Shown here: one piece after another, positions 1 through 58,693 of the stretch | Numbering within the stretch: position 1 is the stretch's first letter | Layout of the letters: the number at the start of each line of letters is the position of its first letter | Made by a program: the position numbers and the translations under genes | Origin: a virus | Length of the DNA: 58,693 nucleotides | Virus record (IMG/VR): IMGVR_UViG_3300035698_012504 | Location: 1 to 58,693 of that record | Reading direction: 5' to 3' (one strand) | Notes under the pieces: generated by a model | What the model saw: the letters and a program-made list of their open reading frames with translations, nothing else | Database searches by the model: none | Told to the model about the DNA's origin: nothing

Positions 1-18
1 AGAGGAATCTGTATATAG
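1..18 (+). CDS. 3' end (partial) of a further upstream member of the tandem-array small protein family
   Basis: aga gga atc tgt ata tag = RGICI*, the same tail as the member ending at 808 (GGICI*). AGGAGG and ATG 27 follow. Confidence 0.6.
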   Translation, partial: RGICI

Positions 19-26
19 GAGGATGT

Positions 27-389
27 ATGTTAGGATTAGACCCATATGTTATGGATCGATTAATTCCTATATTAAAAGATAATTTGTTCTTCAAGTATAT
101 AGTAGATAATATGGATTATAAGGAAATGGGGTGGGTTCATAATTCTATAACGTTTAGTTTCTCTACACTAGATGGCACCCTTGACATACTTATGGGAGTT
201 CATGATGAGGCAATAAGAATTGTAATCTATATGACATATTTGGATACTTTTTTAATAAAAGAAAACAATATACATTATGAAATTAGTATAAAATTCGCTG
301 ATGAGCATATGCCTGAAACAGGATTTACAATTGCTACTAATGGGTATATACATATATTAGACATTATAAGAAAAGGGATATCAATATGA
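27..389 (+). CDS. tandem-array small protein family member (120 aa), tail LDIIRKGISI
   Basis: AGGAGG upstream of the ATG. The stop overlaps the next start as ATGA. Family C-terminal tail present. Confidence 0.85.
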   Translation: MLGLDPYVMDRLIPILKDNLFFKYIVDNMDYKEMGWVHNSITFSFSTLDGTLDILMGVHDEAIRIVIYMTYLDTFLIKENNIHYEISIKFADEHMPETGFTIATNGYIHILDIIRKGISI

Positions 390-808
390 TAATGGATATG
401 ATTGATACTGAAGTTAATAATGGATACCTTATTAGGCGTACATTAAATCAAACCTTAACGAAGAGTCAGATATTTAAATGGATAGCAACATATATAGAGG
501 TTGAATCGACTAGAAGTGTAAAAGTATATACTTCATTTAATAATATAGATATTATATTAACCGGCATGAAAGGACTTCATCACATAACAGTGAGTATTAC
601 TGGGAAAACTTATATAGTCGATAGATATAATCACCCTAGATTTGCACCAGATAAGATTAATCCTATTAATATTATTATGGAGTTTTATTATACAAGCCCC
701 CCTCATAAATTATTTGTTGTTAGAGATAGATGGTTTAAATACGATGTGACCCCTTCTCAACATTCAATAAATTTAACTGATATGTTAATGGGAGGAATCT
801 GTATATGA
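386..808 (+). CDS. tandem-array small protein family member (140 aa), tail DMLMGGICI
   Basis: ATGA overlaps at both ends. Acidic N-terminus MIMDMIDTE. Confidence 0.85.
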   Translation: MIMDMIDTEVNNGYLIRRTLNQTLTKSQIFKWIATYIEVESTRSVKVYTSFNNIDIILTGMKGLHHITVSITGKTYIVDRYNHPRFAPDKINPINIIMEFYYTSPPHKLFVVRDRWFKYDVTPSQHSINLTDMLMGGICI

Positions 809-1116
809 TAGTTGATATGTTGACAATCGATTCATCGATGTTTGTATCCACTATGACAGAACACAGCTATAGTCTATACTTAGATAACTTAATTATATCG
901 TTTAGACCAGATAATCCTAGATATCCCCACCACCTCGTATTATCCCTCTGTTCATATGATTATGACGGAATAGATATAGAATTAATCAAATATGCAAACT
1001 TTCACTATGTTTATGAGGTAGATGTATTTGATAATATTACATTTGAACATGTAAATAATATATGTAAATCTATAATATGTACGTTGGATATTATCAGGAG
1101 AGGGATATCAGTATGA
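805..1116 (+). CDS. tandem-array small protein family member (103 aa), tail LDIIRRGISV
   Basis: ATGA overlaps at both ends. GGGAGGA lies 9 nt upstream of the ATG. Confidence 0.85.
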   Translation: MIVDMLTIDSSMFVSTMTEHSYSLYLDNLIISFRPDNPRYPHHLVLSLCSYDYDGIDIELIKYANFHYVYEVDVFDNITFEHVNNICKSIICTLDIIRRGISV

Positions 1117-1535
1117 TGGGTTATGTCGGACCTATGTCAAAACAAGATAGGAAATATTTAAGCTCTTTCCCACATGATCTAAGAACTAATTTTATAGCAA
1201 GTACGCTAATACGATTTGGATTTAAAAGGAAAACAATTGAAGATATGGATAGGACTGTTTTAAATCTATCTAGTAGTTTTTATGTACCTGGATCAACATA
1301 TAGTAGAATTGTATCGATTCGTATTAATGGTAGAATGTGGAACGGATACACATATAGCCCTATACCTGAAGGGTATCATGCTAGAATAAAAATAACACTT
1401 AATGATGATGTCATGTATATAACGAGGCGAGATAGCCCGTATGTATACATATTTAGTGCTCCTCCGTGGCCTAAGAAAGGAAAAGATAAACAAATTCATT
1501 TGTTAAATATACTAAAGTTAGGAATCTGCATATGA
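1113..1535 (+). CDS. tandem-array small protein family member (140 aa), tail LNILKLGICI
   Basis: Start moved from ORF-track 1077 to ATG 1113, which forms ATGA with the upstream stop. AGGAGAGGGA lies upstream. Confidence 0.8.
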   Translation: MMGYVGPMSKQDRKYLSSFPHDLRTNFIASTLIRFGFKRKTIEDMDRTVLNLSSSFYVPGSTYSRIVSIRINGRMWNGYTYSPIPEGYHARIKITLNDDVMYITRRDSPYVYIFSAPPWPKKGKDKQIHLLNILKLGICI

Positions 1536-1759
1536 ATTACCCATCTATGAGGGAACTAAGTAGATATATAATGGATAATATAGCGATTGATGGATATAGA
1601 ATATCTAGCAATAGTAAAAATGGAATAATAGTTAATATGAATGAAACTAAGATCTCTATTTTAGATAGTGAACATTATTGGATTAGACTAGAGGATTATA
1701 ATAATAAACCTAAAAGAGTCTATCTCTTGGATATATTATCCCAAGGAGTAGTGATATGA
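1532..1759 (+). CDS. tandem-array small protein family member (75 aa), tail LDILSQGVVI
   Basis: ATGA overlaps at both ends. Confidence 0.8.
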   Translation: MNYPSMRELSRYIMDNIAIDGYRISSNSKNGIIVNMNETKISILDSEHYWIRLEDYNNKPKRVYLLDILSQGVVI

Positions 1760-2126
1760 AGCTTGCTCTGTTACGTGCTCTATATAATATTAATTTCACT
1801 GAGCACCTAATGGAGAATGGTGGTAATGATGTAATCTTTAAATATACAAAACCAGAAATTGATGATGATAGTAAACCATGTAGAGTATATGTTAGTGTCA
1901 CTGAGCCAAGCTATACTGGATTAGGTGGGATAAAGTGGCATTGGGACCACCAATTGATAGAGTAGTTGTAGAACTATATCGAGATTGGGATCTATTAAGA
2001 TGTTCGTATATGTCTCTTGTAGGTATGAGTAAATTTGGATATATTTATCAGGTTACAGATGTTGATTTTAAAATCACTAAAGATATATTCATTATGGACG
2101 TCCTAAAGAGAGGAATAGTAATATGA
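1756..2126 (+). pseudogene. tandem-array family member interrupted by a frameshift (1756-1965 plus 1935-2126), tail MDVLKRGIVI
   Basis: The 5' part has an ATGA-coupled start but no family tail. The 3' part has the tail and an ATGA junction but no coupled start. The frames differ by -1 and the joined length is about 124 codons. The -1 frame is open from 1905. Confidence 0.6.
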
Positions 2127-2329
2127 TCTTTGATAACGATAATAAGATACCATTTGAACATCAATCAAGAGTATATGAAGTTTATTTAGATGTCTATGAT
2201 ATGTTTCATGGTGGGCACGCAGTTCATCCCCTAATTATAGCAGGACTCCCATTTCATATTAACCCTTCCCACTTCAACTTTGGAAGAATAGCGAATTGGA
2301 TATATCATACAGGAGGAGTTGTAATATGA
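2123..2329 (+). CDS. tandem-array family, MIFDN subfamily member (68 aa), tail ANWIYHTGGVVI
   Basis: N-terminus MIFDNDNKIPFE. His/Pro-rich centre. ATGA overlaps at both ends. Confidence 0.85.
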   Translation: MIFDNDNKIPFEHQSRVYEVYLDVYDMFHGGHAVHPLIIAGLPFHINPSHFNFGRIANWIYHTGGVVI

Positions 2330-2688
2330 GCGTCCAGCAAAGAGAAGAAGAACTATTCGATTTATTACAACGTTCAGGATTTAAGAAAAGAAGTCATCGC
2401 ACATCTATGATGGATTTTAGAGAAGAATCGTTTGATTTTGGTAACTATGTAGTAATTACTCTAAATGAAAATGGGTATATTGATGTGGAGATAGTAGATA
2501 AATTAGATATAGATAAATCGAGATACTACTATGTTAAAAGAATGGATAAAAGTAGTTTTAAAATGAGAATATATGCGAGTACTTATCCCGTGGCACCAGA
2601 ACGTATATTCGAATTTAAAATAGGAATAGATAAATTAGGAAAATTAATAAATACGTTTGATGTATTTAAACAAGGAGCAATATTATGA
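2326..2688 (+). CDS. tandem-array small protein family member (120 aa), tail FDVFKQGAIL
   Basis: Start moved from 2296 to ATG 2326 (ATGA overlap, AGGAGGAG upstream). Confidence 0.8.
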   Translation: MSVQQREEELFDLLQRSGFKKRSHRTSMMDFREESFDFGNYVVITLNENGYIDVEIVDKLDIDKSRYYYVKRMDKSSFKMRIYASTYPVAPERIFEFKIGIDKLGKLINTFDVFKQGAIL

Positions 2689-2906
2689 TATACATAGATA
2701 CTATGGATCGTTATATAATTAAGAATTATGATGAGTATGTTAGTAAAATACATACAGACATACTTACCACAATCCAACATAAACTTAATAAAGGTTATGA
2801 TGAGTGGACACACTATGAATACTTTCTTAGTCGTCATCTTATAAGATCTATTAATAGCTCGAACATATGTAGTTGAATATTTGCAAAACAAGGAGTTGTG
2901 GTATGA
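2685..2906 (+). pseudogene. tandem-array family member with an in-frame TGA at 2874-2876; the family tail IFAKQGVVV* continues in the same frame
   Basis: The ORF 2685-2876 lacks the tail. Ten codons further on in the same frame come QGVVV and the ATGA junction to the next gene (2903). Confidence 0.6.
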
Positions 2907-3361
2907 CTGAAAGAGGTATAATTAATGTATTAGATTCTTTACAATTCAACAACTCTAAAATATCTGGATCTTTTGCTGCCCCTATTAATGGAAGGGGATT
3001 TGCTCATATGAATCCAGGTCCTCCAACAGCACGATTTACATTCAGAGATAAAAATAGAATATCACTATCAACTACAATTTCAAAACCACAGATGATTGAT
3101 GTAGTATCAAGAAGAACCCATTTACTCGGAGGAATATCAAGACGTGGCCTAGTTGTAGAATGTTGGTTATACATACACTCTGATATAAATGATTATTATC
3201 TTTACTTTGTCGTACCATTTAATGAATCGACATTCACTGTTTATTTCACTCATAAATATAATGAGAAGGATAAAGATCATATTGATAGGGTTGGAACATT
3301 GTTTAGTAGATCAAAACCTATATTCATTCTAGATGTATTGAAGCGAGGAGTCGTGATATGA
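2903..3361 (+). CDS. tandem-array small protein family member (152 aa), tail LDVLKRGVVI
   Basis: Start moved from 2873 to ATG 2903 (CAAGGAG upstream, ATGA motif). Confidence 0.8.
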   Translation: MTERGIINVLDSLQFNNSKISGSFAAPINGRGFAHMNPGPPTARFTFRDKNRISLSTTISKPQMIDVVSRRTHLLGGISRRGLVVECWLYIHSDINDYYLYFVVPFNESTFTVYFTHKYNEKDKDHIDRVGTLFSRSKPIFILDVLKRGVVI

Positions 3362-3687
3362 TGTATACAGATGGATCAGATATGCTATATACATTTACAT
3401 TATCTGACGTAATAACTGGTGTAAAGGGTAGATCGTTTGATTTCATTATAAAAATAGATGAATACCCAGACTTTGTTAACAAAGGGCATACAAGATTAAA
3501 AAAAGTATCTCTTTATTTCTCAGTGTTTGGTAAAACATGTACTATTGATTGTATGTTAAACTCTAAATTCCCAAATATATTCTTATTTAATAATCTCCAT
3601 TATATTGTGTTAGTATATAACAATGGAGTTACTATGCCAACTTCAGTTAACACATTTAATATAATATCTCATGGTATCGTAATATGA
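3358..3687 (+). CDS. tandem-array small protein family member (109 aa), tail FNIISHGIVI
   Basis: ATGA overlaps at both ends. N-terminus MMYTDGSD. Confidence 0.85.
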   Translation: MMYTDGSDMLYTFTLSDVITGVKGRSFDFIIKIDEYPDFVNKGHTRLKKVSLYFSVFGKTCTIDCMLNSKFPNIFLFNNLHYIVLVYNNGVTMPTSVNTFNIISHGIVI

Positions 3688-3965
3688 TTGTAGATACTAC
3701 TGATATGAAAGAGCTAGGTATTGGTGTATGTATCTCAGAAGGGTTATGGGTAGATACATTTCACACCAAAGATATAATGCTAACTTTATACCGTTATATA
3801 GATGGAGGATCAATTACATCCATAACTAGAGATCAGGCTGAATTGGTCAGACATCATGGTAGAGTATATACATTTGATTTATTTGATACGCATATTATAT
3901 CATCTGCTCATCATAATGGATTAATTACTCCACTCAACATGATAAAGAGAGGGATTGTAATATGA
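3684..3965 (+). CDS. tandem-array small protein family member (93 aa), tail LNMIKRGIVI
   Basis: ATGA overlaps at both ends. N-terminus MIVDTTDM. Confidence 0.85.
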   Translation: MIVDTTDMKELGIGVCISEGLWVDTFHTKDIMLTLYRYIDGGSITSITRDQAELVRHHGRVYTFDLFDTHIISSAHHNGLITPLNMIKRGIVI

Positions 3966-4189
3966 TATTTGACAACGGCAACGAGTTATTATTTGAAGAT
4001 TGTCTACCAGTGTATGATGTGTATTTTAAAATATCTGATGTTTTTGGTATACCCCTCCGTATTAAATTTCCCCTTCCAAAAAATAAATATGGAAATCCCA
4101 AAGTTTTATATTACCTTCCGACGCTCCCTAGAATACATATCTCAATAATATTTAAGTTGATATATTATAGTAAAGGAATTAATATATGA
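3962..4189 (+). CDS. tandem-array family, MIFDN subfamily member (75 aa), tail LIYYSKGINI
   Basis: N-terminus MIFDNGNELLFEDC. Pro-rich centre. ATGA overlaps at both ends. Confidence 0.85.
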   Translation: MIFDNGNELLFEDCLPVYDVYFKISDVFGIPLRIKFPLPKNKYGNPKVLYYLPTLPRIHISIIFKLIYYSKGINI

Positions 4190-4488
4190 TATATGAAGAT
4201 ACTACAGATGCCCTAATGGGGGTGGAATATAATCCCGCAGAAGAATGTATTAAACTTAGCTATGGTAAGGAATCATTTTCACATGTAGATGTTGCTCTTT
4301 ATAGTGATGGTGGATTCGGATTTAGAATATCTAGATACCATTATATGAATATGTTGTCGTGTGTTACAGTAAAACGATCATACCGACAAAGGTTCGAATA
4401 TATATTTAAGACTGGATGCCATGAGCAATTTAGAAAGAAGCGATATGTTAATCTGATGGATATCTTCAACAGAGGAGTTCCTATATAG
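4186..4488 (+). CDS. tandem-array small protein family member (100 aa), tail MDIFNRGVPI
   Basis: ATGA overlap at the start. N-terminus MIYEDTTD. The TAG stop overlaps the next GTG start (TAGTG). Confidence 0.85.
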   Translation: MIYEDTTDALMGVEYNPAEECIKLSYGKESFSHVDVALYSDGGFGFRISRYHYMNMLSCVTVKRSYRQRFEYIFKTGCHEQFRKKRYVNLMDIFNRGVPI

Positions 4489-4712
4489 TGTATGTAGATG
4501 TAAAAGTTAATATGATGCTTAGTGCCGTAATGTACAAAGATGCTGGAGATTTTCGCGACTTGTGTGTTCATAATTATACTAGACCACTAGCCATTAAACC
4601 AATTAGATATAGTGGATATGGTAGGGATATGGGTTATACAGCATACATTAGAGGTTTTAGATTTAAGGACGTATTTAACCAAGTAATGAAGAGAGGAATA
4701 GTATGGAAATAG
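4488..4712 (+). CDS. tandem-array small protein family member (74 aa), tail FNQVMKRGIVWK
   Basis: GTG start overlaps the upstream TAG. The junction reads ATGG instead of ATGA, so the tail runs 2 codons past the thyX ATG. Confidence 0.7.
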   Translation: MYVDVKVNMMLSAVMYKDAGDFRDLCVHNYTRPLAIKPIRYSGYGRDMGYTAYIRGFRFKDVFNQVMKRGIVWK

Positions 4713-5485
4713 TAGAACCGAAAGTATTTTTAATAGCAGAAACTAAATTAGATAATGAGGGCCTTCTTGAATATCTCAAGGATCTTAACGTATTAGATTA
4801 TAGCTGGAGTGCCCCGTCTGATTCAGAGGCGCTATGTGAGATGATGGGAAGATTGTGTTATAGATCATTCAAGCCTGGTCTTAATCCCAATGTTACAAAA
4901 GTAAGGACCGGTAATGATGTATACTTAAAGAACATTATAAACACTGGGCATGGGTCAGTTTTAGAACATGCTAGTGTAAGTTTTATATTCAAAGACGTAT
5001 CTCGAGTATTCACGCATGAGCTTGTTCGACATAGATCAGGGGTAGCTATATCTCAAGAGTCTCTTAGATTCGTTAGGTTAGATAAGCTTAGTGCGTATGT
5101 CCCGATACAGATAGAAGAGAATGAAGAAGCAATGTCTTTGTTCATGGATACGTTTGATAAACTTGAAGAGGTGCAAAAACAACTCGCTGACATTTACGAT
5201 ATAGAGAACACTGATGACTTTGCTAGGAAGAAAGAATTAACCTCTGCATTCAGGAGAGTTGCCCCTATTGGATTAGCAACTACCATAGGGTGGACATGTA
5301 ATATGCGAGCACTAAGACACATAATCGAATTAAGAACTAGCCCACATGCAGAGATAGAACTTAGAGTAGTATTCGCAAAAGTATTTGATATAGTGAAAGA
5401 TAAATACCCTAATATATTTGGAGATTATAAAGTAGAGATGGTAGATGGTATACCGTGGGTGCATACTACGGAGGAGAAGATCTAA
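4703..5485 (+). CDS. thyX: flavin-dependent thymidylate synthase ThyX
   Basis: ThyX signature RHRSGVAISQESLR plus GHGSVLEH. AGAGAGGAA RBS lies inside the upstream tail codons. Confidence 0.9.
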   Translation: MEIVEPKVFLIAETKLDNEGLLEYLKDLNVLDYSWSAPSDSEALCEMMGRLCYRSFKPGLNPNVTKVRTGNDVYLKNIINTGHGSVLEHASVSFIFKDVSRVFTHELVRHRSGVAISQESLRFVRLDKLSAYVPIQIEENEEAMSLFMDTFDKLEEVQKQLADIYDIENTDDFARKKELTSAFRRVAPIGLATTIGWTCNMRALRHIIELRTSPHAEIELRVVFAKVFDIVKDKYPNIFGDYKVEMVDGIPWVHTTEEKI

Positions 5486-5501
5486 CATAAGGTAGTGAAT
5501 T

Positions 5502-5818
5502 ATGATATATGTTACTGGATGTATAAACTCAACGTTTTCTGAAAAGTTGATACATGAATCATTTAATAACATCTTAATATTATTAGACTTCATAGATGAT
5601 GATGATTATATGAATTATATCCTTGAGTATGGTATTAAGATTTATCCAATTTGTCCCATTCGATTTGAACTCTATTTAATTATAGACACTCCCCTCAGAT
5701 AGATATTCATTTCACACAAAGTCCAAAAATATCTGTAGTGTATACTAGTAAAGGTATACGTGTACCAGTCATTAGCTTTCATTTAATTGATATATTTAAG
5801 AGAGGGATAGCCATATAA
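5502..5818 (+). pseudogene. tandem-array family member interrupted by a frameshift (5502-5702 plus 5669-5818), tail IDIFKRGIAI
   Basis: The N-terminus MIYVTG is in one frame. The -1 frame is open from 5669 and ends with the family tail FKRGIAI* at 5816-5818. Confidence 0.55.
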
Positions 5819-5828
5819 AGGAGATAGT

Positions 5829-6077
5829 ATGCACATAGATGAAGACGGATTATACAATGAAGTTGCTCGTTATATTAGAACAAGGAATGATTTATCATTA
5901 GGACTTACTGTTATGAATATAACAAATGGTAAATTATTAATAGTAGTAGTTAATGACCCATCTAATAGAGGAACGCGGTTTAATCATGTAGATAATCTTA
6001 AAGAAATACTACCCAAAGTAATTCATTATTTCATATTAGTGTATATGGATGTTATGAAGGAAGGAATAAATATCTAA
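5829..6077 (+). CDS. tandem-array small protein family member (82 aa), tail MDVMKEGINI
   Basis: AAAGGAG RBS. The stop overlaps the next start as TAATG. Confidence 0.8.
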   Translation: MHIDEDGLYNEVARYIRTRNDLSLGLTVMNITNGKLLIVVVNDPSNRGTRFNHVDNLKEILPKVIHYFILVYMDVMKEGINI

Positions 6078-6451
6078 TGGATATGTATATGAGAACTCCT
6101 TTAATAAGACCATGTAGAGAAGAATATGATCATAGTTTTAGTACGAGAATATGTCACGCATGGATAAGAACTAAAACTAATTCATTTATTCACTTCCAAG
6201 TATCTGTTTCTCCAACTAACTCTACAGACAAATTCAAGCTGATGATGTTTTTGACAACAGATGATAAAATCAATGAAATAGGGACACGGGCATGGGTAGA
6301 AGAAAAACAAATATTAAGTATAGGAGCATCTAGGATGTTTGAATTATACTATGGGACCAGACTACAAAATCCTCTTATCATTCAGGGAATTTTTAAAAAA
6401 GGGGTATGTATCAATTCGAATGATTTTTTAAACGGAGGAATCGATATATGA
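6077..6451 (+). CDS. tandem-array small protein family member (124 aa), tail DFLNGGIDI
   Basis: TAATG overlap at the start and ATGA overlap at the end. Confidence 0.8.
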   Translation: MDMYMRTPLIRPCREEYDHSFSTRICHAWIRTKTNSFIHFQVSVSPTNSTDKFKLMMFLTTDDKINEIGTRAWVEEKQILSIGASRMFELYYGTRLQNPLIIQGIFKKGVCINSNDFLNGGIDI

Positions 6452-6810
6452 TATTTATATCTCCACCAGAAGATGGATTATATTCAGACTCAATTGTTAG
6501 GATAGAGCTTGTACCACACTCATCTAATCGCAGATATAAATTTATTGCTAATATTCCATCTAAACTAGATGATGTTTTATGTTCAATTTACGTCAGAAAA
6601 AAATCCCCATGGTGCCGAGACGATATAATAATAATATCATTCAAGCATCATAGATGTTATTTTCAAATATCTACTTTTAGTGGGTATGAACCAACTAAAG
6701 TATTTACTAAACCTAAAGTACAAACACTAATAACTAAACAGGGATGCAAATCAGAAGAAACTTATAGGGATATGGGTAGAATGTTTAGATGTGGAGGAAT
6801 CTCAATATGA
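6448..6810 (+). CDS. tandem-array small protein family member (120 aa), tail MFRCGGISI
   Basis: ATGA overlaps at both ends. ACGGAGGA upstream. Confidence 0.85.
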   Translation: MIFISPPEDGLYSDSIVRIELVPHSSNRRYKFIANIPSKLDDVLCSIYVRKKSPWCRDDIIIISFKHHRCYFQISTFSGYEPTKVFTKPKVQTLITKQGCKSEETYRDMGRMFRCGGISI

Positions 6811-7037
6811 TATTCGACAACGGTAATAAATTGTTATTTAAAGATTGCTCGTTAGTATATGACTATCTTAAATTATATAATTACATTCACCTTCACCCTC
6901 ACCTTCACCCTCACCTTCACCTTCACCCTCACCCTCACCCTCACCTTCGCCCTCACTCCCGCCTTCCCCTTCACCCTCACCTTCAACCCGAAAAATTATT
7001 TAACTGGGTGTATAATAAAGGAGGAGTTGTGATATGA
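6807..7037 (+). CDS. MIFDN subfamily member with a (His-Leu/His-Pro)n repeat core (76 aa), tail FNWVYNKGGVVI
   Basis: Start moved from 6789 to ATG 6807 (ATGA overlap). Near-identical paralogue at 8556-8786. Confidence 0.85.
   Translation: MIFDNGNKLLFKDCSLVYDYLKLYNYIHLHPHLHPHLHLHPHPHPHLRPHSRLPLHPHLQPEKLFNWVYNKGGVVI
6888..6983 (+). repeat. in-frame hexanucleotide repeat CACCYT (16 units, degenerating at the 3' end) encoding HLHPHLHP...
   Basis: Read directly: cac ctt cac cct cac ctt cac cct ... inside CDS 6807-7037. Confidence 0.9.
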
Positions 7038-7432
7038 TATTTGATACGACGTGTGAATATAACATGTATCAGTATGCATATGGAATGACTACACGTAAGA
7101 ATACAGTGACTAGAGAACATACTAGAATTACTATCCGTTCTCTTAGAGGTTATTGTTTCACATTCGAAAATCTAAGACATCCTCCGAAAGAATATGAAGG
7201 GCATTTTATATCGAGGGACGTTGAAGAGTTTTTAATAATTTATAAAGTAGATAGGATTACAGATGTTTATTACGATTTTATAAGAATAGGGAAAGTAGTG
7301 AGAGGGAAGAATCATTTAGTACGAAATGGAAAGAGAGAAATAATAATAACAACTGGTGTAAATCATACTACATCTGTTCCCAATGTATGTACAATTATAT
7401 TGGCGCTTTGTAGGAAAGGAACAGTCATATGA
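7034..7432 (+). CDS. tandem-array small protein family member (132 aa), tail ILALCRKGTVI
   Basis: ATGA overlaps at both ends. AAAGGAGGAG upstream. Confidence 0.85.
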   Translation: MIFDTTCEYNMYQYAYGMTTRKNTVTREHTRITIRSLRGYCFTFENLRHPPKEYEGHFISRDVEEFLIIYKVDRITDVYYDFIRIGKVVRGKNHLVRNGKREIIITTGVNHTTSVPNVCTIILALCRKGTVI

Positions 7433-7647
7433 TATTTGATAATGATAATAAAATGTTGATCGGAGATCCTACTAAAGCTTATAATACATATTGTTATATT
7501 AATACTCACACATGGGCAATTCAATATCTTAGTATGCATCTTCATACTAAATATCTTAATCTTACTCTTTTCCCACATTCTCGATTCCATCCTAGATTAG
7601 GAACCACATACAAATGGATAATTGAAAATAAAGGGGTCGTGATATGA
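7429..7647 (+). CDS. MIFDN subfamily member (72 aa), tail KWIIENKGVVI
   Basis: N-terminus MIFDNDNKMLIGD. His-rich centre. ATGA overlaps at both ends. Confidence 0.85.
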   Translation: MIFDNDNKMLIGDPTKAYNTYCYINTHTWAIQYLSMHLHTKYLNLTLFPHSRFHPRLGTTYKWIIENKGVVI

Positions 7648-8006
7648 TATTTGAATCGGTTAACATTGATTTGTTTTGGAGAGATGGATTACATTTGAGA
7701 ACATTAAAACATGGTTATACCCACTTCTTTAGAGAAACTTACGTTGATAAAATATTTATGCATGATACATTTATAGGAGATTTATTACTCGAATGTATCC
7801 TTGTCAACCATATAGATTATATAAGAATACGAATTCCAACATTTCCATATAGATCCATGACATATAAATTTGATATGGGTACCGAGATACTCATTCGATT
7901 TGGATCTGGTAATATATTCTGTACGCAGACAAGTAAAAAAGAAGAAAAAATTAAGTGGTTTCAATTTGGAACTTTAGATATCATGACTAGAGGGGTAGTT
8001 ATATGA
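7644..8006 (+). CDS. tandem-array small protein family member (120 aa), tail LDIMTRGVVI
   Basis: ATGA overlaps at both ends. The N-terminus MIFESV is shared with the member at 9960. Confidence 0.85.
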   Translation: MIFESVNIDLFWRDGLHLRTLKHGYTHFFRETYVDKIFMHDTFIGDLLLECILVNHIDYIRIRIPTFPYRSMTYKFDMGTEILIRFGSGNIFCTQTSKKEEKIKWFQFGTLDIMTRGVVI

Positions 8007-8251
8007 TTTATGTATATGATGCATCAGATTCATTACAAGGTATAAGATTAGATGATATTGAATTTTATATATCATCGGATGCAGTATGTGATATGTGTAA
8101 GAGAACAGATATTATGTGTGATAATCAATGTGCTATTTACTTTAATTCATGGCCATTTACAGAGGTGACCAAAGAGTTTTATGTTCCACCACGACCAACC
8201 ATCCCTCTTATGTATAATTGGGTGAGGAGACAGATAGGAGCTGTTGTATGA
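8003..8251 (+). CDS. tandem-array small protein family member (82 aa), tail YNWVRRQIGAVV
   Basis: ATGA overlaps at both ends. The NW tail resembles the MIFDN subfamily. Confidence 0.8.
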   Translation: MIYVYDASDSLQGIRLDDIEFYISSDAVCDMCKRTDIMCDNQCAIYFNSWPFTEVTKEFYVPPRPTIPLMYNWVRRQIGAVV

Positions 8252-8559
8252 TATATTTTACAAATGACACCCAGGGCGGGATGCAACAACATAATATAGA
8301 TGTCTACGTTAAAGATGTGTTACAGTTTTATAGACAAATCTATGATTTTGAACCTTACTATAATATACTAGATCCTATATTAAAGTATGCCCCAATATGT
8401 AGATATACTAGAGATGCTATATTATTTACACAAGAGGTATCCCCTGGTCTTTTTGGGGTTGTGATTAAAGAAGAACATCAAGAATTTCATGGAGTTAAAG
8501 TTACATTGTCTTTTATATGTGGATGGGTAATGCATCAACAACAAGGAGTAATTATATGA
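8248..8559 (+). CDS. tandem-array small protein family member (103 aa), tail VMHQQQGVII
   Basis: Start moved from 8218 to ATG 8248 (ATGA overlap, TAGGAG upstream). Confidence 0.8.
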   Translation: MIYFTNDTQGGMQQHNIDVYVKDVLQFYRQIYDFEPYYNILDPILKYAPICRYTRDAILFTQEVSPGLFGVVIKEEHQEFHGVKVTLSFICGWVMHQQQGVII

Positions 8560-8786
8560 TGTTTGATAACGGTAATAAATTGTTATTTAAAGATTGCTCG
8601 TTAGTATATGACTATCTTAAATTATATGATTACATTCACCTTCACCTTCACCTTCACCCTCACCTTCACCCTCACCTTCACCTTCTCCCTCACCTTCTCC
8701 CTCACCCCCGCCTTTCCCTTCACCCTCACCTTCAACCCGAAAAATTATTTAACTGGGTGTATAATAGAGGAGGAGTAATAATATAA
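8556..8786 (+). CDS. MIFDN subfamily member with a (His-Leu/His-Pro)n repeat core (76 aa), tail FNWVYNRGGVII
   Basis: Start moved from 8517 to ATG 8556 (ATGA overlap). Near-identical to 6807-7037. Confidence 0.85.
   Translation: MMFDNGNKLLFKDCSLVYDYLKLYDYIHLHLHLHPHLHPHLHLLPHLLPHPRLSLHPHLQPEKLFNWVYNRGGVII
8637..8732 (+). repeat. in-frame hexanucleotide repeat CACCYT (second copy)
   Basis: cac ctt cac ctt cac ctt cac cct ... Same length and register as 6888-6983. Confidence 0.9.
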
Positions 8787-9139
8787 TGTATGTAGATTGT
8801 ATGGATAAGGATATTTATCCAGAAGCCATTTAATTAGGATGTTCAAATACATATGATAAGAGTGGAGATACATGCGATCTAATGTTTTGCAACTTCAGTG
8901 AAAAACATCCATATGAATTTCTTATGAAATTAGGAATATCTGATATAAGAATAAAAATATCATATCCAGTTGGAGAGCGAAGAGTAGTTAATTTAATGAT
9001 ACTTGGACTAAAGAGCGGTGATGGAATATATGTAAAGTTCAGCGCACTGAAGACAATAACAATTATGTCTGAAGATGGGGAACGCAAATGGAATGATTAC
9101 ATGGGTTGGTTTTTACAGCAAGGTATATATATTAAATAG
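8786..9139 (+). pseudogene. tandem-array family member with an in-frame TAA at 8831-8833, tail WFLQQGIYIK
   Basis: The TAATG-coupled start gives MYVDCMDKDIYPEAI*. The same frame then continues without further stops into ORF 8882-9139. Total length is 118 codons, typical of the family. Confidence 0.55.
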
Positions 9140-9182
9140 TGACAGAAGGAATCTATTTCACACAACCAAAAAGGAGAGAAGT

Positions 9183-9692
9183 GTGAAGAATATTCATTGG
9201 CCCAAGGCGTGCATCTATATTTTTCTTTTACTGTTTTTATTACTTGCTAATGGGGAAATTGTAGGCGAGTTGAAAAGACCTATAATAGAATCCCAATTGA
9301 GTGCTGCGATAACAATTCCAGTTGTTATATTAGGTTTAAGTCAGAGCATATTCTTGGGATGGCTCATCGGGGCCATCGTCTGCTCATCTATAGGATTTAT
9401 GAATAATCCAATTGAACGTGTAATTGAAGAATTTGATAAAAAAGGAATACGAGCATATTATACAAATATGATATCTTTTTACGGGCTCATTATATTAACA
9501 CCATATAATTTATTTCTGTACTTTTGGCCAGTAGACGCAACTACTACGTTTATATTTGGAAACATTATGTTTTGGGCTGTATCTAGTATTATAATTTATA
9601 AGAATCTATGGGAGAACGTGAAGATTGACAACTTGGTTAAGGAGTGGTTCTTATGCAAGCCCTATCAGATATGTTTAAAATCTCAAAGCTAG
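9183..9692 (+). CDS. multi-pass membrane protein (169 aa) embedded in the array
   Basis: GTG start 9183 preceded by AAAAGGAGAG. Several hydrophobic segments (IYIFLLLFLLLA, ITIPVVILGLSQSIFLGWLIGAIV, GLIILTPYNLFLYFW, IMFWAVSSIIIY). ORF-track start 9075 rejected. Confidence 0.65.
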   Translation: MKNIHWPKACIYIFLLLFLLLANGEIVGELKRPIIESQLSAAITIPVVILGLSQSIFLGWLIGAIVCSSIGFMNNPIERVIEEFDKKGIRAYYTNMISFYGLIILTPYNLFLYFWPVDATTTFIFGNIMFWAVSSIIIYKNLWENVKIDNLVKEWFLCKPYQICLKSQS

Positions 9693-9949
9693 CAGTCGCT
9701 GTATTCATTCTAATAAATGTACTACATGTATTGATGTTTGTTGTAGCTATACCTATAGTAGTTATGTTGTACACTAAACTTAAGCTTATGGGAACTATCC
9801 CAGAGGATGGGATTATACCACTTATAGTATTATTTGGGGGTGGTGCTACTGTTGGCTTAGCATTTTCGTCTATGAAAAAGAAAATTTTAGAGTGTGTGGT
9901 ACCTGAATCTATGCATAATGAAAATAACCCGATAGTGGATGAACTATAA
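9653..9949 (+). CDS. small membrane protein (98 aa), two predicted TM helices
   Basis: ATG 9653 lies 8 nt after AAGGAG. Hydrophobic stretches LAVAVFILINVLHVLMFVVAIPIVVML and IIPLIVLFGGGATVGLAF. Confidence 0.65.
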   Translation: MQALSDMFKISKLAVAVFILINVLHVLMFVVAIPIVVMLYTKLKLMGTIPEDGIIPLIVLFGGGATVGLAFSSMKKKILECVVPESMHNENNPIVDEL

Positions 9950-9959
9950 GGATAAATCC

Positions 9960-10289
9960 ATGATATTTGAATCTGTTAAATCTATTAGCCCATTTAATAG
10001 TAGTAATATAACTAAATACCCATTTGGAGAATCTTTAGTAACATGTCAAGTAGATTATAATCTTAGAAAGAAGTTTAGGATAGGGATAACTGTAATAAAT
10101 CATAACACATATTATAAAGAAAAGGTAATTGTGATTTCCTATTTCCAAACAGATGGTAAGATTAGAAGTGCTGAAATAGGGCCTATACAAAAATCATCAT
10201 TTAGATCCTATTTTACCACTAAAATTATTACACATGGTGAAATCATTAATGCTTTTCTTAAACTGACGGGTAATGGAATAAGTATATGA
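9960..10289 (+). CDS. tandem-array small protein family member (109 aa), tail FLKLTGNGISI
   Basis: Start moved from 9939 to ATG 9960 (MIFESV, as in member 7644). ATGA overlap at the 3' end. Confidence 0.8.
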   Translation: MIFESVKSISPFNSSNITKYPFGESLVTCQVDYNLRKKFRIGITVINHNTYYKEKVIVISYFQTDGKIRSAEIGPIQKSSFRSYFTTKIITHGEIINAFLKLTGNGISI

Positions 10290-10611
10290 TAGTAGATGGG
10301 TTAATCATGGGATCCAACTCATCAGAAGTTAGACTTCAAAAAATGATAATATCTGGTAGCCTCAAACCAGGACAAGAATATATATCTATTATTGATCTTA
10401 CAAAAAAAGAGTAGTATTTTTCATTAGATTTTATGGTGCGCTGGTCTCAGGGCCATTTGATCCACATCAATCCTATATCTCGGTGAGCAGATACATAGAG
10501 ATCGTAGATGTAGACGGTGGATTTAAATTAAAATATATACGAGAAAAATTTAAAACACTATTGATTGGAAATCTATACATTATGATATCGAAACGAGGGA
10601 TTCTAATATAA
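10286..10611 (+). pseudogene. last array member, split at an A7 tract: 10286-10414 (42 codons) plus the -1 frame 10396-10611 ending in the family tail YIMISKRGILI
   Basis: ATGA-coupled start MIVDGL. The 0-frame stops at TAG 10412. The -1 frame is open from 10396 and carries the tail. The joined length is about 108 codons. Confidence 0.6.
10402..10408 (+). other. A AAA AAA slippery heptamer / homopolymer (candidate -1 frameshift or indel site)
   Basis: The 0-frame reads aca aaa aaa gag tag. Phasing fits X XXY YYZ, with a 0-frame stop 1 codon downstream. Confidence 0.5.
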
Positions 10612-10621
10612 AGGAGAGAAA

Positions 10622-11548
10622 ATGACAGGCCGTAATGTAGATATCGCGGAACTATTATCTAGAGTAAAATCAACACTCTCTACTAATGTAGATGAGACTA
10701 TTGACATTCCTACCATTGCTGAACCAGAACCACCGAGGGCAAAGAAGTCTACAATTTCTAGAATTAAAGATAGTGGGTTATCCATAATATTAAATCCAAA
10801 GAATATATTGGGTCGATATAGAGTTAGACCAAATCATAGATTGTCTGCTTTGGGAGTAGATGCCGAGGATATACCATCTGTTAATAAATTTGAAAGAATA
10901 GATAGTATTTTTAGAAATGATAATGAGCACGATAGAATTGATATTGAGCTACTTCAATTAAAGATGGATCTCGCAGCAGGTACAGTAAAAGCAGTTGAAC
11001 CCAAATCATCAGAGAAGGTGATATATTTATCCCCTACTGTCCCTAGTGAACTTGATAGCTCATTATACTCATATGATGATCAAGAAGATCAATTAATGGA
11101 ATTTTCAAAATACTATTGCGAATGCGCCATTGAGAATGGATGGAAGATATTATTAAATACATCAAGTGCTGATCCAATAATATGGAGAAAACTTAGAGAT
11201 ATGTTTGGAGATAATATAATCCTAGCAGATGGTAATAGTCTGCGTCAAAGTGTAGTAGATAATGGATGTAAAATATTATTCATTGCAGGAGGAAGTACAG
11301 GAGCAGTTAACGATATTGAACGGATATATGATGAATGGAATACATATCAGTGTGGAAGCACAATTATATATCATGCCGTTTCATTTGGCGGAGTATATGA
11401 TGTGAATGGCGAAATAATTTATTCTCTTGGAGGAGAAGGAGTAGAATATATAAGGGACATTACAGATTCTCGTCATAGATCTCCAATGAGTAGAGCTATT
11501 ATGAGTAAGTTTTTTGAATTTGTCACAGAAAGATACTCTAGGTTTTAG
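10622..11548 (+). CDS. hypothetical protein (308 aa)
   Basis: AAAGGAGAG RBS. Long ORF with no recognisable motif. Confidence 0.75.
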   Translation: MTGRNVDIAELLSRVKSTLSTNVDETIDIPTIAEPEPPRAKKSTISRIKDSGLSIILNPKNILGRYRVRPNHRLSALGVDAEDIPSVNKFERIDSIFRNDNEHDRIDIELLQLKMDLAAGTVKAVEPKSSEKVIYLSPTVPSELDSSLYSYDDQEDQLMEFSKYYCECAIENGWKILLNTSSADPIIWRKLRDMFGDNIILADGNSLRQSVVDNGCKILFIAGGSTGAVNDIERIYDEWNTYQCGSTIIYHAVSFGGVYDVNGEIIYSLGGEGVEYIRDITDSRHRSPMSRAIMSKFFEFVTERYSRF

Positions 11549-11560
11549 GAGAGAAACGCA

Positions 11561-12328
11561 ATGAGAAGGAAAGAAGTGTTTGTCATAGGGCTTGGAAATC
11601 CTGGGAACGCGGCCTCAATAGATTCTAGGCATAACGTTGGACAACTTGCCGTCGGTAGAGCACTTGCAATATATGGTGACTTACGTCCTCCAGGATCTGA
11701 GTCTCATAGGGACCGAATACAAAATGAAGATATTAAATTAAAATTGAGAAGAGCACCTATGTCAGTAAAAGATACAAGTATATTAAAATTTGGAGAGAAT
11801 CGAAGATCATATAAATATTACAGATCAACCGTGCTGCTCTATGGAATGACCATCAATTTTATAGAACCGGTTAATGTATATATGAACAGTTCTGGAAGAT
11901 TTATACGTGCGCTTAGATTAGATACAGATGAGTTTCTAGAAAATTTACTTATTATTCATGATGATATAGATTTACCAATTGGACGAGTGAGATTCCGTAC
12001 TGGGGGAGGGGACGGGGGACACAATGGAATAAAGAATATACGAGTAAATTTAGGAGATGATTTCTCTAGATTAAAAGTAGGAGTTGGAAGACCAACAGAT
12101 GATACAGTAGAACAATATCTAACTAGAGAAATGTCACTTAAACATAGGAAGCATATTAATAAGGTAATAGATACTATATTGAAAAAGTGTATGCTCGATT
12201 GGGCATTATATGGAACAGCGCATTGTTCTGTTAAGTACAACAAACTATTTGTTAATGGAAGTGGTAATGTTACTACATGGAAGAAACATCAAAAGGAGCT
12301 TGAAGAACTTGTGCGAAAAGAAGTCTGA
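11561..12328 (+). CDS. pth: peptidyl-tRNA hydrolase (255 aa, with an insertion and a C-terminal extension)
   Basis: Pth motifs VIGLGNPG..SRHNVG and HDDIDLPIGRVRFRTGGGDGGHNGIKNI. Confidence 0.85.
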   Translation: MRRKEVFVIGLGNPGNAASIDSRHNVGQLAVGRALAIYGDLRPPGSESHRDRIQNEDIKLKLRRAPMSVKDTSILKFGENRRSYKYYRSTVLLYGMTINFIEPVNVYMNSSGRFIRALRLDTDEFLENLLIIHDDIDLPIGRVRFRTGGGDGGHNGIKNIRVNLGDDFSRLKVGVGRPTDDTVEQYLTREMSLKHRKHINKVIDTILKKCMLDWALYGTAHCSVKYNKLFVNGSGNVTTWKKHQKELEELVRKEV

Positions 12329-12356
12329 AGACACACCAACTAATGCATTAAAAGAA

Positions 12357-12839
12357 ATGATTGAAAAACGCGGGGAGATATCTGGAATGGCCCAAAAGAG
12401 CTCCAATGTAATAAGAATAATGATGTCTCTATTGGCATCAAGAGCATTGGATGTTTCAAATTCTATGGCAGCCCTTCATGCAGTGAATGATTTGTATGAC
12501 GGCGACACAGAAGAAGCTATGAAAAGTAGACGGAATGAGTATGTGAAACAATATCTATTAGCAGTTAAGTCATTTAAATCATTAGAAAGAAAAATACATG
12601 ACGATGTTGCTCCAACATTTTTTGATAATGTTGCAGTGCTTTTTCCAGATGAAATATTCACGTTGTTCCGAGATGAGATGTTAGTATATAAGGAAAGAGA
12701 ATTAGGGTTACCTGTTGACCCATCAGAAGTCCCATCACTTGATGAAATGAGAGCATTCTTTAATGTATTTCCAGAAGAGTCATTACGAAGTAGTATAAAT
12801 GATAGTTTTAGTCCACTTACTGGATCAGATGAAGATTAA
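12357..12839 (+). CDS. hypothetical protein; start uncertain (12357 or 12387)
   Basis: ORF-track start 12210 would overlap pth by 119 nt. ATG 12387 has GGGGAG upstream. Confidence 0.6.
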   Translation: MIEKRGEISGMAQKSSNVIRIMMSLLASRALDVSNSMAALHAVNDLYDGDTEEAMKSRRNEYVKQYLLAVKSFKSLERKIHDDVAPTFFDNVAVLFPDEIFTLFRDEMLVYKERELGLPVDPSEVPSLDEMRAFFNVFPEESLRSSINDSFSPLTGSDED

Positions 12840-12854
12840 GAAGTAATTATTCGT

Positions 12855-12886
12855 GTCTGGGGCTCTCTAGTTAGAGGGTCCCAGAC
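12855..12886 (+). terminator. stem-loop (14 bp including 2 G-U pairs, 4-nt loop) after a stop codon
   Basis: GTCTGGGGCTCTCT agtt AGAGGGTCCCAGAC. No clear U-tract. Confidence 0.45.
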
Positions 12887-12900
12887 ATAATTAGCAGTAT

Positions 12901-12930
12901 CAACAATAAATATATTATTTTTTATTGTTG
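12901..12930 (+). terminator. perfect 10-bp inverted repeat CAACAATAAA/TTTATTGTTG with a 10-nt T-rich loop
   Basis: Read directly. AT-rich stem, so it may be a terminator or an operator. Confidence 0.35.
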
Positions 12931-12939
12931 AAAATATAA

Positions 12940-12949
12940 TGAGGACAAA
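12940..12949 (+). promoter_or_regulatory. TGAGGACAAA motif, site 1 (47 nt upstream of ATG 12996)
   Basis: Identical 10-mer at 37518, 43814 and 56005. Three of the four sites are in the rare intergenic gaps. Confidence 0.45.
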
Positions 12950-12995
12950 CTATTAGATGTATGATAGTTCGAAGTTACAATGTGAGGAGAGTAAA

Positions 12996-13595
12996 ATGAA
13001 AAGAATCTTAGCAAGTTTTCTTATTGTAATCGCCAGTATATTTATACTATCTGGTTGCAAAACGCCATCAGCGGTCCAAGATGCGAATCAGGTATCGATA
13101 ATGTATCTACATTTAATTCAAGAGGATGTAAATATTACAATTGATGCATTGTCTGAAGCAGCTAAAGAAGAATCTACAAGATATTATGATTTATGGTTAG
13201 AGGGTACTGAGAAATTAATTATCAGCAATTCAATGACTCCACAAGAAGCCATAGATGATTATAAAACAGCATTAGAGAGCGCAGCCACTCAGGTAGATGC
13301 CGCCAGTGACACGTATGACGATCTATCAAGAGAAATAAAGAGCGAAATTCAGAATAAAATAGTTAGAGCACAGAAATTAGCAGAGAAAATAGCAGAATAT
13401 CATCAAAGTGGTAGCATTTCGGCTGAAGATTTTGATGAAATTCTAAATGAAAGTGCAGAATTTGCAATTGAGATGGCAGAAGTAAGAAAAAATAGAGAAA
13501 AAGCCGTTGAATCTGCAAATGATGGCAAAGGTAGTGATTTATTGAATATTATTAAAAATAATGTGCTAAAAGGAATGGTTCCTAAAGAAAAATAG
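12996..13595 (+). CDS. lipoprotein (signal peptide with lipobox LSGC), helical and acidic
   Basis: MKRILASFLIVIASIFILSG|C. GAGGAGAG RBS. ORF-track start 12957 rejected. Confidence 0.75.
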   Translation: MKRILASFLIVIASIFILSGCKTPSAVQDANQVSIMYLHLIQEDVNITIDALSEAAKEESTRYYDLWLEGTEKLIISNSMTPQEAIDDYKTALESAATQVDAASDTYDDLSREIKSEIQNKIVRAQKLAEKIAEYHQSGSISAEDFDEILNESAEFAIEMAEVRKNREKAVESANDGKGSDLLNIIKNNVLKGMVPKEK

Positions 13596-13611
13596 GAAAA
13601 AGGAGTAGAAA

Positions 13612-13911
13612 ATGGATGAAAGTTTAGTTGATTTAATTGCTGAATCTCTTATTGCAGTGGCCAAGGGCGTCGCCGTAGAAGAAAAGAAGGTAGTAGCTGA
13701 TAAGAGCTATCTAAATGCTCCTGAGTGGACTCCACCGGCCTCTGTGGTGAACGTAAAGCTAACAGAAGACCCTTTGTCAAAAGAGGAATACCAGGGATTA
13801 CTAGATAGGGTGGACGTTGCTATCGAACAAGAGACAGCACTGAAGGAAGGTCTATCAATCGCTGCTGAAGTACTAAATAAATTAAAAACAGTACTCCCAT
13901 TATTTATATAA
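13612..13911 (+). CDS. hypothetical protein (99 aa)
   Basis: AAAGGAG RBS. Confidence 0.7.
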   Translation: MDESLVDLIAESLIAVAKGVAVEEKKVVADKSYLNAPEWTPPASVVNVKLTEDPLSKEEYQGLLDRVDVAIEQETALKEGLSIAAEVLNKLKTVLPLFI

Positions 13912-13925
13912 CTGAGGTAAGTAAT

Positions 13926-14189
13926 ATGTATGTATCCGAACAATTCATAAATAATTTACAAGAGAAGGGGCGCTTTGTTAGGGTTGCTAAGAAGCTATTC
14001 AAAAAGAAAAAACCTGAAGCACCACCTCCACCAAAAGGCATTAAAGAAAAACTTCAGCGTAAGTTTGCATCAATGAAAAATAATGCTGCTGAAAAAGCGA
14101 AAAAGAAAAAGAGAAAAAATACTATGCATGCGACAGCTGGAGTCGGAGTAGTTGGGATGGCTGCATTAGGAGCCCAAGACAGGCACTAA
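13926..14189 (+). CDS. MY[IV]SE-family small protein: Lys-rich with a Gly-rich hydrophobic C-terminus (87 aa)
   Basis: N-terminus MYVSEQFINNL is shared with 43963, 49862 and 53000. C-terminus ATAGVGVVGMAALGA. Confidence 0.7.
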   Translation: MYVSEQFINNLQEKGRFVRVAKKLFKKKKPEAPPPPKGIKEKLQRKFASMKNNAAEKAKKKKRKNTMHATAGVGVVGMAALGAQDRH

Positions 14190-14211
14190 AATATTAAGGT
14201 AGGATTTTAAA

Positions 14212-15132
14212 ATGAGTAATGATTATAGAATATTTATTCACGTTGATGGAAATAGTCCTGGAGAATATACATATGGAGATTTATATTTTGAATATAAACC
14301 ATATTATATAGAGCGGACTAATAATGGTAAAACATTATTTGCACAAACCGCATCAGTAGAAGGAAAGTCTGCTTACTTAGATCCAGGCCATCCTGATAGA
14401 TCGTCTATTACAAATTATACAATTGAAGATAGAAGCTCTGTTAAAACCCTACGAGTTAGAGCATCTAGATCAGATGATGGATTGAGGTTGGAAAAACATA
14501 TCACAATACATCCCCCAAAATCCAGCAGTCTCGATAAAGGACAATATCATCGAGGTGCTCATGTAAAAGTATCTATAAATTATGACAATACAAAATATTC
14601 ATTAGTTGGTTGGAAAAAAGATGGAATTTTATGGTTAGAAACAACTGGGGATTCATCTAGTGTATACACTAACGACAATATCAAAATAGAGATGAATAGT
14701 AATATAACATTAGAGGCCTTATTTGTAGAGCAACCGGAAGCGGTGTTAAATAATAATGGGTCAATTACACAGACAGACACCCACTCTACAAGCGGTGTCT
14801 TAAATAAATTAGGTACGTTTGATTCTGGAGGAGTAGTTGTAGATCAACTGATGGCATCAGTGTCATCAAATGTGTTTGATCATCCTGGAACAGTAATTAG
14901 AAGTCCGTTAGTTCTAAACTATCAAGGTCCATATACTGCACTCGAATCATTAAGTATAAAAGAAGAAATAGTTCAAACGATAGGTAGAAAAAATAGTACA
15001 GCTGGTGGACCACTAATTAATAGGGGCGATCTAACTGTACTTGAAACAAGAGAACAATCTTGTAGACTGCTATATCCCGCTAGTGAAAGTGAATTTAGAT
15101 CCTGTATGGGTGACTTATACAATCAACTTTAG
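14212..15132 (+). CDS. hypothetical protein (306 aa)
   Basis: AAGGTAGGA RBS. Long ORF. Confidence 0.75.
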   Translation: MSNDYRIFIHVDGNSPGEYTYGDLYFEYKPYYIERTNNGKTLFAQTASVEGKSAYLDPGHPDRSSITNYTIEDRSSVKTLRVRASRSDDGLRLEKHITIHPPKSSSLDKGQYHRGAHVKVSINYDNTKYSLVGWKKDGILWLETTGDSSSVYTNDNIKIEMNSNITLEALFVEQPEAVLNNNGSITQTDTHSTSGVLNKLGTFDSGGVVVDQLMASVSSNVFDHPGTVIRSPLVLNYQGPYTALESLSIKEEIVQTIGRKNSTAGGPLINRGDLTVLETREQSCRLLYPASESEFRSCMGDLYNQL

Positions 15133-15142
15133 GAGGAATTTA

Positions 15143-16684
15143 ATGAGTTGGGTTTCACATAGACTAATTATGCATAATGACCCTAATACGTCCTTATCGC
15201 TCAATGTCTATCTCGAATCAGGAGTATTTGTTGAGAACGTTGGATACGAAAAGAAAAACTATGTTCCTGTTCGGTTAATGTTTCAAATAGTAGAATTTAA
15301 GAAAGAAACTAATTACTCTAAAATAGAACTTAATTATCCTGAACTAGTAGAATTGAATAGTAAAATTAGTAGGGCGTTGAGAAAACTTGACATCCTCTAC
15401 GATAATAAAGAAAAAATAACTATTGCGAAGTATACAGCGAAAGCTAAAAAACTTTTAACATTCACATTTAAAAGAAATCAAAATAAAGAGGGTGGAATAT
15501 CTATTAAGATAGATGACCAGAATGGTTCATTTGAAATAATGTTATCATTCACTACATTCCTGACTATAACTGAAGCGTTATCATCCATGGTAAGCAACTT
15601 CCCAGTTGTCTCTACAAATATGATGATAATTTCAAATCAAGAAAGAATACTAGAGTCGTTAGATAGGTTAGGATCCATACAACCAATCGCTACACCTCGA
15701 CCCGAACGACAACAAGAAAAAGTAATAGCAACCTCTAGTGCTGATGACTTCGATATAGTTAAAGAAGAGCCTAAAGTTGCAGCATCCTCTGGATTTGATG
15801 TGGAGGGGTTAGACCTCGACGCACTTAAAACTCAAATCACTGACGGGATAACCGATGGGATAGAGGACGAAGTATCTGATGACCGGTTTTTTCGGGTAGT
15901 ACTTAAAAATGATTTAACTAATCTAAAAAGTTGGACGACTTCTGTGCTCTGTACAGGAAAAGACACAGAAGCTATCATGTTTAGTCCATTATATGCATTA
16001 TTACGCAGTTCAATGAGTTTTAAAGATTTTAGTGAGCTTGAATTTAGAAAATCCTTCTTTAGTTATCAAGCAACACTACTAAAAGAAATTAAAGATCGTT
16101 CATTAAAGTATGTTTCGGGGGAATCTAAAGGATTTGGTATAATTCCCAACTATTCATTGAATTTTACAACTTCAGAATCGAAAAAAGTTTTTAGAACTGC
16201 ATTAGAATTATTCACTACCTTAGTAATTTATAGTAAAATAGCAATAGAAATATCTAGAATTAACAACTATGAAGTTAAAAATGATGCAGATGGTTATATC
16301 ATCGCACAATTTATACTAAATTCGACATTATCCCCACTAATAAAATCAATTTCAGAGAATTATAGAGATAAATTCTTAATGGATGCACTAAATCAGTTCA
16401 TTAGCATAAATGAATCAAGTATCATGACTAAAATTAGTACCGAATTTAATCAAATAACTGGTAAAAATTTATCAATTTCTGTCAAAGAATTCGAAATTAT
16501 GGCTGAAAAGCTAATCAATTCAGCTGAAAATAACAAAGATATAGAAGTTTTTCAAGAAAATATAACAAATATCGAAGATGTAAGGGATTTCTTTAATTCT
16601 ATTGAAGAAATAGAAGAAGATGATGTCCCTGAAGAAGAATTTCAAGTAGATACAATGGAAATTTTAAAAATAATGGATGAATAA
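15143..16684 (+). CDS. hypothetical protein (513 aa) with an acidic central linker
   Basis: ATG 15143 lies 5 nt after TAGGAGGA. ORF-track start 15041 overlaps the upstream gene. Confidence 0.75.
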   Translation: MSWVSHRLIMHNDPNTSLSLNVYLESGVFVENVGYEKKNYVPVRLMFQIVEFKKETNYSKIELNYPELVELNSKISRALRKLDILYDNKEKITIAKYTAKAKKLLTFTFKRNQNKEGGISIKIDDQNGSFEIMLSFTTFLTITEALSSMVSNFPVVSTNMMIISNQERILESLDRLGSIQPIATPRPERQQEKVIATSSADDFDIVKEEPKVAASSGFDVEGLDLDALKTQITDGITDGIEDEVSDDRFFRVVLKNDLTNLKSWTTSVLCTGKDTEAIMFSPLYALLRSSMSFKDFSELEFRKSFFSYQATLLKEIKDRSLKYVSGESKGFGIIPNYSLNFTTSESKKVFRTALELFTTLVIYSKIAIEISRINNYEVKNDADGYIIAQFILNSTLSPLIKSISENYRDKFLMDALNQFISINESSIMTKISTEFNQITGKNLSISVKEFEIMAEKLINSAENNKDIEVFQENITNIEDVRDFFNSIEEIEEDDVPEEEFQVDTMEILKIMDE

Positions 16685-16690
16685 TTACAA

Positions 16691-17314
16691 ATGTCTTTCA
16701 AATCGAAAATATTAAACATAAAGTTATCCCCAATGTGTAACAGGTCTCTTGTTTATACTACGTACCCTGCTGGTGTTCCAGTACATTTCTCTGTTAAGTT
16801 TCACAAAACTAACCCAGGGATTCAATTTGACGTTGGGAATAAAAACAAGGTTATAGAATCAGGAGAGGCAGTTGTTCGGATGTTTAGAAATCTGAACAAC
16901 TGTCTGTTCTGTAACATATTCTTAGATCTTGAGACTATACAGACAGGTAAACATGACTATAAAAATAGGTTTTCTTCGGTAAGGAAGCACTATAAAGATA
17001 AAGTCTTTAGATTCATAAATGAAAGATTAGATTTACATAGTAGTAATAATGGAAAAAATAGTTATCATAATAGTATAGGTGTATCGGGATGGAAAATCCA
17101 TGGGCTGGAGGATGACCTACTTTTTTATTTCGTTCAAAGAAACTTTTTCAATAAGATAACTGCAACAAATATAATAAGAACTGCAGGATTACAGTTCTCC
17201 ACGGCTAGAGGATTGAAATCTTTAGAAAATTATAAAGATGACTCTGAAAACTTCTTTAGAAAAGTTAATGAAAGTGATAATATGCAATTTCTTAATGAGG
17301 CTTTCAAAGAATAG
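16691..17314 (+). CDS. hypothetical protein (207 aa)
   Basis: Long ORF packed tightly against its neighbours. Confidence 0.7.
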   Translation: MSFKSKILNIKLSPMCNRSLVYTTYPAGVPVHFSVKFHKTNPGIQFDVGNKNKVIESGEAVVRMFRNLNNCLFCNIFLDLETIQTGKHDYKNRFSSVRKHYKDKVFRFINERLDLHSSNNGKNSYHNSIGVSGWKIHGLEDDLLFYFVQRNFFNKITATNIIRTAGLQFSTARGLKSLENYKDDSENFFRKVNESDNMQFLNEAFKE

Positions 17315-17323
17315 GAGAATATA

Positions 17324-18589
17324 ATGGCAGAAGAACCACTAAATCACCACATATCACCAAACATGGCGCATCACTATTATATTAATAATGTATTTAGTGC
17401 TTTTATACGTGGGATCGCAGATTATTTTAAAACAGAATGGTTTGATGGTAGAAATAAAGATATTGTAATATCTACATATGAAAAAGCAGTAGAACATTTT
17501 AGAAACCGTCAGAACTTTGGAGGAGAGAAATTTTCTCCCAAATATCCATTTATAACATTCAATCCAGAGATTGACTTCGAGCCAGATGACCCTATGGGGA
17601 AATTCTTTCACAATTATCCAATATACAAAGGTTATTCTTCACAAATAGCTGCTAATTTATATAGTCCTTATATTTTTGAAGATGATAATGTGACTATTTC
17701 TGCAGTTATGAATAGATATAAAGGAAACTTTGAAATGATATTGTGGGCTAGTTCTGTATATGAGCTAATAGATTTTAAGGCGTATACATATCAGTTTTTT
17801 GGTGGTATGAATCGCCCAATATATCCTGCTATAATCGAATCATACCTTACTCTACCAGATGAATTTATATATTATACATATGATAACCCATATACAGCAG
17901 AAAAATACAATCTAGATTGGGAAAAATCAACTGGAGAAATAAATCTATTTAAAAACATCAACCAGAACAAGATGGTGTTTCCCTTTGTTCTGAGACCTTG
18001 GATTAAACTAACTGGTGCCAGCGATGGTTCAGAAAAGTATGGTGGTTCTGGAGATGAAATCGGAGATCATAGATTAGTTATTAATATGGAATGGGAAGTA
18101 ACATTACCGACCCATATGATAATGAGAGCAAGGAAGTTTCCAGATAGGTGTCATAAATTTCAGATGGATATACAAGTATCATCAAGATATATTCCACTAG
18201 CAAATGATTCAAGTACCCAGTATCCTGTAGCAGATGAAGTGACCGTTGTTTATGATGACATGATTGATTCGACTGCATCAGCTGAAGAAGCAATGGTATC
18301 AGTTGACCTAATTTATCACGATGCATATCAGTATGTTTGGACACAAGAGGATTACGATCTAGCAAATTCAACTACAGTGGCCGACAAGGATAAAAAGATC
18401 TCTTTAGATATTCCGAGAGAACCAACGGACTGTGTGTATCTAAAAGTGTATGGTAAGTATGGGGAGCTAGTTCGAGACTTCTATTGGAATGTGGTATCAC
18501 AAAACCAATTAGAATTGGTAGCATTTAATTTAAATTCATTAGAAGTAGATGATATATTAATGATTGTATATTATACAGAAAATGATTAG
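17324..18589 (+). CDS. hypothetical protein (421 aa)
   Basis: TAGGAGAA RBS. Long ORF. Confidence 0.75.
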   Translation: MAEEPLNHHISPNMAHHYYINNVFSAFIRGIADYFKTEWFDGRNKDIVISTYEKAVEHFRNRQNFGGEKFSPKYPFITFNPEIDFEPDDPMGKFFHNYPIYKGYSSQIAANLYSPYIFEDDNVTISAVMNRYKGNFEMILWASSVYELIDFKAYTYQFFGGMNRPIYPAIIESYLTLPDEFIYYTYDNPYTAEKYNLDWEKSTGEINLFKNINQNKMVFPFVLRPWIKLTGASDGSEKYGGSGDEIGDHRLVINMEWEVTLPTHMIMRARKFPDRCHKFQMDIQVSSRYIPLANDSSTQYPVADEVTVVYDDMIDSTASAEEAMVSVDLIYHDAYQYVWTQEDYDLANSTTVADKDKKISLDIPREPTDCVYLKVYGKYGELVRDFYWNVVSQNQLELVAFNLNSLEVDDILMIVYYTEND

Positions 18590-18610
18590 GAGAGATTTGG
18601 AGAATAAATA

Positions 18611-19177
18611 ATGTCTAAAAAACTTTCATATGAATATGTAAAGCAATATTTTGAAGAAAATAGTTGCGAATTATTAGAAAGGGAATATGATAATTGTATG
18701 ATTAAAATGAAATATAAATGTTCTTGTGGAAGAATAAGTAAAATAAGTTTTAATAATTTTAAAAGTAAACATAGATGTAGTGATTGTGGTGGGAATGAAA
18801 AACATTCTTATGAATATATAAAACAATATTTTAAAGATAATAATTGTGAATTATTAGAAAAAGAATATATTAATAATAAAACTAACATGAAATATAAATG
18901 TGAATGTGAAATATTACTAGGATATTCTAGAAAAGATATTTTAGAGTATCTTAAGAAGGATCCAAATTTTGATAACTGGGTAAAGAATTCATCCAGCTGG
19001 CACATAGATCATATTATTCCAATAAAAGCATTTGTAGAAAATGAAATAACTAATCCGAAAATAATAAACGCTTTAGATAATTTAAGAATTATACACTGGA
19101 AAGAAAATTTACAAAAAGGTGCTACATTTAATAAGAATGAACTTCAAAGTTATGTGCAATCGAAAGGTATATTATGA
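18611..19177 (+). CDS. HNH homing-endonuclease-like protein, family copy 1 (188 aa, internally shortened)
   Basis: Two N-terminal YEY[VI]KQYF..CELLE..MKYKC.C modules. C-terminal HNH core WHIDHIIPIKAF...NLRIIHWKENLQKG. Confidence 0.75.
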   Translation: MSKKLSYEYVKQYFEENSCELLEREYDNCMIKMKYKCSCGRISKISFNNFKSKHRCSDCGGNEKHSYEYIKQYFKDNNCELLEKEYINNKTNMKYKCECEILLGYSRKDILEYLKKDPNFDNWVKNSSSWHIDHIIPIKAFVENEITNPKIINALDNLRIIHWKENLQKGATFNKNELQSYVQSKGIL

Positions 19178-19704
19178 TAAAATATGTCAAAGGTGATTTG
19201 TTCCTAACAGACTGCAATTCTATTTGCCATGGCGTGTCGTGCGCTGGTGTGATGGGAGTCGGGGTTGCTAAGAGAATGAAAGAAAGATACCCTGCTAATT
19301 TCAAATACTATCATAACCAATATAAATTTAAAAAATTGAAACCAGGTGAAGTATATATCTTTGCAGGATATCCTAGAAAAATTATAAATCTTACAACTCA
19401 AAGTCAATATGGTAGAAAGAGAATTAAGTATGCGACATTGGAAAATATTAAATCTTGTTTTTTGAAACTTAAATTATTACTACCAGAATATAATAAGGTG
19501 ATAGTTAAAAAGGGAAGCGGACCCATACAAAGTATTGCTCTTCCTAGAATAGGATCTGGATATGGCGGACTTAATTGGAAAGATGTTAAAAATCTTATAG
19601 ATACTCATCTCTCTGATACAGTACCCATAGTAGTATTTGAAGATTTTAAATATGGAATGAAGGCAGAAGAAGAAAATGAATTTCTGTCAAAGGAGCTGAA
19701 TTAA
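19174..19704 (+). CDS. macrodomain (ADP-ribose binding/hydrolase) protein
   Basis: VKGDLF...CHGVSCAGVMGVGVAKRMKERYP and IALPRIGSGYGGLNW, the typical macro-domain motifs. ATGA overlap with the upstream HNH. Confidence 0.65.
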   Translation: MIKYVKGDLFLTDCNSICHGVSCAGVMGVGVAKRMKERYPANFKYYHNQYKFKKLKPGEVYIFAGYPRKIINLTTQSQYGRKRIKYATLENIKSCFLKLKLLLPEYNKVIVKKGSGPIQSIALPRIGSGYGGLNWKDVKNLIDTHLSDTVPIVVFEDFKYGMKAEEENEFLSKELN

Positions 19705-19708
19705 AAAA

Positions 19709-20176
19709 ATGGGTGCAAGTAAAAGAATAGTTCAGATTTTAGAGGAAGCATTTAAGGCAGCAGTAGTTGATGCTATTGTATGCGATGAGACTGAAACCAA
19801 AGGTAGTTCTTGGATAAGGATCACCCTAAAAGATAGTGGGCCTTTCTTTATATTATGTAGAGCACTAGGCATTAATGATAACATGCGATCTAAAAAGGGT
19901 GGAATTCTTCATATTTATGTATCTCATAATCCGTGTCAAGAACAAAATAGAGCATATGCAAAAGCTTTTACCAAGATTTTAAATGATCATGATATTACTG
20001 CAACTGTAGAAGATCCAGAATCTGGATCAATTCCAGAAGAAGTAAAGAAGCAGTTAAAGAAAAAAATACAAGAGGCTCAGGAAATACATAAGAGACTCGG
20101 AAAAATAAAAGACGAGGACCTGGAAGATTTTCAAGAGGACGAGTGTTATGAAGATACAGAAGAGGACGATGAATAG
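19709..20176 (+). CDS. hypothetical protein with an acidic C-terminal tail (155 aa)
   Basis: ORF only 4 nt downstream of the macro-domain gene stop. No recognisable motif. Confidence 0.7.
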   Translation: MGASKRIVQILEEAFKAAVVDAIVCDETETKGSSWIRITLKDSGPFFILCRALGINDNMRSKKGGILHIYVSHNPCQEQNRAYAKAFTKILNDHDITATVEDPESGSIPEEVKKQLKKKIQEAQEIHKRLGKIKDEDLEDFQEDECYEDTEEDDE

Positions 20177-20185
20177 AAAGGACGA

Positions 20186-20374
20186 ATGATGGTTACTCAA
20201 AGTGTACAAGAAATTCTTGATGCGATGGAGAAAGTCAAAGACGTAGATTTTAGACCATTAGGTCCGCCACTTGACGCAGAGGAACGTAGGAAGCGTGTAC
20301 TGGATCTATGTGAGAGATGGAAAGATGCGCCATATATTGGTGAAGATGAATTTTTAAAGTTGGAAGGAAGATAA
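20186..20374 (+). CDS. hypothetical protein (62 aa)
   Basis: GAAAGGA RBS. TAATG overlap with the next gene. Confidence 0.6.
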   Translation: MMVTQSVQEILDAMEKVKDVDFRPLGPPLDAEERRKRVLDLCERWKDAPYIGEDEFLKLEGR

Positions 20375-20727
20375 TGAACAGGGAAGAACTCAATAAAATA
20401 TTTGAGGAGACAGTACAAGAATGCCGGGAAATTTTATTTTCTAAGAATATGGAATATAGTAGAGATTCGAATGCTCTTGAAAACTTTGATGTTACATCGG
20501 CTGCGGCTGGTATAACAGAACTTCAGGCTCTGTACGTTTTCCTCAGAAAGCATATAAATAGTATAGAAACATATATAAGAGAAGGTGAAACATATTCAGA
20601 TGAAACTATACAAGGTAGAGTGTACGATTGTATCAATTACCTAATTTTATTCAATGCACTTCTTAAAAGAGAAGAATTAAGAAATAAAACTGAGAAAGTA
20701 GAGAAGGATAAGATATTATTAGAATAA
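20374..20727 (+). CDS. all-helical protein, possibly DUF1599-like (nucleotide-modification-associated domain 1)
   Basis: The KNMEYSRD...NF...LRKHINSIE...DCINYLILF pattern resembles that family. From memory only. Confidence 0.35.
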   Translation: MNREELNKIFEETVQECREILFSKNMEYSRDSNALENFDVTSAAAGITELQALYVFLRKHINSIETYIREGETYSDETIQGRVYDCINYLILFNALLKREELRNKTEKVEKDKILLE

Positions 20728-20746
20728 ATAATATTAATTAAAAATT

Positions 20747-21434
20747 ATGGGTAAAAAATTAACTTATGAATATGTTAAACAATACTTTAAAGATAATAAT
20801 TGTGAATTGTTAGAAGATGAATATATTAATTCTAGGACTAAAATGAAATATAAGTGTTCATGTGGGAATACATCTGAGATTAGATTTAGTGATTTTAAAA
20901 ACGGTCATAGATGTAATAAATGTGGGACTAAAAGGACCCGTGATAAATTAAGTCATAGTTATAAATATATAAAGCAATTATTTAAAGATCAGGGGTGTGA
21001 ATTATTAGAAAAAGATTATGTTGATAATCATACTAATATGAAATATATATGTTCTTGCGGTAACTCTGCAGAAATAACTTTTAACAGATTTCAATATGGA
21101 CATAGATGTATGAGATGTGGAAATGATAAGATATCAGGTCATAATCATCATAATTGGAACCCTGATAGAAATGTTGTTAGGAAGACAAAAGAGATACACA
21201 ACTTAAGTGCGTCATATAAAAATAACTACAGAAAGAAACATAACATCTAAAGACGTGCATATAGATCATATAATTCCGGTAAAAGCATTTGTGGAAAATG
21301 GGATATTTGATTTAGATATAATCAATGATGATAAAAATTTACAGTTGCTTTCCAGTAGGGAAAATTTAAGTAAAAGTGGTAAATATAATCAGGAAGATCT
21401 TGTAATATTTTTAAAGGAAAGGGTATCGGTATAA
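20747..21434 (+). pseudogene. HNH homing-endonuclease family copy 2, split by a frameshift (20747-21250 / 21207-21434) and internally deleted
   Basis: The N-terminal modules and NWNPDR are in one frame. The HNH core VHIDHIIPVKAF...NLQLLSSRENLSKSG is in the +1 frame. The linker present in copies 3 and 4 is missing. Confidence 0.6.
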
Positions 21435-22388
21435 ATGAGAGTTGAGAATACATTATTTGTTGAGAAGTATAGACCTAAATCATTAGATGAAATGATTCTT
21501 AGTGATGATTATAGAAAAATATTTGAAGAGTTTATAAATAAGAAAGAAATTCCAAATCTACTTTTATTTGGTCCGCCGGGCGGCGGAAAAACTACGATTG
21601 CTAGAATTTTAATTCATGAGATAATGCCAGATAATATTGACGTTCTATTTTTAAACGGGAGTGTCACCACTGGAGTGGACGTGCAGAGAGACCTTGTGGA
21701 AGAATTTCTTTCCGTTGCGAGTATAAGCGGATGCAATTATAAAATAGTATTTATAGATGAGGCTGAGATGCTCAGTATAAATGCACAAAAAGCATTGAAG
21801 AGTATCACGGAAGAATTTACGGCGTATGGACGTTTTATATTCACTACAAATGACCCATCAAAAATAATAGACCCGCTACATTCACGATTCCAAGCATTTC
21901 AATTCAATAGTTTGAATAAAGAGTTTGTAAAATATCATGTGTTTACTGTATTATCTGCAGAAGAAATTACATATGATGTAGAGGTAGTAGAAAAAACAAT
22001 AAACACATTTTATCCTGATGTTAGAAAAATTCTAGGGACAATACAATCTAGAATAGTTAATAAAGAATTAATTATAAATAAAGAAGATTTAAATTCCACA
22101 GAATTATTAATTGTAGAAAAAGTTAAAGTCATGGTAGATCGAATCTTGAATGGGAATAGTGCAAGTGAGTCAGCTATACAAAAAATAATTTCTGAAGAAG
22201 ATGTTGATTTCTTTAATTTGTATAGAGAGTTGTTTAAATCACCCGATATTCCTCCGTATATAAAAATTGTTGTAAATAAATATGCAATTTCTCATATGAA
22301 TGCTATGATATCAGAGATGAATTTTATGTCTTTTGTTTATGAAACTATGAAAATCGCGTCTCACGTAAAATCACTGAAAGGGAAGTAG
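21435..22388 (+). CDS. clamp-loader ATPase subunit (RFC small subunit / T4 gp44-like)
   Basis: FVEKYRPKSLDEM, Walker A GPPGGGKTT, DEAE box FIDEAEML, and the SRF motif in LHSRFQAFQF. Confidence 0.9.
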   Translation: MRVENTLFVEKYRPKSLDEMILSDDYRKIFEEFINKKEIPNLLLFGPPGGGKTTIARILIHEIMPDNIDVLFLNGSVTTGVDVQRDLVEEFLSVASISGCNYKIVFIDEAEMLSINAQKALKSITEEFTAYGRFIFTTNDPSKIIDPLHSRFQAFQFNSLNKEFVKYHVFTVLSAEEITYDVEVVEKTINTFYPDVRKILGTIQSRIVNKELIINKEDLNSTELLIVEKVKVMVDRILNGNSASESAIQKIISEEDVDFFNLYRELFKSPDIPPYIKIVVNKYAISHMNAMISEMNFMSFVYETMKIASHVKSLKGK

Positions 22389-23380
22389 TGGTATATAAGA
22401 ATCTGGAAAAGTTAAGGTCTTTTTTAGACAAGAAGACCGGCTTAGCATATTTTAATGGATCGCATAGTGAATTAATTTGTAGATGTCCTTCTTGCGAACC
22501 AGATTCTAAAAGAAGACATGGACATTTATATATTAGTACACACGAACCACTTTTTAACTGTTTTAAATGTAATTATAAGGGGCTTGTAACCAAATTATTA
22601 AGACTTTTGGACGAAAATCCAGAAGATTACCTATATTTAGACAAAATTAAGATAAAAAATAGTGAATTTTCATTAAATCGCCCCATTTTTGAAGTAAAAA
22701 CTTATGATATTCCAGAAGACACTAAGCTATCTAAAATAAAACGGGCGTATTTAAAGACGAGATTAGGGGTTGATTTAGATGAGGCGAAGGTGCCGAATCT
22801 AATAATTGATCTTGAGCGGTTCATAAACATTAACAATCTTAGTATACCTGATTCGGTATTGGGACTATATCCATACTTATGTGAGAACTTTATTGGATTC
22901 TTATGCAATAGAGGTACACTAATAATATTAAGAAATGTAGACTGTAATGCTAAAATATCCCATTTTCGGTTAAAAATAGGAGAAATTGGTATTTTTAGTG
23001 ACTTTTATGGGTTAAAAATAGGACCAAGGCGACCAAATCTTAATAAAATCGTACTTTGTGAAGGAATCTTTGATGTTTTATCGTCGAAGTCAAGGACTGA
23101 ACTTGATAATATACTTGGTGGTACTCATTTCCTTTCTGCGGTATTAGGAAGACATTATTATAATACCTTCACATCTATTTTAGATTATTGCAAATTAACG
23201 ATGGCGGACGTAGTTATTCTTGGGGATAATGATGTCCCAATAAAAGAATACGATTTTATAAGAAATCATCCATCTGTAGTAGGATTTAATCTATATATAA
23301 ATAAAATTGGTCATGATTTTGCAACTAAAAATATAGAACCATTGAAAGTAGTTACTGGAAAACCAAATAGGAGAGTGTAA
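22388..23380 (+). CDS. DNA primase-like protein (zinc ribbon + Toprim)
   Basis: CRCPSC...H.H...CFKC zinc motif. Toprim-like CEGIFDVLS and ILGDNDVP. GTG start overlaps the upstream TAG. Confidence 0.5.
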   Translation: MVYKNLEKLRSFLDKKTGLAYFNGSHSELICRCPSCEPDSKRRHGHLYISTHEPLFNCFKCNYKGLVTKLLRLLDENPEDYLYLDKIKIKNSEFSLNRPIFEVKTYDIPEDTKLSKIKRAYLKTRLGVDLDEAKVPNLIIDLERFININNLSIPDSVLGLYPYLCENFIGFLCNRGTLIILRNVDCNAKISHFRLKIGEIGIFSDFYGLKIGPRRPNLNKIVLCEGIFDVLSSKSRTELDNILGGTHFLSAVLGRHYYNTFTSILDYCKLTMADVVILGDNDVPIKEYDFIRNHPSVVGFNLYINKIGHDFATKNIEPLKVVTGKPNRRV

Positions 23381-23781
23381 TGAGTAGTGGACCAAATCTA
23401 CATAAGATTATAAATGTCTTTACCCAAACGAAAGTTGATGGTAAAGAAGTGGAGTTTGAGAAAACTCCTATCGAACTTGTTAAGTTTGCAAAGGAGAACG
23501 ATGAATTATATAGATTTAAAAAAGATATATGGTTTTGTTGTTACCTCACCAAATATAACAAAGAACCGTCTGTAGTACTTCTATTTACTATGAAACTACC
23601 AGGATCCCTATCTGGATCTAGCAGTTCAAGTGAAATTGTTATGAACCTAGTACATATACTAGAAAACTTTCTAACCCCGATAGATGAATTTCATTTTGAA
23701 AGGAGCATAGATGAGAACAAAAAAGAAAATATTGCTATTTTAAGAATTACTAAGATAATAAGAGAAGATAATATAATTTAA
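23380..23781 (+). CDS. hypothetical protein (133 aa)
   Basis: TAATG overlap with the primase gene. Confidence 0.7.
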   Translation: MSSGPNLHKIINVFTQTKVDGKEVEFEKTPIELVKFAKENDELYRFKKDIWFCCYLTKYNKEPSVVLLFTMKLPGSLSGSSSSSEIVMNLVHILENFLTPIDEFHFERSIDENKKENIAILRITKIIREDNII

Positions 23782-23792
23782 TAGGTAATATA

Positions 23793-24305
23793 ATGGAAAC
23801 AAAAAATATTAATGGCAATCAAACTCCGAACGGTTGGACAGAATGGGGCAAGTATGTTCTCAAAACACTTGAGAGTATTACTAATAGATTAGATGATCTG
23901 CAAAAGGAATTGCAGGAGAATAGACTTGAACTAAATGATTATGGACATAAAGTAAAAGAAGAGATTAAAAAAGAAGTAGAAGGTTTTTATAAGAATTGTG
24001 ATTTAAAATGTGGCGGACTCTCAAAAGATATATTATCAATCACATCAACTGTTACTGAGAAAATAGCAGGAGATATTGAAAAATCAAATATGGTTTTTGA
24101 AGAAAAGATTAATATTACATCTAAAAAAATAGATAAATTTATTGCAGAAACTAATACTTTAGACGACAAGGTCGCTGCCGTCGATAAAGAAGTCACAATA
24201 TTAAAAGTTAAAGCTGGATTTATAGGAGGAATTGCTGCGCTTATAACCTCTGCTTTGGTATCTATTGTGCTCATGCTTTTAAAAGGATACTTCTTTGGAG
24301 GTTAA
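23793..24305 (+). CDS. coiled-coil protein with a C-terminal transmembrane anchor (170 aa)
   Basis: Heptad-rich centre. C-terminus GFIGGIAALITSALVSIVLMLL. Confidence 0.7.
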   Translation: METKNINGNQTPNGWTEWGKYVLKTLESITNRLDDLQKELQENRLELNDYGHKVKEEIKKEVEGFYKNCDLKCGGLSKDILSITSTVTEKIAGDIEKSNMVFEEKINITSKKIDKFIAETNTLDDKVAAVDKEVTILKVKAGFIGGIAALITSALVSIVLMLLKGYFFGG

Positions 24306-24308
24306 TAT

Positions 24309-24476
24309 ATGCTTACCAAAGCCGACACCACCCGAAGTATGATTAAAGATAGGATTGAATTCTTAGTCTCAGGAGAAACTAAGATTGTTAGTATTAGAGA
24401 TACTGTCGCAGGAATAATAGATACTGTAAAAATATTTAACGATTCAGATTTTTTAAAAAATTTATCAGACGAATAA
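24309..24476 (+). CDS. small hypothetical protein (55 aa; below the ORF-track cutoff)
   Basis: ATG 24309 lies 3 nt after the upstream stop. The open frame fills the gap. Confidence 0.4.
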   Translation: MLTKADTTRSMIKDRIEFLVSGETKIVSIRDTVAGIIDTVKIFNDSDFLKNLSDE

Positions 24477-24499
24477 TAAATATTTGGGAGGGTGACACC

Positions 24500-24640
24500 G
24501 TGAAAGATTTTGAGTGTTCGTCTTGTGGTTGGTGGGATATAGCTATGAAATATTCTCCCACTGTTATTAAATGTACCAAATGTGGATGTGTACTCCTAAA
24601 AAAGAAATTACAATATGTAGTTAAAATAAAGTGGCATTAA
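24500..24640 (+). CDS. small zinc-ribbon protein (46 aa; below the ORF-track cutoff)
   Basis: GTG start 7 nt after GGGAGGG. CSSC...CTKCGC motif. Confidence 0.5.
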   Translation: MKDFECSSCGWWDIAMKYSPTVIKCTKCGCVLLKKKLQYVVKIKWH

Positions 24641-24653
24641 AAAGGAAGATAGT

Positions 24654-26315
24654 ATGACGTATAAACCATCATTTAGAAAATACAAAGCCCTTAAAGTTAA
24701 AAAACCAAAAAGAAATATTAGGGCCACTGATAAGCGAGGGCAAGTAACTATAAAAGGAAAATCTATATCAATTACTGAAGTTGAGAAGCTACATCAAAAT
24801 AAAAAGGTAAGGAAACCTAAAACTATATATAGAAATAGAACAAGATCTGATGAACACAGACATTATCCATTAAATATAGTGGTTGTTGCATATAATGAAT
24901 TAGAATATACTATGAAATGTGTAGAATCTATCAGAAAGAATACAAAAGGATCATATGCCCTCTATTTAGTAGACAATGGGTCAGATGATAAAACATATAA
25001 ATACTTTAGGACTGTTAAAAATGCAAATATTATAAGGATTGATAAGAATCGGGGATATGCATATGGATGCAATGAAGCATTGCGTAAGATATTTCGTGGT
25101 GATGTGATTATATTAAATAGCAATATAATTGTTCCAAAAAATTGGACCACCCACCTTTTAAATGTTTTAAATTCTAATGAAAATATAGGTATGGTTGGTC
25201 CAGTGTCCAATGATATTAAAGGGGCACAGAATATAAATGTAGATATTAATTGTTCGCCTCAGGAGATTAATAAATTATCTGATAAGATTCAGATGAGTGC
25301 AGGAACTGCCAAAATTAAAGTAGATAATATTTGTGGACATTGTGTTGTTATACGTGGAGATGTATTTAAACAAATTGGATTATTTGATCCCGTATTTGTA
25401 TGTGATACCTTCGGAAATAATGATTACTGTAAGAGAGTAAAACTAATGGGGAAAGAGATAGTAATTTCAAAGGGATCGTTTGTTTACCATTGCACCAACG
25501 AATCACCTATTAGTATTGATGAAAAAGAATATACAAAACGGTTCGAATTTAACACAGGATTAACTCAAAAGAAATGGAATAATAAAGGAGTTGATCTTGA
25601 TAGTACGTTAATATTAGATATGGATGAATACGAGGACCTTGTATCTATTATAACACCATGCTTCAATAGTCATAACTTTATAGAAGCATGTGTAAATTCT
25701 GTCCTTACCCAAACTCATAAAAATATTGAAATGATAATAGTTGATGATGGATCTAATGCAGAGACAAAAAGAAAACTAAAGATGTGTGTTGATAAAAGCG
25801 AGCGTATTAAGTTAATAACTAATCCTATAAATAAGGGGAGATCGTTCTCTAGGAATAGAGCTATAGAAAATGCTAAAGGAAAATATATCCTCCCTCTTGA
25901 TTCTGATGATCTTATACATAGACAGTGTGTTGCAATATTAGTGAAGCATATGAAAGAAAATGATGATGCGAAAATTTGTTATCCTTTAACAAAGGAATTT
26001 GGAAATTGTAATAAAATATGGTTTTATCCTTATAGAAAAGATTTACTAGTTCAACAAAATTTATTACCATGCACCTCTATGTTCTTAAAGGATGCTTGGA
26101 TAAACTGTGGTGGGTATGATATAAGGGTGGATGGATACGAAGACTGGGACTTTTGGTTGAGAATGTATGATAGTAATACAAGGGCAATTGGTGTACCAGA
26201 ACCAATATTTTTTTATAGAAAACACAATACTAATTCTGCCAATGGTATAGATAGAAAACATGGGCACGATATAGTAACCAAAATTAAATCATTCCACCCT
26301 AAATTATTTGGATAG
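24654..26315 (+). CDS. bifunctional glycosyltransferase with two GT2 domains and a ~70-aa Lys/Arg-rich N-terminal extension
   Basis: Domain 1: VVVAYNE..LVDNGSDD...NRGYAYGCN. Domain 2: IITPCFN..IIVDDGS...LDSDD...YEDWDFW. Confidence 0.8.
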   Translation: MTYKPSFRKYKALKVKKPKRNIRATDKRGQVTIKGKSISITEVEKLHQNKKVRKPKTIYRNRTRSDEHRHYPLNIVVVAYNELEYTMKCVESIRKNTKGSYALYLVDNGSDDKTYKYFRTVKNANIIRIDKNRGYAYGCNEALRKIFRGDVIILNSNIIVPKNWTTHLLNVLNSNENIGMVGPVSNDIKGAQNINVDINCSPQEINKLSDKIQMSAGTAKIKVDNICGHCVVIRGDVFKQIGLFDPVFVCDTFGNNDYCKRVKLMGKEIVISKGSFVYHCTNESPISIDEKEYTKRFEFNTGLTQKKWNNKGVDLDSTLILDMDEYEDLVSIITPCFNSHNFIEACVNSVLTQTHKNIEMIIVDDGSNAETKRKLKMCVDKSERIKLITNPINKGRSFSRNRAIENAKGKYILPLDSDDLIHRQCVAILVKHMKENDDAKICYPLTKEFGNCNKIWFYPYRKDLLVQQNLLPCTSMFLKDAWINCGGYDIRVDGYEDWDFWLRMYDSNTRAIGVPEPIFFYRKHNTNSANGIDRKHGHDIVTKIKSFHPKLFG

Positions 26316-26319
26316 TAAA

Positions 26320-27300
26320 ATGAAAATTTTATTCTGTACATATGAAATGTCTGATTATGGATTAGATCTATTATATGATGGATTGTGTAAATTATTAGGA
26401 CCTGATAAAATATTCGAGTATCCAGTAAAACCATATTATCATGGCACAAGAGACGGAAGGTTTGCAAGATACCCTCAGTTTTTCAAATACCCATTAAAAC
26501 ATTCAAATGCTGATATAGATCGTAAACTAAGAAGAGATTTTTTCGATGTTATATTAGTAGGGTGTAGATCAAAAAATGATTTCACATATCCCGATGCGGT
26601 TAATGTAAATCATGAATATGTAATGATCAAAGAATTAATAAAACTGAAGTCAAAAAAGATACCTACTTTCTTAGTAGATCAAGATGACTTCCCACCAATT
26701 AATAACACTCTCTTTAAAAAAGAGATACCTAATTCTCTTGCTTATTTTAAGCGAGAGTATAGAAAGGATGTACACCATCCTAATAACATACACCCCCTCC
26801 CATTTTCTTTTTCTACAGATTTTATGCCAAACAGTAGATCTAAAATAAAAAATAGGATTTTGTTCTGGGCAGGGGATATAAATACAGATCATAGACGACA
26901 ATATATTGAGAGAATGAAACAAGAACTCAAGTTAGATTACAATAAGAAGTTTCCCCCTAATGAGTTCCATTCAATTTTAAGTAAATCTAGAATGGCTTTA
27001 AATCTTTTTGGATTTGGAAACGATACTGTTAGATATTATGAGATACCAGTATATGGTGCTATGTTATTCTCTATGAAATCAAACAACTTAATTCAACATG
27101 ATTTTATTAACAATAAATCTGCTATTCTTTTTTCGTCCCCTCAAGAAATGGTGGATAAATTTAAATTTTATAGGAAGAAGCATCTTCTTATAGAGAAGAT
27201 ATCAACTGAAGGGTTTAAACATGTTAGAAGATATCATAATAGTAAAACAAGGGCTGAACAGTTTATGAAAATAGTTAGGAATTATAATGGAAAGAAATAA
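26320..27300 (+). CDS. CgeB-like / GT-B-type glycosyltransferase (putative)
   Basis: The C-terminal RYYEIPVYGAMLFS pattern resembles the CgeB/Glyco_trans_1_2 family. ATG 26320 preferred to TTG 26308. Confidence 0.4.
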   Translation: MKILFCTYEMSDYGLDLLYDGLCKLLGPDKIFEYPVKPYYHGTRDGRFARYPQFFKYPLKHSNADIDRKLRRDFFDVILVGCRSKNDFTYPDAVNVNHEYVMIKELIKLKSKKIPTFLVDQDDFPPINNTLFKKEIPNSLAYFKREYRKDVHHPNNIHPLPFSFSTDFMPNSRSKIKNRILFWAGDINTDHRRQYIERMKQELKLDYNKKFPPNEFHSILSKSRMALNLFGFGNDTVRYYEIPVYGAMLFSMKSNNLIQHDFINNKSAILFSSPQEMVDKFKFYRKKHLLIEKISTEGFKHVRRYHNSKTRAEQFMKIVRNYNGKK

Positions 27301-28108
27301 AATATCAGTAGTTATACCTTGTTATAATTATGGGAGATTTATTGTTAGGTGTGTTAACTCAGTATTAATGCAGACATATAAAAATTATGAAATTATTATC
27401 GTGGATGATTACTCAGATGAGAAAACACGAACACTAATAAAACAACAAAGAGCTAAGAACAAAAAAATAATAAAAACTATTTTTAATTCTAAAAATTTAG
27501 GAACAGCTACATCTAGAAATAAAGGAATTGAACGAGCATCTGGTGATTATATTTTGCTATTAGATGCAGATGATTACCTTCTTACAAGATGCTTAGAAAA
27601 ATTAATAGTTGCTCATAAAAAGTATGAAGAAGACATAATATACTCTAAAAATATTAGATTATCTGCTACAGGTACTAGAACTGGTGTGGAGGGACAAAGC
27701 TATTCAATTGAGAGATTAAAAAATTATGAATGTGTTATGTTCGTAACATCATTATTTAAGAAAGAGCATTGGAACGAGGTCGGTAGATTTGATACATCTA
27801 TGGTAGCATGTGAAGATTGGGAATTCTGGATTAATATGGCGAAACATAGTCATTATGGTAAGTTGATAGACGATATACTATGGTGTAGAACAGATCATAA
27901 AACTTCTAAATTTGAAACAACTGATTCACATCGTATGGATGAGGTAGTAAGACAACTCAGAGAAAAACATCATCCTGGTTTTTTAAATGAGCAACGAAAT
28001 TGGAAAAAGAAAAATAGAAGAACTATAAGTACACCTATCAATAAACAACGAAGTTTATTGATCAAAAAATATGAAATAACTTCTAGAAATAAAGAAAGGG
28101 TAAAATAG
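27287..28108 (+). CDS. GT2 family glycosyltransferase
   Basis: VVIPCYN..IIIVDDYSDE...LLDADDYL...CEDWEFW. Confidence 0.8.
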   Translation: MERNKISVVIPCYNYGRFIVRCVNSVLMQTYKNYEIIIVDDYSDEKTRTLIKQQRAKNKKIIKTIFNSKNLGTATSRNKGIERASGDYILLLDADDYLLTRCLEKLIVAHKKYEEDIIYSKNIRLSATGTRTGVEGQSYSIERLKNYECVMFVTSLFKKEHWNEVGRFDTSMVACEDWEFWINMAKHSHYGKLIDDILWCRTDHKTSKFETTDSHRMDEVVRQLREKHHPGFLNEQRNWKKKNRRTISTPINKQRSLLIKKYEITSRNKERVK

Positions 28109-28962
28109 TGTTTGATAAAAAATATTCATCTTTGAAAAAAAGACATCTACAATTAAGAGAACATCTTGGAATAAGAACAGGAGTAGTTAAAAAAATAGAG
28201 AAAAACTCAACTAATACAGTAGGTATTATTATTCCTGCATTTAATCAATTAGCTTATTGTAAGAAATGTATTAACTCTGTGATTCACAATACTAAACAAT
28301 CATATAAATTAATTTTGGTAAATAATGGGTCTACCGATGGGATAGCACATTATTTTGATACAATAGAAGATGCAGAGGTAATACATTCATCTAAGAATCT
28401 AGGGTTTCCTGCAGGAGTTAACCTAGGTATAAAAAGACATCTTGCTCTAGGCTTAGGGCACTGTGTATTATTAAATACTGATACAGTTGTAACTCCTGGA
28501 TGGCTGAAGCGGTTAACTAGCTACTTCCCTTCTGATCCAAAGTTAGGAATGATTGGCCCTAGAACAAATTGTGCTGGATCAAAGCAACAATTACATGGTA
28601 TTGGGGAGTTAAACAAACCTAAAGAAATTAATGATTTTGGAAAACAATTAAGATTAAATCATGCTGGGCAATTAGAAGATATAAATGTTCTTATAGGATT
28701 TTGTGTAGTAATAAGAAAAAATGTATTGAGAGAAGTTGGACTACTTGATGAAAGATTTGGGTTAGGTAACTGTGATGATGACGATTATTGTAAAAGAGTA
28801 AAGATGGCAGGATATGACCTCAAAATGGCTAAGGATGTATATGTTCATCATTATGGAAGTAAAACATTTCAAGCAATGAAAGTAGATCGTGGGACTTTGA
28901 TTAAAGAAAATAGAAAGAAATTTCAAGAGAAGTGGAAAAAAGGAATGAAGAATGAAAAATAG
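28108..28962 (+). CDS. GT2 family glycosyltransferase (rhamnosyltransferase-like)
   Basis: IIIPAFNQ..LVNNGSTDG...NLGFPAGVN..LLNTDTVV...DDDDYC. GTG start overlaps the upstream TAG. Confidence 0.75.
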   Translation: MFDKKYSSLKKRHLQLREHLGIRTGVVKKIEKNSTNTVGIIIPAFNQLAYCKKCINSVIHNTKQSYKLILVNNGSTDGIAHYFDTIEDAEVIHSSKNLGFPAGVNLGIKRHLALGLGHCVLLNTDTVVTPGWLKRLTSYFPSDPKLGMIGPRTNCAGSKQQLHGIGELNKPKEINDFGKQLRLNHAGQLEDINVLIGFCVVIRKNVLREVGLLDERFGLGNCDDDDYCKRVKMAGYDLKMAKDVYVHHYGSKTFQAMKVDRGTLIKENRKKFQEKWKKGMKNEK

Positions 28963-29773
28963 AGCAATAGTAACTGTTACAGGAGGCGAGCCGTCATATA
29001 ATGAGTTAGCAACAATAACCCATTTTTTCATGAAACTTTATGCTAAAAAAGTTAATGCTGATTTTATTGTTTGGAATAATGTAGAGCAGCATAAATTTCC
29101 TCATTATAAAAAATTATTTATAGGGGATTTATTAGAACATTATAATCGGGTATTATATTTAGATACAGATATACTAGTTAAACTAGATTCGCCAGATATA
29201 TTTAATATAGTTCCCCCAGAAAAATTGGGGATGTATAATGAAGGTAGAGAATATAACGATCTTATCTCACAAAAAAGAATAGGGTCCTTTACGCAAGAAT
29301 ACAATAAAGTATTACTGGCGCATGGATTCCCTCCTGCAGACATTAGTAATTGGAGTGGAAAAAGTGAATTTAATACTGGGGTAATCGTTGCATCAAAAAA
29401 ACACATAACTTTATTTAGAGCACCCCTTAAAGAAATGATGGTTAAGGGTCTAAGAGATCAATCATATATTAACATGCGAGTAATATCTAGGAAGGTTCCT
29501 ATGATGGATATAGGGATCGATTTTAATTGTAAGTTCAATCATAAGAAGCCTGCTGAAAAGGCACACTTTATACATTTTATACATGTTATTGGGTATAAAG
29601 CAAGACAAGAAGAATTAGAGAAATTTGTTAAGGTCCAATATGGGGAAAAAAGGGTCCGCGAAATATACTGTGGAAAAATCGGTCAACCCCTAAAGGAAAT
29701 CGCTCCACCAAAAGAAGAAGAAGAGAAAAATATAGAAGAAGGAAATTCATCGGAAGAAAAAGATAATGAATAA
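28952..29773 (+). CDS. nucleotide-diphospho-sugar transferase, GT8-like (putative), with an acidic C-terminal tail
   Basis: VLYLDTDILV DxD motif in a GT-A-like context. Confidence 0.4.
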   Translation: MKNRAIVTVTGGEPSYNELATITHFFMKLYAKKVNADFIVWNNVEQHKFPHYKKLFIGDLLEHYNRVLYLDTDILVKLDSPDIFNIVPPEKLGMYNEGREYNDLISQKRIGSFTQEYNKVLLAHGFPPADISNWSGKSEFNTGVIVASKKHITLFRAPLKEMMVKGLRDQSYINMRVISRKVPMMDIGIDFNCKFNHKKPAEKAHFIHFIHVIGYKARQEELEKFVKVQYGEKRVREIYCGKIGQPLKEIAPPKEEEEKNIEEGNSSEEKDNE

Positions 29774-30293
29774 ACTTTTTTGTATTGGGCTCTCTAGAAC
29801 AGGAACAACCAGTATTCATAAAGCTTTAAATATATTAGGAATAAATAGCTTTCATTTTCCTACTAACAATAGGCAAATAAAATCTCATAAAGCATTATCA
29901 GATATTACAATTTCATATAGATTTGAACAGTTAGATAAAAAATATCCAAATTCTAAGTTTATATTTACGACAAGGGATATAGAAGGTTGGTTAAAATCAT
30001 GTAAATATCACTTCGAAGTAAGATCAAGTATGTCTAATATAAAATCTGGAAAATGGAAAAAAATATTATCAAAAGCAAGGAAGGATATGTATGGGATAGA
30101 TTTTTATAATGAAAAAGTTTGGAGAGATGTATGTATCAGGCATACTGATTATGTTAAAGAATATTTTAAAAATAGAGGCGATGATTTATTAATTATAGAT
30201 ATATGCTCTGGTGAAGGATGGAAAAAAATCTGCCCATTTTTGAATTGTAGCATACCAAATAAGGAGTTTCCGCATGCCTTCAGAACAAAATAA
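29766..30293 (+). CDS. sulfotransferase-family protein (Sulfotransfer_4-like)
   Basis: N-terminal PAPS-loop-like IGLSRTGTTSIHKALNILG. Paralogue at 33584. Confidence 0.55.
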   Translation: MNKLFCIGLSRTGTTSIHKALNILGINSFHFPTNNRQIKSHKALSDITISYRFEQLDKKYPNSKFIFTTRDIEGWLKSCKYHFEVRSSMSNIKSGKWKKILSKARKDMYGIDFYNEKVWRDVCIRHTDYVKEYFKNRGDDLLIIDICSGEGWKKICPFLNCSIPNKEFPHAFRTK

Positions 30294-31056
30294 GAATTTT
30301 GCTATAATCTTTCCCGGAAGGACAGGATGCACGTTTACTATGCACTCTATAAATAAAAATAAAAATGTATCTATTCTATTAGAACCATTGCCAAATAATG
30401 CTAGAGAAATAATAGAGCAATATAATAAGGAATCAAATACTGATTACAAGTTGATAAACATTAAGCGTGCTGTGGAGAGCAACACCGTACCATATGGTAT
30501 GTCTCTTCTTATGAAACTAATAGCCAAGAGTCAAGAAAATATACTGAGAGATTTCTACTCTAGAAAAAGACCCACGACCGAAGTATGTGGAACAAACATT
30601 CAACTAGCAGATGTAATGGACCATGATAAATTTATAAAAATGATGCAAGAATATAATGTACAAATTATAGTATATACTCGTCAAAATATTATTAAACATT
30701 ATGTATCGTGGAGAAATCTTAGAATAAGAATAAAACACGGAAACAAACAAGTTGAACCATATACTGTGGATATAGATCACTTAAAATTATACTTAGCTAA
30801 AGAAAACGTTAATGATAAACATGTTAACTTTGTTAAAAAAATAGGTAACCCGTATATGGTTACTAGTTACGAAGAATTTTTAGAGAACAAGAAAAGAAAT
30901 ATACGAAATATATGTAATTTTGTAGGATTTAAACACTGTGGCGAACTATCTAAAATGACAAAGAAAACTAATGATGATTTAAAAAAATCAATTAAAAATT
31001 ACGAAGAAGTTGCACAAGTATTAAAAAATACTAAATTTGAATGGATGCTAAAATAG
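30274..31056 (+). CDS. sulfotransferase-like protein (Stf0-like, putative)
   Basis: IIFPGRTGCTF P-loop-like motif near the N-terminus. Size is consistent. Confidence 0.35.
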   Translation: MPSEQNKNFAIIFPGRTGCTFTMHSINKNKNVSILLEPLPNNAREIIEQYNKESNTDYKLINIKRAVESNTVPYGMSLLMKLIAKSQENILRDFYSRKRPTTEVCGTNIQLADVMDHDKFIKMMQEYNVQIIVYTRQNIIKHYVSWRNLRIRIKHGNKQVEPYTVDIDHLKLYLAKENVNDKHVNFVKKIGNPYMVTSYEEFLENKKRNIRNICNFVGFKHCGELSKMTKKTNDDLKKSIKNYEEVAQVLKNTKFEWMLK

Positions 31057-31082
31057 AAAGGCTAGGGATAGAGAAATATTAA

Positions 31083-31970
31083 ATGAATATAGAAAAACAT
31101 TTGAGTGAACATACAAAAATAATGTTTGGACCATTCTTTGGAGAGTTTGGATGGGAAGTACTAAAATGGGCACCATTTATAAAATGGTATCGTAATAAGT
31201 ACCAATCTAAAAAAATAGCAGTTTCCACTAGAGGAGACCGATTTGACTTATATTATAATTCAGCTGATTTTATCCACACATTCAAGATAAAAGGAGACTA
31301 TAAACGATTCAAACCCACTGGAGTCGAATGTAATTTACCAGGTGAGATAAGAAAAAATATTATGAATGATATAAGAAATAAATATCCAAATTGGTATATA
31401 TTTAATCCATCATGGAGTATTTCCCCAGGTAAGTCTATCAATAAACATAATTCATTATATCATTTCGAACCTAGGCCATCGAACTCTAAAAAAATATTGG
31501 ATAGACTAGATGGTAAAATTCCAATAGTTATTAGCTCAAGACATAGACTAGATAATAATCTTCGCAATTGGGGAAGGAAGCGTTGGATAAATCTTTTTAG
31601 ATTAATCGAAAAAGAAGACAAGTATGTAGTTTTTGTGGCCGGTAAATCTCCATCATACATCAAATCTTCAAATAATAATTTTTACAACCTAGAAAGTCTT
31701 GTGGATGAACAAACATCAGAGGTAGGATTATCTATAGCAGCAATCAACGCATCTCGACTTGTAGTGTCCTCCCAATCAGGAATAGTATTATTGACAAATA
31801 TATTAAAGACCCCTATTATATTTTGGGGGGATCAAATAAGGAGACATAGTTGTAAGGATAATCCTCTAAATAATAATGTAATTGGAATAGAAGATCTAAA
31901 CTATAATATTCGTCCGAAGGTAATATTAGAAGAGATCTCTAAGTTTTTTAAGGAGTTAACACATGAATAA
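31083..31970 (+). CDS. hypothetical protein in the glycan island (possible glycosyltransferase)
   Basis: Long ORF. The function guess rests on context alone. Confidence 0.3.
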   Translation: MNIEKHLSEHTKIMFGPFFGEFGWEVLKWAPFIKWYRNKYQSKKIAVSTRGDRFDLYYNSADFIHTFKIKGDYKRFKPTGVECNLPGEIRKNIMNDIRNKYPNWYIFNPSWSISPGKSINKHNSLYHFEPRPSNSKKILDRLDGKIPIVISSRHRLDNNLRNWGRKRWINLFRLIEKEDKYVVFVAGKSPSYIKSSNNNFYNLESLVDEQTSEVGLSIAAINASRLVVSSQSGIVLLTNILKTPIIFWGDQIRRHSCKDNPLNNNVIGIEDLNYNIRPKVILEEISKFFKELTHE

Positions 31971-32628
31971 TTTTTCAGTAGTTTCTGTGCCAAGAAGTGG
32001 TTCCCATTTCTTGGCAAAAATGTTAAATAAAAGTCCAAGTTGGACAGTTATCCCAGAGCACGACGATGACTTCGGAAGAGAGATCGGAAAGGGATTTTCT
32101 AAAAAAGAGAAATGGCTTAGAAGGATAAATAAAAGGCTTCAACAAGACTTTTATGGGGAAGTGTCTCCACAACATATATTTCATCTTGATGAAATTAATG
32201 CAAATAAAAAAGTATGTTTGTACCGACACCCATATGATTTTATGCTGTCTACTTTCAATAGAAAAAACCAATATATTACTCAGTTCCCAATGGCATATGG
32301 CCTCTGGTATATCCCATTCTATTTTACAATAGATAGATATATTAGAGAAGGTATATACTCTATGAAATTTGAGAAGATGATTAATAATAAAAAAGTTATA
32401 TTAAATTTGTGTGATTATTTAGGAATAAATGATATCGATTCAGATAAAATTAATATGAATAAAAAAATAAACAGTTCGGAGTCTCATAATCAAAAAAAAC
32501 AGTGGAAATCCTTATCAATGTTAACCCCGATTCAATTTGAAAAATTAAAAGCTATGGATTGGTTTTGTAAGAAGTATTACGGAGACACAATGCAAAAACA
32601 CCATAATAAAAGATTAGAAGTTGAGTAA
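31963..32628 (+). CDS. sulfotransferase-like protein
   Basis: VVSVPRSGSHFLAKML resembles the 5'-PSB loop (P[KR]SG[ST]). Confidence 0.45.
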   Translation: MNNFSVVSVPRSGSHFLAKMLNKSPSWTVIPEHDDDFGREIGKGFSKKEKWLRRINKRLQQDFYGEVSPQHIFHLDEINANKKVCLYRHPYDFMLSTFNRKNQYITQFPMAYGLWYIPFYFTIDRYIREGIYSMKFEKMINNKKVILNLCDYLGINDIDSDKINMNKKINSSESHNQKKQWKSLSMLTPIQFEKLKAMDWFCKKYYGDTMQKHHNKRLEVE

Positions 32629-32629
32629 T

Positions 32630-33085
32630 ATGTTAGATGTAAATATGAAAGATCTTGTAGAAAAAGTAAAGGATGCGTTGTATCGTACCCATTTTGTTTT
32701 TGGACCTTCTGATAAAAGATTACATATTGGTAAAAATGTAAAGGTTTGGAATACTCTTTTCAATGTAGTATCTGGGCATGTTTATATAGGAAATAATTCA
32801 TTTTTTGGACATAATTGTATGGTTCTTACTGGTAGACATAAATGGGTTGATGGTAAACGTGCAAGATTATCTGGTAAAGATGAAATTCCTAAAAAAGGAT
32901 TTGATATAAATATAGGTAAAGGGTGTTGGATTGCATCAGGCGCTATAATTTTAGGAGGGGTTAGTATTGGAGACCACTCAATTGTAGCAGCAGGTTCAGT
33001 AGTTACTAAGGATGTCCCATCCGGAATGGTTGTGGCTGGAAACCCCGCTAGAATTATAAAATCAGTAAATGAGTTGAGTGTATAA
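32630..33085 (+). CDS. hexapeptide-repeat (left-handed beta-helix) acyltransferase
   Basis: IGKGCWIASGAIILGGVSIGDHSIVAAGSVVTKDVPSGMVVAGNPARIIK. Confidence 0.75.
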   Translation: MLDVNMKDLVEKVKDALYRTHFVFGPSDKRLHIGKNVKVWNTLFNVVSGHVYIGNNSFFGHNCMVLTGRHKWVDGKRARLSGKDEIPKKGFDINIGKGCWIASGAIILGGVSIGDHSIVAAGSVVTKDVPSGMVVAGNPARIIKSVNELSV

Positions 33086-33087
33086 AT

Positions 33088-33573
33088 ATGATAAAATTAA
33101 ATGTTGGTTGCGGCACAGATATAAAGGAAGGGTATGTTAATATTGATGTTCGTAAAACTCATCCAAGTGTTAAAATAGCAGATGTATGTAAATTACCATA
33201 TAAAAATGGTACTGTAGATGAGATAGTTGCAAAAGATGTGTTTGAACATATATCGTTTCATGACACTCAGAAGCTTTTGAAACATTGGGTTTCTAAATTG
33301 AAGAAAGGGGGAAAATTATTCATTAAATGTCCTTCGATTAATATGATTGCAAAAACGATTATAAAGAACAATAATAACCTAGAAGAAATGGAGGATATGA
33401 TAAGAAGAATTTTTGGTGGTCAAAATTACCCAGAAAACACTCATTTGACAATAGGCCATCCAAAGTTAATGAGAAAATATTTGAAGGGTTTGGGCATTAA
33501 ACATAAAAACATTAAAATACAAAATGGTGGATTCGGAAACGGTACTAATATGAAAGTTTGGGTTGTAAAATAA
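33088..33573 (+). CDS. class I SAM-dependent methyltransferase
   Basis: LNVGCG motif I, then VDEIVAKDVFEHI and GGKLFI. Confidence 0.7.
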   Translation: MIKLNVGCGTDIKEGYVNIDVRKTHPSVKIADVCKLPYKNGTVDEIVAKDVFEHISFHDTQKLLKHWVSKLKKGGKLFIKCPSINMIAKTIIKNNNNLEEMEDMIRRIFGGQNYPENTHLTIGHPKLMRKYLKGLGIKHKNIKIQNGGFGNGTNMKVWVVK

Positions 33574-33583
33574 GGATATAGTT

Positions 33584-34114
33584 ATGAAAATATTTGGATT
33601 AGGGTTAGCAAAAACAGGGTCAAATAGTTTAAACAATGCTTTAAAAGTATTGGGATATTCTTCTATACATGGTCCAAAAAATTGGAAACAAATAGATGAT
33701 CATGAAGGAGTGACAGATGTCGTAATATTATTTCCATTTGAAGATATTTATAAACGATATCCACATGACAAATATATCTTAATGGTTAGGGATAATGATA
33801 AATGGATAGATTCATTAGAGTACCAATATTTTAAGAATTTGGGAGGACGTCCACAAATTCAGATAGATAGAATGATTGAATTTTATGGAACATATAACTT
33901 TAATCGAACCACATGGATAAATAGAAAGATTAAACATGAACACGATGTGAAAGAATCTTTTAAAGGTAATCCTAATTTTATAACTATGGATATATGTGGG
34001 GGAGTTGATGGATGGGACATTCTTTGTAATTTTTTAGATAAGGATGTTCCGGATATAATATTTCCTCATTCAAATAAAAGAAAAGTAAATAGGAAGAAAA
34101 AACTGACAGCATAG
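33584..34114 (+). CDS. sulfotransferase-family protein (Sulfotransfer_4-like), paralogue of 29766
   Basis: FGLGLAKTGSNSLNNALKVLG. Collinear with 29766-30293 through to ...FPH... Confidence 0.55.
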   Translation: MKIFGLGLAKTGSNSLNNALKVLGYSSIHGPKNWKQIDDHEGVTDVVILFPFEDIYKRYPHDKYILMVRDNDKWIDSLEYQYFKNLGGRPQIQIDRMIEFYGTYNFNRTTWINRKIKHEHDVKESFKGNPNFITMDICGGVDGWDILCNFLDKDVPDIIFPHSNKRKVNRKKKLTA

Positions 34115-34128
34115 GAGTATTAGAGGAT

Positions 34129-34914
34129 ATGAAAATAAACTACTACATAATGTCAGCATTTAATGTATGGTTTGATTATTTCAATTTAGCAATTCCTACA
34201 AATGAATGGACTAAAAGAAGATTAGATATTTTTGAGAAAACTACTTTAAGGTCTATTGGAAATCAGACTAATAAGAACTTTAAATATATTGTTTTCTTTT
34301 ACAAACCTGCATGTGACGAAGATGATATAGTAAGAATAGACGGCTATAGTGATATAACTCCTATCTTTTTAGATGAACCATTTAACTCTAAGATTCATTT
34401 GAAGCCCATACTTGAGAAAGATACAAAAGATGGTGATGTTGTAGTAGTGACAAAAATTGATTCTGATGATATATTATATCCTACGTTTGTTGATGTAGTA
34501 TATGGGTTGGTTGATACTGACTTTCTGGATAGAAATAAAGCATTTTATTGTTTTCCAAAAGGGTATCGTTATAGATTGTATGATTATTCTCTTTGGAAAG
34601 AAAAATGGACAACATGTTCTATTTTTACGATTGTTGAAAGAATAATTGATGGTGAATTACAATCTGCTTTTAGAGGATATGACTATAAGCATACTGAAGT
34701 GTCTAGAATGTTTAAATCTCAAAAACTTCAAAGACCAGTTAAGGGTATTGGAGCTATGTGGTTAAAATATGATAGTGAAGTATCTATGAATGTAAGAAAT
34801 AAAGATAAAATGTTAGCCAATAAGATTAAGCATAAATTTATAAAACTAGTTGATGATGATTTAGCTAGGCGCGTGTGTGATGATTTTAATATTCCTATAG
34901 ATAGTTTAAAATAG
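34129..34914 (+). CDS. putative rhamnosyl-transferase-like glycosyltransferase
   Basis: W..RRLDIFEKTTLRSIGNQTNKNF and TKIDSDDILYPTF. Paralogue at 48960. Confidence 0.4.
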   Translation: MKINYYIMSAFNVWFDYFNLAIPTNEWTKRRLDIFEKTTLRSIGNQTNKNFKYIVFFYKPACDEDDIVRIDGYSDITPIFLDEPFNSKIHLKPILEKDTKDGDVVVVTKIDSDDILYPTFVDVVYGLVDTDFLDRNKAFYCFPKGYRYRLYDYSLWKEKWTTCSIFTIVERIIDGELQSAFRGYDYKHTEVSRMFKSQKLQRPVKGIGAMWLKYDSEVSMNVRNKDKMLANKIKHKFIKLVDDDLARRVCDDFNIPIDSLK

Positions 34915-34924
34915 AGGATTCAAT

Positions 34925-35473
34925 ATGAAACAGAAAATGTCTGGTCGAGGTCGTAAAGATAGTAGAATTGCTTTACGAAAATATATAGAAGTGCTTCCTG
35001 GTGGAGTAATGGTGGAGGTTGGTAGTTGTAAAGGAGAGTCAACTGTACTGTTTGCAAAGAAGTTTAAGTTAGTGTTTGCAATTGACCCATGGGAAGGATT
35101 TTATCAATATGGAGATAAGAAAGATCAATTTCTAGATGCAGGAATGTTAAAAGAGGAAAGAGATTTTGATAAAGCTGTACATGGGGTTAGCAATATAGCT
35201 AAGATATGTTCTAAGAGTAATTTAGTTGTAGATAAGTTTGATGATAAATCTTTGGACTTTGTTTATATAGATGGATGCCACACCTATGAATCAGTTCGTG
35301 AAGATATATCCATTTGGCTTCCAAAAATTAAACCAACTGGTATGATTGGTGGACATGATTATAATCTTAAGGGTTGGCCTTTGGTTGTGAAAGCTATACA
35401 TGAATCTTTTGGAAAACCACCAGATATACGAATGAATGGGGCAAACTGGGCATATAGGAAGGTGGAATTATGA
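34925..35473 (+). CDS. class I SAM-dependent methyltransferase (Methyltransf_24/CmcI-like)
   Basis: MVEVGSCKGEST...AIDPW...YIDGCHTYESV...GGHDY. Confidence 0.55.
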   Translation: MKQKMSGRGRKDSRIALRKYIEVLPGGVMVEVGSCKGESTVLFAKKFKLVFAIDPWEGFYQYGDKKDQFLDAGMLKEERDFDKAVHGVSNIAKICSKSNLVVDKFDDKSLDFVYIDGCHTYESVREDISIWLPKIKPTGMIGGHDYNLKGWPLVVKAIHESFGKPPDIRMNGANWAYRKVEL

Positions 35474-36213
35474 ATGAAGTAGATTTTTTAGAAGAGGTAT
35501 CCCATACATATGTATCCCCAGATGATCCACAATATGAAAAAATGGATGAATTATCTGTTGCAACATTTAAACCATTCCTAAAAAAAGATTATAATGGATT
35601 AATGCTAGGATATTTTAATGGTAGAGATACTGATAAATTGTATCCTCTTTTGAAAAGACTTGATGTGGTAGAAGGGTGTAAAGAGTTTATTGGAAGAGGA
35701 CTTGCTAAAGGATATCCTAATGTGTACTTCTTCAATTCCTTATTCGAAGACTTTGAGCTACCTGAAGACACTAAACCATATGATTGTGTATTTGCTTTAT
35801 ATGTAATGGAACATGTATTAGATGTTGATAAGTTTTTGGATATGATTAGTAGAGTAATATCTAAAGATGGATTACTTTTTATTGTTGTTCCAAATTCTAG
35901 ATCGTTATCTAGACAATTGGCAAAGCATATGGAATTAATTGATGACTTAAAAACATTGACTGAGAATGATCTCAATCATGGCCACCGACGAGTATATGAT
36001 AGAGTTGAATTGAATAGAGATTTAGAGAGAAATGGATTTGAAGTTATTTCACAAGGTGGAATAATGCTGAAGATACTTGCAGATTTTCAAATGAGTAAGA
36101 TGATTGAATTAGGCATTTTAGGTGATGCTCAGTTGGAAGGGTTGTATAAATTGGGACTTGAATATCCAGATCTATGCGGATCTTTGTTTTCCATATGTAA
36201 ACAAAAGGATTAG
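35470..36213 (+). CDS. SAM-dependent methyltransferase-like protein
   Basis: YDCVFALYVMEHV..DKFL..ISKDGLLFIVVPN. Motif I is atypical. ATGA overlap. Confidence 0.5.
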   Translation: MNEVDFLEEVSHTYVSPDDPQYEKMDELSVATFKPFLKKDYNGLMLGYFNGRDTDKLYPLLKRLDVVEGCKEFIGRGLAKGYPNVYFFNSLFEDFELPEDTKPYDCVFALYVMEHVLDVDKFLDMISRVISKDGLLFIVVPNSRSLSRQLAKHMELIDDLKTLTENDLNHGHRRVYDRVELNRDLERNGFEVISQGGIMLKILADFQMSKMIELGILGDAQLEGLYKLGLEYPDLCGSLFSICKQKD

Positions 36214-36215
36214 TT

Positions 36216-37487
36216 ATGACAAACGTTTTAGTATTTCCGTGTGGTAGTGAAATTGGATTAGAGATACATCGCGCACTTCAATATGAAAAAGATATAAGTC
36301 TATATGGGTTATCTAGTGTTGATGATCATGGAAAATATGTTTACGCTAATTATATCGATGGGATACCTTATGTATCAGATGAAGAATTTATACCAAAAAT
36401 AGTAGAAGTTATTAAAAAATATAAAATAGATGTTATTTTTCCTGCACATGATAGTGTCCTTTTAGAATTATCTAATCACGATCTACCATGTGAACTTATA
36501 GGGTCGTCATATAACACAAATTATATATGTAGAAGAAAAAGTGTATCTTATAATACATTCGAATATATGATGAATGTCCCAAAAATGTATAGTAGGGATT
36601 ATGTAAATTATAATGATTTCCCTATATTTTTAAAACCAGATATAGGGCAAGGATCAGTAGGCACGGTTCTAGTTAATAATAGGAAAGAATTGAATGCTGA
36701 ATTATATAAAGACTCATCTCTATTAATATTAGAGTATTTACCTGGAAAAGAATATACTGTAGATTGTTTCTCAGATAAAGATGGGGTATTGAAATTTTGT
36801 GGCTCCAGGGAAAGAAAGAGAATAAAGAATGGTATATCTGTTAACTCTTCTCCAGTACATAACGAAGAGTTTCAAAATATAGCAAAAATTATTCAAGAGA
36901 AATTAAAATTCATAGGGCCTTGGTTCTTTCAATTGAAAGAGAATAAGGATGGGTATTTATCTTTACTTGAGATTGCTTCGAGAATAAGCGGAACAATGGG
37001 ACTGAATAGAAATCTGGGTGTTAATTTTCCATTGTTAAGCATCCACGTTGCCCTTGGGCGGGATATAGATATTATTCCAAACACATATGATATTGAAGTA
37101 GATAGGGCATTGATTAGTAGATACGATATAGATATTGATTATGAAAATGTTTATGTGGATCTTGACGATACGTTAATAATCGATAAGAAAATAAATGAAT
37201 TCCTATTAGCTTTTTTATATCAATGTCAAAACAAAAATAAAAATATTTATTTAATATCAAAACATATTAAAGATCCATATATAACTCTTATGAATAAACA
37301 TATAGATTATAAATTCTTTAAAACAATCATTCATATAGAAACGACTGACAACAAATACAAATATATTAAACCCAATTCTATTTTTATAGATGATTCATTT
37401 GCAGAAAGAAGAGATGTGTATGAAAACTGCAATATTCCCACATTCTCTACAGATGGGGTAGAAGGGTTATTTGATTGGAGAAGATAA
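36216..37487 (+). CDS. ATP-grasp enzyme fused to a C-terminal HAD-like phosphatase domain
   Basis: ATP-grasp pattern FPIFLKPDIGQGSVG...ILEYLPGKEYTVD. HAD motifs VDLDDTLI and FIDDS. Confidence 0.6.
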   Translation: MTNVLVFPCGSEIGLEIHRALQYEKDISLYGLSSVDDHGKYVYANYIDGIPYVSDEEFIPKIVEVIKKYKIDVIFPAHDSVLLELSNHDLPCELIGSSYNTNYICRRKSVSYNTFEYMMNVPKMYSRDYVNYNDFPIFLKPDIGQGSVGTVLVNNRKELNAELYKDSSLLILEYLPGKEYTVDCFSDKDGVLKFCGSRERKRIKNGISVNSSPVHNEEFQNIAKIIQEKLKFIGPWFFQLKENKDGYLSLLEIASRISGTMGLNRNLGVNFPLLSIHVALGRDIDIIPNTYDIEVDRALISRYDIDIDYENVYVDLDDTLIIDKKINEFLLAFLYQCQNKNKNIYLISKHIKDPYITLMNKHIDYKFFKTIIHIETTDNKYKYIKPNSIFIDDSFAERRDVYENCNIPTFSTDGVEGLFDWRR

Positions 37488-37517
37488 TATGAATTATTTA
37501 TATTTGGTCTAAAAGCT

Positions 37518-37527
37518 TGAGGACAAA
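37518..37527 (+). promoter_or_regulatory. TGAGGACAAA motif, site 2 (intergenic, 133 nt upstream of ATG 37660)
   Basis: Identical 10-mer. Flanked by the imperfect inverted repeat AAGCTTGAG / CTCAGCTT. Confidence 0.4.
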
Positions 37528-37659
37528 GTTTTAAACTATAACAATACTCAGCTTAAAAATTTAACAAAAACTGACATTAAAACAATTAACTCAGTTTTTA
37601 ATAATTATAAAAATGAGATGGATTTTTTTGGATATGTTAAAATATAATAGGAGAAGTAA

Positions 37660-38478
37660 ATGAAATCGATTAGCGACAAGTTATTAGAAAATTATTTTAA
37701 TAGTGGTGGTCTAGCTATACCCCAAAAACATTGGTTGAGAAATAAACCAATTGCACATAAAGGTTTATGGACACCAGATAATCCAAGTAATATTCCAGAG
37801 AATAGTCTTCCTGCAGTAGAAAATGCGATTAGACATAAATATGCAGTTGAAGTAGATATACAGTTATCATTAGATGGAGAATTAGTAGTATTTCATGACT
37901 TATTTTTAAATAAACTATGTGGAATAGGTGGGACAATTTCTCAATATACTCTGAAGCAATTAAAAGAATTCAAACTTTCAGAAACAGAATATACAATTCC
38001 AACATTAGAAGAAGTATTAGAACTTACATCTAAAAAAACACCCGTTCTTGTAGACATTAAAGGAGATGTTATGGGGAAGCAAGGAACTGCAAAATTATTG
38101 GCGCACGAGTTAAAAAATTATAAAGGGCATGCTGCCATGCATTCTTTTAACTTTAGTGACTTAAATTACTTCAAACGAGTTGCCCCCAATATTCTTAGGG
38201 GACAAATAATATCTGACTTCAATAAACAAGATGTATCGTTCATTCTTAAATTATTATTAAGAGGAGCAGCCAATTTATTTGAGGCCAAAGGAGATCCTCA
38301 TTTTATTTCATTGGATGTAAGGTCTAAAGTGCAAAGAATCATTAAGTCAGTATGGGCTAATAAAAGAGGCGGAGTAATATTGGCCTGGTTGGTTGATACT
38401 AAAACAATGGAAGCAGTATCAAGGGGATTTGCAGATAACATTATATTTGAAAGAATTAATCCCAAACAACCGTGGTAA
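37660..38478 (+). CDS. glycerophosphodiester phosphodiesterase (GDPD) family protein
   Basis: IAHKG....PENSLPAVENAI..KYAVEVDIQLSLDGELVVFHD, the GDPD catalytic signature. Confidence 0.8.
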   Translation: MKSISDKLLENYFNSGGLAIPQKHWLRNKPIAHKGLWTPDNPSNIPENSLPAVENAIRHKYAVEVDIQLSLDGELVVFHDLFLNKLCGIGGTISQYTLKQLKEFKLSETEYTIPTLEEVLELTSKKTPVLVDIKGDVMGKQGTAKLLAHELKNYKGHAAMHSFNFSDLNYFKRVAPNILRGQIISDFNKQDVSFILKLLLRGAANLFEAKGDPHFISLDVRSKVQRIIKSVWANKRGGVILAWLVDTKTMEAVSRGFADNIIFERINPKQPW

Positions 38479-38495
38479 TAAAAACGAAAGGAACG

Positions 38496-39032
38496 ATGAT
38501 GTCAGTAGATTATAAAATGTTTGTAGCGATGGATGAAAATAATTTAATAGGAAAGAATGGACGCGCTCCATGGAATCTTGGGAAACATACGAAAAGATTC
38601 AAAGGCCTTACTGAAGGTAAAGCAATATTGATGGGAAGAAAAACTTTTGAATGTTTGGGAAATAAGCCCTTGGCAAAACGTGTTAACATAGTCATGTCTC
38701 GTGATCCAAATTACAAAGCACCTCAATATGTATATGTCGTTCACTCCCTAGAGGAAGTGGATGAGTTAGCTGAAAAAAACAATATAGGCGAAATTTTTGT
38801 TATTGGCGGTGCGGAGCTATATAGGTTATATTTTATGAAAGTGTCTAGATTATATATAACTAAAGTAAAAGATAAAATTGAACCAGGAAAAGATAGTGCC
38901 TACTTCGATTGGAATGCTGGAGCAGATGTATATAAGCATAGAATGTGGATAGAACTTAATAAGGATGAGTACGAAAAAGATGAAGAAAATACTCACGATT
39001 TTGAGCTTTTGGAAATGGAACCTTACGAGTAG
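38496..39032 (+). CDS. folA: dihydrofolate reductase
   Basis: IGKNGRAPW...F..LT.GKAILMGRKTFE...PL..RVNIVMSR...VIGGAELY. ATG 38496 follows GAAAGGA. ORF-track start 38472 rejected. Confidence 0.9.
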   Translation: MMSVDYKMFVAMDENNLIGKNGRAPWNLGKHTKRFKGLTEGKAILMGRKTFECLGNKPLAKRVNIVMSRDPNYKAPQYVYVVHSLEEVDELAEKNNIGEIFVIGGAELYRLYFMKVSRLYITKVKDKIEPGKDSAYFDWNAGADVYKHRMWIELNKDEYEKDEENTHDFELLEMEPYE

Positions 39033-39558
39033 AATTCTAAATAAAATTTTATATAGTGTGCTCGATATTATCAAATATGTGTTTATTAACAAACACAAAA
39101 AAATTGATTACTCTCAGCAACGATGGGATAGACACTATCTGAAGATGGCTAATTTTGTTGCAAGTAAGTCTAAAGATAATAGTACTCAAGTTGGTTGTGT
39201 TATTGTCGGCCCCTCGCATGAAGTAAGATCGACTGGGTATAATGGTATGCCTAGAGGCGTAGAAGATTCTATTAGTAAAGTTCCAAAAAGATTTGAGAGA
39301 CCAGAAAAGTATAAATGGTTTGAACATGCTGAACGAAATGCTGTTTATAATGCAGCTCGTTGTGGTACACCCCTCGAAGGATGTATAGCATACATAGAAT
39401 ATTTTCCTTGTACAGACTGTGCCAGATCATTAATTCAATCAGGTATAATTAGAATAGTGGTTACTCATCATCCAGACTTTGAAGAAAGATATGCTGAGGA
39501 AATGAAAACGTCTAAGGTAATGTTATATGAAGCAGGAGTAATTATAGATGTCTATTAG
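38965..39558 (+). CDS. dCMP deaminase (zinc-dependent); start uncertain
   Basis: HAERNA and PCTDCA zinc motifs. The conserved WDRHYLKMA N-terminal helix needs a start upstream of 39130. Candidates are ATG 38965/38980 (overlapping DHFR) or GTG 39058. Confidence 0.85.
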   Translation: MSTKKMKKILTILSFWKWNLTSRILNKILYSVLDIIKYVFINKHKKIDYSQQRWDRHYLKMANFVASKSKDNSTQVGCVIVGPSHEVRSTGYNGMPRGVEDSISKVPKRFERPEKYKWFEHAERNAVYNAARCGTPLEGCIAYIEYFPCTDCARSLIQSGIIRIVVTHHPDFEERYAEEMKTSKVMLYEAGVIIDVY

Positions 39559-40033
39559 TAATCAGTTTTTAAATGAGTTAAGCACCTCTGATTTCAGAGT
39601 TCTACCTGCCACAGAAGAACTAGTCAAAAAAGTATTTGATAATAAAATACATGCTGAAGATTATGTGAATATGTTGAAAGAGGGAGATACTGGAAAGTTT
39701 GTATTCAGTAATAAGAATGATGATTATATAGGACATATAATGGTTAAGGTTAATGAACACAAACACAGAGAATTATCAGTACTATTTATACAAAAGAAAT
39801 ATAGAAGAAGTGGATACGCCCAGTTCCTTATAAATCTATACCCAAAACTTCAAGTGTTATATACAGAGGTAGATAATAAAGAATCTCAACGATTGTATAC
39901 CAAACTCGGGTGGGTGAATAGTGGAATAAAAGGACATTTTGATTCTAAAAATTATGATCATATATGGATCTTATTTTATAAAAAGAAATATATAAAGATA
40001 AAAGAATTAGATGTGTATGAAAAAGGAGTTTAA
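39548..40033 (+). CDS. GNAT-family N-acetyltransferase (putative)
   Basis: LSVLFIQKKYRRSGYAQFLI acetyl-CoA-binding-like motif. Confidence 0.5.
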   Translation: MSISNQFLNELSTSDFRVLPATEELVKKVFDNKIHAEDYVNMLKEGDTGKFVFSNKNDDYIGHIMVKVNEHKHRELSVLFIQKKYRRSGYAQFLINLYPKLQVLYTEVDNKESQRLYTKLGWVNSGIKGHFDSKNYDHIWILFYKKKYIKIKELDVYEKGV

Positions 40034-40554
40034 TGATGAAGCGGGATGTAATTGTTTTGAATAGCAACTATATGCCAATAAATTGTGTCGGTTGGAAAGA
40101 CGCAGTGAATTTGATTTTTAGAGGTATAGTTGAGCCAGTAGGAAACGCGGTATATAATATAAGAACCGTAGCTGAAGACTATCTACTTCCTAAGGTTGTG
40201 AGGTTGGTGAAGTTTGTGAATGTCATTTATAAACATAATTTACCATACTCTAAAAAACACGTATTAGTGAGAGATGGATTTAAGTGTCAGTATTGTGGAA
40301 GAAAGCATAAGAATTTGACTATCGATCATGTTCTGCCAAAGAGTAGAGGAGGCAAAGATGAATTCTTAAATACAGTTGCCGCATGTAGCCAATGTAATAG
40401 CTATAAAGGTGACAAGTTACCAGAAGAGATTAATTTACCTTTGATTAAGAAACCAACAGAACCAACGATAGCAGATTTTATTTTTTTGCGTTTAAAAAAC
40501 GCTGGAACATTAGAAGTACTTAGAGATGTTTTTGAACAAGTCTCAAACTCTTAA
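40033..40554 (+). CDS. HNH endonuclease (McrA-like)
   Basis: CQYCG...LTIDHVLPKSRGG...NTVAACSQCNSYKG. Confidence 0.85.
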   Translation: MMKRDVIVLNSNYMPINCVGWKDAVNLIFRGIVEPVGNAVYNIRTVAEDYLLPKVVRLVKFVNVIYKHNLPYSKKHVLVRDGFKCQYCGRKHKNLTIDHVLPKSRGGKDEFLNTVAACSQCNSYKGDKLPEEINLPLIKKPTEPTIADFIFLRLKNAGTLEVLRDVFEQVSNS

Positions 40555-40572
40555 AGATAACCAGGAGAAAAT

Positions 40573-43500
40573 ATGACAAAAGTTGACATGAGTGATTGGG
40601 TTTTTCCAATCAGGGAAAAGTTTAATTTGACAGAGAATTTTTTAGATCAATATACAAACGAGCAACCTAATTGGGGACCAGTTGGAGCTATTACATATAA
40701 AAGAACGTATAGTCGATATATTGAAAAAGAAGATAGATATGAAGAATTTTGGGAGACTCTCAAACGAGTAGTGGAAGGATGTTATACAATTCAACTAAAT
40801 CATTGTAAAAATTTAAGATTGTATTGGAATGCACATAAAGCACAGAAATCTGCTCAAAAAATGTTTGAGTTGATGTGGAATTTTAAATTTCTTCCTCCAG
40901 GGAGAATGTTGTGGACCCTTGGAGAAGATGTTGTTTGGAAAAAAGGAGTAGCTGTTTTATTAAATTGTGGATTTTGTTCCACTGAAGATCTACATTATGA
41001 TTTTAGTGGACCTTTTTGTTGGTTAATGGACGTTGCTTTATTGGGGGTAGGGTGCGGATTCGATCTAAAAGGGGCAGGAAAAGTTAAAATTCAAGAACCT
41101 AAGGTTGGAGATTATGTTTTTACTATAGATGATAGTAGAGAAGGTTGGAGAGATGCTGTGGAAGTAGTATTAAACTCTTATGTTCATAAATCAAAAATGC
41201 CCAGAGAATTTGATTTTAGTAAAATAAGACCTAACGGAAGTTTTATAAAAACATTTGGAGGCATTGCTCCCGGACCAGGTCCATTAAAATTATGTATAGA
41301 AGAGATAAAACTGGTTCTTAATAAATGTGTAGATAAATATATTACATCTGTAAATATAGTTGATATTTTCAATATAGTTGGGAAATGTGTAGTAAGCGGT
41401 GGACAAAGAAGGTCTAGTGAAATAGCAATAGGAGAATATGATGATATTGATTTTTTGAATATGAAAAATCCTGAGAAATATGAAAAGGAATTAAAGGATT
41501 GGAGATGGAATTCAAACAATTCAGTATTTGCTGAAGTTGGTGCAGATTATACACAATTAACCAAGCACATTATTAATAACGGTGAACCAGGAATAGTGTA
41601 TTTAGATAATATGAGAAAGTATGGGAGGATAAAAGATGGAGAGAAATGGGAAGATGAGGGAGTTTGTGGATTAAATCCCTGTGCTGAAATGTCACTATCA
41701 AAATATGAAATGTGTTTATTGTGTGAAACATTTCCAGCTAATCATGAAAACGAAGAAGAATTTTTAGAAACTCTTAAATATGCTTATCTTTTAGCTAAAA
41801 GTGTTACATTAGTACCATCTCATGATGAACGCACAAATCAAGTTATGCTTAGAAATAGAAGAATTGGGTTATCTATGTCAGGAATAACAGATGCTATTTA
41901 TAAATTTGGTAGACGTAGGTTTCTTAATGAGTTTTGTGATTCTGGATATAATAATATTAGAAAACTGGATAAATTATATTCTAGGTGGTTATGTGTACCG
42001 AAAAGTATAAAAGTAACTACGACAAAACCGAGTGGTTGTAGACCGGGTAGATCGTTAACTTCGACAGATAGAGGGATTTTATCTCTAGATGAATTATTAG
42101 AAGAACATCCTGAAGATTTGGAGTGGAACAACGATCACAGTGATAGTTATGTATACCAGAAAAATAGTAAAAATAAAATATTAAGAACATATAGAAATAG
42201 TACTTCTAAAATAATTAAAATTAAAATGAACTACAATTTAGATTTTGAATGCACCCCGAATCATATGGTGTTTGTTAGTGAACATATGAATGCTAGTAGT
42301 GAAAAAGGAGGATATAAGAGAATAGACGTCAACAAATGGATATGTGCCAATGATGTTCGAGCTGGCGATATTATTCATATTAGTATGAATTCTTATAGAA
42401 AAAATATTTGTTCAAAACTATCCCATTCAGCAATACCAGATACTTTTATTGGTGCTCGTGGAAATATTATAACTCAACCTGAATATATGAATAATGATCT
42501 TGCTTGGATTATAGGATATTTATATGGAGACGGTTGTTTGAGTAGACATAAATTTAGAACTAGATTTATAGATGAGAATAAATATAATCTGGAAAAAGCA
42601 AAAAAAATAATATATGATTTATTTGGATTAGACTCTAATATAAAACCTGCAAGTCAAGATAGAAACGCGTTTGTGCTTGAAATTGGGTCTCGGCATCTTT
42701 GGGACTTTTGGAATATTAATGGAATAACTAAATATGATGAACAGGGCAATATATCGGTAATTCCAAGAATTGTAAGAGAATCATCTAAAGAAAATATTTT
42801 AGCATTTATTTCGGGATTAATTGATTCGGATGGTTGTGTATTTGTTCGTGACGGCGATGTGGGAATATGTATTTCAACCGCCTATGATAATTTTGCAAAA
42901 AATATACAAGAAGTTGGATTTTCTGTTGGATTATGTTTTGGAAGATCTTTGAATACAGAAGGGGAGAACAAACAAGAAATTAAACATATATGGAATTTAA
43001 CATTAAATTCCCACACAGATATTAATTCTCTCCATGTATTATTAAAAACATCCAATAAATTAATAAAAATAAATGACATGCGAAATCCACCACATGATAT
43101 ATCATTTAAGTGTCTGACTGAATCTCAAAATGTTTTAATTTTAGGTAAAGTAGTAAGTGTACATGAATTAGAAGGGTATGAAGAAACGTATGATTTAGAA
43201 GTCGATAAAGATCATTGGTATTATTCCGGAGGTATAAAAAGTCATAATACTGTATCATTATTACCAGGAAGTAATCCGGGTATTCATTTTCCACACTCAG
43301 AATATTATATTCGAAGAATAGAATTTCAAAAAAACTCTCCTTTTATTAAACCACTAGAAATTGCCGGATATAAAAAAGAGCAGTCTTATTATAAAAAAAA
43401 TTCGTGGATTTTTGAATTTCCAATAAGAACTAAAAATTTCTTTAAATCCAAGAGAGATATTACTATATGGGAACAAATGGCTCTTCACGCAGATATACAA

Positions 43501-43803
43501 CACTATTGGTCTGATAATGGTGTATCACAGACTGTAACATTTAACGAAAATGAATCTAATTCGATTAAAGATGTGTTAGAAGTATATGAAGACAAAATAA
43601 AAGCTGTATCATTTTTACCTCTTGATGTGAAATCATATAAACAAATGCCATATGAAGAAATTACAAAAGAAAAATATGAATTATATATATCAACCCTAAA
43701 ACCTTTAAAATTATCGAAGATAAAAATGACTAAAGAAGAAGAGATAGAATCAAAAGAAACGCTAAAATTCTGCGATAATGGTAGTTGTGAAATTAAAAAA
43801 TAG
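40573..43803 (+). CDS. ribonucleotide reductase catalytic subunit (NrdJ-like; class not resolvable by eye) interrupted by an intein
   Basis: Active-site GLNPCAE, YKRTYSR, and TTKPSG|..|TVSLLPG re-joined across the intein. C-terminal Cys pair CDNGSC. Confidence 0.8.
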   Translation: MTKVDMSDWVFPIREKFNLTENFLDQYTNEQPNWGPVGAITYKRTYSRYIEKEDRYEEFWETLKRVVEGCYTIQLNHCKNLRLYWNAHKAQKSAQKMFELMWNFKFLPPGRMLWTLGEDVVWKKGVAVLLNCGFCSTEDLHYDFSGPFCWLMDVALLGVGCGFDLKGAGKVKIQEPKVGDYVFTIDDSREGWRDAVEVVLNSYVHKSKMPREFDFSKIRPNGSFIKTFGGIAPGPGPLKLCIEEIKLVLNKCVDKYITSVNIVDIFNIVGKCVVSGGQRRSSEIAIGEYDDIDFLNMKNPEKYEKELKDWRWNSNNSVFAEVGADYTQLTKHIINNGEPGIVYLDNMRKYGRIKDGEKWEDEGVCGLNPCAEMSLSKYEMCLLCETFPANHENEEEFLETLKYAYLLAKSVTLVPSHDERTNQVMLRNRRIGLSMSGITDAIYKFGRRRFLNEFCDSGYNNIRKLDKLYSRWLCVPKSIKVTTTKPSGCRPGRSLTSTDRGILSLDELLEEHPEDLEWNNDHSDSYVYQKNSKNKILRTYRNSTSKIIKIKMNYNLDFECTPNHMVFVSEHMNASSEKGGYKRIDVNKWICANDVRAGDIIHISMNSYRKNICSKLSHSAIPDTFIGARGNIITQPEYMNNDLAWIIGYLYGDGCLSRHKFRTRFIDENKYNLEKAKKIIYDLFGLDSNIKPASQDRNAFVLEIGSRHLWDFWNINGITKYDEQGNISVIPRIVRESSKENILAFISGLIDSDGCVFVRDGDVGICISTAYDNFAKNIQEVGFSVGLCFGRSLNTEGENKQEIKHIWNLTLNSHTDINSLHVLLKTSNKLIKINDMRNPPHDISFKCLTESQNVLILGKVVSVHELEGYEETYDLEVDKDHWYYSGGIKSHNTVSLLPGSNPGIHFPHSEYYIRRIEFQKNSPFIKPLEIAGYKKEQSYYKKNSWIFEFPIRTKNFFKSKRDITIWEQMALHADIQHYWSDNGVSQTVTFNENESNSIKDVLEVYEDKIKAVSFLPLDVKSYKQMPYEEITKEKYELYISTLKPLKLSKIKMTKEEEIESKETLKFCDNGSCEIKK
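42037..43248 (+). mobile_element. intein (404 aa) with a LAGLIDADG homing-endonuclease domain
   Basis: Starts with Cys (CRPGRSL..) and ends SHN with +1 Thr. Block B TPNH. Two LAGLIDADG motifs, LAWIIGYLYGDGCL and LAFISGLIDSDGCV. In frame, 1212 nt. Confidence 0.85.
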
Positions 43804-43813
43804 TTTTTTTTAG

Positions 43814-43823
43814 TGAGGACAAA
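43814..43823 (+). promoter_or_regulatory. TGAGGACAAA motif, site 3 (intergenic, 52 nt upstream of ATG 43875)
   Basis: Identical 10-mer. The match extends to 13 nt (TGAGGACAAATTA) with site 4. Confidence 0.45.
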
Positions 43824-43874
43824 TTAGTATAAGATAGTACCTCGTGTACAAATTAATTAAAAAGGAGAGAAACC

Positions 43875-43961
43875 ATGAGTGTTTTAGAAATTATCACAGC
43901 GATTATTAACTTTTTGTCAATGATACTGTCAATTCTAGCTGGGTTGGACATATCTATTTAA
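43875..43961 (+). CDS. 28-aa hydrophobic peptide (below the ORF-track cutoff)
   Basis: AAAGGAGAG 5 nt upstream. MSVLEIITAIINFLSMILSILAGLDISI. The stop lies 1 nt before the next ATG. Confidence 0.45.
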   Translation: MSVLEIITAIINFLSMILSILAGLDISI

Positions 43962-43962
43962 T

Positions 43963-44340
43963 ATGAACAGTTCTAAATCCTTTATAGAAGCGAATCTACG
44001 CAAGGTCGCAGCTGCTGAAGATAAGATGGGTGGGTTTAATAAAACTACTCAGTCTGATCAAATTACTATGAATATTAAGACGGCTATCAATCGACAATCT
44101 GATAGATTAAAAGTATGTAGTGGTAGAAGTAATCCTATTGCTAAACTAGAATGTGAGGTCAAGATATATAGACGGCTTGTCGGATTCATAGGAGGCCTAT
44201 CTGGGAAGTGTAATAGAGACGCTAATCCAGATAGATGTAAAGAAAAAGTTTTAAAGTTTAGAGATAATTATCAAGAAACTTTGAAACAACGTGAGTTGAA
44301 ATTAAATACTTTAAAAGAAAAGGCAAGGAAAGGTAACTAA
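43963..44340 (+). CDS. small basic Cys4-domain protein (125 aa), MxxS[EK]xF[IL] family
   Basis: N-terminus MNSSKSFIEANL. C-x11-C-x18-C-x8-C pattern shared with 49862 and 53000. Confidence 0.7.
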   Translation: MNSSKSFIEANLRKVAAAEDKMGGFNKTTQSDQITMNIKTAINRQSDRLKVCSGRSNPIAKLECEVKIYRRLVGFIGGLSGKCNRDANPDRCKEKVLKFRDNYQETLKQRELKLNTLKEKARKGN

Positions 44341-44344
44341 CTTA

Positions 44345-45505
44345 ATGCCAGACCCTAAAAATATTCTCTCATTCAAACCACCTGGTGAGCTTGAAAAGAG
44401 AATAGATGAACAATGTCCAGACGAATTAAATGTTTATATCGATTTTAAAAATATTGCAACAGCTCTATACGTAGAGGACGTTGCAAAAGATATAGTCTTC
44501 AATTCTACAGGAACTAAATTTTTAGATAGCACTATATTTCAAGCAGTATTATATACTATTTCATGGTGGAAGAAGTATTCTAAGGAAAGAGGTCTAAAAT
44601 GTAATCTATATTTTTTCTCCGATTTTGGTAAATCGGCGTATCATAGAGAGATACATACAGGATATAAAGAAAATAGAGCTATCGCTAACCTCAAAGATCC
44701 AGAACTATATGAAGATTTATTTAAGATCAGAATGAAAAATTCTGAATTATCTGAGAAGGTAATTAATAAAATACCAGGATGTCATTTCTTTTATTTAAGC
44801 TATCTAGAATCTGATTTCGTACCATACTATCTGATAACTAGAAAGATAACTAATAAAAATGCTATAAATGTAATTTGTTCTAATGATAAGGATATGTTTC
44901 AAATTTTAGAAGAAGATAATATTGTTCAGATATATACCATGAGAGGCAATAGGCATTTAGTAGATAAAGATAATTGCCTAATTTCATATACGAAGCTCAG
45001 CAAATCGTCTGAGAAGATTCAACAAGATCTAATATATCAAATATCTAAATTGGAAATAGCTGATATACCTATGGTTATGGCACTCGTTGGAGATAAGAGT
45101 GATGACATTCCTGGCGTAAAAGGCATAGGTCCTAAGAATGCTGTTAGAATGATATCTGAATCAGATACAGTTGAAAAAACGATAGGATCTGGGCTTATAG
45201 ATAGAGTAGCAAGCGGAGGAAATGTATTTATAGATACAGACCCAGAGCATGCTACTTCTAAAAAATGGGAAGCAGCTTTAGAATCTAACGAAACTGTTAC
45301 TAAAGCTTATAAAATGATATCATATGAATGCTTATCTCGATGGTTGGAACTTAAAAATTCAATTGAGAAAATAAATTGGATTAAGTACATGGATGATATA
45401 CTGAATAAAAAAGATGACATTAATAAGAATTCATTTATAGACGCATTATCTAAGTTAGATGATATATATCTTGAGTTAGAAGATGTTGAAAATATTTTTA
45501 TATAG
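44345..45505 (+). CDS. 5'-3' exonuclease / flap endonuclease (T4 RNase H-like)
   Basis: H3TH motif LVGDKSDDIPGVKGIGPKNAVRMI. Acidic N-terminal nuclease residues. Confidence 0.8.
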   Translation: MPDPKNILSFKPPGELEKRIDEQCPDELNVYIDFKNIATALYVEDVAKDIVFNSTGTKFLDSTIFQAVLYTISWWKKYSKERGLKCNLYFFSDFGKSAYHREIHTGYKENRAIANLKDPELYEDLFKIRMKNSELSEKVINKIPGCHFFYLSYLESDFVPYYLITRKITNKNAINVICSNDKDMFQILEEDNIVQIYTMRGNRHLVDKDNCLISYTKLSKSSEKIQQDLIYQISKLEIADIPMVMALVGDKSDDIPGVKGIGPKNAVRMISESDTVEKTIGSGLIDRVASGGNVFIDTDPEHATSKKWEAALESNETVTKAYKMISYECLSRWLELKNSIEKINWIKYMDDILNKKDDINKNSFIDALSKLDDIYLELEDVENIFI

Positions 45506-45515
45506 GAGGATTATT

Positions 45516-45842
45516 ATGACTGGAAGAGATCTGTTGAATCAGTTACAAACTCATCCAGAGCTTCTTGACCAAGAAATAGATGGAATCTGGATCAAGCCTA
45601 AGTGTTACGAACGAGAAGGGTATAGAAGTAATACTTGTGTCTGCACAGGATATAAACTTTCTTATAATATTGGGGATCACCCTCTTGCTAGTATTTTCAA
45701 CTTCCGTCCGAGAATAATCGAGTTATTTAATACTCCTATTTTCGCTACACCTAAAACAGAAAACTCTATTGTAATAGGAGTAGATATCATTAGCCCATTG
45801 GACGAACCATCAGACTGGTTTGACGAACAAATAGGAACGTAA
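45516..45842 (+). CDS. hypothetical protein (108 aa)
   Basis: ATG 45516 follows TAGGAGGA. ORF-track start 45483 rejected. Confidence 0.7.
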   Translation: MTGRDLLNQLQTHPELLDQEIDGIWIKPKCYEREGYRSNTCVCTGYKLSYNIGDHPLASIFNFRPRIIELFNTPIFATPKTENSIVIGVDIISPLDEPSDWFDEQIGT

Positions 45843-45844
45843 AA

Positions 45845-46570
45845 ATGCTAACCTGGAATCAAGTTTTAACATATGTAAAAGGTAGATTGGCTCTTCCATC
45901 ATCCTTCATAGAGAAGACAGATGAAGAGATCAAAGATTGGTGTAAGCTCACATCTCTTAAAGAGTTTAGTCAATACTATCCAGATTCAGAACGTACAAGT
46001 GTACTTCCTCATATAGCAGAGTATCAACACGATACTAGAAATAGTTGGTATTATTTCTTCGATGAAGAAAACAGTGAGATTCTGGGGATTAAAGAATGCT
46101 ATTGGCCATGCACTGATAATTTTATCTCAGGCCACCCACCTACAGGAGCAACTAGTTTTGAAGGTATGAAATGGTGGTCTTTGTCTGTATTTAAAGCAAG
46201 ATTTTTTTCACCTTTCTCTGCATGGAGTAAGACATATAGATTTAGAGCTCCTAATATTGTAGAGGTATTAGGAGACGATAGTATAAGTACATTAGCTACT
46301 AATTTTGTTGTTGAATATGAAAGAGTTCATCCCGATGATCTTAGAAAGATCCCAGTATCTCTTCATAGAGTGTTTATGGATCTTTGCCTAGCTGATACAA
46401 TGATTATGATAGGAAGTATTCGCAGAGGATATACTGAGATTAATACCCCATTTGGTCAAATTCCATTAAATGCTGACGCTCTCCTAAGTGAGGGACAAGA
46501 AATGCGAAGAGATTTGATAGAAAAAATGGAAAGAGGTAGTTTGCCAGCCGTTATAATCGATATTGGATAA
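45845..46570 (+). CDS. possible neck / head-completion protein (T4 gp13-like N-terminus)
   Basis: VKGRLALPSSFIEKTDEEIKDWCKLTSLKEFSQYYP resembles the gp13-type pattern RLG.P...VELT..QI......AL..F..Y. From memory only. Confidence 0.3.
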   Translation: MLTWNQVLTYVKGRLALPSSFIEKTDEEIKDWCKLTSLKEFSQYYPDSERTSVLPHIAEYQHDTRNSWYYFFDEENSEILGIKECYWPCTDNFISGHPPTGATSFEGMKWWSLSVFKARFFSPFSAWSKTYRFRAPNIVEVLGDDSISTLATNFVVEYERVHPDDLRKIPVSLHRVFMDLCLADTMIMIGSIRRGYTEINTPFGQIPLNADALLSEGQEMRRDLIEKMERGSLPAVIIDIG

Positions 46571-46573
46571 GTT

Positions 46574-48415
46574 ATGATAAACTGTAAAATATGTGATAAA
46601 GAATTTAAGAATTTAGTTCAACTATCAGGACATATCCGTAGTTTTCATAAAATAAATATTATGATATACTATTTAAAATATATTAATTCTAATAATAAAT
46701 GTCCTATATGTGGCCAGTTATGTAACTTTAAAGGACTTGGCAAAGGATTTACTAAAACTTGTTCGGCGTCGTGCGGCGGAAAACACGGGGTAGAAAAACG
46801 AAAACGAAGCAGTCTTGAACGATATGGTGTTGAATGCACATTGCAAGCTGAAGAGACTAAAATTAAAACTAAAAAAACATTTCAAAAAAGGTATGGTGTA
46901 GATCATGTATCGAGATCTAAAAAAATCAGAGATCGTGCTAAACATACTATGATAGAAAAATATGGTGTAGAATATTCCGGCCAGTCATCAGAGATAAGAA
47001 CTAAAATGAAACAAACTAACCTGAAACGATATGGTGTTGAAAATCCACTACAATCTAAGGAAATAAGAGATAAGATTAAGAAAACTAATTTAGAACTATA
47101 TGGTGTTGAAAATGTTGGTCAGAATAAAGATATTAAATCTAAGATTAAAAAAACTAATTTGAACCGACATGGTGTTGAATGTGTTTTCCAATCTGAAAAA
47201 GTGAAAGAAAAAATTAAAAATACAAATCTAAAAAAATATGGTGTAGAACACGCTTCTAACTCTAAAGAAATTAGAGACAAAATTGAGAAAACTAATTTAA
47301 AGAAATATGGTGTAAAAACAATTCTGCAATTAGATGAAATAATATATAATACTACACAAAAAAGAAGAAGCAAATTTTTCACTAATCTTATTAATTCTGA
47401 TCGACTTAAAAATAAATGCGCTCCAAATTTCACAGAGAATGATTTTCAAGGGGTTGATTTTGAATATTCTTGGAACTGCATTAAATGTGGAAATGATTTT
47501 AACGATAGTGTAGACAATGGCAAAATCCCAAGATGCTCAAATTGTTATCCTAAATTGAATAGTTGTTCCAAAGGTGAGAAAGAGATTTTTGATTTTTGTA
47601 GATCAATCTTAACCGACGATATTGAAATAATAGAGAATGACCGCTCTGTATTAATCGGTAAGGAACTCGACGTCTACATACTATCCAATAACCTTGCTAT
47701 CGAATATAATGGTTTATACTGGCATTCGGATCTTAATGGTAAAAATAAAGATTATCACTTGGATAAAACTTATAAATGTAAAGAAAAAGGAATAAATCTT
47801 TTACATGTCTTCGAAGATGAATGGATTGATAAGCTAGAAATTGTTAAGTCTATAATCAAAAATAAACTAGGGTTAACTAAATATCGGGTATTTGCTCGTA
47901 AATGTACTATTAAAGAAGTTGCAAATGATAATGCCCAATTATTTTTATTTGATAACCACATTCAGGGTTCTATCAAAGGAACACAATATGGACTATATTT
48001 CGAAGACGAATTAGTTTCTATTTTAACCATTGGTAAATCCAGATATAATAAAAAATACGAATATGAAATATTAAGATTTTGTAATAAGATTAATACTAGT
48101 GTTGTTGGTGGGTTCTCTAAATTATTAAAGTATTTTAAAACTAAATATAATCCTAAATCAATTATCACATATTGTGATTTAAGATATGGAACTGGTGAAG
48201 TTTATTTAAAGAATGGATTTAGTTTTACTTCTAAATCTAAGCCTTCTTATTATTATGTTAAGAATGGAGATAGATCCTCTAGAATTAAATTTCAGAAGCA
48301 TAAATTAAAAAATTTATTAGAATCATTTGATTCAAATTTAACTGAGTGGCAGAATATGCAACTCAATGGGTATGATCGTATTTGGGACTGTGGTTGTAAT
48401 GTGTACACATTATAA
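46574..48415 (+). CDS. Hef-like homing endonuclease candidate: C2H2 zinc finger, 8 x 23-aa repeats, and a PD-(D/E)XK/Vsr-like nuclease-like region
   Basis: CKICDKEF..H...FH. Repeats of [KR]YGVE.....[KE]I[RK].K.K.TN. ELDVYILSNNLAIEYNGLYWHS...H.FEDEW. Confidence 0.5.
   Translation: MINCKICDKEFKNLVQLSGHIRSFHKINIMIYYLKYINSNNKCPICGQLCNFKGLGKGFTKTCSASCGGKHGVEKRKRSSLERYGVECTLQAEETKIKTKKTFQKRYGVDHVSRSKKIRDRAKHTMIEKYGVEYSGQSSEIRTKMKQTNLKRYGVENPLQSKEIRDKIKKTNLELYGVENVGQNKDIKSKIKKTNLNRHGVECVFQSEKVKEKIKNTNLKKYGVEHASNSKEIRDKIEKTNLKKYGVKTILQLDEIIYNTTQKRRSKFFTNLINSDRLKNKCAPNFTENDFQGVDFEYSWNCIKCGNDFNDSVDNGKIPRCSNCYPKLNSCSKGEKEIFDFCRSILTDDIEIIENDRSVLIGKELDVYILSNNLAIEYNGLYWHSDLNGKNKDYHLDKTYKCKEKGINLLHVFEDEWIDKLEIVKSIIKNKLGLTKYRVFARKCTIKEVANDNAQLFLFDNHIQGSIKGTQYGLYFEDELVSILTIGKSRYNKKYEYEILRFCNKINTSVVGGFSKLLKYFKTKYNPKSIITYCDLRYGTGEVYLKNGFSFTSKSKPSYYYVKNGDRSSRIKFQKHKLKNLLESFDSNLTEWQNMQLNGYDRIWDCGCNVYTL
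46823..47374 (+). repeat. eight tandem 69-nt (23-codon) coding repeats, YGVExxxQSKEIRDKIKKTNLxx
   Basis: The Tyr codon of YGV recurs at 46823, 46892 ... 47306 with a 69-nt period. The last unit is degenerate. Confidence 0.8.
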
Positions 48416-48421
48416 ATATAT

Positions 48422-48449
48422 GAGAAGTAGCAATGGAGAAGTAGCAATG
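48422..48449 (+). repeat. perfect 14-nt tandem duplication GAGAAGTAGCAATG x2 spanning a start codon
   Basis: Read directly. The junction creates GGAG 8 nt upstream of ATG 48447. Confidence 0.9.
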
Positions 48450-48947
48450 GAAAAGAAAACATATGTAAGTGAACGGAAAATTGAAGAACTTCTAAGTCCA
48501 GAAGTTTTAAAAGAAGGTAGTTATTATGGAGGGGGTACTATCATTCAGGCAGAAGATAGATCAAAAAAAGTAGGTTGGCAGCTGTTGGCTGGTGCTGCTA
48601 CATCGTATATGCTTTTTGATTCAGGATTACCTAAAAAGAAGGGAGAAATGTTAGGGGCAAACATAGCACTTTTTCCAAAGGGTGGGCTCTCAAGTAAGGT
48701 GGTCGCCGATGCAAAAGGAGTTAAAAATATAGATTGTAATGTTAGATGGAATTCTGGTTCCAATCCATATCATAAGTTTACCGTAGAAGTTAAAGGGGCA
48801 ACATATGAAATAGTTGCTGATGCAGATGCAGGGAATGCTATGAAATTTTGGGGGCCAATATTTACTGGGATGTTTCTCACCTTGTTTTGGAGCATTCCAT
48901 TAGCAGCATTTCTATCGTACACTGGAACTATAACAAGAATAAAATAG
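48447..48947 (+). CDS. hypothetical protein with a C-terminal transmembrane helix (166 aa); start 48447 or 48420
   Basis: C-terminus FWGPIFTGMFLTLFWSIPLAAFL. GGAG lies 8 nt upstream of 48447. Confidence 0.6.
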   Translation: MEKKTYVSERKIEELLSPEVLKEGSYYGGGTIIQAEDRSKKVGWQLLAGAATSYMLFDSGLPKKKGEMLGANIALFPKGGLSSKVVADAKGVKNIDCNVRWNSGSNPYHKFTVEVKGATYEIVADADAGNAMKFWGPIFTGMFLTLFWSIPLAAFLSYTGTITRIK

Positions 48948-48959
48948 AAAGATACATAA

Positions 48960-49862
48960 ATGAATCCAGTCTGGTTTGAGAACAATAAAAAATATCAGGA
49001 CGAACTAAAGTCCCTTAGAAAGTTTAGAATAAATCCAAACGATATATGTCATATTGTCATAACCCATTTCAATATTAATCTAAGTAAAAACGTAGGGCAT
49101 ACTGGAAGAGAATATAAACGAAATTGGCAAAAGCCAATTCTTAAACAAGGAATTGGTAAAAAATGGATGCAACAAAGAACAGAATTATTTGATCAAATTT
49201 GTTATCCATCTATGTTAAATCAAACGAATCAGAATTTCGAATGGTTTACTTTTTTTGATAAGGATACAACTGATATAAAATCATACAGAAAATATAATCG
49301 AATGCATCCAATGCTTATACCATATAAGGATCCATTTAGATATCAGACACACATAATACAAAATCTCCTTATTGATCGAGGCATTAAAAAGAAGTGGTTT
49401 ATATTCACAAAGTTAGATAATGATGATGCTCTTAACAAAACATTTATAGATAGACTACAAAACATTTGGCTTCCGTATTGTATAAAACATAATAGAGAAT
49501 TTTCTATGGTTTGTTTTACAAGTGGCGTAATGGCCCTAAAGAGACCCGATGGAAAAAGTAAACTCATGACCAAAGAAGATAGATATGGACCATTCGTAAA
49601 TACAATAGAGAAATTTAATAAAGATTACAAGAAGTTTAAAACATGTTGGCATAGCTATCATACTACTATGCATGACAAAGCTTTTCCAGAGAGTGTAGTT
49701 AGATACACAGATAAGAGTGATCCTATGTGGTTTATATACGATCACGAATTTAATTTGTGTGATAGAGATCCAAGATTAAAGGAAAAGACCGATTATACTG
49801 GGACAGAGAAAGACCTAATAGAAAGGTTTAATATTAATCCTAAATACGTGAGGTTAAAATAA
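48960..49862 (+). CDS. putative rhamnosyl-transferase-like glycosyltransferase, paralogue of 34129
   Basis: WMQQRTELFDQICYPSMLNQTNQNFEW and TKLDNDDALNKTF. Confidence 0.4.
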   Translation: MNPVWFENNKKYQDELKSLRKFRINPNDICHIVITHFNINLSKNVGHTGREYKRNWQKPILKQGIGKKWMQQRTELFDQICYPSMLNQTNQNFEWFTFFDKDTTDIKSYRKYNRMHPMLIPYKDPFRYQTHIIQNLLIDRGIKKKWFIFTKLDNDDALNKTFIDRLQNIWLPYCIKHNREFSMVCFTSGVMALKRPDGKSKLMTKEDRYGPFVNTIEKFNKDYKKFKTCWHSYHTTMHDKAFPESVVRYTDKSDPMWFIYDHEFNLCDRDPRLKEKTDYTGTEKDLIERFNINPKYVRLK

Positions 49863-50158
49863 TGTATATATCTGAGAAGTTTATAGAGAACACAGTAAAT
49901 TCTTATTTTTCTTGGAGGTATGTCGGAACCTCTGTAAGAAAGGCGAAGTCTGTTTGTAATAAATATAAAAGTAATCCCTCAAAGTATAACTCATGTATGG
50001 TAAGAGGATTGAGCCATTATAGACGTACAGTTAAATCCAATGTGAGTAAACATTGTGGTAAAGGAAAAACTCCCCAACATAAAAGAAGCTGTATAAACGT
50101 GGCTAATAAAATCATCTCTAGTTTTACCAATAAAATTGAAAAATATAAAGGTAGATAA
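49862..50158 (+). CDS. MY[IV]SE-family small basic Cys4-domain protein (98 aa)
   Basis: N-terminus MYISEKFIENT. C-x12-C-x19-C-x11-C. TAATG overlap. Confidence 0.7.
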   Translation: MYISEKFIENTVNSYFSWRYVGTSVRKAKSVCNKYKSNPSKYNSCMVRGLSHYRRTVKSNVSKHCGKGKTPQHKRSCINVANKIISSFTNKIEKYKGR

Positions 50159-50159
50159 A

Positions 50160-50720
50160 ATGAACTCTAAGGAAAAAGGTGGACGGTTTGAACGAAAAGT
50201 TGCTAGAGACCTTTCTAAGCTTTGGAGTGATGGGAAGCGGGATGATCTTTTTTGGCGTTCTCAATCTAGCGGTGGAAGACATACTATCAGAGCTAAGAAA
50301 GGGTTAGTTACTGAAGGGCAAGCTGTAGATATAGCATCCACATCTAAAGAGACAGCTATTTTTTCTGAAAAAGTAATTGTAGAGTGTAAACATTACAAAG
50401 AAATTAATTTATGGGACCTCATTACTGGTAGTGAGGAGACAGGGCTTCGGGGATGGTGGAATGGGACTAAAGAGATAGGATTGTCAGAACGTAAACATCC
50501 TATACTTATTGCAAAACAAAATTATAGACCAGAATTGTTTATATGTGAAAGTACTCTCACTTGTAATCTAAAAGAATATATTACTCTTGATATAAAAGCG
50601 ATGTTTTTAGATAAATGGAAAGACACAGTAGATATATATTTATTTGAAGATATCCTTAAGTGTAGTTCAGAAAGTTTTAAAGATATGATTAATATCATAG
50701 GAGAAAATAACAATGCATGA
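50160..50720 (+). CDS. Hjc-like PD-(D/E)XK nuclease (Holliday-junction-resolvase-like)
   Basis: KGGRFERKVARDL ... VDIAS ... VECKHYK, i.e. the KG..FER / D / E.K arrangement. ATG 50160 follows the upstream stop. Confidence 0.5.
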   Translation: MNSKEKGGRFERKVARDLSKLWSDGKRDDLFWRSQSSGGRHTIRAKKGLVTEGQAVDIASTSKETAIFSEKVIVECKHYKEINLWDLITGSEETGLRGWWNGTKEIGLSERKHPILIAKQNYRPELFICESTLTCNLKEYITLDIKAMFLDKWKDTVDIYLFEDILKCSSESFKDMINIIGENNNA

Positions 50721-50859
50721 ATCTAATATGTTTATAGATTATTTAGAAGAGAAATCGGCGGTAATAGTAGGAGTGGGAGGGGCGGCAGTGGCGGCAGGTG
50801 GTGCTGGATATCTAGCATATAGAAGTATGAAAAAGAAACAAGCAGCGAAAAAGAAATAA
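50713..50859 (+). CDS. 48-aa Gly/Ala-rich membrane peptide with a basic tail (below the ORF-track cutoff)
   Basis: ATGCATGA overlap with the upstream stop. SAVIVGVGGAAVAAGGAGYLAY then RSMKKKQAAKKK. Confidence 0.45.
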   Translation: MHESNMFIDYLEEKSAVIVGVGGAAVAAGGAGYLAYRSMKKKQAAKKK

Positions 50860-50870
50860 GGAGTATATTT

Positions 50871-51131
50871 ATGTTTGGGTTTCCAACTACTAGAGTCGGT
50901 AATGGACTTCAAGTTAAGAATGGAATTATTGTTAAAACCGGTAGGTATAATATACTTAATCTTAGAGAAGAAGGGGTTAATGTTGAGTTAGGAGATGTTA
51001 AAATTGAAGACGGGTTTCTTATAATCAATAATATTCCGATTGTTCCCCCGATTCCATTAGCGATATTACCACCAGGTACTATATATGCTCTTCCGTCTGG
51101 TGTAGTGATGGTTAAACTTCCGTCATCATAA
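50871..51131 (+). CDS. hypothetical protein (86 aa)
   Basis: AAGGAG RBS. The competing minus-strand ORF 50909-51430 is rejected. Confidence 0.6.
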   Translation: MFGFPTTRVGNGLQVKNGIIVKTGRYNILNLREEGVNVELGDVKIEDGFLIINNIPIVPPIPLAILPPGTIYALPSGVVMVKLPSS

Positions 51132-51155
51132 TTATTAAAATAGAGGAATATAAAA

Positions 51156-51482
51156 ATGAAAAGATCTATTTCGGATATATTTTTAAATGAAGGATTACAG
51201 ACTTCAAAAGTATCAATAGAGTTAGCAGAATTTGATAACATCTCAAAGGCTGTTAGTAAATTAAAAAAAGTTGCAGATAAATATACAAAGCAAGAAGAGC
51301 AGTTAAATTCTGGTGGGGCTGATGATTTACCAGAATTTGAATTACAAATCAGTAAGCCTATGTTTAAAACTAAATATAAAGGTAATAATGAACTATTAAT
51401 AACTTTAGTTCGGTTAGTAGATATTACCAATCATAAATTAGTTTATGAGGAAAGAGTTATTACGAAAATAAAGGTAATATAG
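51156..51482 (+). CDS. hypothetical protein (108 aa)
   Basis: TAGAGGAA RBS. Confidence 0.6.
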   Translation: MKRSISDIFLNEGLQTSKVSIELAEFDNISKAVSKLKKVADKYTKQEEQLNSGGADDLPEFELQISKPMFKTKYKGNNELLITLVRLVDITNHKLVYEERVITKIKVI

Positions 51483-51493
51483 AAGGGGTAATA

Positions 51494-51940
51494 ATGGCTA
51501 GATTTTTACCATATATTTTACACGATCATTATAGTATGGGACGAGCAAAGCATCACTATGATCTTAGAATTAAATATCCTAATAGATTAAGTGTAGCTTC
51601 TTGGGCACTTCCTAAACATAGAATTCCTGACGTTCATGAAAAAACTTTAGCTATGCAAGGACACGACCATGATATGTGGTGGCTTAAAGCTGACCACTAT
51701 GTAATTCCTAAAGGGGAGTTTGGAGAGGGAATAGTTAAGGTACTACAGAAGGGAATGATTGAGCTTAGGGGATGGGGAAAGTTTCATATTACATTTGTAG
51801 TAGAAGGTCCTATTATGGATGGAAAATTTACTTTAATACGGCCTCCGGCTTTTGTTAGTCAAGATAGAAAAAGAATAAAGAAGAATCCGAGGTCGGGGAA
51901 GTCCTGGTTATTTATAAAAGCAAGACCAGAGAAAGATTAG
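51494..51940 (+). CDS. LigD 3'-phosphoesterase (PE) domain-like protein
   Basis: HHYDLRI, SWALPK, GHDHDMWW and IPKGEFGEGIVKV are collinear with the LigD-PE motifs HYDFRLE, SWAVPKG, EDHPL.Y and IP.G.YGAG.V. Confidence 0.65.
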   Translation: MARFLPYILHDHYSMGRAKHHYDLRIKYPNRLSVASWALPKHRIPDVHEKTLAMQGHDHDMWWLKADHYVIPKGEFGEGIVKVLQKGMIELRGWGKFHITFVVEGPIMDGKFTLIRPPAFVSQDRKRIKKNPRSGKSWLFIKARPEKD

Positions 51941-51941
51941 T

Positions 51942-52190
51942 ATGCATAAACGTATAAGAGAAATTAAAAGAGTTATTCATGGCGCAACTGGAGTTACTAA
52001 ATCCGTTACGGGAATAAGTCTTGCATCTGAAGAAGAAATTAAAAGAAGAAGAAAAATTTGTTCAAACTGTGAATTTGCTTTAAAATATAAACAAAGTACA
52101 ACTAGAGTACATAAATGTAGTGCATGCGGGTGTATTTTGCGCCACAAGACGAGACTGAAGAATGAATCGTGCCCAAAAAATAAGTGGTAG
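51942..52190 (+). CDS. small Cys-rich (zinc-ribbon-like) protein (82 aa)
   Basis: CSNC...CSACGC...C motif. Confidence 0.55.
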   Translation: MHKRIREIKRVIHGATGVTKSVTGISLASEEEIKRRRKICSNCEFALKYKQSTTRVHKCSACGCILRHKTRLKNESCPKNKW

Positions 52191-52199
52191 AGAGAATAT

Positions 52200-53009
52200 A
52201 TGAATAGAAAATATAATCAAAAATATGTTGAAGAATATTTTAAAAAATATGAATGTAAACTAATTGATACCTATAGAAGTACTAAATATCCGATAAAATT
52301 TAGGTGTTCCTGTGGAAATATATCATTTATAAAATTTCTTCATTTTAAAAAGAAACATAAATGTAAAAAATGTAATTATGCAGAAACTAATAAATATAAA
52401 AAACATACTCAGGATTATGTTGAAGGGTATTTTAAAGAAAATGGGTGCGAATTATTAGATAACTACAGGAATGATAAATCTACATTAATTTACATCTGTT
52501 CTTGTGGAAACACTTCAAATATAAGATTTTCAGATTTTAAGAAAGGTCAGAGATGTATGAAATGTGCTATAAAAAAGAGATCGGGAAAGAATCATTATAA
52601 TTGGAATCCAGATAGGCAAAAAATAGAAGTAAGGAGAAAAGTAGACGTAGCATGCAGGTCTCTAATATATTGTACATTAAAAGCAACAGGTCATAAAAAA
52701 ACATGCAAAACAGAAAACATGCTTGGATATTCTAGAGGTGACTTTTTAAATAAACTCAAAAGAGATCCATTATTTGAGAATTGGAAGAATAACTCTTATA
52801 ATTATCATATAGATCATATATTTCCAATAAAATCATTTATAGATGAAAAAATATATGATCCTAAAATAATAAATGCCCTTGATAATTTACGCATATTACC
52901 AAGTCATAGTAATTGGAAAAAGAGTTCAAAATGCGATAAACTTTTGTTTAATAAATATTTAAAAAATACCACCACAGATTATATCGAGGAGGAAATCATA
53001 TGTACATAA
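52200..53009 (+). CDS. HNH homing-endonuclease-like protein, family copy 3 (269 aa, full length)
   Basis: Two zinc-ribbon modules, NWNPDR linker, and HNH core YHIDHIFPIKSF...NLRILPSHSNWKK. Confidence 0.75.
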   Translation: MNRKYNQKYVEEYFKKYECKLIDTYRSTKYPIKFRCSCGNISFIKFLHFKKKHKCKKCNYAETNKYKKHTQDYVEGYFKENGCELLDNYRNDKSTLIYICSCGNTSNIRFSDFKKGQRCMKCAIKKRSGKNHYNWNPDRQKIEVRRKVDVACRSLIYCTLKATGHKKTCKTENMLGYSRGDFLNKLKRDPLFENWKNNSYNYHIDHIFPIKSFIDEKIYDPKIINALDNLRILPSHSNWKKSSKCDKLLFNKYLKNTTTDYIEEEIICT

Positions 53010-53728
53010 GTGAAAGTTTTTTGATGAGCGTAGAATTTAAACGCGCTCTAGGAGATCTTATGGAAGCTCTAGTCGGAGAAGAACTAGATGAGCCAGGATC
53101 CATTCAAGAAATTTATGAGATTAGCATAAATAAAATTGTAACAGATGATACAGTTAGTACAGAAGAAATGATAGATAGATTAAACATCTGTGAAAATTTA
53201 TTTGATACCTTTACCGAACACATTCAAGAACTATTATTAACAGAGACATCTAGAGAGGGGTTAATGAGTAGAATTGATGATAGGCAATCTCAGATAGATG
53301 TTCTAAGTGGTCCTTCTAAAGGTAAGATAAGAGATATTCCTAGGATGGGTACAAAATTTGTTGATACAATGGATCTAGTCATGGCAAAAGTTAATGATAT
53401 AAGTAAAAGAGCAAAAGAAATTCACGGGGATTGGAAACATATTAAAGGTACTGCTGCACTAGTATCTTCTATAGCAGTAATTGGTATTATAGCATTAGTA
53501 ACTAGAAAATTATATAGGAAGCATGTACATGGTGAGTGCCAGAAATATAGTGGTAAGGATTTATATATTTGTAAAATACAAAGATCAAAAGAAATAGAAG
53601 AAGCATTATTATCTCAGATGTCAAAATGCGATAAAACAGATAAGCCTAAATTATGTAAACGTAAAATAGAAGACACAATGAAGAAAATCAGAAAAGATAG
53701 AGATAAATGGGAAAAGAAGTTATTATAA
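53000..53728 (+). CDS. MY[IV]SE-family protein with a central TM helix and a C-terminal Cys4 domain (242 aa)
   Basis: N-terminus MYISESFLMS. TM helix AALVSSIAVIGIIALV. C-x10-C-x18-C-x8-C. Confidence 0.7.
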   Translation: MYISESFLMSVEFKRALGDLMEALVGEELDEPGSIQEIYEISINKIVTDDTVSTEEMIDRLNICENLFDTFTEHIQELLLTETSREGLMSRIDDRQSQIDVLSGPSKGKIRDIPRMGTKFVDTMDLVMAKVNDISKRAKEIHGDWKHIKGTAALVSSIAVIGIIALVTRKLYRKHVHGECQKYSGKDLYICKIQRSKEIEEALLSQMSKCDKTDKPKLCKRKIEDTMKKIRKDRDKWEKKLL

Positions 53729-53729
53729 A

Positions 53730-54476
53730 ATGATTAGACATTTAGTTTCTGTTATAATTCCCTGCTTTAATCATGGTAAATTTTTAGGGGAATGTATAAA
53801 ATCAGTATTAGCACAAAAATATCAAAATTTTGAAATCATTATTATAAATGATGGGTCCACTGATAATACAAGTGATGTAATTTCTAAATGGAAAAAAATA
53901 GATAAAAGAATACGATCAATAAATAATAAAGATACTAAGGGTCCCGCCATATCTAGAAATAAAGCAATTAGACAATCGCGGGGGAAATATATTTTACCAC
54001 TAGATGCGGATGATAAAATAGATGCAAGATTTATTTCAAAATGTTATCCGTTTATAACTCCAATGGGAAGACATGATATAGTATATACCGATGTACAATT
54101 TTTTGGAGCATTTAATGAGATAAAAATAATGGGTAAATATAATTATAAAAATTATGCTGCTAAAAATCAATTTGTAAATACAGCACTATATCATAAAAAA
54201 GATTTTAGGGAAGTAAAAGGATATAATACAACACTGGAAGGGTATGAAGACTGGGAGTTCGGTATAAAACTAGGGGAAGCAGGACACTATGGAATAAGGG
54301 TCCCAGGCCCGTTGTTTTACTATAGGAGGACAAGAGGATCTAGGAACGATCAGGCTCACAAGAAAGAGTTTGAGATATGGAATAAAATATCAGAGTTACA
54401 TCCTCAATTCCAACGGTTTGATAAAAATAAAAAAAGAATTGACAAGTATATAAAAGAGAATGATAGAAGAAAATGA
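53730..54476 (+). CDS. GT2 family glycosyltransferase
   Basis: VIIPCFN..IIIINDGSTD...LPLDADD...YEDWEFG. Confidence 0.8.
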   Translation: MIRHLVSVIIPCFNHGKFLGECIKSVLAQKYQNFEIIIINDGSTDNTSDVISKWKKIDKRIRSINNKDTKGPAISRNKAIRQSRGKYILPLDADDKIDARFISKCYPFITPMGRHDIVYTDVQFFGAFNEIKIMGKYNYKNYAAKNQFVNTALYHKKDFREVKGYNTTLEGYEDWEFGIKLGEAGHYGIRVPGPLFYYRRTRGSRNDQAHKKEFEIWNKISELHPQFQRFDKNKKRIDKYIKENDRRK

Positions 54477-55291
54477 ATAAAAAATATACAATAGAATATA
54501 TACGAAAATATTTAGAGGATAAGGGATGCAAATTATTAGAAGAAATTTATGTTAATCCGCATACTAAAATAAAATGCATTTGTTCTTGCGGAAAAGAAAA
54601 AAATAGTTCTTGGAATACATTACGACGGTCTCCTTATTGTAGAAGTTGTTCTGCTAAAAATAGAAAAGATTTACATAAGTTTAATTATGAGGATATTAAA
54701 AAGATTTTTTTCGATAAGGGTTGTGAACTCCTTGAAAAAGAATATATTAATAATAAAACAAAAATGAAATATAGATGTAGATGTGGGAATATATCATCTA
54801 TAACTCTATCTCATTTTATCAGCAAAAGAAGAAATAATGGAAAAGGTAGTTTGTGTAAACAATGTAGAAAAGAAAGAACAAGCGGTAAAAATAGTAAATC
54901 GTGGAATCCAAATAGGGAAGAAGTCGAAGATAAACTACGGATTCATATATTATGTAAATCTCTTTTATTTTGTACCACGAAGGCAACAGGAAAAAGAAAG
55001 TCTCGAAGTACAGAAAAAACTTTGGGTTATTCTCGACAAGATTTACTAAAACATTTAAAGAAGTGTAAAAATTATAATCTTTGGAAAGAAGATACAACCA
55101 ATTATCATATTGATCATATTATTCCAATAAAATCTTTTGTTGAAAATGGAATAGATGATCCTAAAGTTATAAATTCTTTAGATAACTTACAAATATTATC
55201 AGCTGAGGAAAATCTAAAGAAAAGTGGAGTATATGAAAAACAAGCATTAGAGAATTTTTTAGAAAAGAAAGGTATTATTTTATGCGTATAG
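54473..55291 (+). CDS. HNH homing-endonuclease-like protein, family copy 4 (272 aa, full length)
   Basis: Two zinc-ribbon modules, SWNPNR linker, and YHIDHIIPIKSF...NLQILSAEENLKKSG. ATGA overlap with the GT2 gene. Confidence 0.75.
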   Translation: MNKKYTIEYIRKYLEDKGCKLLEEIYVNPHTKIKCICSCGKEKNSSWNTLRRSPYCRSCSAKNRKDLHKFNYEDIKKIFFDKGCELLEKEYINNKTKMKYRCRCGNISSITLSHFISKRRNNGKGSLCKQCRKERTSGKNSKSWNPNREEVEDKLRIHILCKSLLFCTTKATGKRKSRSTEKTLGYSRQDLLKHLKKCKNYNLWKEDTTNYHIDHIIPIKSFVENGIDDPKVINSLDNLQILSAEENLKKSGVYEKQALENFLEKKGIILCV

Positions 55292-55788
55292 CATTTTCGG
55301 GTTCACATTCGGTTGGGAAAACCACATCTGTATTAGAAAAAGCACATGAGATGAAAATGATACACCCTACTAAATCTGTAGGTATTTTTATGGAGAACGC
55401 TAGACACTCCCCATTTAAAATTAATAAAGATGGAAACTCAAAAAGTCAAATGTGGATATTTTGTTCACAACTACAACATGAATTATTTTTAGAAGCAAAT
55501 TATGATATTGTTATATGTGATAGAACTATCATTGATTCAATAGCATATACTAGAATAAATGGTGGTGGAGATGATGAATTAGCGTTGGCTATGATAGAGA
55601 TGGCCAAACATCATATTGAGTCATATGACAAAATTTATTTTAAAACAATAATAAATAATGATTATTTGGTAGAAGATGGGGTTAGAGATGGAGTAGATAG
55701 GTCATATAGGATGACTGTAGAGCACCATATGGTAAATATTTACGATGAACTATTAAAGTGTAGAGAAGTCAACATAGAGTATATTTAA
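55282..55788 (+). CDS. P-loop NTPase, AAA_28/NadR-kinase-like (possible nucleoside/nucleotide kinase)
   Basis: Walker A GSHSVGKTT at the N-terminus. ICDRTIIDSIAY. Confidence 0.45.
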   Translation: MRIAFSGSHSVGKTTSVLEKAHEMKMIHPTKSVGIFMENARHSPFKINKDGNSKSQMWIFCSQLQHELFLEANYDIVICDRTIIDSIAYTRINGGGDDELALAMIEMAKHHIESYDKIYFKTIINNDYLVEDGVRDGVDRSYRMTVEHHMVNIYDELLKCREVNIEYI

Positions 55789-55789
55789 A

Positions 55790-56155
55790 ATGACACTAAG
55801 ACATCAAGAAGACGTAAGACACATAAAGAGTAGGTTGCGAATCTTAGAAAAAGATAAACACCCACCTATATCTGTTAGTACATTTGACGCTGGCGATATA
55901 ATGGATCAGTTAACATTAATAAATAATAGATTAATGGAAATAGTAGGAATAATGAAAGATCCATCAGTAACATACACATCTACTGGAAAAGGAAATGAAA
56001 AAAATGAGGACAAATTAAAGAAGGGCTCTAGTCCTACGTATATACCTGAGCCAGATATATCAGATATTACTTCACGTACAAACAAAGTTAGTAAACGAAC
56101 AAAGACTGTTGATATTGCATCACAATTAGATAAACTAGGAGAATTAGAAAGGTAA
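55790..56155 (+). CDS. hypothetical protein (121 aa) upstream of the actin-like gene
   Basis: ORF starts 1 nt after the upstream stop. Contains TGAGGACAAA site 4. Confidence 0.65.
   Translation: MTLRHQEDVRHIKSRLRILEKDKHPPISVSTFDAGDIMDQLTLINNRLMEIVGIMKDPSVTYTSTGKGNEKNEDKLKKGSSPTYIPEPDISDITSRTNKVSKRTKTVDIASQLDKLGELER
56005..56014 (+). promoter_or_regulatory. TGAGGACAAA motif, site 4 (inside a CDS, 144 nt upstream of the actin-like gene ATG)
   Basis: Identical 10-mer. 13-nt identity with site 3. Confidence 0.3.
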
Positions 56156-56157
56156 GC

Positions 56158-57222
56158 ATGGATATAAAACATTATTATGGGTATGATTTAGGTACAATGA
56201 ATCAAGTTTCCGCCTGTCAGGCAACTGAAGGTAAAATTACTATAAATACAGTAAGAAATATGTTCTCAGAGATTGATACTGATGTTATAGCAATAGAAGA
56301 ATTAGAAAATACAGATTTAGATTACATAGTTAGTAATGAGGACGATGTGGAAAGAGTCTTTATTATTGGTGAAGATTGTTTTAGATTTTCCCAGATATTT
56401 GGTATTACTCCAAGACGTCCTATGGAAGGAGGCGTCATCTCCAGCAAGGACATAGATGCTATAGATATACTCACTGTGATGGCTAAGAAGCTAGTCAAAA
56501 CGCCTCCTAAGGGACAAAGAGGCTATTGTGTATACTCAGTGCCAGCAGACACAGTAGACGCTGACAATCCTCCTGTGCTGTATCATGAACAGGTGTTCTC
56601 AAAGGTTTTAGATTCTATCGGATATGATGCTAAACCTTTAAATGAAGGAATGGGGATAATTTTTTCAGAGTGTGCAGATACGAACTTTAGCGGAATAGGG
56701 ATCAGTTGTGGATGTGGTTTAATTAATGTAGCGTTTTCTTACAGAGGAATTATGAGTCTAGCATTTGCTATCAAGAGAGGAGGAGACTGGATTGATAAAC
56801 AAGTGTCTGATTCTATTAATGTTCCTGTAAGTAGAGTTACAAGATTAAAAGAGAGTAAATTAGATTTAGATAATCCTATTATATCAAAGAAAAAAGCAGA
56901 GAAACGAGCATTAGAGTGTCTGGTTTTCTTCTATAAAGATATGATAGAATATATATTAAAAACATTTTGTAAAGAATTTGAAAAATCTTCTGATGCTCTC
57001 GAAATAGGAGAAGATATTCCGATCATTGTATCGGGTGGAACATCTTTACCCAATGGGTTTATAGAATGTTTTACAAAAGTTTTCGATGAAAACTATAGAG
57101 ATATATTCCCATATAATGTCTCTGATATAAGAAGAGCAAAAGACCCATTAGCGGCTGTAGCAACAGGAAATTTAATTTATGCCCTCCACTCCAAAAAACA
57201 AAAAGAAAAAAAATCAAAATAA
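56158..57222 (+). CDS. MreB-like actin-fold ATPase
   Basis: Phosphate-1 YGYDLGTMNQV, RRPMEGGVISS (MreB RPM.DGVI), phosphate-2 GIGISCGCGLINVA, adenosine motif IIVSGGTSLPNGF. Confidence 0.7.
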   Translation: MDIKHYYGYDLGTMNQVSACQATEGKITINTVRNMFSEIDTDVIAIEELENTDLDYIVSNEDDVERVFIIGEDCFRFSQIFGITPRRPMEGGVISSKDIDAIDILTVMAKKLVKTPPKGQRGYCVYSVPADTVDADNPPVLYHEQVFSKVLDSIGYDAKPLNEGMGIIFSECADTNFSGIGISCGCGLINVAFSYRGIMSLAFAIKRGGDWIDKQVSDSINVPVSRVTRLKESKLDLDNPIISKKKAEKRALECLVFFYKDMIEYILKTFCKEFEKSSDALEIGEDIPIIVSGGTSLPNGFIECFTKVFDENYRDIFPYNVSDIRRAKDPLAAVATGNLIYALHSKKQKEKKSK

Positions 57223-58075
57223 TTATTATGTATATATTTATCTAGATCCCCGAAAACCTGGAAAATATGTTTATCCTAATTTGGGATTTGGATTATTATA
57301 TGAACCATTTTATGTTGGCGCAGGTCATGGTCGGAGATATAAATCCCATCTATCTGAAGCAAGTCGATGTTTTTCTAAAAGAAACCAATTAAAACTTAAC
57401 AAAATTAGAAAGATTTTTAGGTATGATCTTGAACCTATTATAATTAAATTAAAAATTGAGATGAATAAATTAAATGCATTTAATGAAGAAAAACATATAA
57501 TAAAAAATATAGGCAGATATGATTTAGGAAATGGTCCTCTCACAAATTTAACAGATGGTGGAGAGACACCAATAAATCAAAAATGGTCAAAAGAGAGAAG
57601 AAAAAACCATAGTAAAATTTTTACTGAGTTAAATAAAAACAAAGAATATAAAGAAAAAGTTTCTAGAGGTTTAAAGAATTTTTGGTCTATTGAAGAAAAT
57701 AGAAGTAAAAGAATAAAAGAAATTACTGATTCTCTAAATAGACCTGAAGTAAAGAAAAAGATATCCAAAATACAGACAGAAATTTGGAAAAATAGAAGTG
57801 ATGAAAAGAGATTAGAACACAAAAACAAGATAAAATCTGCATGGAATAATGATGAGTTAAGGAACAAAATATCTGATATTAATAAAGGAAATACATATGG
57901 AACAAAAAATAAATATAAAATAATTGATCCAACTGGAAAAATATATATTGTAGATAACTTATCTAAATTTTGTGAAGAAAATAATTTAAACGTAGTTGGA
58001 ATGAATCATGTGGCATTCGGTCGACAGAAAAGCCATAAAAATGGTTGGAAATGTTCTAAAATAGGAAAGAAATAA
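57179..58075 (+). CDS. GIY-YIG homing endonuclease with NUMOD-like repeats
   Basis: YVYIYLDP...PFYVGAGHGRRYKSH...N..E. Lys-rich repeats (KNHSKIFTELNK, RSKRIKEITDSLN...). C-terminal DNA-binding-like IDPTGKIYIV. Overlaps the upstream gene by 44 nt. Confidence 0.7.
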   Translation: MPSTPKNKKKKNQNNYYVYIYLDPRKPGKYVYPNLGFGLLYEPFYVGAGHGRRYKSHLSEASRCFSKRNQLKLNKIRKIFRYDLEPIIIKLKIEMNKLNAFNEEKHIIKNIGRYDLGNGPLTNLTDGGETPINQKWSKERRKNHSKIFTELNKNKEYKEKVSRGLKNFWSIEENRSKRIKEITDSLNRPEVKKKISKIQTEIWKNRSDEKRLEHKNKIKSAWNNDELRNKISDINKGNTYGTKNKYKIIDPTGKIYIVDNLSKFCEENNLNVVGMNHVAFGRQKSHKNGWKCSKIGKK

Positions 58076-58089
58076 AAGGAGGATGTGTC

Positions 58090-58230
58090 ATGGCACTATT
58101 CGTAGACGGAAATGGAAATGAAGTAGGAATTAACTTTATTGATGGTATGTTTTATGTAAACGGTGGAACTACATACAATAACCTTAGTGAAGTTCAAGAA
58201 TATCTCACAGCAAGAGCAGAACCTGCGTAA
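58090..58230 (+). CDS. small protein (46 aa; below the ORF-track cutoff), paralogue of 58285
   Basis: AAAGGAGGA RBS. Shares G.T[YF]NN[LI][ST]EV.[ET]Y with the next gene. Confidence 0.5.
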   Translation: MALFVDGNGNEVGINFIDGMFYVNGGTTYNNLSEVQEYLTARAEPA

Positions 58231-58284
58231 AGAATATAATTATATAATTATACAAAGTACTTAACATTTAGGAGGAAATACATC

Positions 58285-58497
58285 ATGATGATTATAGCTG
58301 CTAGTACAGGATTAGCATTAAATATAACATGGGCCGATGGCTTATGGCAAGATTGTTATGGAAATACATTTAACAATATTACTGAAGTAGAGACTTATGC
58401 TGCTACATATACCCACGATGGATATATGACACCAGACATTCATGTCTCAAGTTTAGAACTAACTGATATTGTTGGTGATTTTATAGCACATAGTTAA
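58285..58497 (+). CDS. small hypothetical protein (70 aa)
   Basis: TAGGAGGAA RBS. Confidence 0.65.
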   Translation: MMIIAASTGLALNITWADGLWQDCYGNTFNNITEVETYAATYTHDGYMTPDIHVSSLELTDIVGDFIAHS

Positions 58498-58510
58498 TCT
58501 AGTTAAAATA

Positions 58511-58557
58511 AACGACTATTAGCTAGCGCGGCTTGTCTGCGTTAGCTATTAGTTGTT
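58511..58557 (+). terminator. long imperfect hairpin (19 pairs, 1 mismatch, 2 G-U, 9-nt loop) after a stop codon
   Basis: AACGACTATTAGCTAGCGC ggcttgtct GCGTTAGCTATTAGTTGTT, followed by a short T-containing stretch. Confidence 0.5.
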
Positions 58558-58609
58558 TACAGAGAAATAAAGGAAGTGGAAGTAGTGTTGGTTATAATAG
58601 GAGAGAAAA

Positions 58610-58693
58610 ATGGAAGAAGATAAAAAAGGTAAAGTAAATAGACCGTTTGGTGGATGTGATCATGCAGTAGATCCATATATAACTGGATTCTTT
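58610..58693 (+). CDS. 5' end of a gene running off the window (partial)
   Basis: ATG 58610 follows TAGGAGAG. Open to the window end (MEEDKKGKVNRPFGGCDHAVDPYITGFF). Confidence 0.45.
   Translation, partial: MEEDKKGKVNRPFGGCDHAVDPYITGFF

Follow-up and report, generated by a model that had tools for sequence, protein, structure and literature searches.

A bacterial-type peptidyl-tRNA hydrolase with a basic insertion encoded by a T4-like phage

Organisation of the pth locus

The window, by which we mean the whole 58,693-nt stretch of viral DNA analysed here, carries at 11561..12328 on the + strand an ORF of 255 aa. We call it pth, since its product was identified as a bacterial-type peptidyl-tRNA hydrolase (Pth1) by PF01195, TIGR00447, a PDB match (8axp) and AF2/Foldseek. 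The position and length given in a preliminary description of this DNA, made from the sequence alone, proved exact. A strong Shine-Dalgarno sequence AGGAG, read from the sequence (11547..11551, +), lies 9 nt before the pth ATG, and the AGGAGAGAAA context is shared by pth and the gene upstream. The latter (10622..11548, +) encodes a 308-aa ORFan, ends 12 nt before pth and is probably co-transcribed with it. It had no Pfam, PHROG or PADLOC match and matched only itself among 5.8e9 proteins; its single-sequence AF2 model was unusable (pLDDT 39). On the other side, a 176-aa ORFan (12309..12839, +, as placed by gene calls in independent assemblies) overlaps the 3′ end of pth. It starts at TTG 12309, with an AAGGAG ribosome binding site 10 nt upstream, or at ATG 12267, and displayed no PHROG or PADLOC match. 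Taken together, Pfam, PHROG, PADLOC and homolog searches provided no functional hint from the neighbours of pth.

Folding of the region 12840-12956 with RNAfold (dG -38.7 kcal/mol) revealed a 16-bp G+C-rich terminator-like hairpin at 12853..12888 (+), followed by an A+T hairpin and a T-run at ~12900-12930. Because the T-run is not adjacent to it, the G+C-rich hairpin was not listed by a simple terminator scan. From this layout, pth is predicted to be expressed from a three-gene unit (308-aa ORFan, pth and 176-aa ORFan) ending at this strong hairpin. The unit sits between an early array of short genes and the replication module. The start of the next unit is marked by a TGAGGACAAA motif (12940..12949, +), present in four exact copies, all on the + strand, where 0.12 would be expected. 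Allowing one mismatch gave 7 occurrences against 5.3 expected, which is not significant. Similarly, a promoter consensus scan returned 16 promoter-like sites against 21.9 expected, without any excess, and the T4 late-promoter box TATAAATA showed no strand bias (14 on + and 12 on -).

The pth product is a bacterial-type Pth1

The Pfam profile PF01195 aligned with residues 8-210 of the protein (profile positions 2-167 of 183; E 6e-34, 117.9 bits for a cut-off of 27). The NCBIfam equivalog TIGR00447 ‘pth’ was also matched, with 115.5 bits for a cut-off of 100, and the top PDB match by sequence was the Pth 8axp (4.5e-23). A Pth2 domain or fold was absent: PF01195 was the sole significant Pfam match, and the PDB fold matches were all Pth1 or CRS2.

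Identity is low, about 31% with E. coli Pth and about 31-45% with the nearest cellular Pths. Despite this, the protein retains the family residue at each of the 17 columns that are invariant in an alignment of 36 family sequences. The catalytic motifs, noted as clear in the preliminary description, are all present and map onto E. coli N10, H20, N68, D93 and N114. The N-terminal motif GLGNPG...RHNVG (11588..11641, +; residues 10-15 and 23-27) falls on invariant columns and includes N13, H24 and N25, aligned with E. coli N10, H20 and N21. The core catalytic segment (11879..12028, +) comprises YMN109SSG, HD134DIDLP (HDDIDLP, residues 133-139), R144/R146 and GGGDGGH154N155G (GGGDGGHNG, residues 148-156). 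These correspond to E. coli M67/N68, D93, K103/K105 and H113/N114, respectively. The catalytic pair H24 and D134 (E. coli His20 and Asp93) occupies two invariant columns, and the substrate residues N13, N109, N155, M108 and H154 match Asn10, Asn68, Asn114, Met67 and His113. The basic clamp for the tRNA 5′-phosphate is kept conservatively, with R146, K172 and R144 in place of Lys105, Arg133 and Lys103, whereas E. coli K142 is replaced by Asp.

The AF2 model (pLDDT 82 overall and 85-95 in the core, pTM 0.81) predicts a single alpha/beta domain with a twisted mixed sheet, as in the Pth1 fold. A Foldseek search of the PDB with this model retrieved Pth1 structures (E 1.8e-16, target TM up to 0.85). 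The 48 best fold matches were active Pth1 enzymes, and the inactive paralog CRS2 was ranked 49th. Compared with E. coli Pth (2PTH/3VJR), the phage protein has the same fold (TM ~0.8-0.85), N-terminal start, catalytic His/Asp, three Asn, clamp and motifs. It differs by one extra residue between the first two motifs, the K142 replacement, a 36-aa basic insertion and a C-terminal extension of ~23 aa. On these sequence and model comparisons, the pth product is a genuine bacterial-type Pth1, whose catalytic machinery is fully intact and which is apparently active.

A basic insertion and a C-terminal extension

An insertion of roughly 40 aa after the first motif and a C-terminal extension had been pointed out in the preliminary description, and both were recovered by alignment. 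The insertion is located at about residues 39-82, between helix alpha1 and strand beta2 (11675..11806, +, from window-only alignment columns). Within it, other Pths lack an equivalent for 36 residues (about 40-59 and 65-80). It is basic (K+R 11 against D+E 7, pI 10.4) and was modelled at low confidence (pLDDT about 50). In the AF2 model, helix 23-38 leads into the insertion at its C-terminal end and carries the catalytic His24 at its N-terminal end. The insertion is thus distal to the active site. Three cellular Pths (P0134, P0157 and P0171) also bear insertions in this loop, but an exhaustive search of 1.84e9 representative proteins found the phage insertion in no homolog. No ortholog sharing it was found among 5.8e9 clustered proteins, the 1.84e9 representatives or IMG/VR. 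One elevated match, P0121, was rejected as an ortholog, being a tandem double Pth whose score was raised by summation.

The C-terminal extension (residues ~232-255; 12254..12325, +), delimited by alignment and AF2 secondary structure, reaches about 20-23 aa past the end of E. coli Pth, and its coding sequence covers both start candidates (12267 and 12309) of the downstream gene. Two short strands and a helix (240-254) are predicted in this region by AF2. Neither the insertion nor the C-terminal helix occurs in any other of the 1.84 billion representative proteins. They are peripheral, lineage-specific additions, not required to explain catalysis. The insertion may provide an extra contact with RNA or the ribosome, and this segment, modelled at low confidence, could also change specificity.

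One could ask whether these additions signal a neofunctionalised Pth fold, acting either as a non-hydrolytic RNA binder or as a hydrolase redirected, for instance, to host initiator or aminoacyl-tRNA for translation shut-off. CRS2 (PDB 1RYB), a chloroplast group II intron splicing factor, is a homolog with the Pth1 fold that was recruited into a new genetic setting. It is detectable as a homolog of the phage protein, in a genome that has an intein and is rich in homing endonucleases. However, CRS2 is a much weaker match and ranks well below the active enzymes. The phage protein keeps all catalytic residues, the 17 invariant positions and, conservatively, the 5′-phosphate clamp, and passes the TIGR00447 equivalog cut-off; its insertion is distal to His24. 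Furthermore, no Rfam family, group I and II introns included, reached the gathering threshold in the window. A CRS2-like role was rejected since introns are absent from the Rfam search and the catalytic set is intact, and neofunctionalisation as a whole is, in our estimate, very improbable.

pth is a resident phage gene

The genome is that of a novel, distant and large T4-like virulent myovirus of at least ~114 kb. Genes of the window include a T4-type clamp loader, a primase, ThyX, DHFR, a dCMP deaminase and a virion structural protein, together with an intein-containing RNR and many homing endonucleases. A DarG-like macrodomain (PADLOC DarG, 4.4e-32) is encoded 7 kb downstream of pth. The phage genes of the window are all on one strand and flank pth on both sides. 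The view in the preliminary description that the hydrolase is phage-encoded is borne out by these replication, nucleotide-metabolism and structural genes, which surround pth on a single strand.

Identical DNA containing the pth region was found in at least five independent assemblies (ENA, Logan and JGI) from several metagenomes. The window and the loci L001, L002 and L003 have the same sequence over 2 kb (100% identity), and no difference separates L001, L021 and L024 over 10-17 kb. As all copies of pth are identical, dN/dS is not computable. The GC3 of pth (0.238, for a genome mean of 0.239) and its codon usage, typical with rank 14 of 41, match those of the phage, which indicates a long-resident phage gene. 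The strong ribosome binding site of pth is in line with this. In a Pth tree the protein has no close cellular clade, and its distances are typical of the family. Searches of phage databases with the pth region gave no DNA or protein match even at E<=1.

Host contamination or a chimeric assembly, in which case pth would not be a phage gene at all, deserves attention because 21 INPHARED records with a Pth1 match look like host contamination. Here, the same arrangement recurs at 100% identity in the independent assemblies, and the same-strand order of phage genes is unbroken on both sides of pth. The canonical bacterial neighbours prs, rplY and ychF (in the order prs-rplY-pth-ychF) are all absent from the window. 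In addition, GC3 and codon usage equal the phage average and the closest cellular Pth is only ~31-45% identical. Contamination is effectively refuted by these results, and we give it next to no probability: pth is a resident phage gene. With no orthologs found in any other phage, the gene has no demonstrable importance for a lineage.

Phage Pth1 genes are rare

No genuine Pth1 was found in 50,697 deposited phage records. The 21 INPHARED records mentioned above, retrieved with E. coli Pth as a query, were set aside as apparent host contamination. The one checked, H1, was confirmed as such, being a segment of an Acinetobacter chromosome with lolB, four tRNA-Gln genes, prs, rplY and pth. Similarly, the Pth1 fold is absent from BFVD. 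IMG/VR contained about seven plausible phage cases (L006-L010, L014 and L015), in which pth usually adjoins tRNA genes, a tmRNA or an RNA ligase, as seen for the tRNA arrays of L009 and L010, the tmRNA of L015 and the RNA ligase of L008.

Known phage means of sustaining translation against host countermeasures include tRNAs, tmRNA, RNA-repair enzymes and the archaeal-type PTH2. Phage PTH genes have been read as ribosome-rescue and tRNA-recycling factors (Iyer et al. 2021). Among them, the PTH2 of jumbo phages, such as ORF188 of Klebsiella phage RaK2, is presumed to hydrolyse peptidyl-tRNA for ribosome rescue and tRNA recycling. It would do the same biochemical job as the Pth1 described here with an unrelated, archaeo-eukaryotic fold. 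Phage Pth1 itself is rare but has been described before (Iyer et al. 2021). No new principle is involved: the enzyme family, the reaction it catalyses and the notion of a Pth encoded by a phage are established.

As in the present case, the Pth1 genes of metagenomic huge and jumbo phages (AXH72886.1 of Iyer et al. 2021, and the IMG/VR cases) are rare accessory translation genes of large dsDNA phages. In contrast to the 255-aa protein, their products are 162-214 aa long, without insertion or extension, and they are no closer to it than cellular Pths. Furthermore, several of them belong to tRNA, tmRNA or RNA-ligase modules, whereas the neighbours of pth in the window are ORFans. The 58.7-kb window and the flanking loci L024, L021 and L001 (~71 kb of phage) yielded no tRNA or tmRNA gene, nor any RNA-repair gene near pth. 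The modular setting of pth in other phages is thus missing here. The gene encodes the only phage Pth1 we found with a remodelled architecture, and apparently the only one located outside a tRNA module.

The upstream array of short genes

Upstream of the three-gene unit, the interval from 27 to 10414 holds 33 ORFs whose products are 42-260 aa long (median 100) and which share 17 overlaps of the ATGA type. The array extends at least 10 kb further upstream. A single gene, the 308-aa ORFan, separates it from pth, in agreement with the preliminary description. There, it was proposed that some 30 short coupled cistrons cause peptidyl-tRNA drop-off in the manner of the lambda bar minigenes, and that the phage supplies extra Pth for this reason. 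Lambda carries 2-codon bar minigenes which load peptidyl-tRNA, and depends on the host Pth. To our knowledge, lambda bar and E. coli pth(rap) constitute the only classical case of phage growth depending on Pth capacity. This case shows that a phage can be held back by its load of peptidyl-tRNA. The difference is that lambda causes the load through minigenes and uses the host enzyme, whereas the phage studied here supplies the enzyme and shows no minigene enrichment.

Indeed, 33 elements composed of a Shine-Dalgarno sequence, ATG, at most 7 codons and a stop were observed in the window, fewer than the 44.9 +/- 6.7 obtained by simulation. They were not concentrated in the array (0.66/kb, compared to 0.54/kb elsewhere), and the sole intergenic one is at 37489. 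In T4-like phages, such coupled arrays of early genes are the rule. With genuine Pth1 in 0 of 50,697 records, an array of this kind does not predict pth, and adjacency at one gene's distance is weak evidence in a genome all on one strand.

The array itself is real, and two published observations lend the proposal some plausibility. The bar minigenes become toxic once Pth runs short (PMC2490762), and peptidyl-tRNA drop-off occurs mainly during early elongation (PMC10192219), which implies that more initiations per residue would modestly raise the load. However, minigene toxicity acts at 3-8 codons and falls with ORF length within that range (PMC2490762), far from the 42-260 codons of the array. 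In other phages, the location of Pth1 genes next to a tRNA array, a tmRNA or an RNA ligase points to translation maintenance or a response to tRNA damage rather than to a load of short ORFs. While the intact, phage-encoded Pth1 of the preliminary description stands, the array as a bar-like burden is not supported, and we consider it highly unlikely as the reason for the presence of pth.

Possible roles of the phage enzyme

The family of the protein, its conserved residues, its fold, its residence in a phage and the layout of the operon were established above, while its enzymatic activity, expression timing and biological role are inferred. The reading that we hold to be probable is that of a catalytically competent Pth1, resident in a T4-like phage, which sustains phage translation by recycling peptidyl-tRNA. 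In this scheme, His24 would be activated by Asp134, as in cellular Pth1. Asn13, Asn109 and Asn155 would position the peptidyl-CCA end, and Arg146 and Lys172 would clamp the tRNA 5′-phosphate. The enzyme would then hydrolyse the ester bond of ribosome-dissociated peptidyl-tRNA or of N-blocked aminoacyl-tRNA. The freed tRNA would rejoin the chargeable pool and phage protein synthesis would be sustained when host Pth is limiting. This could occur after host shut-off, or when host responses deplete or modify tRNAs and thereby raise stalling and drop-off. Keeping tRNA pools free, already suggested in the preliminary description, can naturally be inferred for a phage Pth, and countering a host response that raises peptidyl-tRNA, also envisaged there, is plausible. 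If active, the protein would be an easily assayable example of tRNA-recycling capacity supplied by a virus. It would permit testing whether the build-up of peptidyl-tRNA or N-acyl-aminoacyl-tRNA is a battleground between phage and host.

A more specialised function is conceivable, in which the enzyme serves dedicated counter-defence as an ‘orphan detoxifier’. It would reverse toxin products such as the N-acetylated aminoacyl-tRNA made by the GNAT toxins TacT, AtaT or ItaT, or clear a surge of peptidyl-tRNA caused by immune nucleases that deplete specific tRNAs, with the basic insertion tuning it to the substrate. Aminoacyl-tRNA acetylated by TacT is known to be hydrolysed by Pth, which abolishes the toxicity of TacT when overexpressed (PMC4942678). 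Hungry codons raise peptidyl-tRNA build-up, which Pth counteracts (PMC2490762), and T4-like phages are proven to use orphan antitoxin-like enzymes for counter-defence (PMC11825919). The DarG-like macrodomain in the same phage and the singleton distribution of pth among fast-evolving ORFans, as is typical of accessory anti-defence genes, point in the same direction. On the other hand, PADLOC gave no match for pth or its immediate neighbours, we found no paper in which GNAT aminoacyl-tRNA acetyltransferase toxins defend against phage, and nothing in the sequence separates this role from general tRNA recycling. We regard counter-defence as possible though rather unlikely, and general recycling of peptidyl-tRNA is the reading we retain.

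More doubtful still is the specific form in which the insertion-bearing Pth1 is a dedicated anti-defence enzyme, that is, a housekeeping hydrolase captured and remodelled by a T4-like phage to undo tRNA-directed immunity (N-acylation of aminoacyl-tRNA by GNAT-type toxins, or a peptidyl-tRNA surge after immune cleavage of tRNA). Were it true, Pth would represent a new class of phage counter-defence, and toxins acetylating aminoacyl-tRNA would act in phage defence. Orphan counter-defence enzymes such as AdfN and DarG-like proteins share with this scheme a phage-borne cellular enzyme which reverses a toxin product, and differ from it in that Pth is a housekeeping enzyme and not an antitoxin.

Identification of the pth product as a Pth1

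The pth ORF occupies exactly 11561..12328 on the + strand, as the preliminary description had stated, encodes 255 aa and is preceded by a strong ribosome-binding site (AGGAG, 9 nt 5′ of the ATG). Its assignment as a peptidyl-tRNA hydrolase (Pth) was confirmed by profile scores. Pfam Pept_tRNA_hydro (PF01195, cut-off 27 bits) matched residues 8–210 with 117.9 bits (E 6e-34), and the stricter NCBIfam equivalog model ‘pth’ (TIGR00447, cut-off 100 bits) gave 115.5 bits. The closest solved structures by sequence were all bacterial Pth (8axp, 4.5e-23; E. coli 2pth, 2.2e-19), CRS2, a catalytically inactive plant paralog, being last among these matches (~1e-14). Overall identity to the family is ~31%, with 17/17 invariant columns of a 36-sequence family alignment kept.

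Residues were mapped on a MAFFT alignment of the window protein, E. coli Pth (mature numbering) and nine database homologs. The catalytic residues were all found, E. coli N10, H20, N21, M67, N68, D93, H113 and N114 corresponding to N13, H24, N25, M108, N109, D134, H154 and N155, respectively. The basic clamp that binds tRNA is likewise intact (K103/K105/R133 to R144/R146/K172). Neofunctionalisation, either to a CRS2-like role or to an altered specificity, is therefore unlikely, since these residues are conserved and no introns were found in the window.

Insertion and C-terminal extension

The two additions to the Pth core noticed earlier could be delimited by alignment, which bears out the preliminary description. 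In the segment joining helix alpha1 to the following strand, 36 residues (about 40–59 and 65–80) have no counterpart, and the C-terminal tail is ~20–23 residues longer than that of E. coli Pth. An AlphaFold2 model, obtained with the homolog alignment as input, reached pLDDT 82 and pTM 0.81, with 85–95 in the Pth core and ~50 in the insertion. Foldseek against the PDB returned Pth1 structures on top (E ~2e-16, target TM 0.77–0.85) and CRS2 at rank 49. In the model, helix 23–38 carries the catalytic His24 at its N-terminal end and the insertion departs from its C-terminal end, which would place the insertion ~20 Å away from the active centre. The C-terminal extension is modelled as two short strands and a helix (240–254). 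The insertion is basic (11 K/R versus 7 D/E, pI 10.4; whole protein pI 9.8). A few cellular Pths (P0134, P0157 and P0171) hold unrelated insertions at the same loop, which is thus a permissive site.

Rarity of Pth1 in phages

A word-indexed search of 5.8e9 proteins and an exhaustive phmmer search of 1.84e9 representatives retrieved no close relative, only the window protein itself. Below this self-match lies a cloud of cellular Pths of 160–220 aa, 31–45% identical to the window protein. The sole higher-scoring homolog is a metagenomic protein of 566 aa (P0121) in which two tandem Pth1 domains with a repeated linker follow an unrelated N-terminal region; it is either a true duplicated fusion or the product of misassembly.

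With the window protein as query, no match was obtained in 50,697 deposited phage records even at E≤1. E. coli Pth gave 21 matches there, resembling host DNA. The best of them, ‘Acinetobacter phage MD-2021a’ (CAKLQH020000007.1 8689-17252), carries lolB, four tRNA-Gln, prs, rplY, pth and panD. Some phage-labelled records of this collection, this one for example, hold bacterial chromosome, and counts of ‘phage pth’ drawn from it are inflated because of such contamination. In BFVD, no viral protein of Pth1 fold was found at E≤1e-3.

Of 2.9 million IMG/VR contigs in a profile-guided scan, 14 contained a Pth1, some of them (L017 and L018) plainly host-like. Seven others (L006–L010, L014 and L015) are low in GC and 25–545 kb long; among them, L007 encodes a jumbo-phage RNAP beta and L010 and L015 encode homing endonucleases. 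In four large contigs, pth sits within translation-support modules: an RNA ligase lies nearby in L008 (1037-2089; 313 kb, 21% GC), six and seven tRNA genes surround it in L009 (545 kb) and L010 (94 kb), respectively, and a tmRNA gene follows ~540 nt 3′ of it in L015 (5896-7313; 416 kb). The window pth, in contrast to the copies amid the tRNA arrays of L009 and L010, has no tRNA module. The Pth1 proteins of the seven low-GC IMG/VR contigs (162–214 aa) also lack the insertion and the extension, both present in the window protein, and none is nearer to it than cellular Pths.

PTH2 occurs across jumbo phages and bacterial-type Pth1 in one metagenomic jumbo phage; both were read as ribosome-rescue and tRNA-recycling factors (Iyer et al. 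2021, PMC7824862). RaK2 encodes Pth2 (PMC3622015). Taken together, the database, IMG/VR and literature surveys indicate that Pth1 is already known in phages, though rare. The window gene is an architecturally distinctive example and, with its unique architecture and atypical context, represents an independent acquisition.

The phage genome

The window holds ~100 tightly packed ORFs, all on the + strand, at 29–35% GC. Gene annotation identified, all on this strand, a T4-type clamp loader (21435-22388), a primase (22388-23380), ThyX (4703-5485), DHFR, dCMP deaminase, a FEN-like exonuclease, a PDDEXK nuclease, a virion structural protein (45845-46570) and a class II (B12-dependent) RNR split by an intein whose sequence includes a homing endonuclease domain of LAGLIDADG type (40573-43803). 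The clamp loader is closest to gp44 of T4-like myoviruses (36% with Ralstonia RsoM2USA; 31–34% with cyanomyophages, pelagimyophages and Caulobacter Cr30), and at the nucleotide level no deposited phage matches the window. The window belongs to a novel, deeply branching T4-like phage infecting a bacterium.

Independent assemblies from ENA, Logan and JGI contain the same DNA at 100% identity. The ENA contig (74.8 kb) starts ~57 kb 5′ of the window and ends 6.3 kb past pth; since the window continues 46 kb beyond this end, the genome is at least ~114 kb. The GC3 of pth, 0.238, matches the mean for the genome (0.239 ± 0.045), and by codon usage the gene is a typical one (rank 14/41). Contamination as the origin of pth is excluded by the identical DNA in independent assemblies and by its phage-typical GC3 and codon usage. 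The gene is a long-resident one of the phage, neither a contaminant nor a recent capture.

Neighbourhood of pth and the short-ORF array

Upstream of pth lies an array (27-10414) of 33 ORFs of 42–260 aa (median 100), with 17 ATGA overlaps; the ENA contig extends it by at least 10 kb, with ORFans throughout. A poorly coding stretch of ~200 nt separates it from a 308-aa ORFan (10622-11548, +) ending 12 nt before pth. A 176-aa ORFan (+), starting at 12309 or 12267, overlaps the 3′ end of pth and is followed by a 16-bp G+C-rich hairpin (12853-12888, +). These two ORFans and pth look like one transcription unit. Neither ORFan has a Pfam, PHROG or PADLOC match or a homolog beyond this virus, and for the 308-aa protein a structure model built from the single sequence was too poor for use (pLDDT 39). 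No tRNA or tmRNA gene was found in the window or in ~12 kb of additional flanks, nor any Rfam family at gathering threshold in the window.

The preliminary description proposed that the phage Pth offsets peptidyl-tRNA drop-off from the short cistrons, by analogy with the lambda bar minigenes, whose link to Pth is sound and established. Minigene inhibition is inverse to ORF length in the range of 3–8 codons (PMC2490762), whereas array ORFs have 42–260 codons. We further counted minigene-like elements, defined as SD-ATG-(≤7 sense codons)-stop on the coding strand, against second-order Markov simulations. The window holds 33 (44.9 ± 6.7 simulated), at similar density in the array (0.66 per kb) and outside (0.54 per kb), and just one is intergenic, distant from pth. 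The bar logic does not transfer to the array. Moreover, coupled early-gene arrays are to our knowledge universal in T4-like phages without pth, so that the array is not a specific explanation for the gene. Many short cistrons would nevertheless raise the drop-off load somewhat, since drop-off happens early in every ORF (PMC10192219). The enzyme identity and a general tRNA-pool rationale stand, and the short-ORF/minigene part of the proposal does not.

Within the array (2123-8786, +), paralogous ORFs of 68–89 aa start at 2123, 3962, 6789, 7429 and 8517. This family, a direct repeat (6805-7027 versus 8554-8776, 223 bp, 94% identity) and recurring ORF lengths of 120 and 82 aa indicate recent tandem duplication.

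Possible roles of the phage enzyme

An active Pth1 would recycle peptidyl-tRNA and N-blocked aminoacyl-tRNA inside the infected cell and so sustain phage translation. The analyses establish the family, the fold, the intact catalytic and tRNA-binding residues, the strong ribosome-binding site and residence in the phage; we infer activity, expression timing and benefit, and lean, with some reserve, towards this role. Counter-defence would be a more specific role. Aminoacyl-tRNA acetylated by TacT is hydrolysed by Pth, and TacT is no longer toxic when Pth is overexpressed (PMC4942678); bacterial immunity often targets tRNAs (PMC12409363). The same phage encodes a 176-aa Macro-domain protein (19174-19704, +; PADLOC DarG E 4.4e-32, macrodomain part only; Pfam Macro 3e-09), likely an orphan DarG-like antitoxin that may act in anti-DarTG counter-defence as in other phages; orphan antitoxin-like enzymes (AdfN and other DarG-like proteins) are shown counter-defence in T4-like phages (PMC11825919). 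However, we found no paper on GNAT aminoacyl-tRNA acetyltransferases defending against phage. A counter-defence role for the phage Pth seems to us rather unlikely, and that it is a dedicated anti-defence factor, which would raise its interest, is doubtful indeed. General recycling remains our preferred reading.

Other features of the genome

The first gene past the pth unit (12957-13595, +) probably starts at an internal Met (MKRILASFLIVIASIFILSGC...); the sequence from there, judged by eye, is a signal peptide of lipoprotein type bearing a lipobox Cys, so that the product is a putative phage lipoprotein. The exact 10-mer TGAGGACAAA occurs four times (12940, 37518, 43814 and 56005, all + strand; 0.12 expected). 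Three of the four copies fall in rare intergenic gaps directly 5′ of genes, so that it may serve as a promoter or regulatory box specific to this phage; at one mismatch, its count in the window was not significant.

Mobile endonucleases are very numerous (18611-19177, 20747-21434, 52200-53009, 54473-55291, 40033-40554, 46574-48415 and 57179-58075, all +), with at least five HNH-type paralogs (phrog_559), a further HNH_5 gene, a DUF7487 homing endonuclease of 613 aa and a LEM-3-like GIY-YIG protein. One paralog seems to have been split into ORFs 20747-21250 and 21207-21434.

A stand-alone LigD_N 3′-phosphoesterase domain protein of 148 aa (51494-51940, +; E 6e-15), for which no ligase partner was seen in the window, is predicted to be a nucleic-acid end-healing enzyme. 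Between the dCMP deaminase and an HNH endonuclease lies a 161-aa GNAT acetyltransferase (39548-40033, +; Acetyltransf_1 1e-08) with no PADLOC match. A large glycan/modification cluster (~24650-38480, 48960-49862 and 53730-54476, +) includes four GT2 glycosyltransferases (one a 553-aa double-domain protein), two Sulfotransfer_4, two putative rhamnosyltransferases, an ATP-grasp (Ter-type), a hexapeptide transferase, methyltransferases and a GDPD phosphodiesterase, and may be linked to DNA or virion glycan modification. Finally, a 354-aa protein (56158-57222, +) is a full-length match (E 1.3e-61) to the archaeal actin-like family ‘Volactin’ (Pfam PF25216). An actin homolog is unusual in a T4-like phage; further contigs from this virus also carry the gene.

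What the first reader, a model, noticed from the sequence alone, without database searches (positions are those of the whole stretch)
12940..12949. TGAGGACAAA: identical 10-mer in three of the rare intergenic gaps plus one site upstream of the actin-like gene
The exact sequence TGAGGACAAA occurs at four sites:
- 12940, in the gap before the lipoprotein gene, 47 nt from its ATG;
- 37518, in the gap before the GDPD gene;
- 43814, in the gap after the RNR gene, 52 nt before a small ORF;
- 56005, inside CDS 55790-56155, 144 nt before the MreB-like gene.

Sites 3 and 4 share 13 nt (TGAGGACAAATTA). Each site has an A/T-rich run directly upstream. At sites 1 and 2 a TATNAY hexamer lies 10 nt (site 1) or 9 nt (site 2) downstream (TATGAT, TATAAC). 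Non-coding DNA is only a few percent of this window, so three hits in gaps are unlikely to be chance. The arrangement resembles activator-dependent phage promoters, with a box replacing the -35 element as in T4 MotA-type middle promoters. It could mark transcription-unit starts in an otherwise continuous + strand gene train. My scan for further copies was by eye and may be incomplete.
Basis: partly seen in the sequence, partly recalled or inferred. Interest (0 to 1): 0.55.

Follow-up and report, generated by a model that had tools for sequence, protein, structure and literature searches.

The report
Conserved gene-upstream box in uncultured phages

Summary
TGAGGACAAA occurs exactly four times, all on the + strand (0.22 expected). 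Three copies lie in the 2.2% of the window that is non-coding.

Apart from ribosome-binding-site words, it is the only 10-mer shared by three or more gaps.

The core is conserved in distant relatives (RNR 60-66% and actin-like protein 51-55% identical). AGGACAAA sits just after the RNR gene in two of them and just after RecA in two others. In one it lies in a gap between divergent genes.

In five relatives fetched after the hypothesis was written down, 7 of 15 GGACAAA copies lie in gaps (0.75 expected, P = 3e-6), all co-oriented with the genes.

No hexamer keeps register across 14 sites. In two relatives the box ends only 29-33 nt before a conserved start codon, with the Shine-Dalgarno sequence in between.

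My best reading is a start-site-proximal promoter element, or an activator site next to the start, read by phage-encoded or phage-modified machinery. An RNA-leader or processing signal is the main rival.

A second, different clade-wide motif (cTATATATATTAAATAGTG) was also found.

The parts
12940..12949 (+). Box copy 1 (TGAGGACAAA), in the gap between the 209-aa ORF and the lipoprotein gene (ATG 12996)
   Evidence: It is the second-best hit in the whole window of a weight matrix built only from relatives.
12853..12888 (+). 16-bp terminator-like hairpin upstream of box 1, followed by a weaker A/U hairpin at 12900-12931
   Evidence: -37.9 kcal/mol for the 105-nt stretch, z = -7.95, and 0 of 200 shuffles fold as well.
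12935..12940 (+). Perfect TATAAT whose last T is the first base of box 1. This is a candidate -10 element that would place the start site inside the box.
   Evidence: Read directly from the sequence. Comparable hexamers sit 0-7 nt upstream of the box at several clade sites, but not in a fixed register.
37518..37527 (+). Box copy 2, in the gap between the ATP-grasp gene and the GDPD gene (ATG 37660)
   Evidence: The gap is identical in three other assemblies.
43814..43823 (+). Box copy 3, 10 nt after the stop of the intein-bearing class II RNR gene and 53 nt before the 28-codon hydrophobic ORF at 43877-43961
   Evidence: It is the top hit in the window of the relatives-only matrix. AGGACAAA sits at the same place, just after RNR, in L025 and L027.
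56005..56014 (+). Box copy 4, inside the 121-aa ORF 55790-56155 (codons GAG GAC AAA), 143 nt before the actin-like gene. It may be an internal signal or may reflect coding.
   Evidence: It shares 13 nt with copy 3 and is the fifth-best hit of the relatives-only matrix. The host ORF is the ortholog of the gene that follows the box in L025 and L027; those orthologs carry no internal box.

Best explanation
TGAGGACAAA is this phage's version of a clade-wide, strand-specific signal for the start of a gene block. The relaxed consensus is T..nA-GGACAAA-T(A/T).

I think it is a promoter element lying at or just upstream of the transcription start. It could overlap the -10/discriminator/+1 region, or be an activator site directly next to it. 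It would be read by a phage-encoded or phage-modified transcription apparatus, and it would start the units that begin at about 12.95 kb (lipoprotein block), 37.5 kb (GDPD, DHFR, dCMP deaminase, RNR) and 43.8 kb (small membrane ORF, 5'-3' exonuclease onward), and possibly 56.0 kb (actin-like gene).

Shown: non-random position, strand and identity in the window; conservation of the core at orthologous and other gaps in relatives; presence in a gap between divergent genes; near mutual exclusion with a second promoter-like motif.

For: Position and strand in the window:
- 4 copies against 0.22 expected, all on the + strand.
- 3 of 4 lie in the 2.2% that is non-coding, P = 4e-5, and it is the only non-RBS 10-mer shared by three or more gaps.
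- A terminator-like hairpin lies just upstream of site 1.

Conservation in relatives:
- AGGACAAA follows the RNR stop in L025 (7358) and L027 (6995), as at site 3, while the flanks differ.
- It follows RecA in both L031 (15488) and L032 (12902).
- In L032 (7755) it lies in a gap between divergent genes, 48 nt before the ATG and after a hairpin. L024 (9758) and L023 (20751) show similar divergent-gap cases.
- In a test I wrote down before fetching the new loci, 7 of 15 GGACAAA copies lie in gaps against 0.75 expected, P = 3.4e-6, all co-oriented with the genes.
- A weight matrix built only from relatives ranks sites 3 and 1 first and second among about 117,000 window positions.

Relation to other signals:
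- Of 76 gap/strand cases, the box and the second motif (cTATATATATTAAATA) are nearly exclusive: 11 have only the box, 16 only the second motif, and 2 both. That is what two promoter classes would give.
- The upstream three bases are uniform within a genome (TGA in the window) but differ between genomes. This fits co-evolution with a phage-encoded reader.

Geometry:
- In L025 and L027 the box ends 29 and 33 nt before a conserved ATG (N-termini MD[VI][YF]S) with AGGA in between. The start site must therefore lie close to the box.
Against: - There are no transcript 5' ends for this phage or any relative, so the DNA-versus-RNA level of action is inferred.
- No companion element (-10 or -35) holds a fixed register with the box.
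- There is no enrichment of a T4-late-like TATAAATA downstream (P = 0.08).
- No sigma, MotA, AsiA or RNA polymerase domain was found in the window ORFs that I scanned.
- One relative carrying the actin-like gene (L034) has no box in 21 kb.
- The 10 kb upstream of the window has no box despite many gaps.
- The G-to-A variants (CAGAACAAA, CGGAACAAA) that lie 14-17 nt from start codons in L025 and L027 were noticed after the fact, and may be a different thing.
- Site 4 is inside a coding region.
Confidence: 0.45

Rival explanations
1. It acts on RNA. The box is part of the mRNA leader: a cleavage site for a host or phage endoribonuclease that cuts polycistronic transcripts ahead of the next gene, or a binding site for a protein that controls stability or translation.
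For: - It is strictly on the sense strand and always upstream of a gene.
- The variant copies in L025 and L027 lie 14-17 nt before the ATG, directly next to the Shine-Dalgarno sequence, where a leader element would sit.
- No fixed-register promoter partner was found.
- Several copies lie directly after the stop codon of the preceding gene in a co-directional train, for example L025 7358 and L023 1252, which overlap a TAG stop.
Against: - No conserved secondary structure surrounds the box, and there is no Rfam match.
- The box occurs in gaps between divergent genes, where there is no upstream co-directional transcript to process unless another promoter lies in the same gap.
- It is nearly exclusive with the other promoter-like motif, which is not expected for a leader element.
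- The Shine-Dalgarno-like GAGGA is not kept in relatives (TAGGAC, CAGAAC).
Confidence: 0.2
2. One reading: the box replaces the -35 element (centred near -30) as an activator site of the T4 MotA type, with a host sigma-70-type -10 (TATNAY) 9-10 nt downstream.
For: - TATGAT lies 10 nt after site 1, TATAAC 9 nt after site 2 and GATAGT 9 nt after site 3.
- There is an A/T-rich run upstream of each site.
- The clade appears to have three signal classes: sigma-70 consensus, the TATATATTAAATA motif and this box. This recalls T4's early, middle and late promoter scheme (from my own knowledge of T4).
Against: - Across 14 clade sites there is no TAnnnT peak 9-13 nt after the box.
- In L025 and L027 a start site about 22-26 nt past the box would fall at or after the Shine-Dalgarno sequence of a gene whose start codon is conserved.
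- The box has no TGCTT core.
- A 9-10 nt spacing is shorter than the 11-13 nt of T4 middle promoters (from my own knowledge).
- No MotA or AsiA domain was found in the window ORFs that I scanned.
Confidence: 0.08
3. It is an operator: a binding site for a phage DNA-binding regulator (repressor or timing switch) that modulates nearby host-type promoters rather than defining the promoter itself.
For: - It is an invariant, asymmetric 10-mer with no degenerate copies, as expected for a sequence-specific protein site.
- -10-like hexamers lie at variable distance upstream: TATAAT abutting site 1, TATAAT 6 nt before the L024 box, TAATGT before the L025 and L027 boxes.
Against: - It is a single half-site with no dyad symmetry or repeat.
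- Sites 2 and 3 have no convincing sigma-70 promoter nearby.
- No candidate regulator was identified.
Confidence: 0.12
4. It is chance or a by-product: four coincidental copies of a purine-rich word, or remnants of a duplicated segment.
For: - The 8-mer core is not over-represented in number.
- Site 4 encodes E-D-K in a protein rich in acidic residues and lysine.
Against: - The positional statistics argue against it.
- Flanks outside the box are unrelated, so it is not a duplication.
- It was independently replicated in relatives.
Confidence: 0.02

Closest known systems
T4 MotA/AsiA-dependent middle promoters (MotA box TTTGCTTTA centred at -30 plus a sigma-70 -10)
   Same: A short, asymmetric, phage-specific box upstream of replication and nucleotide-metabolism genes, in a phage with a T4-like clamp loader (33-36% identical to those of T4-like phages). 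It coexists with other promoter classes.
   Different: The sequence is unrelated. No -10 element holds register downstream. In two relatives the box is too close to the start codon to sit at -30. No MotA or AsiA was detected in the window ORFs that I scanned.
T4-type late promoters (a single element, TATAAATA, at -13 to -6, read by gp55/gp33 with the sliding clamp)
   Same: A single short element with no -35 partner, close to the start site. This geometry is compatible with all strict AGGACAAA sites, which leave at least 29 nt to the ATG. In L031 and L032 the box heads the block that follows RecA. In the P0122 contig, for which only a gene table and no DNA was returned, the block after RecA includes PAAR-motif and Amidase_2 proteins and looks structural.
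   Different: The box has three G/C positions and is not A/T-only. The clade's other motif (..ATTAAATA..) looks more like TATAAATA. Downstream TATAAATA-like words are not enriched. The variant copies 14-17 nt from the ATG would not fit this geometry.
Single-element or start-site-proximal promoters of phage-specific polymerases and sigma factors (T7-like -17 to +6; phiKZ/AR9 non-virion RNAP motifs at the start site; phiEco32 gp36 TAATGTATA). All recalled from my own knowledge, not tested here.
   Same: High-information, nearly invariant words within one genome. They are close to or include the start site, and they drift between related phages.
   Different: No such polymerase or sigma was found in the window, and no sequence matches those consensus motifs. 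The exact word TAATGTATA does occur just upstream of the box in L025 and L024, but that is a post hoc observation.
PeSL cassettes (promoter-early stem-loop repeats) of T4-type phages
   Same: A repeated intergenic signal beside accessory genes. At site 1 a stem-loop precedes it.
   Different: PeSLs are repeats of tens of bases that include the stem-loop. Here only 10-13 nt are shared and the flanks are unrelated.

Membership tests
T4 MotA-dependent middle promoter | MotA box (a/t)(a/t)(a/t)TGCTT(t/c)A centred near -30 | tested here: not met
   The box is TGAGGACAAA, with clade core AGGACAAA and no TGCTT. The consensus is recalled from my own knowledge.
T4 MotA-dependent middle promoter | A sigma-70 -10 element (TAnnnT) about 11-13 bp downstream of the box, with the start site about 26 nt past the box | tested here: not met
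   There is no positional TAnnnT peak 9-13 nt after the box in 14 sites. In L025 and L027 only 29 and 33 nt separate the box from a conserved ATG, and the Shine-Dalgarno sequence lies inside that stretch.
T4 MotA-dependent middle promoter | motA and asiA genes in the genome | tested here: inconclusive
   Pfam found no such domains in the window ORFs that I scanned; the first 10.6 kb of small ORFs and most of the transferase block were not scanned. The rest of the genome is not available.
T4-type late promoter | TATAAATA (or a close variant) at -13 to -6 with no -35 element | tested here: not met
   The box is not TATAAATA. The best TATAAATA match within 0-8 nt downstream is not enriched against gap controls (6 of 14 with at least 6 of 8 matches, against a 23% background, P = 0.08).
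Bacterial sigma-70 promoter with AGGACA as the -35 element | A -35 hexamer followed by a 17 +/- 1 bp spacer and TATAAT | tested here: not met
   AGGACA matches TTGACA at 4 of 6 positions, but no TAnnnT peak occurs 22-23 nt from the first G. The only weak peak is at +25 to +27 (6 of 14), which is not significant after about 90 windows were tested, and the window's own sites do not contribute to it. The generic scan reports no promoter at these sites.
SPO1 gp28 middle promoters (AGGAGA, 17-18 nt, TTTNTTT; consensus recalled from my own knowledge) | AGGAGA at -35 and TTTNTTT at -10 | tested here: not met
   AGGACA matches 5 of 6, but 17-18 nt downstream the sequences are TAGTTCG, AATACTC and ACCTCGT, not TTTNTTT.
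Shine-Dalgarno / ribosome-binding site | A purine-rich core 5-10 nt before a start codon | tested here: not met
   The annotated starts are 46, 132, 53 and 143 nt away, and each has its own AGGAG-type site. Only site 1 has an in-frame ATG (12957) 7 nt after the box, and it is a worse candidate than 12996.
Known structured RNA families (Rfam) | A match at the gathering threshold | tested here: not met
   There were 0 matches in the whole window and no tRNA genes.
PeSL repeat cassette | Tens of bases of shared sequence that include a stem-loop and an early promoter | tested here: not met
   Alignment of the four sites shows identity only in the 10-13-mer. Only site 1 has a hairpin.

The most novel reading that the evidence does not exclude
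The box is the core promoter, of an initiator-like type that includes or abuts the start site, for a so far unrecognised phage-encoded specificity factor or RNA polymerase. That factor would be shared by an uncultured clade of large phages with a T4-like clamp loader and primase, a class II or class III RNR and an actin-like (Pfam Volactin family) protein. The cTATATATATTAAATAGTG motif and ordinary sigma-70 promoters would be the other two temporal classes.
Probability: 0.12. Interest if true: 0.65.

Novelty: new member of a known kind. Interest (0 to 1): 0.4.

Why it matters
If the box marks unit starts, it gives a first map of the transcription programme of an uncultured clade of large phages found in many metagenomes. 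The contigs carrying close homologues (42-56% identical) of the actin-like gene reach about 335 kb.

The map would have three signal types: sigma-70-like promoters, the TATATATTAAATA motif and AGGACAAA. It points to a conserved phage-encoded reader that has not been identified. It also supplies a simple sequence handle for annotating related contigs and for choosing targets for 5'-end mapping.

In itself, a phage-specific promoter word is an ordinary kind of finding.

Tried and rejected
Searches for relatives or the source that gave nothing useful:
- Megablast of 10 kb against deposited phages gave no match.
- An exact 37-mer scan of IMG/VR found no source contig.
- IMG/VR searches with the ATP-grasp, actin-like and exonuclease proteins, and with an actin alignment, gave only distant or unrelated viruses without the motif. 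The one metagenome scan gave only relatives 30-38% identical.
- Copies of the same phage in other assemblies are 100% identical, so they are useless for footprinting.
- The huge phage LR745208 (actin-like protein 36% identical, GC 55%) has no motif. L029 and L030 turned out to be bacterial.

Tests of the motif that came out negative:
- Degenerate copies: none in gaps at up to 2 mismatches.
- Extended similarity around the sites: none.
- RNA structure around the box: none, apart from the hairpin before site 1. Rfam and tRNA scans were empty.
- A fixed-register -10 on either side of the box: none.
- A downstream TATAAATA: not significant.
- I checked by eye for a sigma-54 pattern (GG, 8 nt, TTGC). 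It fits only L027 and I rejected it.

Searches for a reader protein or prior description:
- A literature search for GGACAAA returned only primer noise. A search for volactin returned only archaeal cell-biology papers.
- PDB sequence searches for four unknown proteins near site 1 gave no hits.
- Pfam and PHROGs scans of most of the window's larger ORFs found no sigma, MotA, AsiA or RNAP domain.

Full report
**1. The observation**

TGAGGACAAA occurs exactly four times in the 58,693-base window, at 12940, 37518, 43814 and 56005. All four copies are on the + strand. Dinucleotide-preserving shuffles expect 0.22 copies, and none of 100 reaches four.

Allowing one mismatch adds three hits, all in coding sequence, which is the chance level. 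Allowing two mismatches adds no further hit in any gap.

With a hand-checked gene map, the window has 1302 non-coding bases (2.2%). The chance that three or more of four copies fall there is 4e-5. Among all 10-mers, the only ones present in three or more separate gaps are three overlapping ribosome-binding-site words (AAAGGAGAGAA) and this one. Shuffled gaps give 0.03 such words on average.

There is one qualification. The 8-mer core AGGACAAA is not over-represented in number (4 found, 3.07 expected). What is non-random is where the copies lie, their strand, and their identity over ten bases. Outside the 10-13-mer the four sites share nothing, so they are not copies of a duplicated segment.

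**2. What the window is**

It has no close relative among deposited phages. GC content is about 31%, every gene is on the + strand, and Shine-Dalgarno sites are strong and stereotyped.

The genes include ThyX, a peptidyl-tRNA hydrolase, a clamp loader, a primase, DHFR, dCMP deaminase, a class II RNR with an intein, a 5'-3' exonuclease and a LigD-type phosphoesterase. There are also several HNH and GIY-YIG endonucleases, a block of glycosyl-, sulfo- and methyl-transferases about 12 kb long, and an actin-like protein of the Pfam Volactin family.

The clamp loader is 31-36% identical over its full length to those of T4-like phages of cyanobacteria, Pelagibacter, Ralstonia and others. No sigma factor, MotA, AsiA or RNA polymerase domain was found in the window ORFs I scanned.

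The same phage, 100% identical, is present in several public assemblies. One of them extends 10 kb upstream of the window (L014), and that stretch holds no copy of the word.

**3. Relatives**

I searched with the RNR and the actin-like protein and then looked up the contigs that encode the hits. This gave real relatives of the phage:
- L025/L026 and L027/L028 (RNR 64% and 60% identical). They are syntenic: DUF7487, PDDEXK, LigD_N, RNR, a small gene, GIY-YIG, the actin-like gene, RecA, all on one strand.
- L023 and L024 (RNR 66% and 64% identical).
- L031, L032 and L034 (actin-like protein 51% identical).

These come, and L034.

After seeing GGACAAA in gaps of L023 and L024, I wrote down the hypothesis and tested it on loci fetched afterwards. 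In L025, L027, L028, L031 and L032, 7 of the 15 GGACAAA copies (both strands counted) lie in gaps. Gaps make up 1-7% of those loci, so 0.75 copies are expected there (P = 3.4e-6). All seven are co-oriented with the genes. L034 adds one coding copy and none in gaps.

Two pairs of copies are at orthologous places:
- Directly after the RNR stop: L025 7358 gtaTAGGACAAAtac and L027 6995 actCAGGACAAAata, to compare with the window's site 3, agTGAGGACAAAtta.
- Directly after RecA: L031 15488 and L032 12902, both tTAGGACAAATTT.

In L032 a further copy (7755) lies in a gap between divergently transcribed genes, 48 nt before the ATG and just after a hairpin. L024 9758 and L023 20751 are also in divergent gaps. 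A promoter for the downstream gene must exist in such gaps.

A weight matrix built only from the eleven copies in relatives, scanned over both strands of the window, ranks site 3 first and site 1 second. Site 4 is fifth and site 2 ninth.

The clade consensus is roughly T...nA-GGACAAA-T(A/T). The three bases before AGGACAAA... more precisely, the bases before GGACAAA are uniform within a genome (TGA in the window) but differ between genomes.

**4. What the layout can and cannot be**

Across 14 strict sites, no TAnnnT hexamer is enriched at any fixed distance from the box, 9-13 nt downstream included. The only weak peak, at +25 to +27, is 6 of 14 sites. It is not significant given the number of offsets examined, and the window's own sites do not contribute to it.

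More decisively, in L025 and L027 the box ends 29 and 33 nt before a start codon that is clearly the real one. The two proteins begin MDVYS and MDIFS, and an AGGA Shine-Dalgarno sequence lies 18-26 nt past the box. A start site 22-26 nt past the box would leave no leader. The start site must therefore lie within about 17-22 nt of the box end, which excludes a position at -30 or -35.

A T4-late-like layout (one element at about -13 to -6) fits all strict sites. So does a layout with the start site inside the box. Good -10-like hexamers do lie 0-7 nt upstream of GGACAAA at several sites: TATAAT abutting site 1, TATAAT in L024, and TAATGT in both L025 and L027. They are not in one register, however.

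A T4-late-like TATAAATA downstream of the box is not enriched (P = 0.08).

G-to-A variants (CAGAACAAA, CGGAACAAA) sit 14-17 nt before start codons in the remaining gaps of L025 and L027, one pair of them at orthologous gaps. If they are the same element, only a start site within or upstream of the box, or action on RNA, would fit. I noticed them after the fact and weight them lightly.

**5. A second motif and the overall picture**

The 10 kb upstream of the window, which has many small genes each preceded by a terminator, carries a different recurrent motif, cTATATATAT(T/C)AAAT(A/G)GTG. It matches 13 times in L014 at up to 3 mismatches, against 3.2 expected. One exact copy lies in the window at 9126, before the GTG at 9183. 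The same motif stands in gaps of L023, L024 and L032.

Over 76 cases (a gap taken with the strand that needs a promoter), 16 have only this motif, 11 have only GGACAAA, 2 have both and 40 have neither. Canonical TTGACA-17-TATAAT promoters are also visible in gaps of L023 and L024.

So these phages appear to use three kinds of gene-upstream signal. This recalls, but does not prove, an early/middle/late scheme.

**6. Mechanism**

My best-supported reading (confidence about 0.45) is that the box is a promoter element close to the start site, or an activator site directly next to it. It would be read by a phage-encoded or phage-modified apparatus and would start the gene blocks at 12.95, 37.5 and 43.8 kb.

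Conservation across phages with 24-37% GC (which may mean different hosts), together with the genome-specific flanks, points to a phage-encoded reader.

The main rival (about 0.2) is an RNA-level leader or processing signal. It explains the sense-strand restriction and the variants next to Shine-Dalgarno sites. It does not easily explain the copies in divergent gaps or the exclusion with the other motif, and no structure or Rfam family supports it.

Chance is very unlikely.

Site 4 is ambiguous. It encodes E-D-K inside the ortholog of the very gene that follows the box in L025 and L027, and those orthologs carry no internal copy. On the other hand, it shares 13 nt with site 3 and fits the clade consensus well.

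**7. Comparison with known systems and novelty**

The box does not meet the defining features of any of the following:
- T4 middle promoters or T4 late promoters;
- sigma-70 -35/-10 promoters;
- SPO1 gp28 promoters;
- ribosome-binding sites;
- PeSL cassettes;
- any Rfam family.

The membership table gives the test for each. It works most like the single-element, phage-specific promoters known from several phage groups.

It is a new word of a known kind of signal, in an undescribed clade. That makes it useful for annotation and for finding the unknown reader, but not surprising in kind. No transcript data exist, so the level of action and the exact geometry remain inferences.

Noticed in passing
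window 9126-9141; L014 1203, 2841, 3968, 5512, 6880, 8867; L023, L024 and L032 gaps: There is a second, different promoter-like motif, cTATATATAT(T/C)AAAT(A/G)GTG. It stands before many small genes upstream of the window, usually after a terminator, and once in the window before the GTG at 9183. It is conserved in relatives with only 60-66% identical RNR. In L014 it matches 13 times against 3.2 expected. It is nearly exclusive with the AGGACAAA box.
   Followed up: partly
window 27-10414: There is a tandem array of about 25 small paralogous genes. Their last codons encode ..[KRQ]G[IVA][VSCI]I and are followed by ATGA start/stop overlaps. As a result the conserved GGAG/AGGA of the Gly codon region serves as the Shine-Dalgarno sequence of the next gene.
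   Followed up: partly
window 6789-7037 and 8517-8786: Two of the small paralogs carry a His/Pro/Leu low-complexity run (HLHPHLHPHLHLHPHPHPHL...).
   Followed up: no
window 5703-5828 and 9140-9182: The 11-mer ATTTCACACAA is shared by two further gaps. In the second gap it lies about 25 nt after the TATATATTAAATAGTG motif.
   Followed up: no
window gaps generally: The ribosome-binding sites are unusually stereotyped: AAAGGAGAGAA(A) is shared by three to four gaps.
   Followed up: no
window 24654-37487: A block of about 12 kb holds glycosyltransferases, sulfotransferases, methyltransferases, a hexapeptide transferase and an ATP-grasp enzyme. This is a large glycan-modification island for a phage.
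   Followed up: no
window 40573-43803: The class II (B12-dependent) RNR is interrupted by an intein with a LAGLIDADG endonuclease. Relatives carry intein-free or multi-intein versions, or a class III NrdD instead.
   Followed up: no
window 18611-19177, 20747-21434, 52200-53009, 54473-55291, 57179-58075, 46574-48415: There are many homing-endonuclease-like genes. Four paralogs carry repeated YEYVKQYF..C.CG modules and a C-terminal H..HI.P motif. There is also a GIY-YIG protein and a DUF7487 protein with a C2H2 zinc finger.
   Followed up: no
window 56158-57222 and relatives: The actin-like protein belongs to the Pfam Volactin family, named after a haloarchaeal protein. It has more than 200 homologues (E <= 1e-40) on phage-like contigs; those with 42-56% identity are on contigs of up to about 335 kb. 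It usually lies near RNR and RecA.
   Followed up: partly
L025 7349-7357, L027 6981-6986, L024 9739-9747: TAATGT (as TAATGTATA in L025 and L024) lies 2-13 nt upstream of the box in three different phages. A rough, post hoc expectation is 0.17 such sites in 14. Its meaning is unknown.
   Followed up: partly
L014 75-469: By eye, the long gap at the far upstream end shows about nine roughly 37-nt units of the form AGAGACCC..(8-10 nt)..AGTGT(A/G)(C/T)CA. Tandem Repeats Finder did not call it.
   Followed up: partly
L034 1998-2049 and 18729-18789; L008 6282-6444: Other phages with the actin-like gene have their own recurrent gap sequences. L034 has a shared stretch of about 45 nt, GTGTAAATTTTTTTCTAAGTTATGT.GAATATATA.TAAG, in two gaps. 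L008 has repeated AAATTCATA words.
   Followed up: no

What the first reader, a model, noticed from the sequence alone, without database searches (positions are those of the whole stretch)
13926..14189. Shared N-terminal peptide M-[YN]-[IVS]-S-[EK]-x-F-[IL] on four otherwise different proteins
The proteins starting at 13926 (MYVSEQFINNL), 43963 (MNSSKSFIEANL), 49862 (MYISEKFIENT) and 53000 (MYISESFLMSV) share this N-terminus. The Ser is encoded by TCC, TCT and AGT in three MY[IV]SE copies (43963 also uses TCT), so conservation is at the protein level, not a nucleotide initiation signal. Sizes range from 87 to 242 aa and the downstream sequences differ. A short conserved N-terminal peptide on diverse cargo is how some phages address proteins to a common destination or processing step, for example capsid-targeting or propeptide sequences cleaved by the prohead protease.
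Basis: partly seen in the sequence, partly recalled or inferred. Interest (0 to 1): 0.55.

Follow-up and report, generated by a model that had tools for sequence, protein, structure and literature searches.

The report
Shared ten-residue address tag on phage proteins
An uncultured large phage puts the same ten-residue peptide at the start of many unrelated proteins; it closely resembles the tag phage T4 uses to load proteins into its head, but loading has not been shown here.

Summary
All four ORFs start as described, with synonymous and TCN/AGT serine codon variation. A scoring matrix trained only on other genomes ranks P1, P3 and P4 at the top of 103 window N-termini. It also picks out a GNAT acetyltransferase (39548) and ORF 51156.

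The peptide defines a lineage of uncultured low-GC large phages. Its consensus is M-[YF]-[ITV]-S-E-x-[YF]-[IL]-x-E, and conservation stops at codon 11. In relatives it heads DsrC-like, helicase-like and EF-Tu-domain-2-like proteins, and tandem small basic proteins inside a baseplate module.

"Otherwise different" is only partly right. P2, P3 and P4 share a C-terminal four-cysteine domain from a 22-cluster family.

Best explanation, inferred and not shown: a T4-type capsid-targeting propeptide. Aromatic-7, I/L-8 and E-10 match the mapped residues of T4's MKTYQEFIAE. [IV]-S-E-5 mirrors T4 Alt's ITE-6 cleavage site. The lineage is distantly related to AR9/phiR1-37-type jumbo phages. Those encode a gp21-type protease, and the phiR1-37 capsid protein is cut after MLQE.

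No protease, capsid gene or proteome is available for this phage. I class it as a new variant of a known kind.

The parts
13926..14189 (+). P1: 87-aa very basic protein (pI 10.7). N-terminal peptide MYVSEQFINN, Lys-rich middle, Gly/Ala-rich hydrophobic C-terminus (ATAGVGVVGMAALGA).
   Evidence: PSSM 22.5 bits. Orphan in the 5.8-billion-protein collection. No Pfam or PHROG hit.
43963..44340 (+). P2: 125-aa basic protein. Degenerate peptide MNSSKSFIEA plus the C-terminal four-Cys domain. No Shine-Dalgarno of its own; starts 1 nt after a small hydrophobic ORF.
   Evidence: PSSM -0.3 bits, p 0.014.
43875..43961 (+). 28-aa hydrophobic ORF (MSVLEIITAIINFLSMILSILAGLDISI) with a strong Shine-Dalgarno, apparently translationally coupled to P2.
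49862..50158 (+). P3: 98-aa basic protein (pI 10.3). Peptide MYISEKFIEN plus the four-Cys domain.
   Evidence: PSSM 21.5 bits. Orphan.
53000..53728 (+). P4: 242 aa. Peptide MYISESFLMS, acidic helical region, hydrophobic helix (about residues 158-178), YRKxxHGEC, then the four-Cys three-helix domain.
   Evidence: 22 family representatives were found with a query lacking residues 1-12. Residues 170-242 are predicted at pLDDT 95-98.
39548..40033 (+). GNAT acetyltransferase starting MSISNQFLNE: F7, L8, N9, E10, matching the lineage consensus at residues 3-11.
   Evidence: Pfam PF00583, E = 1e-8. PSSM 14.1 bits.
51156..51482 (+). 108-aa protein starting MKRSISDIFLNEG. The peptide is offset by two residues.
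   Evidence: PSSM 6.7 bits, at the null 99.9th percentile.
48447..48947 (+). Probable true start of ORF 48366-48947: MEKKTYVSERKIEE. Degenerate peptide (AGT Ser) on a 166-aa protein with a hydrophobic C-terminus.
   Evidence: Best 'internal' PSSM hit, 13.8 bits. A GGAGA Shine-Dalgarno lies 8 nt upstream, and this start lies beyond the end of the upstream gene.
37660..38478 (+). Glycerophosphodiester phosphodiesterase starting MKSISDKLLE (L8-L9-E10). Marginal member.
   Evidence: Pfam GDPD 3e-18 with the domain starting at residue 42; PHROG tail-fiber family 5e-13. PSSM 1.9 bits, p 0.006.
50713..50859 (+). 48-aa protein MHESNMFIDYLEE... followed by a Gly/Ala hydrophobic helix and a Lys-rich tail. 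Weak look-alike; same build as a 36-aa member of the L024/L209 cluster.
   Evidence: PSSM not significant.
45845..46570 (+). Context: virion structural protein (phrog_18911). In LPJP1 and IMG/VR locus L203 this gene lies next to the head maturation protease and major capsid protein.

Best explanation
The peptide is a ten-residue N-terminal address tag used by one lineage of uncultured, low-GC, large (about 180-240 kb) myovirus-type phages. Its consensus is M-[YF]-[ITV]-S-E-x-[YF]-[IL]-x-E.

The most likely function is that of the T4 capsid-targeting sequence. In that model the tag binds the scaffolding core of the assembling prohead, so whatever protein follows it is enclosed. A gp21-type head maturation protease then removes the tag by cutting after Glu, at [ILV]-S-E5 and/or [IL]-x-E10. 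The mature cargo stays with the packaged DNA and is delivered into the next host cell. The cargo would include small basic proteins, membrane-active proteins, the four-Cys family and some enzymes.

Shown here: the peptide exists, is confined to N-termini, is under protein-level selection, has a sharp ten-residue boundary, heads unrelated cargo, and recurs across several genomes.

Inferred: binding to the core, cleavage, packaging and ejection.
For: 1. N-terminal specificity. Four of 5 six-frame matches in the window follow a start Met. In about 130 kb of lineage DNA, 22 of 26 core matches are at ORF starts, about 10 of them not selected by my ATG-anchored search patterns.
2. Protein-level selection and a sharp boundary. 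Third codon positions vary, Ser is TCN or AGT, and information falls to zero at codon 11 and upstream of the Shine-Dalgarno.
3. Unrelated cargo. DsrC (Pfam 7e-24), an EF-Tu-D2-like protein, a phrog_62 helicase-like protein of 654 aa, the window GNAT, and many orphans.
4. An independent test. HMMER with P4 lacking its first 12 residues found 22 family representatives, and about 13 of 20 full-length ones start with a recognisable copy.
5. Match to T4. IPII and IPIII start MKTYQEFIAE. There, targeting maps to residues 4 and 7 and processing to residues 8 and 10 (PMC9026906). The new consensus has an aromatic at 7, I/L at 8 and E at 10. T4 Alt is cut at ITE-6 (PMC5694885), compared with [IV]SE-5 here.
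6. Like the T4 internal proteins, the cargo genes are scattered among non-structural genes, are orphans while the tag is conserved, and are enriched for basic proteins: 70% have pI above 9, against 41% of background.
7. Lineage. The window is syntenic with a 236-kb IMG/VR contig at 40-48% amino-acid identity. Tag-bearing contigs carry split multisubunit RNA polymerase genes. The window has a phrog_18911 virion protein that neighbours the head protease and capsid gene in LPJP1 and L203. The phiR1-37 capsid protein is annotated as mature from Ser87, that is, cut after MLQE, and the aligned column reads ILQE, ILME or NIME in relatives.
8. In L024/L209, six tagged small genes lie in tandem inside a baseplate operon, which suggests late, virion-linked expression.
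Against: - No prohead protease, scaffold or capsid gene of this phage or its close relatives could be reached. The scan with AR9-type capsid proteins returned none of the tag-bearing contigs.
- No tagged gene lies within 10 kb of any of the 36 capsid loci it did return.
- None of the four reported window copies has Glu at position 10 (N, A, N, S). P2 and P3 have F-I-E9, whose P3 residue is Phe.
- Some cargo (DsrC-like, GNAT) is not a known kind of packaged protein.
- Several tagged proteins have hydrophobic helices, which would also fit a membrane-related role.
- The tandem clusters lie beside baseplate genes, not head genes.
- Similarity to the T4 tag is a pattern over about 4 positions, not statistically demonstrable homology.
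- No cultured relative carries the tag, so no proteome exists.
Confidence: 0.5

Rival explanations
1. The peptide is an address or recognition tag for some other common partner, not the capsid interior. Candidates are a baseplate or tail assembly site, a phage or host chaperone, a timed-degradation protease (an N-terminal degron), a membrane insertion route, or an intracellular phage compartment.
For: The cargo is diverse, which fits any tag. Clusters sit in baseplate modules. Many tagged proteins carry a hydrophobic helix: P1, P4 and its family, 48447, 50713, and the L209 36-aa and 128-aa proteins. No tagged genes lie near the capsid genes of related clades. DsrC and GNAT are unusual as packaged cargo.
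Against: No known degron, secretion signal or tail-docking signal has this form. The coincidence with the functionally mapped T4 tag positions 7, 8 and 10, and with two Glu-terminated [ILV]-x-E sites, is not explained by this rival. Ejection proteins with transmembrane helices after a propeptide are known, for example SPN3US gp47.
Confidence: 0.22
2. The shared N-terminus is simply the best-conserved remnant of common descent. The proteins would be fast-diverging paralogs of one family, and the peptide would be a structural or functional part of that family rather than a transferable tag.
For: P2, P3 and P4 are paralogs with a shared four-Cys domain. The P4 family carries the peptide across 22 clusters. 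In more distant phages (L163, L165) only the P4 homolog has it. Small tandem members in L209 could be duplicates. L029 shows truncated and duplicated copies.
Against: The same ten residues head proteins with different Pfam or PHROG domains: DsrC, GNAT, EF-Tu D2, a helicase and GDPD. Where a domain is recognisable, the domain match begins after the peptide: DsrC from residue 34 and GDPD from residue 42. Conservation stops at residue 10 even between clear orthologs (P4 against the L026 226-aa protein).
Confidence: 0.12
3. The conservation is a nucleotide-level signal at the start of the mRNA, such as a translation enhancer, a repressor operator or a recombination handle, with the peptide as a by-product.
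For: The phage does have a nucleotide-level start motif elsewhere: ATGA-overlap junctions give MI[FYV]xD starts at 386-10414. Truncated duplicates hint at recombination near the tag.
Against: Third positions are free. Ser switches between TCN and AGT. F/Y and I/L/V alternate through non-synonymous but conservative changes. There is no conservation upstream beyond a generic Shine-Dalgarno. Start contexts differ among the copies: 14-nt gap, 1-nt gap, TAATG overlap, 10-nt overlap.
Confidence: 0.03

Closest known systems
T4 capsid-targeting sequence (CTS) of internal proteins IPI/IPII/IPIII and the propeptide of Alt (Mullaney and Black 1996; reviewed in PMC9026906, PMC3012670, PMC5694885)
   Same: - A 10-residue N-terminal peptide on otherwise diverse, often small and basic, non-essential proteins whose genes are scattered among non-structural genes.
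- Aromatic at 7, I/L at 8 and Glu at 10.
- A second [I]-[ST]-E site like Alt's ITE-6.
- Hypervariable cargo with a conserved tag.
   Different: - The sequence is different (MYISExYLxE against MKTYQEFIAE).
- The host phage is not a T4-like virus but a distant relative of AR9/phiR1-37-type jumbo phages.
- The cargo list appears larger and includes enzyme-like proteins: GNAT in the window, DsrC-like and helicase-like proteins in relatives, and marginally a GDPD.
- The window's four copies lack E10.
- Packaging and cleavage are untested.
Propeptides of ejection and inner-body proteins of phiKZ-like giant phages (phiKZ, 201phi2-1, SPN3US; PMC5694885)
   Same: Large phages with multisubunit RNA polymerases and a gp21-type protease cutting after Glu. 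Paralogous ejection proteins have identical N-termini (SPN3US gp53/gp54, MANFVKSKLARESVE). Some have a transmembrane helix after the propeptide (gp47).
   Different: Those propeptides are mostly 80-130 residues long and cut at [SAG]-x-E. They are shared only between paralogs, not spread over unrelated domains.
N-terminal packaging signal of phage P1 DarB (PMC9024508)
   Same: An N-terminal segment is sufficient to send a large helicase/methylase-type anti-restriction protein into the capsid. A tagged helicase-like protein occurs in L029.
   Different: The signal is about 30 residues with no shared consensus among cargo, and packaging depends on other Dar proteins.
Encapsulin cargo-loading peptides
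   Same: A short conserved terminal peptide directs diverse enzymes into an HK97-fold shell.
   Different: The peptide is usually C-terminal, is not cleaved, and the system is a cellular nanocompartment rather than a virion.

Membership tests
T4-type capsid-targeting propeptide (CTS) | Short (10-20 residue) peptide at the extreme N-terminus of several proteins of one phage | tested here: met
   Five robust and three or four weaker copies in the window. Conservation ends at codon 11.
T4-type capsid-targeting propeptide (CTS) | Carried by proteins that are otherwise unrelated | tested here: met
   GNAT in the window; DsrC, EF-Tu-D2-like and helicase-like proteins and orphans in relatives. However, P2, P3 and P4 are paralogs.
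T4-type capsid-targeting propeptide (CTS) | Ends in a prohead-protease site ([LI]-x-E in T4) at the tag boundary | tested here: inconclusive
   The lineage consensus has [IL]-x-E10, and all MY[IV]SE copies have [IV]-S-E5. Window copies P1-P4 lack E10; GNAT 39548 has L-N-E10. Actual cleavage is unknown.
T4-type capsid-targeting propeptide (CTS) | The phage encodes a gp21-type head maturation protease | not testable with these tools
   Not in the window or in 13 kb of flanks. Distant relatives LPJP1 and L203 have one. The rest of the genome could not be fetched.
T4-type capsid-targeting propeptide (CTS) | Tagged proteins are found in virions with the tag removed, and the tag suffices to package a reporter | not testable with these tools
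   The lineage is uncultured. There are no homologs in 50,697 cultured phage records.
T4-type capsid-targeting propeptide (CTS) | Sequence homology to the T4 tag MKTYQEFIAE | tested here: inconclusive
   Only M1, aromatic 7, I/L 8 and E10 coincide. The peptide is too short for a statistical test.
P4-type four-Cys family (unnamed; 22 clusters at 50% identity) | C-x10-12-C-x18-19-C-K-x-x-x-P-x-x-C followed by a basic helix, usually preceded by a hydrophobic helix and YRxxxxGxC | tested here: met
   P4 has the full architecture. P2 and P3 have the Cys4 domain only. There are four invariant Cys and a near-invariant Pro. The model is confident.
AR9/PBS1/phiR1-37/LPJP1-type jumbo phages | AR9-type major capsid protein, split multisubunit RNA polymerases, phrog_18911 virion protein | tested here: inconclusive
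   phrog_18911 is present in the window. RNA polymerase beta fragments are present on a tag-bearing 182-kb contig. No AR9-type capsid gene was recovered from tag-bearing contigs.

The most novel reading that the evidence does not exclude
The tag is not a capsid-loading signal. Instead it is a general sorting code by which this phage lineage sends dozens of proteins, including metabolic and modifying enzymes and membrane proteins, to a destination not yet described for phages. Examples would be an intracellular phage compartment, a dedicated export or insertion route, or a programmed-degradation system. It would be recognised through a ten-residue N-terminal peptide.
Probability: 0.12. Interest if true: 0.85.

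Novelty: new variant of a known kind. Interest (0 to 1): 0.6.

Why it matters
If the tag is a capsid-loading signal, a simple sequence rule would list the proteins an uncultured giant-phage lineage injects into its host. That cargo is normally only found by virion proteomics of cultured phages. The list would include candidate anti-defence or host-takeover factors: small basic proteins, a four-Cys family, a GNAT, and helicase-like and DsrC-like proteins. It would show that the T4 strategy of one tag with hypervariable cargo exists far outside T4-like viruses, on a larger scale. It would also offer a ten-residue handle for loading foreign proteins into large capsids. If the tag addresses something else, it marks an unknown sorting system.

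Tried and rejected
- PHROG and Pfam scans of P1-P4 found nothing.
- Word-index homology searches for P3, P1 and the GNAT returned only the query itself.
- tblastn of P4, its C-terminus and P0006 against cultured phages found no match.
- A megablast of an 8-kb window segment against cultured phages found no match.
- The T4 late promoter TATAAATA is not enriched: 26 observed against 21 expected.
- My first guess that the L024 cluster sits in the portal/protease/scaffold slot was wrong. PHROGs show tail sheath, tube, hub and gp25-like baseplate genes, and the '522-aa portal' is a homing endonuclease.
- The Staphylococcus S6 and Listeria LPJP1 neighbourhoods have no MYISE-type starts.
- A capsid-protein profile scan of IMG/VR gave 36 loci, none from tag-bearing contigs and none with tagged genes.
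It yielded one new member, L075.
- One IMG/VR scan was wasted re-fetching known sequence.
- A Foldseek search of the P4 model against viral structures gave no significant match.
- RiPP or bacteriocin leader peptides were considered and rejected. Only 10 residues are conserved, and the cargo includes proteins of up to 654 aa, some with recognisable enzyme-type domains.
- Sec, Tat and lipoprotein signals were rejected. The peptide has no basic n-region or hydrophobic core.

Full report
**The observation**

The window is 31.6% G+C. Essentially all its genes lie on the + strand behind Shine-Dalgarno sites, which is typical of a phage. The four ORFs exist exactly as reported:
- P1, 13926-14189, 87 aa, MYVSEQFINNL
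- P2, 43963-44340, 125 aa, MNSSKSFIEANL
- P3, 49862-50158, 98 aa, MYISEKFIENT
- P4, 53000-53728, 242 aa, MYISESFLMSV

Ser is encoded by TCC, TCT, TCT and AGT respectively. Four of those are directly after the start codon of these ORFs.

**The peptide defines a lineage**

None of the four proteins has a Pfam or PHROG match. P3 and P1 are orphans in a collection of 5.8 billion proteins.

Degenerate DNA patterns for the peptide were scanned across IMG/VR. Most hits were chance, but a few contigs carried several Shine-Dalgarno-led genes starting the same way:
- IMGVR_UViG_3300035698_015122 (30.6 kb; loci L024 and L209)
- 3300022701_000122 (182.8 kb; L028, L029, L032)
- 3300022697_000186 (236 kb; L030, L033)
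- 3300022696_000071 (201 kb; L026)
- a metagenome contig, L075

L030 is syntenic with window positions 44-51 kb at 40-48% amino-acid identity. The shared genes are the exonuclease, the phrog_18911 virion protein, a PDDEXK protein and a LigD_N protein. The window therefore belongs to this lineage.

Twenty-two N-termini give the consensus M-[YF]-[ITV]-S-E-x-[YF]-[IL]-x-E. Third codon positions vary freely, and Ser is TCA, TCT, TCG, TCC or AGT. Information content drops to zero at codon 11, and upstream of the start only a generic ribosome-binding site is conserved.

In about 130 kb of lineage DNA the core motif occurs 26 times in six frames. Twenty-one follow a Met and one follows a GTG start. 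About ten of these N-terminal cases were not selected by my ATG-anchored search patterns.

I then built a scoring matrix from the non-window N-termini only and applied it to all 103 window proteins. The top scores were:

| Window ORF | Score (bits) |
|---|---|
| P1 | 22.5 |
| P3 | 21.5 |
| GNAT acetyltransferase 39548-40033 (MSISNQFLNEL) | 14.1 |
| P4 | 11.8 |
| 51156-51482 (MKRSISDIFLNEG) | 6.7 |

The null 99.9th percentile is 6.5 bits. The best 'internal' hit is MEKKTYVSERKIEE at 48447. It has its own Shine-Dalgarno and lies beyond the end of the upstream gene, so it is probably another true start. P2 scores only -0.3 bits.

**The cargo**

P2, P3 and P4 share a C-terminal module, C-x10-12-C-x18-19-C-x8-11-C. 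Among 298 lineage ORFs this pattern occurs only in these three, in the 226-aa P4 ortholog in L026, and in one chance match.

I ran a full HMMER search with P4 lacking its first 12 residues. It found 22 representatives at E <= 0.001, all built as variable region, hydrophobic helix, YRxxxxGxC, then the four-Cys domain. P2 and P3 align to the domain, with four invariant Cys and a near-invariant Pro. AlphaFold models the domain as three helices at pLDDT 95-98, and no fold match was found. About 13 of the 20 full-length hits start with a recognisable copy of the peptide, although the query did not contain it.

Beyond this family the peptide heads clearly unrelated proteins:
- a DsrC-like protein (Pfam 7e-24, domain from residue 34)
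- an EF-Tu-domain-2-like protein, and weak GNAT and C92 matches
- a 654-aa phrog_62 helicase-like protein
- the window GNAT and, marginally, a GDPD phosphodiesterase
- many small, highly basic orphans

Seventy per cent of tagged proteins have pI above 9, against 41% of other ORFs. Several carry a Gly/Ala-rich hydrophobic helix. In L209, six tagged small genes lie in tandem between a gp25-like and a gp6-like baseplate gene. L029 holds a truncated 23-aa copy and a gene with two successive copies of the peptide.

**What kind of phage**

The window's clamp loader is only about 33-36% identical to those of T4-like cyanophages and a Ralstonia jumbo phage. Three further lines of evidence are more telling.

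1. Tag-bearing contigs carry split multisubunit RNA polymerase beta genes, and a P4-family locus carries a beta-prime fragment.
2. The window's 241-aa protein at 45845-46570 is a phrog_18911 virion structural protein. It has weak homologs in Listeria phage LPJP1 and Yersinia phage phiR1-37.
3. In LPJP1 and in IMG/VR locus L203, that gene neighbours a head maturation protease (phrog_3014/207) and an AR9-type major capsid protein.

The GenBank record of phiR1-37 states that its capsid protein matures at Ser87. I mapped this to cleavage after M-L-Q-E. The aligned column reads ILQE in AR9 and BpSp, ILME in S6 and NIME in LPJP1. The protease of this wider group therefore appears to cut after [IL]-x-E, as T4 gp21 does.

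**Comparison with T4**

I read the T4 N-termini directly from NC_000866. A vertical bar marks the cleavage site where it is documented, or otherwise the first [LI]-x-E site:

| T4 protein | N-terminus |
|---|---|
| IPII, IPIII | MKTYQEFIAE\|A |
| Alt | MELITE\|LFDE |
| gp24 | MAKINELLRE\|S |
| gp22 | MLKEQLIAE\|A |
| gp67 | MEGLIE\|A |
| gp21 | MNEPQLLIE\|T |

The literature supports the following points:
- The ten-residue IP tag is sufficient for packaging.
- Targeting depends mainly on residues 4 and 7, and processing on residues 8 and 10.
- Asp at position 10 blocks cleavage but not targeting (PMC9026906).
- The IPs are cut once and are highly basic (PMC8442874).
- Alt loses six residues at ITE-6 (PMC5694885).

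The new peptide has the same length, an aromatic at 7, I/L at 8 and Glu at 10. It also has an [IV]-S-E5 site like Alt's. T4's IP genes are likewise scattered among non-structural genes.

**Best explanation and its limits**

I consider a T4-type capsid-targeting propeptide the most likely function, with confidence about 0.5. Only the sequence-level properties are shown. Binding to a prohead core, cleavage, packaging and ejection are inferred.

Weaknesses:
- No head gene or protease of a tag-bearing genome could be retrieved. The capsid-profile scan gave 36 loci, none from tag-bearing contigs and none with tagged genes.
- The four reported copies lack Glu-10.
- DsrC-like and GNAT cargo is unusual for packaged proteins.
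- The clusters sit near baseplate genes rather than head genes.
- Hydrophobic helices are frequent among the cargo.

Rivals:
- Another common destination or partner (0.22).
- Plain paralogy (0.12). This is true for P2-P4 but cannot explain the unrelated domains.
- A nucleotide-level signal (0.03). Codon variation contradicts it.
- Chance, which is excluded.

**Novelty**

[quoted passage not shown] What is new here is a different ten-residue consensus, in an uncultured lineage far from T4, spread over a larger and more varied set of proteins, together with a previously undescribed four-Cys family. I found no description of this peptide in the papers searched. I class it as a new variant of a known kind, with interest about 0.6.

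Noticed in passing
window 386-10414: About 20 small tandem genes are joined by ATGA start/stop overlaps with a conserved junction (AGGAnT..GTrAT ATG ATA TTT GA). Most therefore begin MI[FYV]xD. Five are clear paralogs (MIFDNGNKLLFKDC at 2123, 3962, 6807, 7429, 8559). This is a nucleotide-level or translational-coupling effect, unlike the MYISE tag.
   Followed up: partly
window 43875-43961: A 28-aa hydrophobic ORF (MSVLEIITAIINFLSMILSILAGLDISI) with a strong Shine-Dalgarno ends 1 nt before P2. P2 has no Shine-Dalgarno of its own, so the two are probably translationally coupled.
   Followed up: partly
window 46574-48415; L024 3329-4897; L033 5985-7904; L030 491-2191; L209 11810-13531: A 520-640-aa endonuclease (phrog_3339/phrog_559) with a C2H2-like N-terminus recurs at 30-49% identity in different modules (baseplate, head, replication) of related phages. 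It behaves like a mobile homing element.
   Followed up: partly
window 18611-19177, 20747-21434, 52200-53009, 54473-55291, 57179-58075: Four paralogous genes start M.KK.[ST]YEYVKQYF, one of them apparently split into 20747-21250 and 21207-21434. A separate LEM-3-type GIY-YIG gene lies at 57179-58075.
   Followed up: no
window 40573-43803: The ribonucleotide reductase is 1076 aa and matches its PHROG profile in two separate stretches. This suggests an intein or another insertion.
   Followed up: no
window 24654-37487: A long island of glycosyltransferases and P-loop sulfotransferase-like genes, some of them paralogous (29766/33584; 27287/28108/53730; 34129/48960).
   Followed up: no
L029 7208-7279 and 7867-8589; L038 126-155: L029 has a 23-aa truncated duplicate of a tagged gene, and a gene with two successive copies of the tag (MYISKQFINEK...MFLSEQYLTEK). 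L038 has a Shine-Dalgarno followed by MFISE and then a stop. These point to duplication or recombination at the tag-coding segment.
   Followed up: no
L036 19092-19928 (LPJP1) and L203 7492-8337: The head maturation proteases of these relatives begin MTEEKGYIIMES and MNEIVGYIINES. The Y-I-I-x-E segment resembles both the tag and the N-terminal LIE-9 site of T4 gp21.
   Followed up: no
window 11561-12328 and 56158-57222: The phage encodes a peptidyl-tRNA hydrolase (Pfam 6e-34) and a Volactin-family protein.
   Followed up: no

What the first reader, a model, noticed from the sequence alone, without database searches (positions are those of the whole stretch)
19174..19704. Stand-alone macrodomain gene in a small cassette bracketed by two homing-endonuclease genes
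The 176-aa protein has macro-domain motifs (GDLF..CHGVSC.GVMGVGVA; ALPRIGSGYGG).

Established knowledge: macrodomains bind or remove ADP-ribose. DarG-type macrodomains reverse DarT ADP-ribosylation of DNA, and viral macrodomains counter host ADP-ribosyltransferases.

Inference: this may be an anti-defence enzyme that removes ADP-ribose marks or degrades ADP-ribose-derived signals. It is followed by three small unknown genes (19709, 20186, 20374). The block lies between HNH copy 1 and the degenerate HNH copy 2, which suggests a mobile accessory cassette.
Basis: partly seen in the sequence, partly recalled or inferred. Interest (0 to 1): 0.5.

Follow-up and report, generated by a model that had tools for sequence, protein, structure and literature searches.

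The report
Phage orphan DarG-like macrodomain (AdfM-type)
This gene encodes a stand-alone ADP-ribose-removing "macro" enzyme of a kind that phages such as T4 already use to undo a bacterial defence that tags viral DNA with ADP-ribose, so it is a new, divergent member of a known counter-defence family and not a new kind of system.

Summary
The 176-aa ORF at 19174-19704 is real and is a confident macrodomain (Pfam above cutoff, AlphaFold pLDDT 90, TM 0.88 to the DarG macrodomain). It belongs to the DarG/TARG1/SCO6735 class and, within it, to the stand-alone "Q-type" subfamily (H-G-x-N...T-Q). Phage T4 Tk.4 is in the same subfamily and was recently shown genetically to be the anti-DarTG2 factor AdfM. 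PhiKZ AdfM, a K-type relative, removes DarT2 ADP-ribose from DNA in vitro. The most likely function is therefore an orphan antitoxin-like hydrolase that strips thymidine-linked ADP-ribose from phage ssDNA.

There is one caveat. The almost invariant active-site Asn is Ser here (S22, unique among 267 sequences), and the same change (N27S) nearly abolished DNA-ADPr hydrolysis in SCO6735.

The "mobile cassette bracketed by homing endonucleases" reading is not supported. Two related phage contigs have the same order (421-aa gene, macro, acidic-tail gene) with no HNH, so the macro gene is a syntenic resident of a replication-gene region and HNH copy 1 is a later intergenic insertion.

Verdict: new member of a known kind, modest interest.

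The parts
19174..19704 (+). Stand-alone Q-type ALC1-like (DarG/TARG1/SCO6735-class) macrodomain, 176 aa; AdfM/Tk.4-like orphan ADP-ribosyl glycohydrolase candidate
19237..19239 (+). Codon TCG = Ser22, at the position of the nearly invariant active-site Asn (DarG N22, SCO6735 N27, PhiKZ AdfM N23)
   Evidence: Sequence read. It differs from AAT/AAC at all three bases. It is the only Ser among 267 aligned sequences apart from TARG1. Both lineage relatives have Asn.
19399..19401 (+). Codon CAA = Gln76, at the position of the DarG K80 / TARG1 K84 catalytic Lys; equals SCO6735 Q85 and the T4 Tk.4 Gln
   Evidence: PMC9411070
19709..20176 (+). 155-aa ORFan with a beta-rich core and a strongly acidic C-terminal tail; conserved immediately downstream of the macro gene in all three known lineage members
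   Evidence: No family, PDB or DarG C-terminal similarity.
20186..20374 (+). 62-aa ORF, no detectable relatives
20374..20727 (+). 117-aa protein of PHROG 6802 (unknown function)
   Evidence: E=2.8e-26; no Pfam, NCBIfam or PDB match
18611..19177 (+). HNH homing-endonuclease copy 1 (188 aa). It is inserted in the spacer between the 421-aa gene and the macro gene, and its stop overlaps the macro start (ATGA).
   Evidence: absent at this position in L009 and L010
20747..21434 (+). HNH homing-endonuclease copy 2, split into two overlapping frames (20747-21250 holds the zinc-ribbon repeats, 21207-21434 the HNH core); it lies immediately upstream of the clamp-loader gene
17324..18589 (+). 421-aa conserved gene of unknown function that anchors the synteny (55% identical to its L009 homologue)
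   Evidence: no family match
21435..23380 (+). Clamp loader (21435-22388) and DNA primase (22388-23380): the replication-module context of the macro gene

Best explanation
The gene encodes an orphan, antitoxin-like macrodomain of the phage AdfM kind (Q-type, T4 Tk.4-like). It is expressed with the replication genes of an uncultured T4-superfamily-like phage. It binds the ADP-ribose that a host DarT2-type toxin attaches to thymidines in single-stranded phage DNA and hydrolyses the ribose-base bond, so that replication can proceed. It lacks DarG's C-terminal DarT-binding domain and has no partner toxin, so it would act purely as an eraser. Shown: the fold, the class and subfamily membership, an intact ADP-ribose-binding pocket, the stand-alone architecture, and resident synteny next to replication genes. 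Inferred: the substrate (dT-ADPr DNA) and the counter-defence role, by homology to T4 Tk.4/AdfM (genetics), PhiKZ AdfM (biochemistry) and SCO6735 (a Q-type mechanism in which the Gln positions the distal ribose and a water molecule does the chemistry). The adjacent HNH genes are independent selfish insertions, not part of the mechanism.
For: The fold and class are well supported: Pfam Macro is above cutoff, the family profile hits the DarG macrodomain at 1.5e-40, TARG1 at 3e-29 and SCO6735 at 7e-23, and the AF2 model (pLDDT 90) matches the DarG macrodomain with TM 0.88. The PADLOC DarG model (4.4e-32) and the NCBIfam DarG model (1.2e-28) match over their macro half only.

Subfamily: 151 of 267 relatives are H-N-Q type and 96% of those are stand-alone, while 105 are N-N-K type and include the true DarGs. 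Subfamily HMMs built without the query place it +36 bits on the Q-type side, like T4 Tk.4 (+57); DarG and PhiKZ AdfM fall -49 to -70. T4 Tk.4 reads AHGCNC...YTQ.

Function of relatives: a tk.4 knockout sensitises T4 to DarTG2 (10.1101/2025.11.20.689424). PhiKZ AdfM removes DarT2 ADP-ribose from DNA (PMC13309987). SCO6735, with Gln85 at the Lys position, cleaves dT-ADPr DNA and protects against DarT (PMC9411070). The closest long Q-type relatives (P0004, 45% identity; P0010) are macro-NADAR fusions, and NADAR is the DarT1-reversing hydrolase.

The ADP-ribose-binding loops are intact (G25, M27-G28-x-G30-x-A32, P124-x-I-G127-x-G129-x-G131-G132-L-x-W135). The gene lies in a replication module. Its divergence from lineage relatives (41%) is no greater than that of its neighbours (39-55%), so there is no sign of decay.
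Against: Ser22 replaces the Asn that is invariant in 262 of 267 aligned relatives. In SCO6735 the identical N27S change almost abolished activity on ADPr-DNA, and mutating this Asn also impairs DarG and PhiKZ AdfM (PMC9411070, PMC13309987). A24 and V29 in the same loop are also atypical. No activity data exist for this protein. The host and its defence repertoire are unknown. DarT2 target motifs are not depleted in the genome (obs/exp 0.94-0.96), which is neutral. Macrodomains of this class also act on proteins and on soluble ADP-ribose derivatives (TARG1, Poa1p).
Confidence: 0.55

Rival explanations
1. It is an active macrodomain hydrolase with a different substrate. Candidates are ADP-ribosylated protein or RNA (for example marks from other host ARTs such as CmdT-like mRNA ADP-ribosyltransferases, or from the phage's own ARTs), or a soluble ADP-ribose derivative (ADP-ribose-1''-phosphate as for Poa1p, O-acetyl-ADP-ribose, or an immune signal).
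For: The same class contains TARG1 (protein Glu/Asp-ADPr; it naturally has Ser at the Asn position) and yeast Poa1p (A1''P phosphatase), both recovered by profile and fold searches. PHROG 335 and the T4/JS98 Tk.4 annotations carry the legacy label 'phosphatase / A1pp motif'. [quoted passage not shown] SCO6735 N27S kept about half its activity on a protein substrate while losing DNA activity (PMC9411070), so S22 could shift specificity.
Against: The family profile scores DarG far higher (141 bits) than TARG1 (105) or Poa1p (73). The TARG1 Lys/Asp dyad is absent (Q76, G131). No ART, KptA/Tpt1, sirtuin, NADAR or Nudix gene was found among the ORFs of about 150 aa or more in the 58.7-kb window. 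The only phage members with tested function (T4 Tk.4, PhiKZ AdfM) act against DarTG2.
Confidence: 0.22
2. It is catalytically impaired. Either it is a non-hydrolytic ADP-ribose (or ADPr-DNA) binder or a direct DarT inhibitor, or it is a gene drifting towards loss because its target defence is no longer met.
For: It has S22 at an essential Asn together with Gln instead of Lys, a combination (H-S-Q) seen in no other sequence examined. SCO6735 N27S is almost inactive on DNA, and catalytically dead SCO6735, DarG and TARG1 still inhibit DarT by direct interaction (PMC9411070). Inactive alleles of other anti-DarT factors (AdfA, AdfB) persist in phages (PMC11481870).
Against: The ORF is intact and identical in at least 6 samples. 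All ADPr-binding and structural motifs are conserved. Its divergence matches that of neighbouring genes. The Ser codon TCG is three substitutions from Asn, so the change is old and has been tolerated. TARG1 shows that Ser at this site is compatible with catalysis in this fold.
Confidence: 0.15
3. One reading: the macro gene plus three small genes form a mobile accessory cassette carried or mobilised by the two flanking HNH homing endonucleases.
For: Two paralogous HNH genes flank the four genes. The window is rich in homing endonucleases. What follows the acidic-tail gene in the relatives is unknown because their contigs end there.
Against: L009 and L010 have the 421-aa homologue, the macro gene and the acidic-tail gene contiguous and HNH-free, with identities (41-55%) consistent with vertical co-inheritance. 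HNH copy 1 occupies just the intergenic spacer. There is no compositional anomaly and there are no flanking repeats other than the HNH genes themselves. Free-standing homing endonucleases mobilise themselves and short flanks, not multi-gene cargo (established knowledge).
Confidence: 0.05

Closest known systems
T4 Tk.4 = AdfM (anti-DarT factor macrodomain), bioRxiv 10.1101/2025.11.20.689424
   Same: Both are stand-alone phage macrodomains of about 155-176 aa with the same Q-type signature (H-G-x-[N]-C...T-Q...P-R-I-G-x-G). Both prefer the Q-type subfamily HMM. Both come from T4-superfamily phages, with no toxin partner and no DarT-binding domain.
   Different: They are only 31% identical. The query has Ser22 where Tk.4 has Asn. 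The query has a longer helix 89-113 and a C-terminal helix that are lineage-specific. The genomic position differs: replication module here, the vs-tk early region in T4.
PhiKZ gp104 AdfM (chimallivirus DarG2-like antitoxin), PMC13309987
   Same: It is a phage-encoded orphan macrodomain of the DarG class, shown biochemically to remove DarT2 ADP-ribose from DNA.
   Different: It is K-type (N23/K78) and prefers the K-type HMM by 49 bits. It is 23% identical to the query and is imported into the phage nucleus.
SCO6735 of Streptomyces coelicolor (PDB 5e3b), PMC9411070
   Same: It is the only biochemically dissected Q-type enzyme: His24, Asn27 and Gln85 correspond to query H19, S22 and Q76. It cleaves thymidine-linked ADPr on DNA without a catalytic Lys.
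   Different: It is bacterial and more distant (profile 84 bits versus 141 for DarG). It has Asn27 and Lys34, where the query has Ser22 and Val29. Its N27S mutant is nearly dead on DNA.
DarG antitoxin of DarTG2 (PDB 5m31, 5m3i; NCBIfam NF048014)
   Same: It is the best structural and sequence match for the macrodomain.
   Different: The query has no C-terminal DarT-binding domain (HMM positions 1-148 of 338 only; 100 bits against a cutoff of 250). It has no adjacent DarT, Lys80 is Gln and Asn22 is Ser.
Human TARG1/OARD1 (PDB 4j5s)
   Same: Same class; it shares the His...Ser pair at query positions 19 and 22.
   Different: The TARG1 Lys84/Asp125 catalytic dyad is absent (Q76, G131).

Membership tests
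Macro domain (Pfam PF01661) | HMM score above the curated gathering threshold | tested here: met
   37.3 bits against a cutoff of 22, E=3e-9, covering residues 19-141
Macro domain (Pfam PF01661) | Three-layer alpha/beta macro fold with the ADP-ribose-binding glycine loops | tested here: met
   AF2 pLDDT 90. Foldseek TM 0.88 and rmsd 1.6 A to the DarG macrodomain in complex with ADP-ribose. G25, M27, G28, G30, A32, P124, G127, G129, G131, G132 and W135 are conserved.
ALC1-like class (DarG / TARG1 / SCO6735) | Closest sequence and structure relatives are members of this class rather than MacroD, PARG or viral Mac1 types | tested here: met
   The top PDB hits by sequence, profile and fold are DarG, TARG1, BT1257, SCO6735, Poa1p and ALC1; alphavirus and MacroD types are far weaker
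Phage AdfM (orphan anti-DarT2 macrodomain), Q-type as in T4 Tk.4 | Phage-encoded, stand-alone, DarG-like macrodomain without a toxin or a DarT-binding domain | tested here: met
   176 aa, single domain. Phage context: clamp loader, primase, RNR, homing endonucleases. No ART nearby.
Phage AdfM (orphan anti-DarT2 macrodomain), Q-type as in T4 Tk.4 | Q-type subfamily signature (H19, G20, Q76, Y79, G80, R125) and a subfamily HMM preference | tested here: met
   All diagnostic residues are present. Q-type HMM 162.5 bits against K-type 126.1; T4 Tk.4 behaves the same way.
Phage AdfM (orphan anti-DarT2 macrodomain), Q-type as in T4 Tk.4 | Conserved active-site Asn (DarG N22, AdfM N23, SCO6735 N27) | tested here: not met
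   Ser22 (TCG). Asn is present in 262 of 267 aligned sequences.
Phage AdfM (orphan anti-DarT2 macrodomain), Q-type as in T4 Tk.4 | Removes DarT2-placed ADP-ribose from DNA and protects the phage from DarTG2 | not testable with these tools
   Requires biochemistry and phage genetics
DarG antitoxin (NCBIfam NF048014 equivalog; PADLOC DarG) | Full-length two-domain protein scoring above the equivalog cutoff | tested here: not met
   100.3 bits against a cutoff of 250; only HMM positions 1-148 of 338. PADLOC HMM positions 1-146 of 329. Positive controls P0034 and P0111 score 420 and 362 bits.
DarG antitoxin (NCBIfam NF048014 equivalog; PADLOC DarG) | Adjacent DarT toxin gene | tested here: not met
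   The neighbours are an HNH gene, ORFans and a clamp loader; there is no DarT/ART hit in PADLOC or Pfam
DarG antitoxin (NCBIfam NF048014 equivalog; PADLOC DarG) | Catalytic Lys80 | tested here: not met
   Gln76 aligns with K80 in pairwise, multiple and profile alignments
SCO6735-type Q mechanism | His-x-x-Asn...Gln constellation (H24, N27, Q85) | tested here: inconclusive
TARG1 | Lys84/Asp125 catalytic dyad | tested here: not met
   Q76 and G131 occupy those positions
Homing-endonuclease-bounded mobile cassette | The block is present or absent as a unit relative to conserved flanks in related genomes | tested here: not met
   In L009 and L010 the macro and acidic-tail genes directly follow the 421-aa gene homologue with no HNH

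The most novel reading that the evidence does not exclude
The lineage-specific H-S-Q pocket (Ser22 together with A24 and V29, seen in no other sequence examined) has changed what this AdfM-family protein does. It may have been retuned to another ADP-ribose conjugate, such as a different base, RNA or protein. Alternatively it may have become a non-hydrolytic ADPr-DNA/DarT binder that works with the conserved acidic-tail neighbour (19709-20176) as a split, two-gene analogue of two-domain DarG, with the acidic tail acting as an ssDNA mimic that blocks the toxin.
Probability: 0.1. Interest if true: 0.55.

Novelty: new member of a known kind. Interest (0 to 1): 0.25.

Why it matters
The finding extends the recently recognised AdfM counter-defence family from coliphage T4 and Pseudomonas jumbo phages to a very divergent, uncultured, AT-rich T4-superfamily-like phage. 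This suggests that DarT2-type DNA ADP-ribosylation is a selective pressure in that environment too. It also provides a natural Asn-to-Ser variant of the Q-type active site. That variant is a ready-made test of the SCO6735 model, in which the Asn locks the Gln that positions the distal ribose. Beyond that, the gene is what a specialist would expect: macro domains occur in about 40-56% of medium and jumbo phages (PMC9503650), and homologues are found in 1270 deposited phage genomes.

Tried and rejected
- Nucleotide search of 7.5 kb around the gene against 50,697 phage records found no match.
- The word-indexed protein search with the single sequence found only the protein itself, so the exhaustive HMMER search was needed.
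- IMG/VR scans with the clamp loader and the 421-aa protein found no relatives. A tblastn search of the 421-aa protein against phages also found none.
- I considered whether the acidic-tail 155-aa neighbour could be a detached DarG C-terminal domain. hhalign against 16 DarG C-terminal regions gave probability 0.2%. There were no PADLOC, Pfam, PHROG, NCBIfam or PDB matches, only two homologues exist in 5.8 billion proteins, and the single-sequence AF2 model was too poor to use (pLDDT 55). The idea is neither supported nor excluded. An SSB-like role is equally speculative.
- Promoter and terminator scans found counts no greater than in shuffles.
- DarT2 target-motif avoidance (TNTC, TTTW): obs/exp 0.94-1.05, so uninformative.
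- I looked for a phage-encoded ART, KptA, sirtuin, NADAR or Nudix partner in the window. None was found among the ORFs of about 150 aa or more; smaller ORFs and the rest of the genome were not scanned.
- I considered whether S22 is a sequencing error. This was rejected: the TCG codon is three changes from Asn, and the protein is identical on 7 contigs.
- The model coordinates are not exposed, so the S22-Q76 distance could not be measured.

Full report
**1. Observation.** The ORF 19174-19704 (+) encodes 176 aa with the quoted motifs.
- It matches Pfam Macro above the gathering cutoff (37.3 against 22 bits), PHROG 335 (E=2.8e-38) and the PADLOC DarG model (E=4.4e-32, but only HMM positions 1-146 of 329).
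- The best solved-structure relatives by sequence are the DarG macrodomains of M. tuberculosis and T. aquaticus, then TARG1.
- An AlphaFold2 model built on 102 homologues is confident (pLDDT 90, pTM 0.85). Its best Foldseek hits are the DarG macrodomain (TM 0.88, rmsd 1.6 A), TARG1, BT1257, Poa1p and SCO6735.

**2. How common the family is.**
- A tblastn search finds homologues in 1270 of 50,697 deposited phage genomes, all below 60% identity. They include the T4-like Tk.4 genes next to vs, and Pseudomonas jumbo phages.
- An exhaustive HMMER search of 1.84 billion representatives gives 6806 hits at E<1e-3. The nearest is only 42% identical.
- A published survey found macro domains in about 40% of medium and 56% of jumbo phages (PMC9503650).
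- A stand-alone phage macro gene is therefore ordinary.

**3. Subfamily.** I aligned 267 sequences: the nearest representatives, profile hits and reference proteins.
- Two clean signature classes appear at query positions 19, 22 and 76. H-N-Q has 151 sequences and N-N-K has 105.
- The K-type has the DarG motifs N-[TP]-V-N-C and F-P-T-K-x-H-W, and it contains the long two-domain proteins. Controls P0034 and P0111 score 420 and 362 bits on the NCBIfam DarG equivalog.
- The Q-type has H-G-[CV]-N-[CA] and T-Q-x-x-[YF]-G and is 96% stand-alone.
- Subfamily HMMs built without the query score it 162.5 bits (Q-type) against 126.1 bits (K-type). T4 and JS98 Tk.4 also prefer Q-type (+57 and +59 bits). 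DarG and PhiKZ gp104 prefer K-type (-49 to -70 bits).
- T4 Tk.4 reads AHGCNC...YTQ.
- NCBIfam's DarG equivalog matches the query only over its macro half, at 100 bits against a cutoff of 250. The protein is therefore not a DarG. It is a member of the orphan Q-type clade.

**4. What that clade does.** Three published lines bear on function.
- A transposon screen and a clean knockout show that T4 tk.4 is required for T4 to resist DarTG2. The gene was named adfM (10.1101/2025.11.20.689424). This fits an earlier finding that T4 lacking adfA and adfN stays DarTG2-resistant (PMC11825919).
- PhiKZ gp104, also called AdfM and K-type, removes DarT2-placed ADP-ribose from DNA in vitro and protects chimalliviruses from DarTG2 (PMC13309987).
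- SCO6735 has Gln85 at the DarG-K80/TARG1-K84 position. It cleaves thymidine-linked ADP-ribose from DNA and protects against DarT. Gln85 is essential, Asn27 holds it in place, and a water molecule is proposed to do the chemistry (PMC9411070).

In addition, the long Q-type proteins closest to the query (P0004, 45% identity, and P0010) are macro-NADAR fusions. NADAR is the hydrolase that reverses DarT1 guanine ADP-ribosylation (PMC11825919). That fusion links the Q-type macro to reversal of DNA ADP-ribosylation. The best-supported mechanism is therefore an orphan eraser of DarT2-type thymidine ADP-ribosylation on phage ssDNA.

**5. The caveat.**
- Position 22 is Asn in 262 of the 267 aligned sequences. 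The query alone has H-S-Q, and TARG1 is H-S-K.
- The codon is TCG, three substitutions from AAT/AAC. The identical protein is found on 7 contigs from at least 6 samples. It is therefore real and old, not an error.
- Both lineage relatives retain Asn.
[quoted passage not shown] Mutating this Asn also impairs DarG and PhiKZ AdfM (PMC9411070, PMC13309987).
- A24 and V29 in the same loop are also unusual for the subfamily.
- On the other side, every ADP-ribose-binding motif is intact. The gene is no more diverged from its relatives (41%) than its neighbours are (39-55%). TARG1 shows that Ser at this site is compatible with catalysis in this fold.
- I therefore hold family membership at about 0.9, but the specific anti-DarT2 hydrolase function in this phage at about 0.55. 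The rivals are a shifted substrate (0.22) and an impaired enzyme or binder (0.15).

**6. The "cassette".**
- The two HNH genes are paralogues, and copy 2 is frame-split in every assembly.
- The contig carrying the nearest macro homologue (L009) has the order 440 - 207 - 415 - macro - 194 aa. This corresponds to the window's 513 - 207 - 421 - [HNH1] - macro - 155, at 23, 47, 55, 41 and 43% identity.
- A third contig (L010) has the 421-like gene, the macro gene and the acidic-tail gene, again without an HNH.
- So the macro gene and its downstream neighbour are resident, co-inherited genes. HNH copy 1 is an insertion of about 585 bp into the intergenic spacer, and its stop overlaps the macro start (ATGA).
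- HNH copy 2 sits directly upstream of the clamp loader, a typical site for a free-standing homing endonuclease next to a conserved gene.
- GC content is uniform. There are no repeats beyond the HNH genes themselves and no promoter or terminator signal above chance.
- The mobile-cassette inference is not supported.

**7. Context.**
- All genes are on one strand and tightly packed.
- The window encodes ThyX, a peptidyl-tRNA hydrolase, a clamp loader, a primase, a 1076-aa RNR, DHFR, a dCMP deaminase, a FEN-type exonuclease, many homing endonucleases and a large glycan-modification island.
- The clamp loader is 33-36% identical to those of T4-like cyanophages, Pelagibacter phage Mosig and Ralstonia jumbo phage RsoM2USA. 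There is no nucleotide-level relative among deposited phages.
- This is an uncultured, AT-rich (about 31% GC) T4-superfamily-like phage.
- No ART, KptA, sirtuin, NADAR or Nudix gene was found among the larger ORFs. This argues against a self-ART or RNA-repair partnership, within the limits of the window.

**8. The neighbour.**
- The 155-aa protein downstream is conserved next to the macro gene in all three lineage members. It has a beta-rich core and an acidic tail of 35-92 residues that is 49-58% Asp/Glu.
- It has only two homologues in 5.8 billion proteins. It shows no detectable similarity to the DarG C-terminal domain or to any family or structure.
- Whether it is an SSB-like replication protein, a DNA mimic or unrelated to the macro gene is open.

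**9. Verdict.** The macro and anti-defence interpretation is supported by homology to experimentally characterised phage AdfM proteins. The cassette interpretation is not supported. The gene is a new, divergent member of a known kind, with one interesting active-site substitution that makes its activity worth testing. Interest 0.25.

Noticed in passing
window 56158-57222 (+): A 354-aa protein matches Pfam Volactin (PF25216) at E=1.3e-61 and 209 bits over the whole model. This is an actin-family cytoskeletal protein encoded by a T4-superfamily-like phage.
   Followed up: no
window 24654-36213 (+), also 48960-49862 and 53730-54476: A long island of glycan-modifying genes: several GT2/GT1/GT8 glycosyltransferases, two Sulfotransfer_4 proteins, a hexapeptide acyltransferase, several methyltransferases and rhamnosyltransferase-like proteins, followed by an ATP-grasp and a GDPD phosphodiesterase.
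   Followed up: no
window 18611, 20747/21207, 40033-40554, 46574-48415, 57179-58075: At least five homing-endonuclease-type genes lie in 58.7 kb: two paralogous HNH genes (one frame-split), an HNH_5 protein, a 613-aa HNH with many zinc-ribbon repeats, and a GIY-YIG protein.
   Followed up: partly
window 19709-20176 (+); L009 3879-4460; L010 970-1608: A lineage-restricted ORFan with a strongly acidic C-terminal tail of variable length is always immediately downstream of the macro gene in the three related phage contigs. It may be SSB-like or a DNA mimic, but nothing supports either reading yet.
   Followed up: partly
proteins P0004 and P0010 (locus L012 1343-2302): The Q-type macrodomains closest to the query among long proteins are fused to a NADAR domain. 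This combines the two known kinds of DNA-ADP-ribose eraser in one protein. They lie on short, cellular-looking contigs with no DarT nearby.
   Followed up: partly
window 40573-43803 (+): The ribonucleotide reductase ORF is 1076 aa, and PHROG 367 matches it in two separate stretches. It may carry an intein or another insertion.
   Followed up: no
window 11561-12328 (+) and 51494-51940 (+): The phage encodes a peptidyl-tRNA hydrolase (Pfam E=6e-34) and a LigD-type 3'-phosphoesterase domain protein (E=6e-15).
   Followed up: no
loci L001, L003-L006 versus the window: Contigs from five other assemblies (ENA, JGI, Logan) are exact substrings of the window, so essentially the same phage genotype recurs in several samples.
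   Followed up: partly
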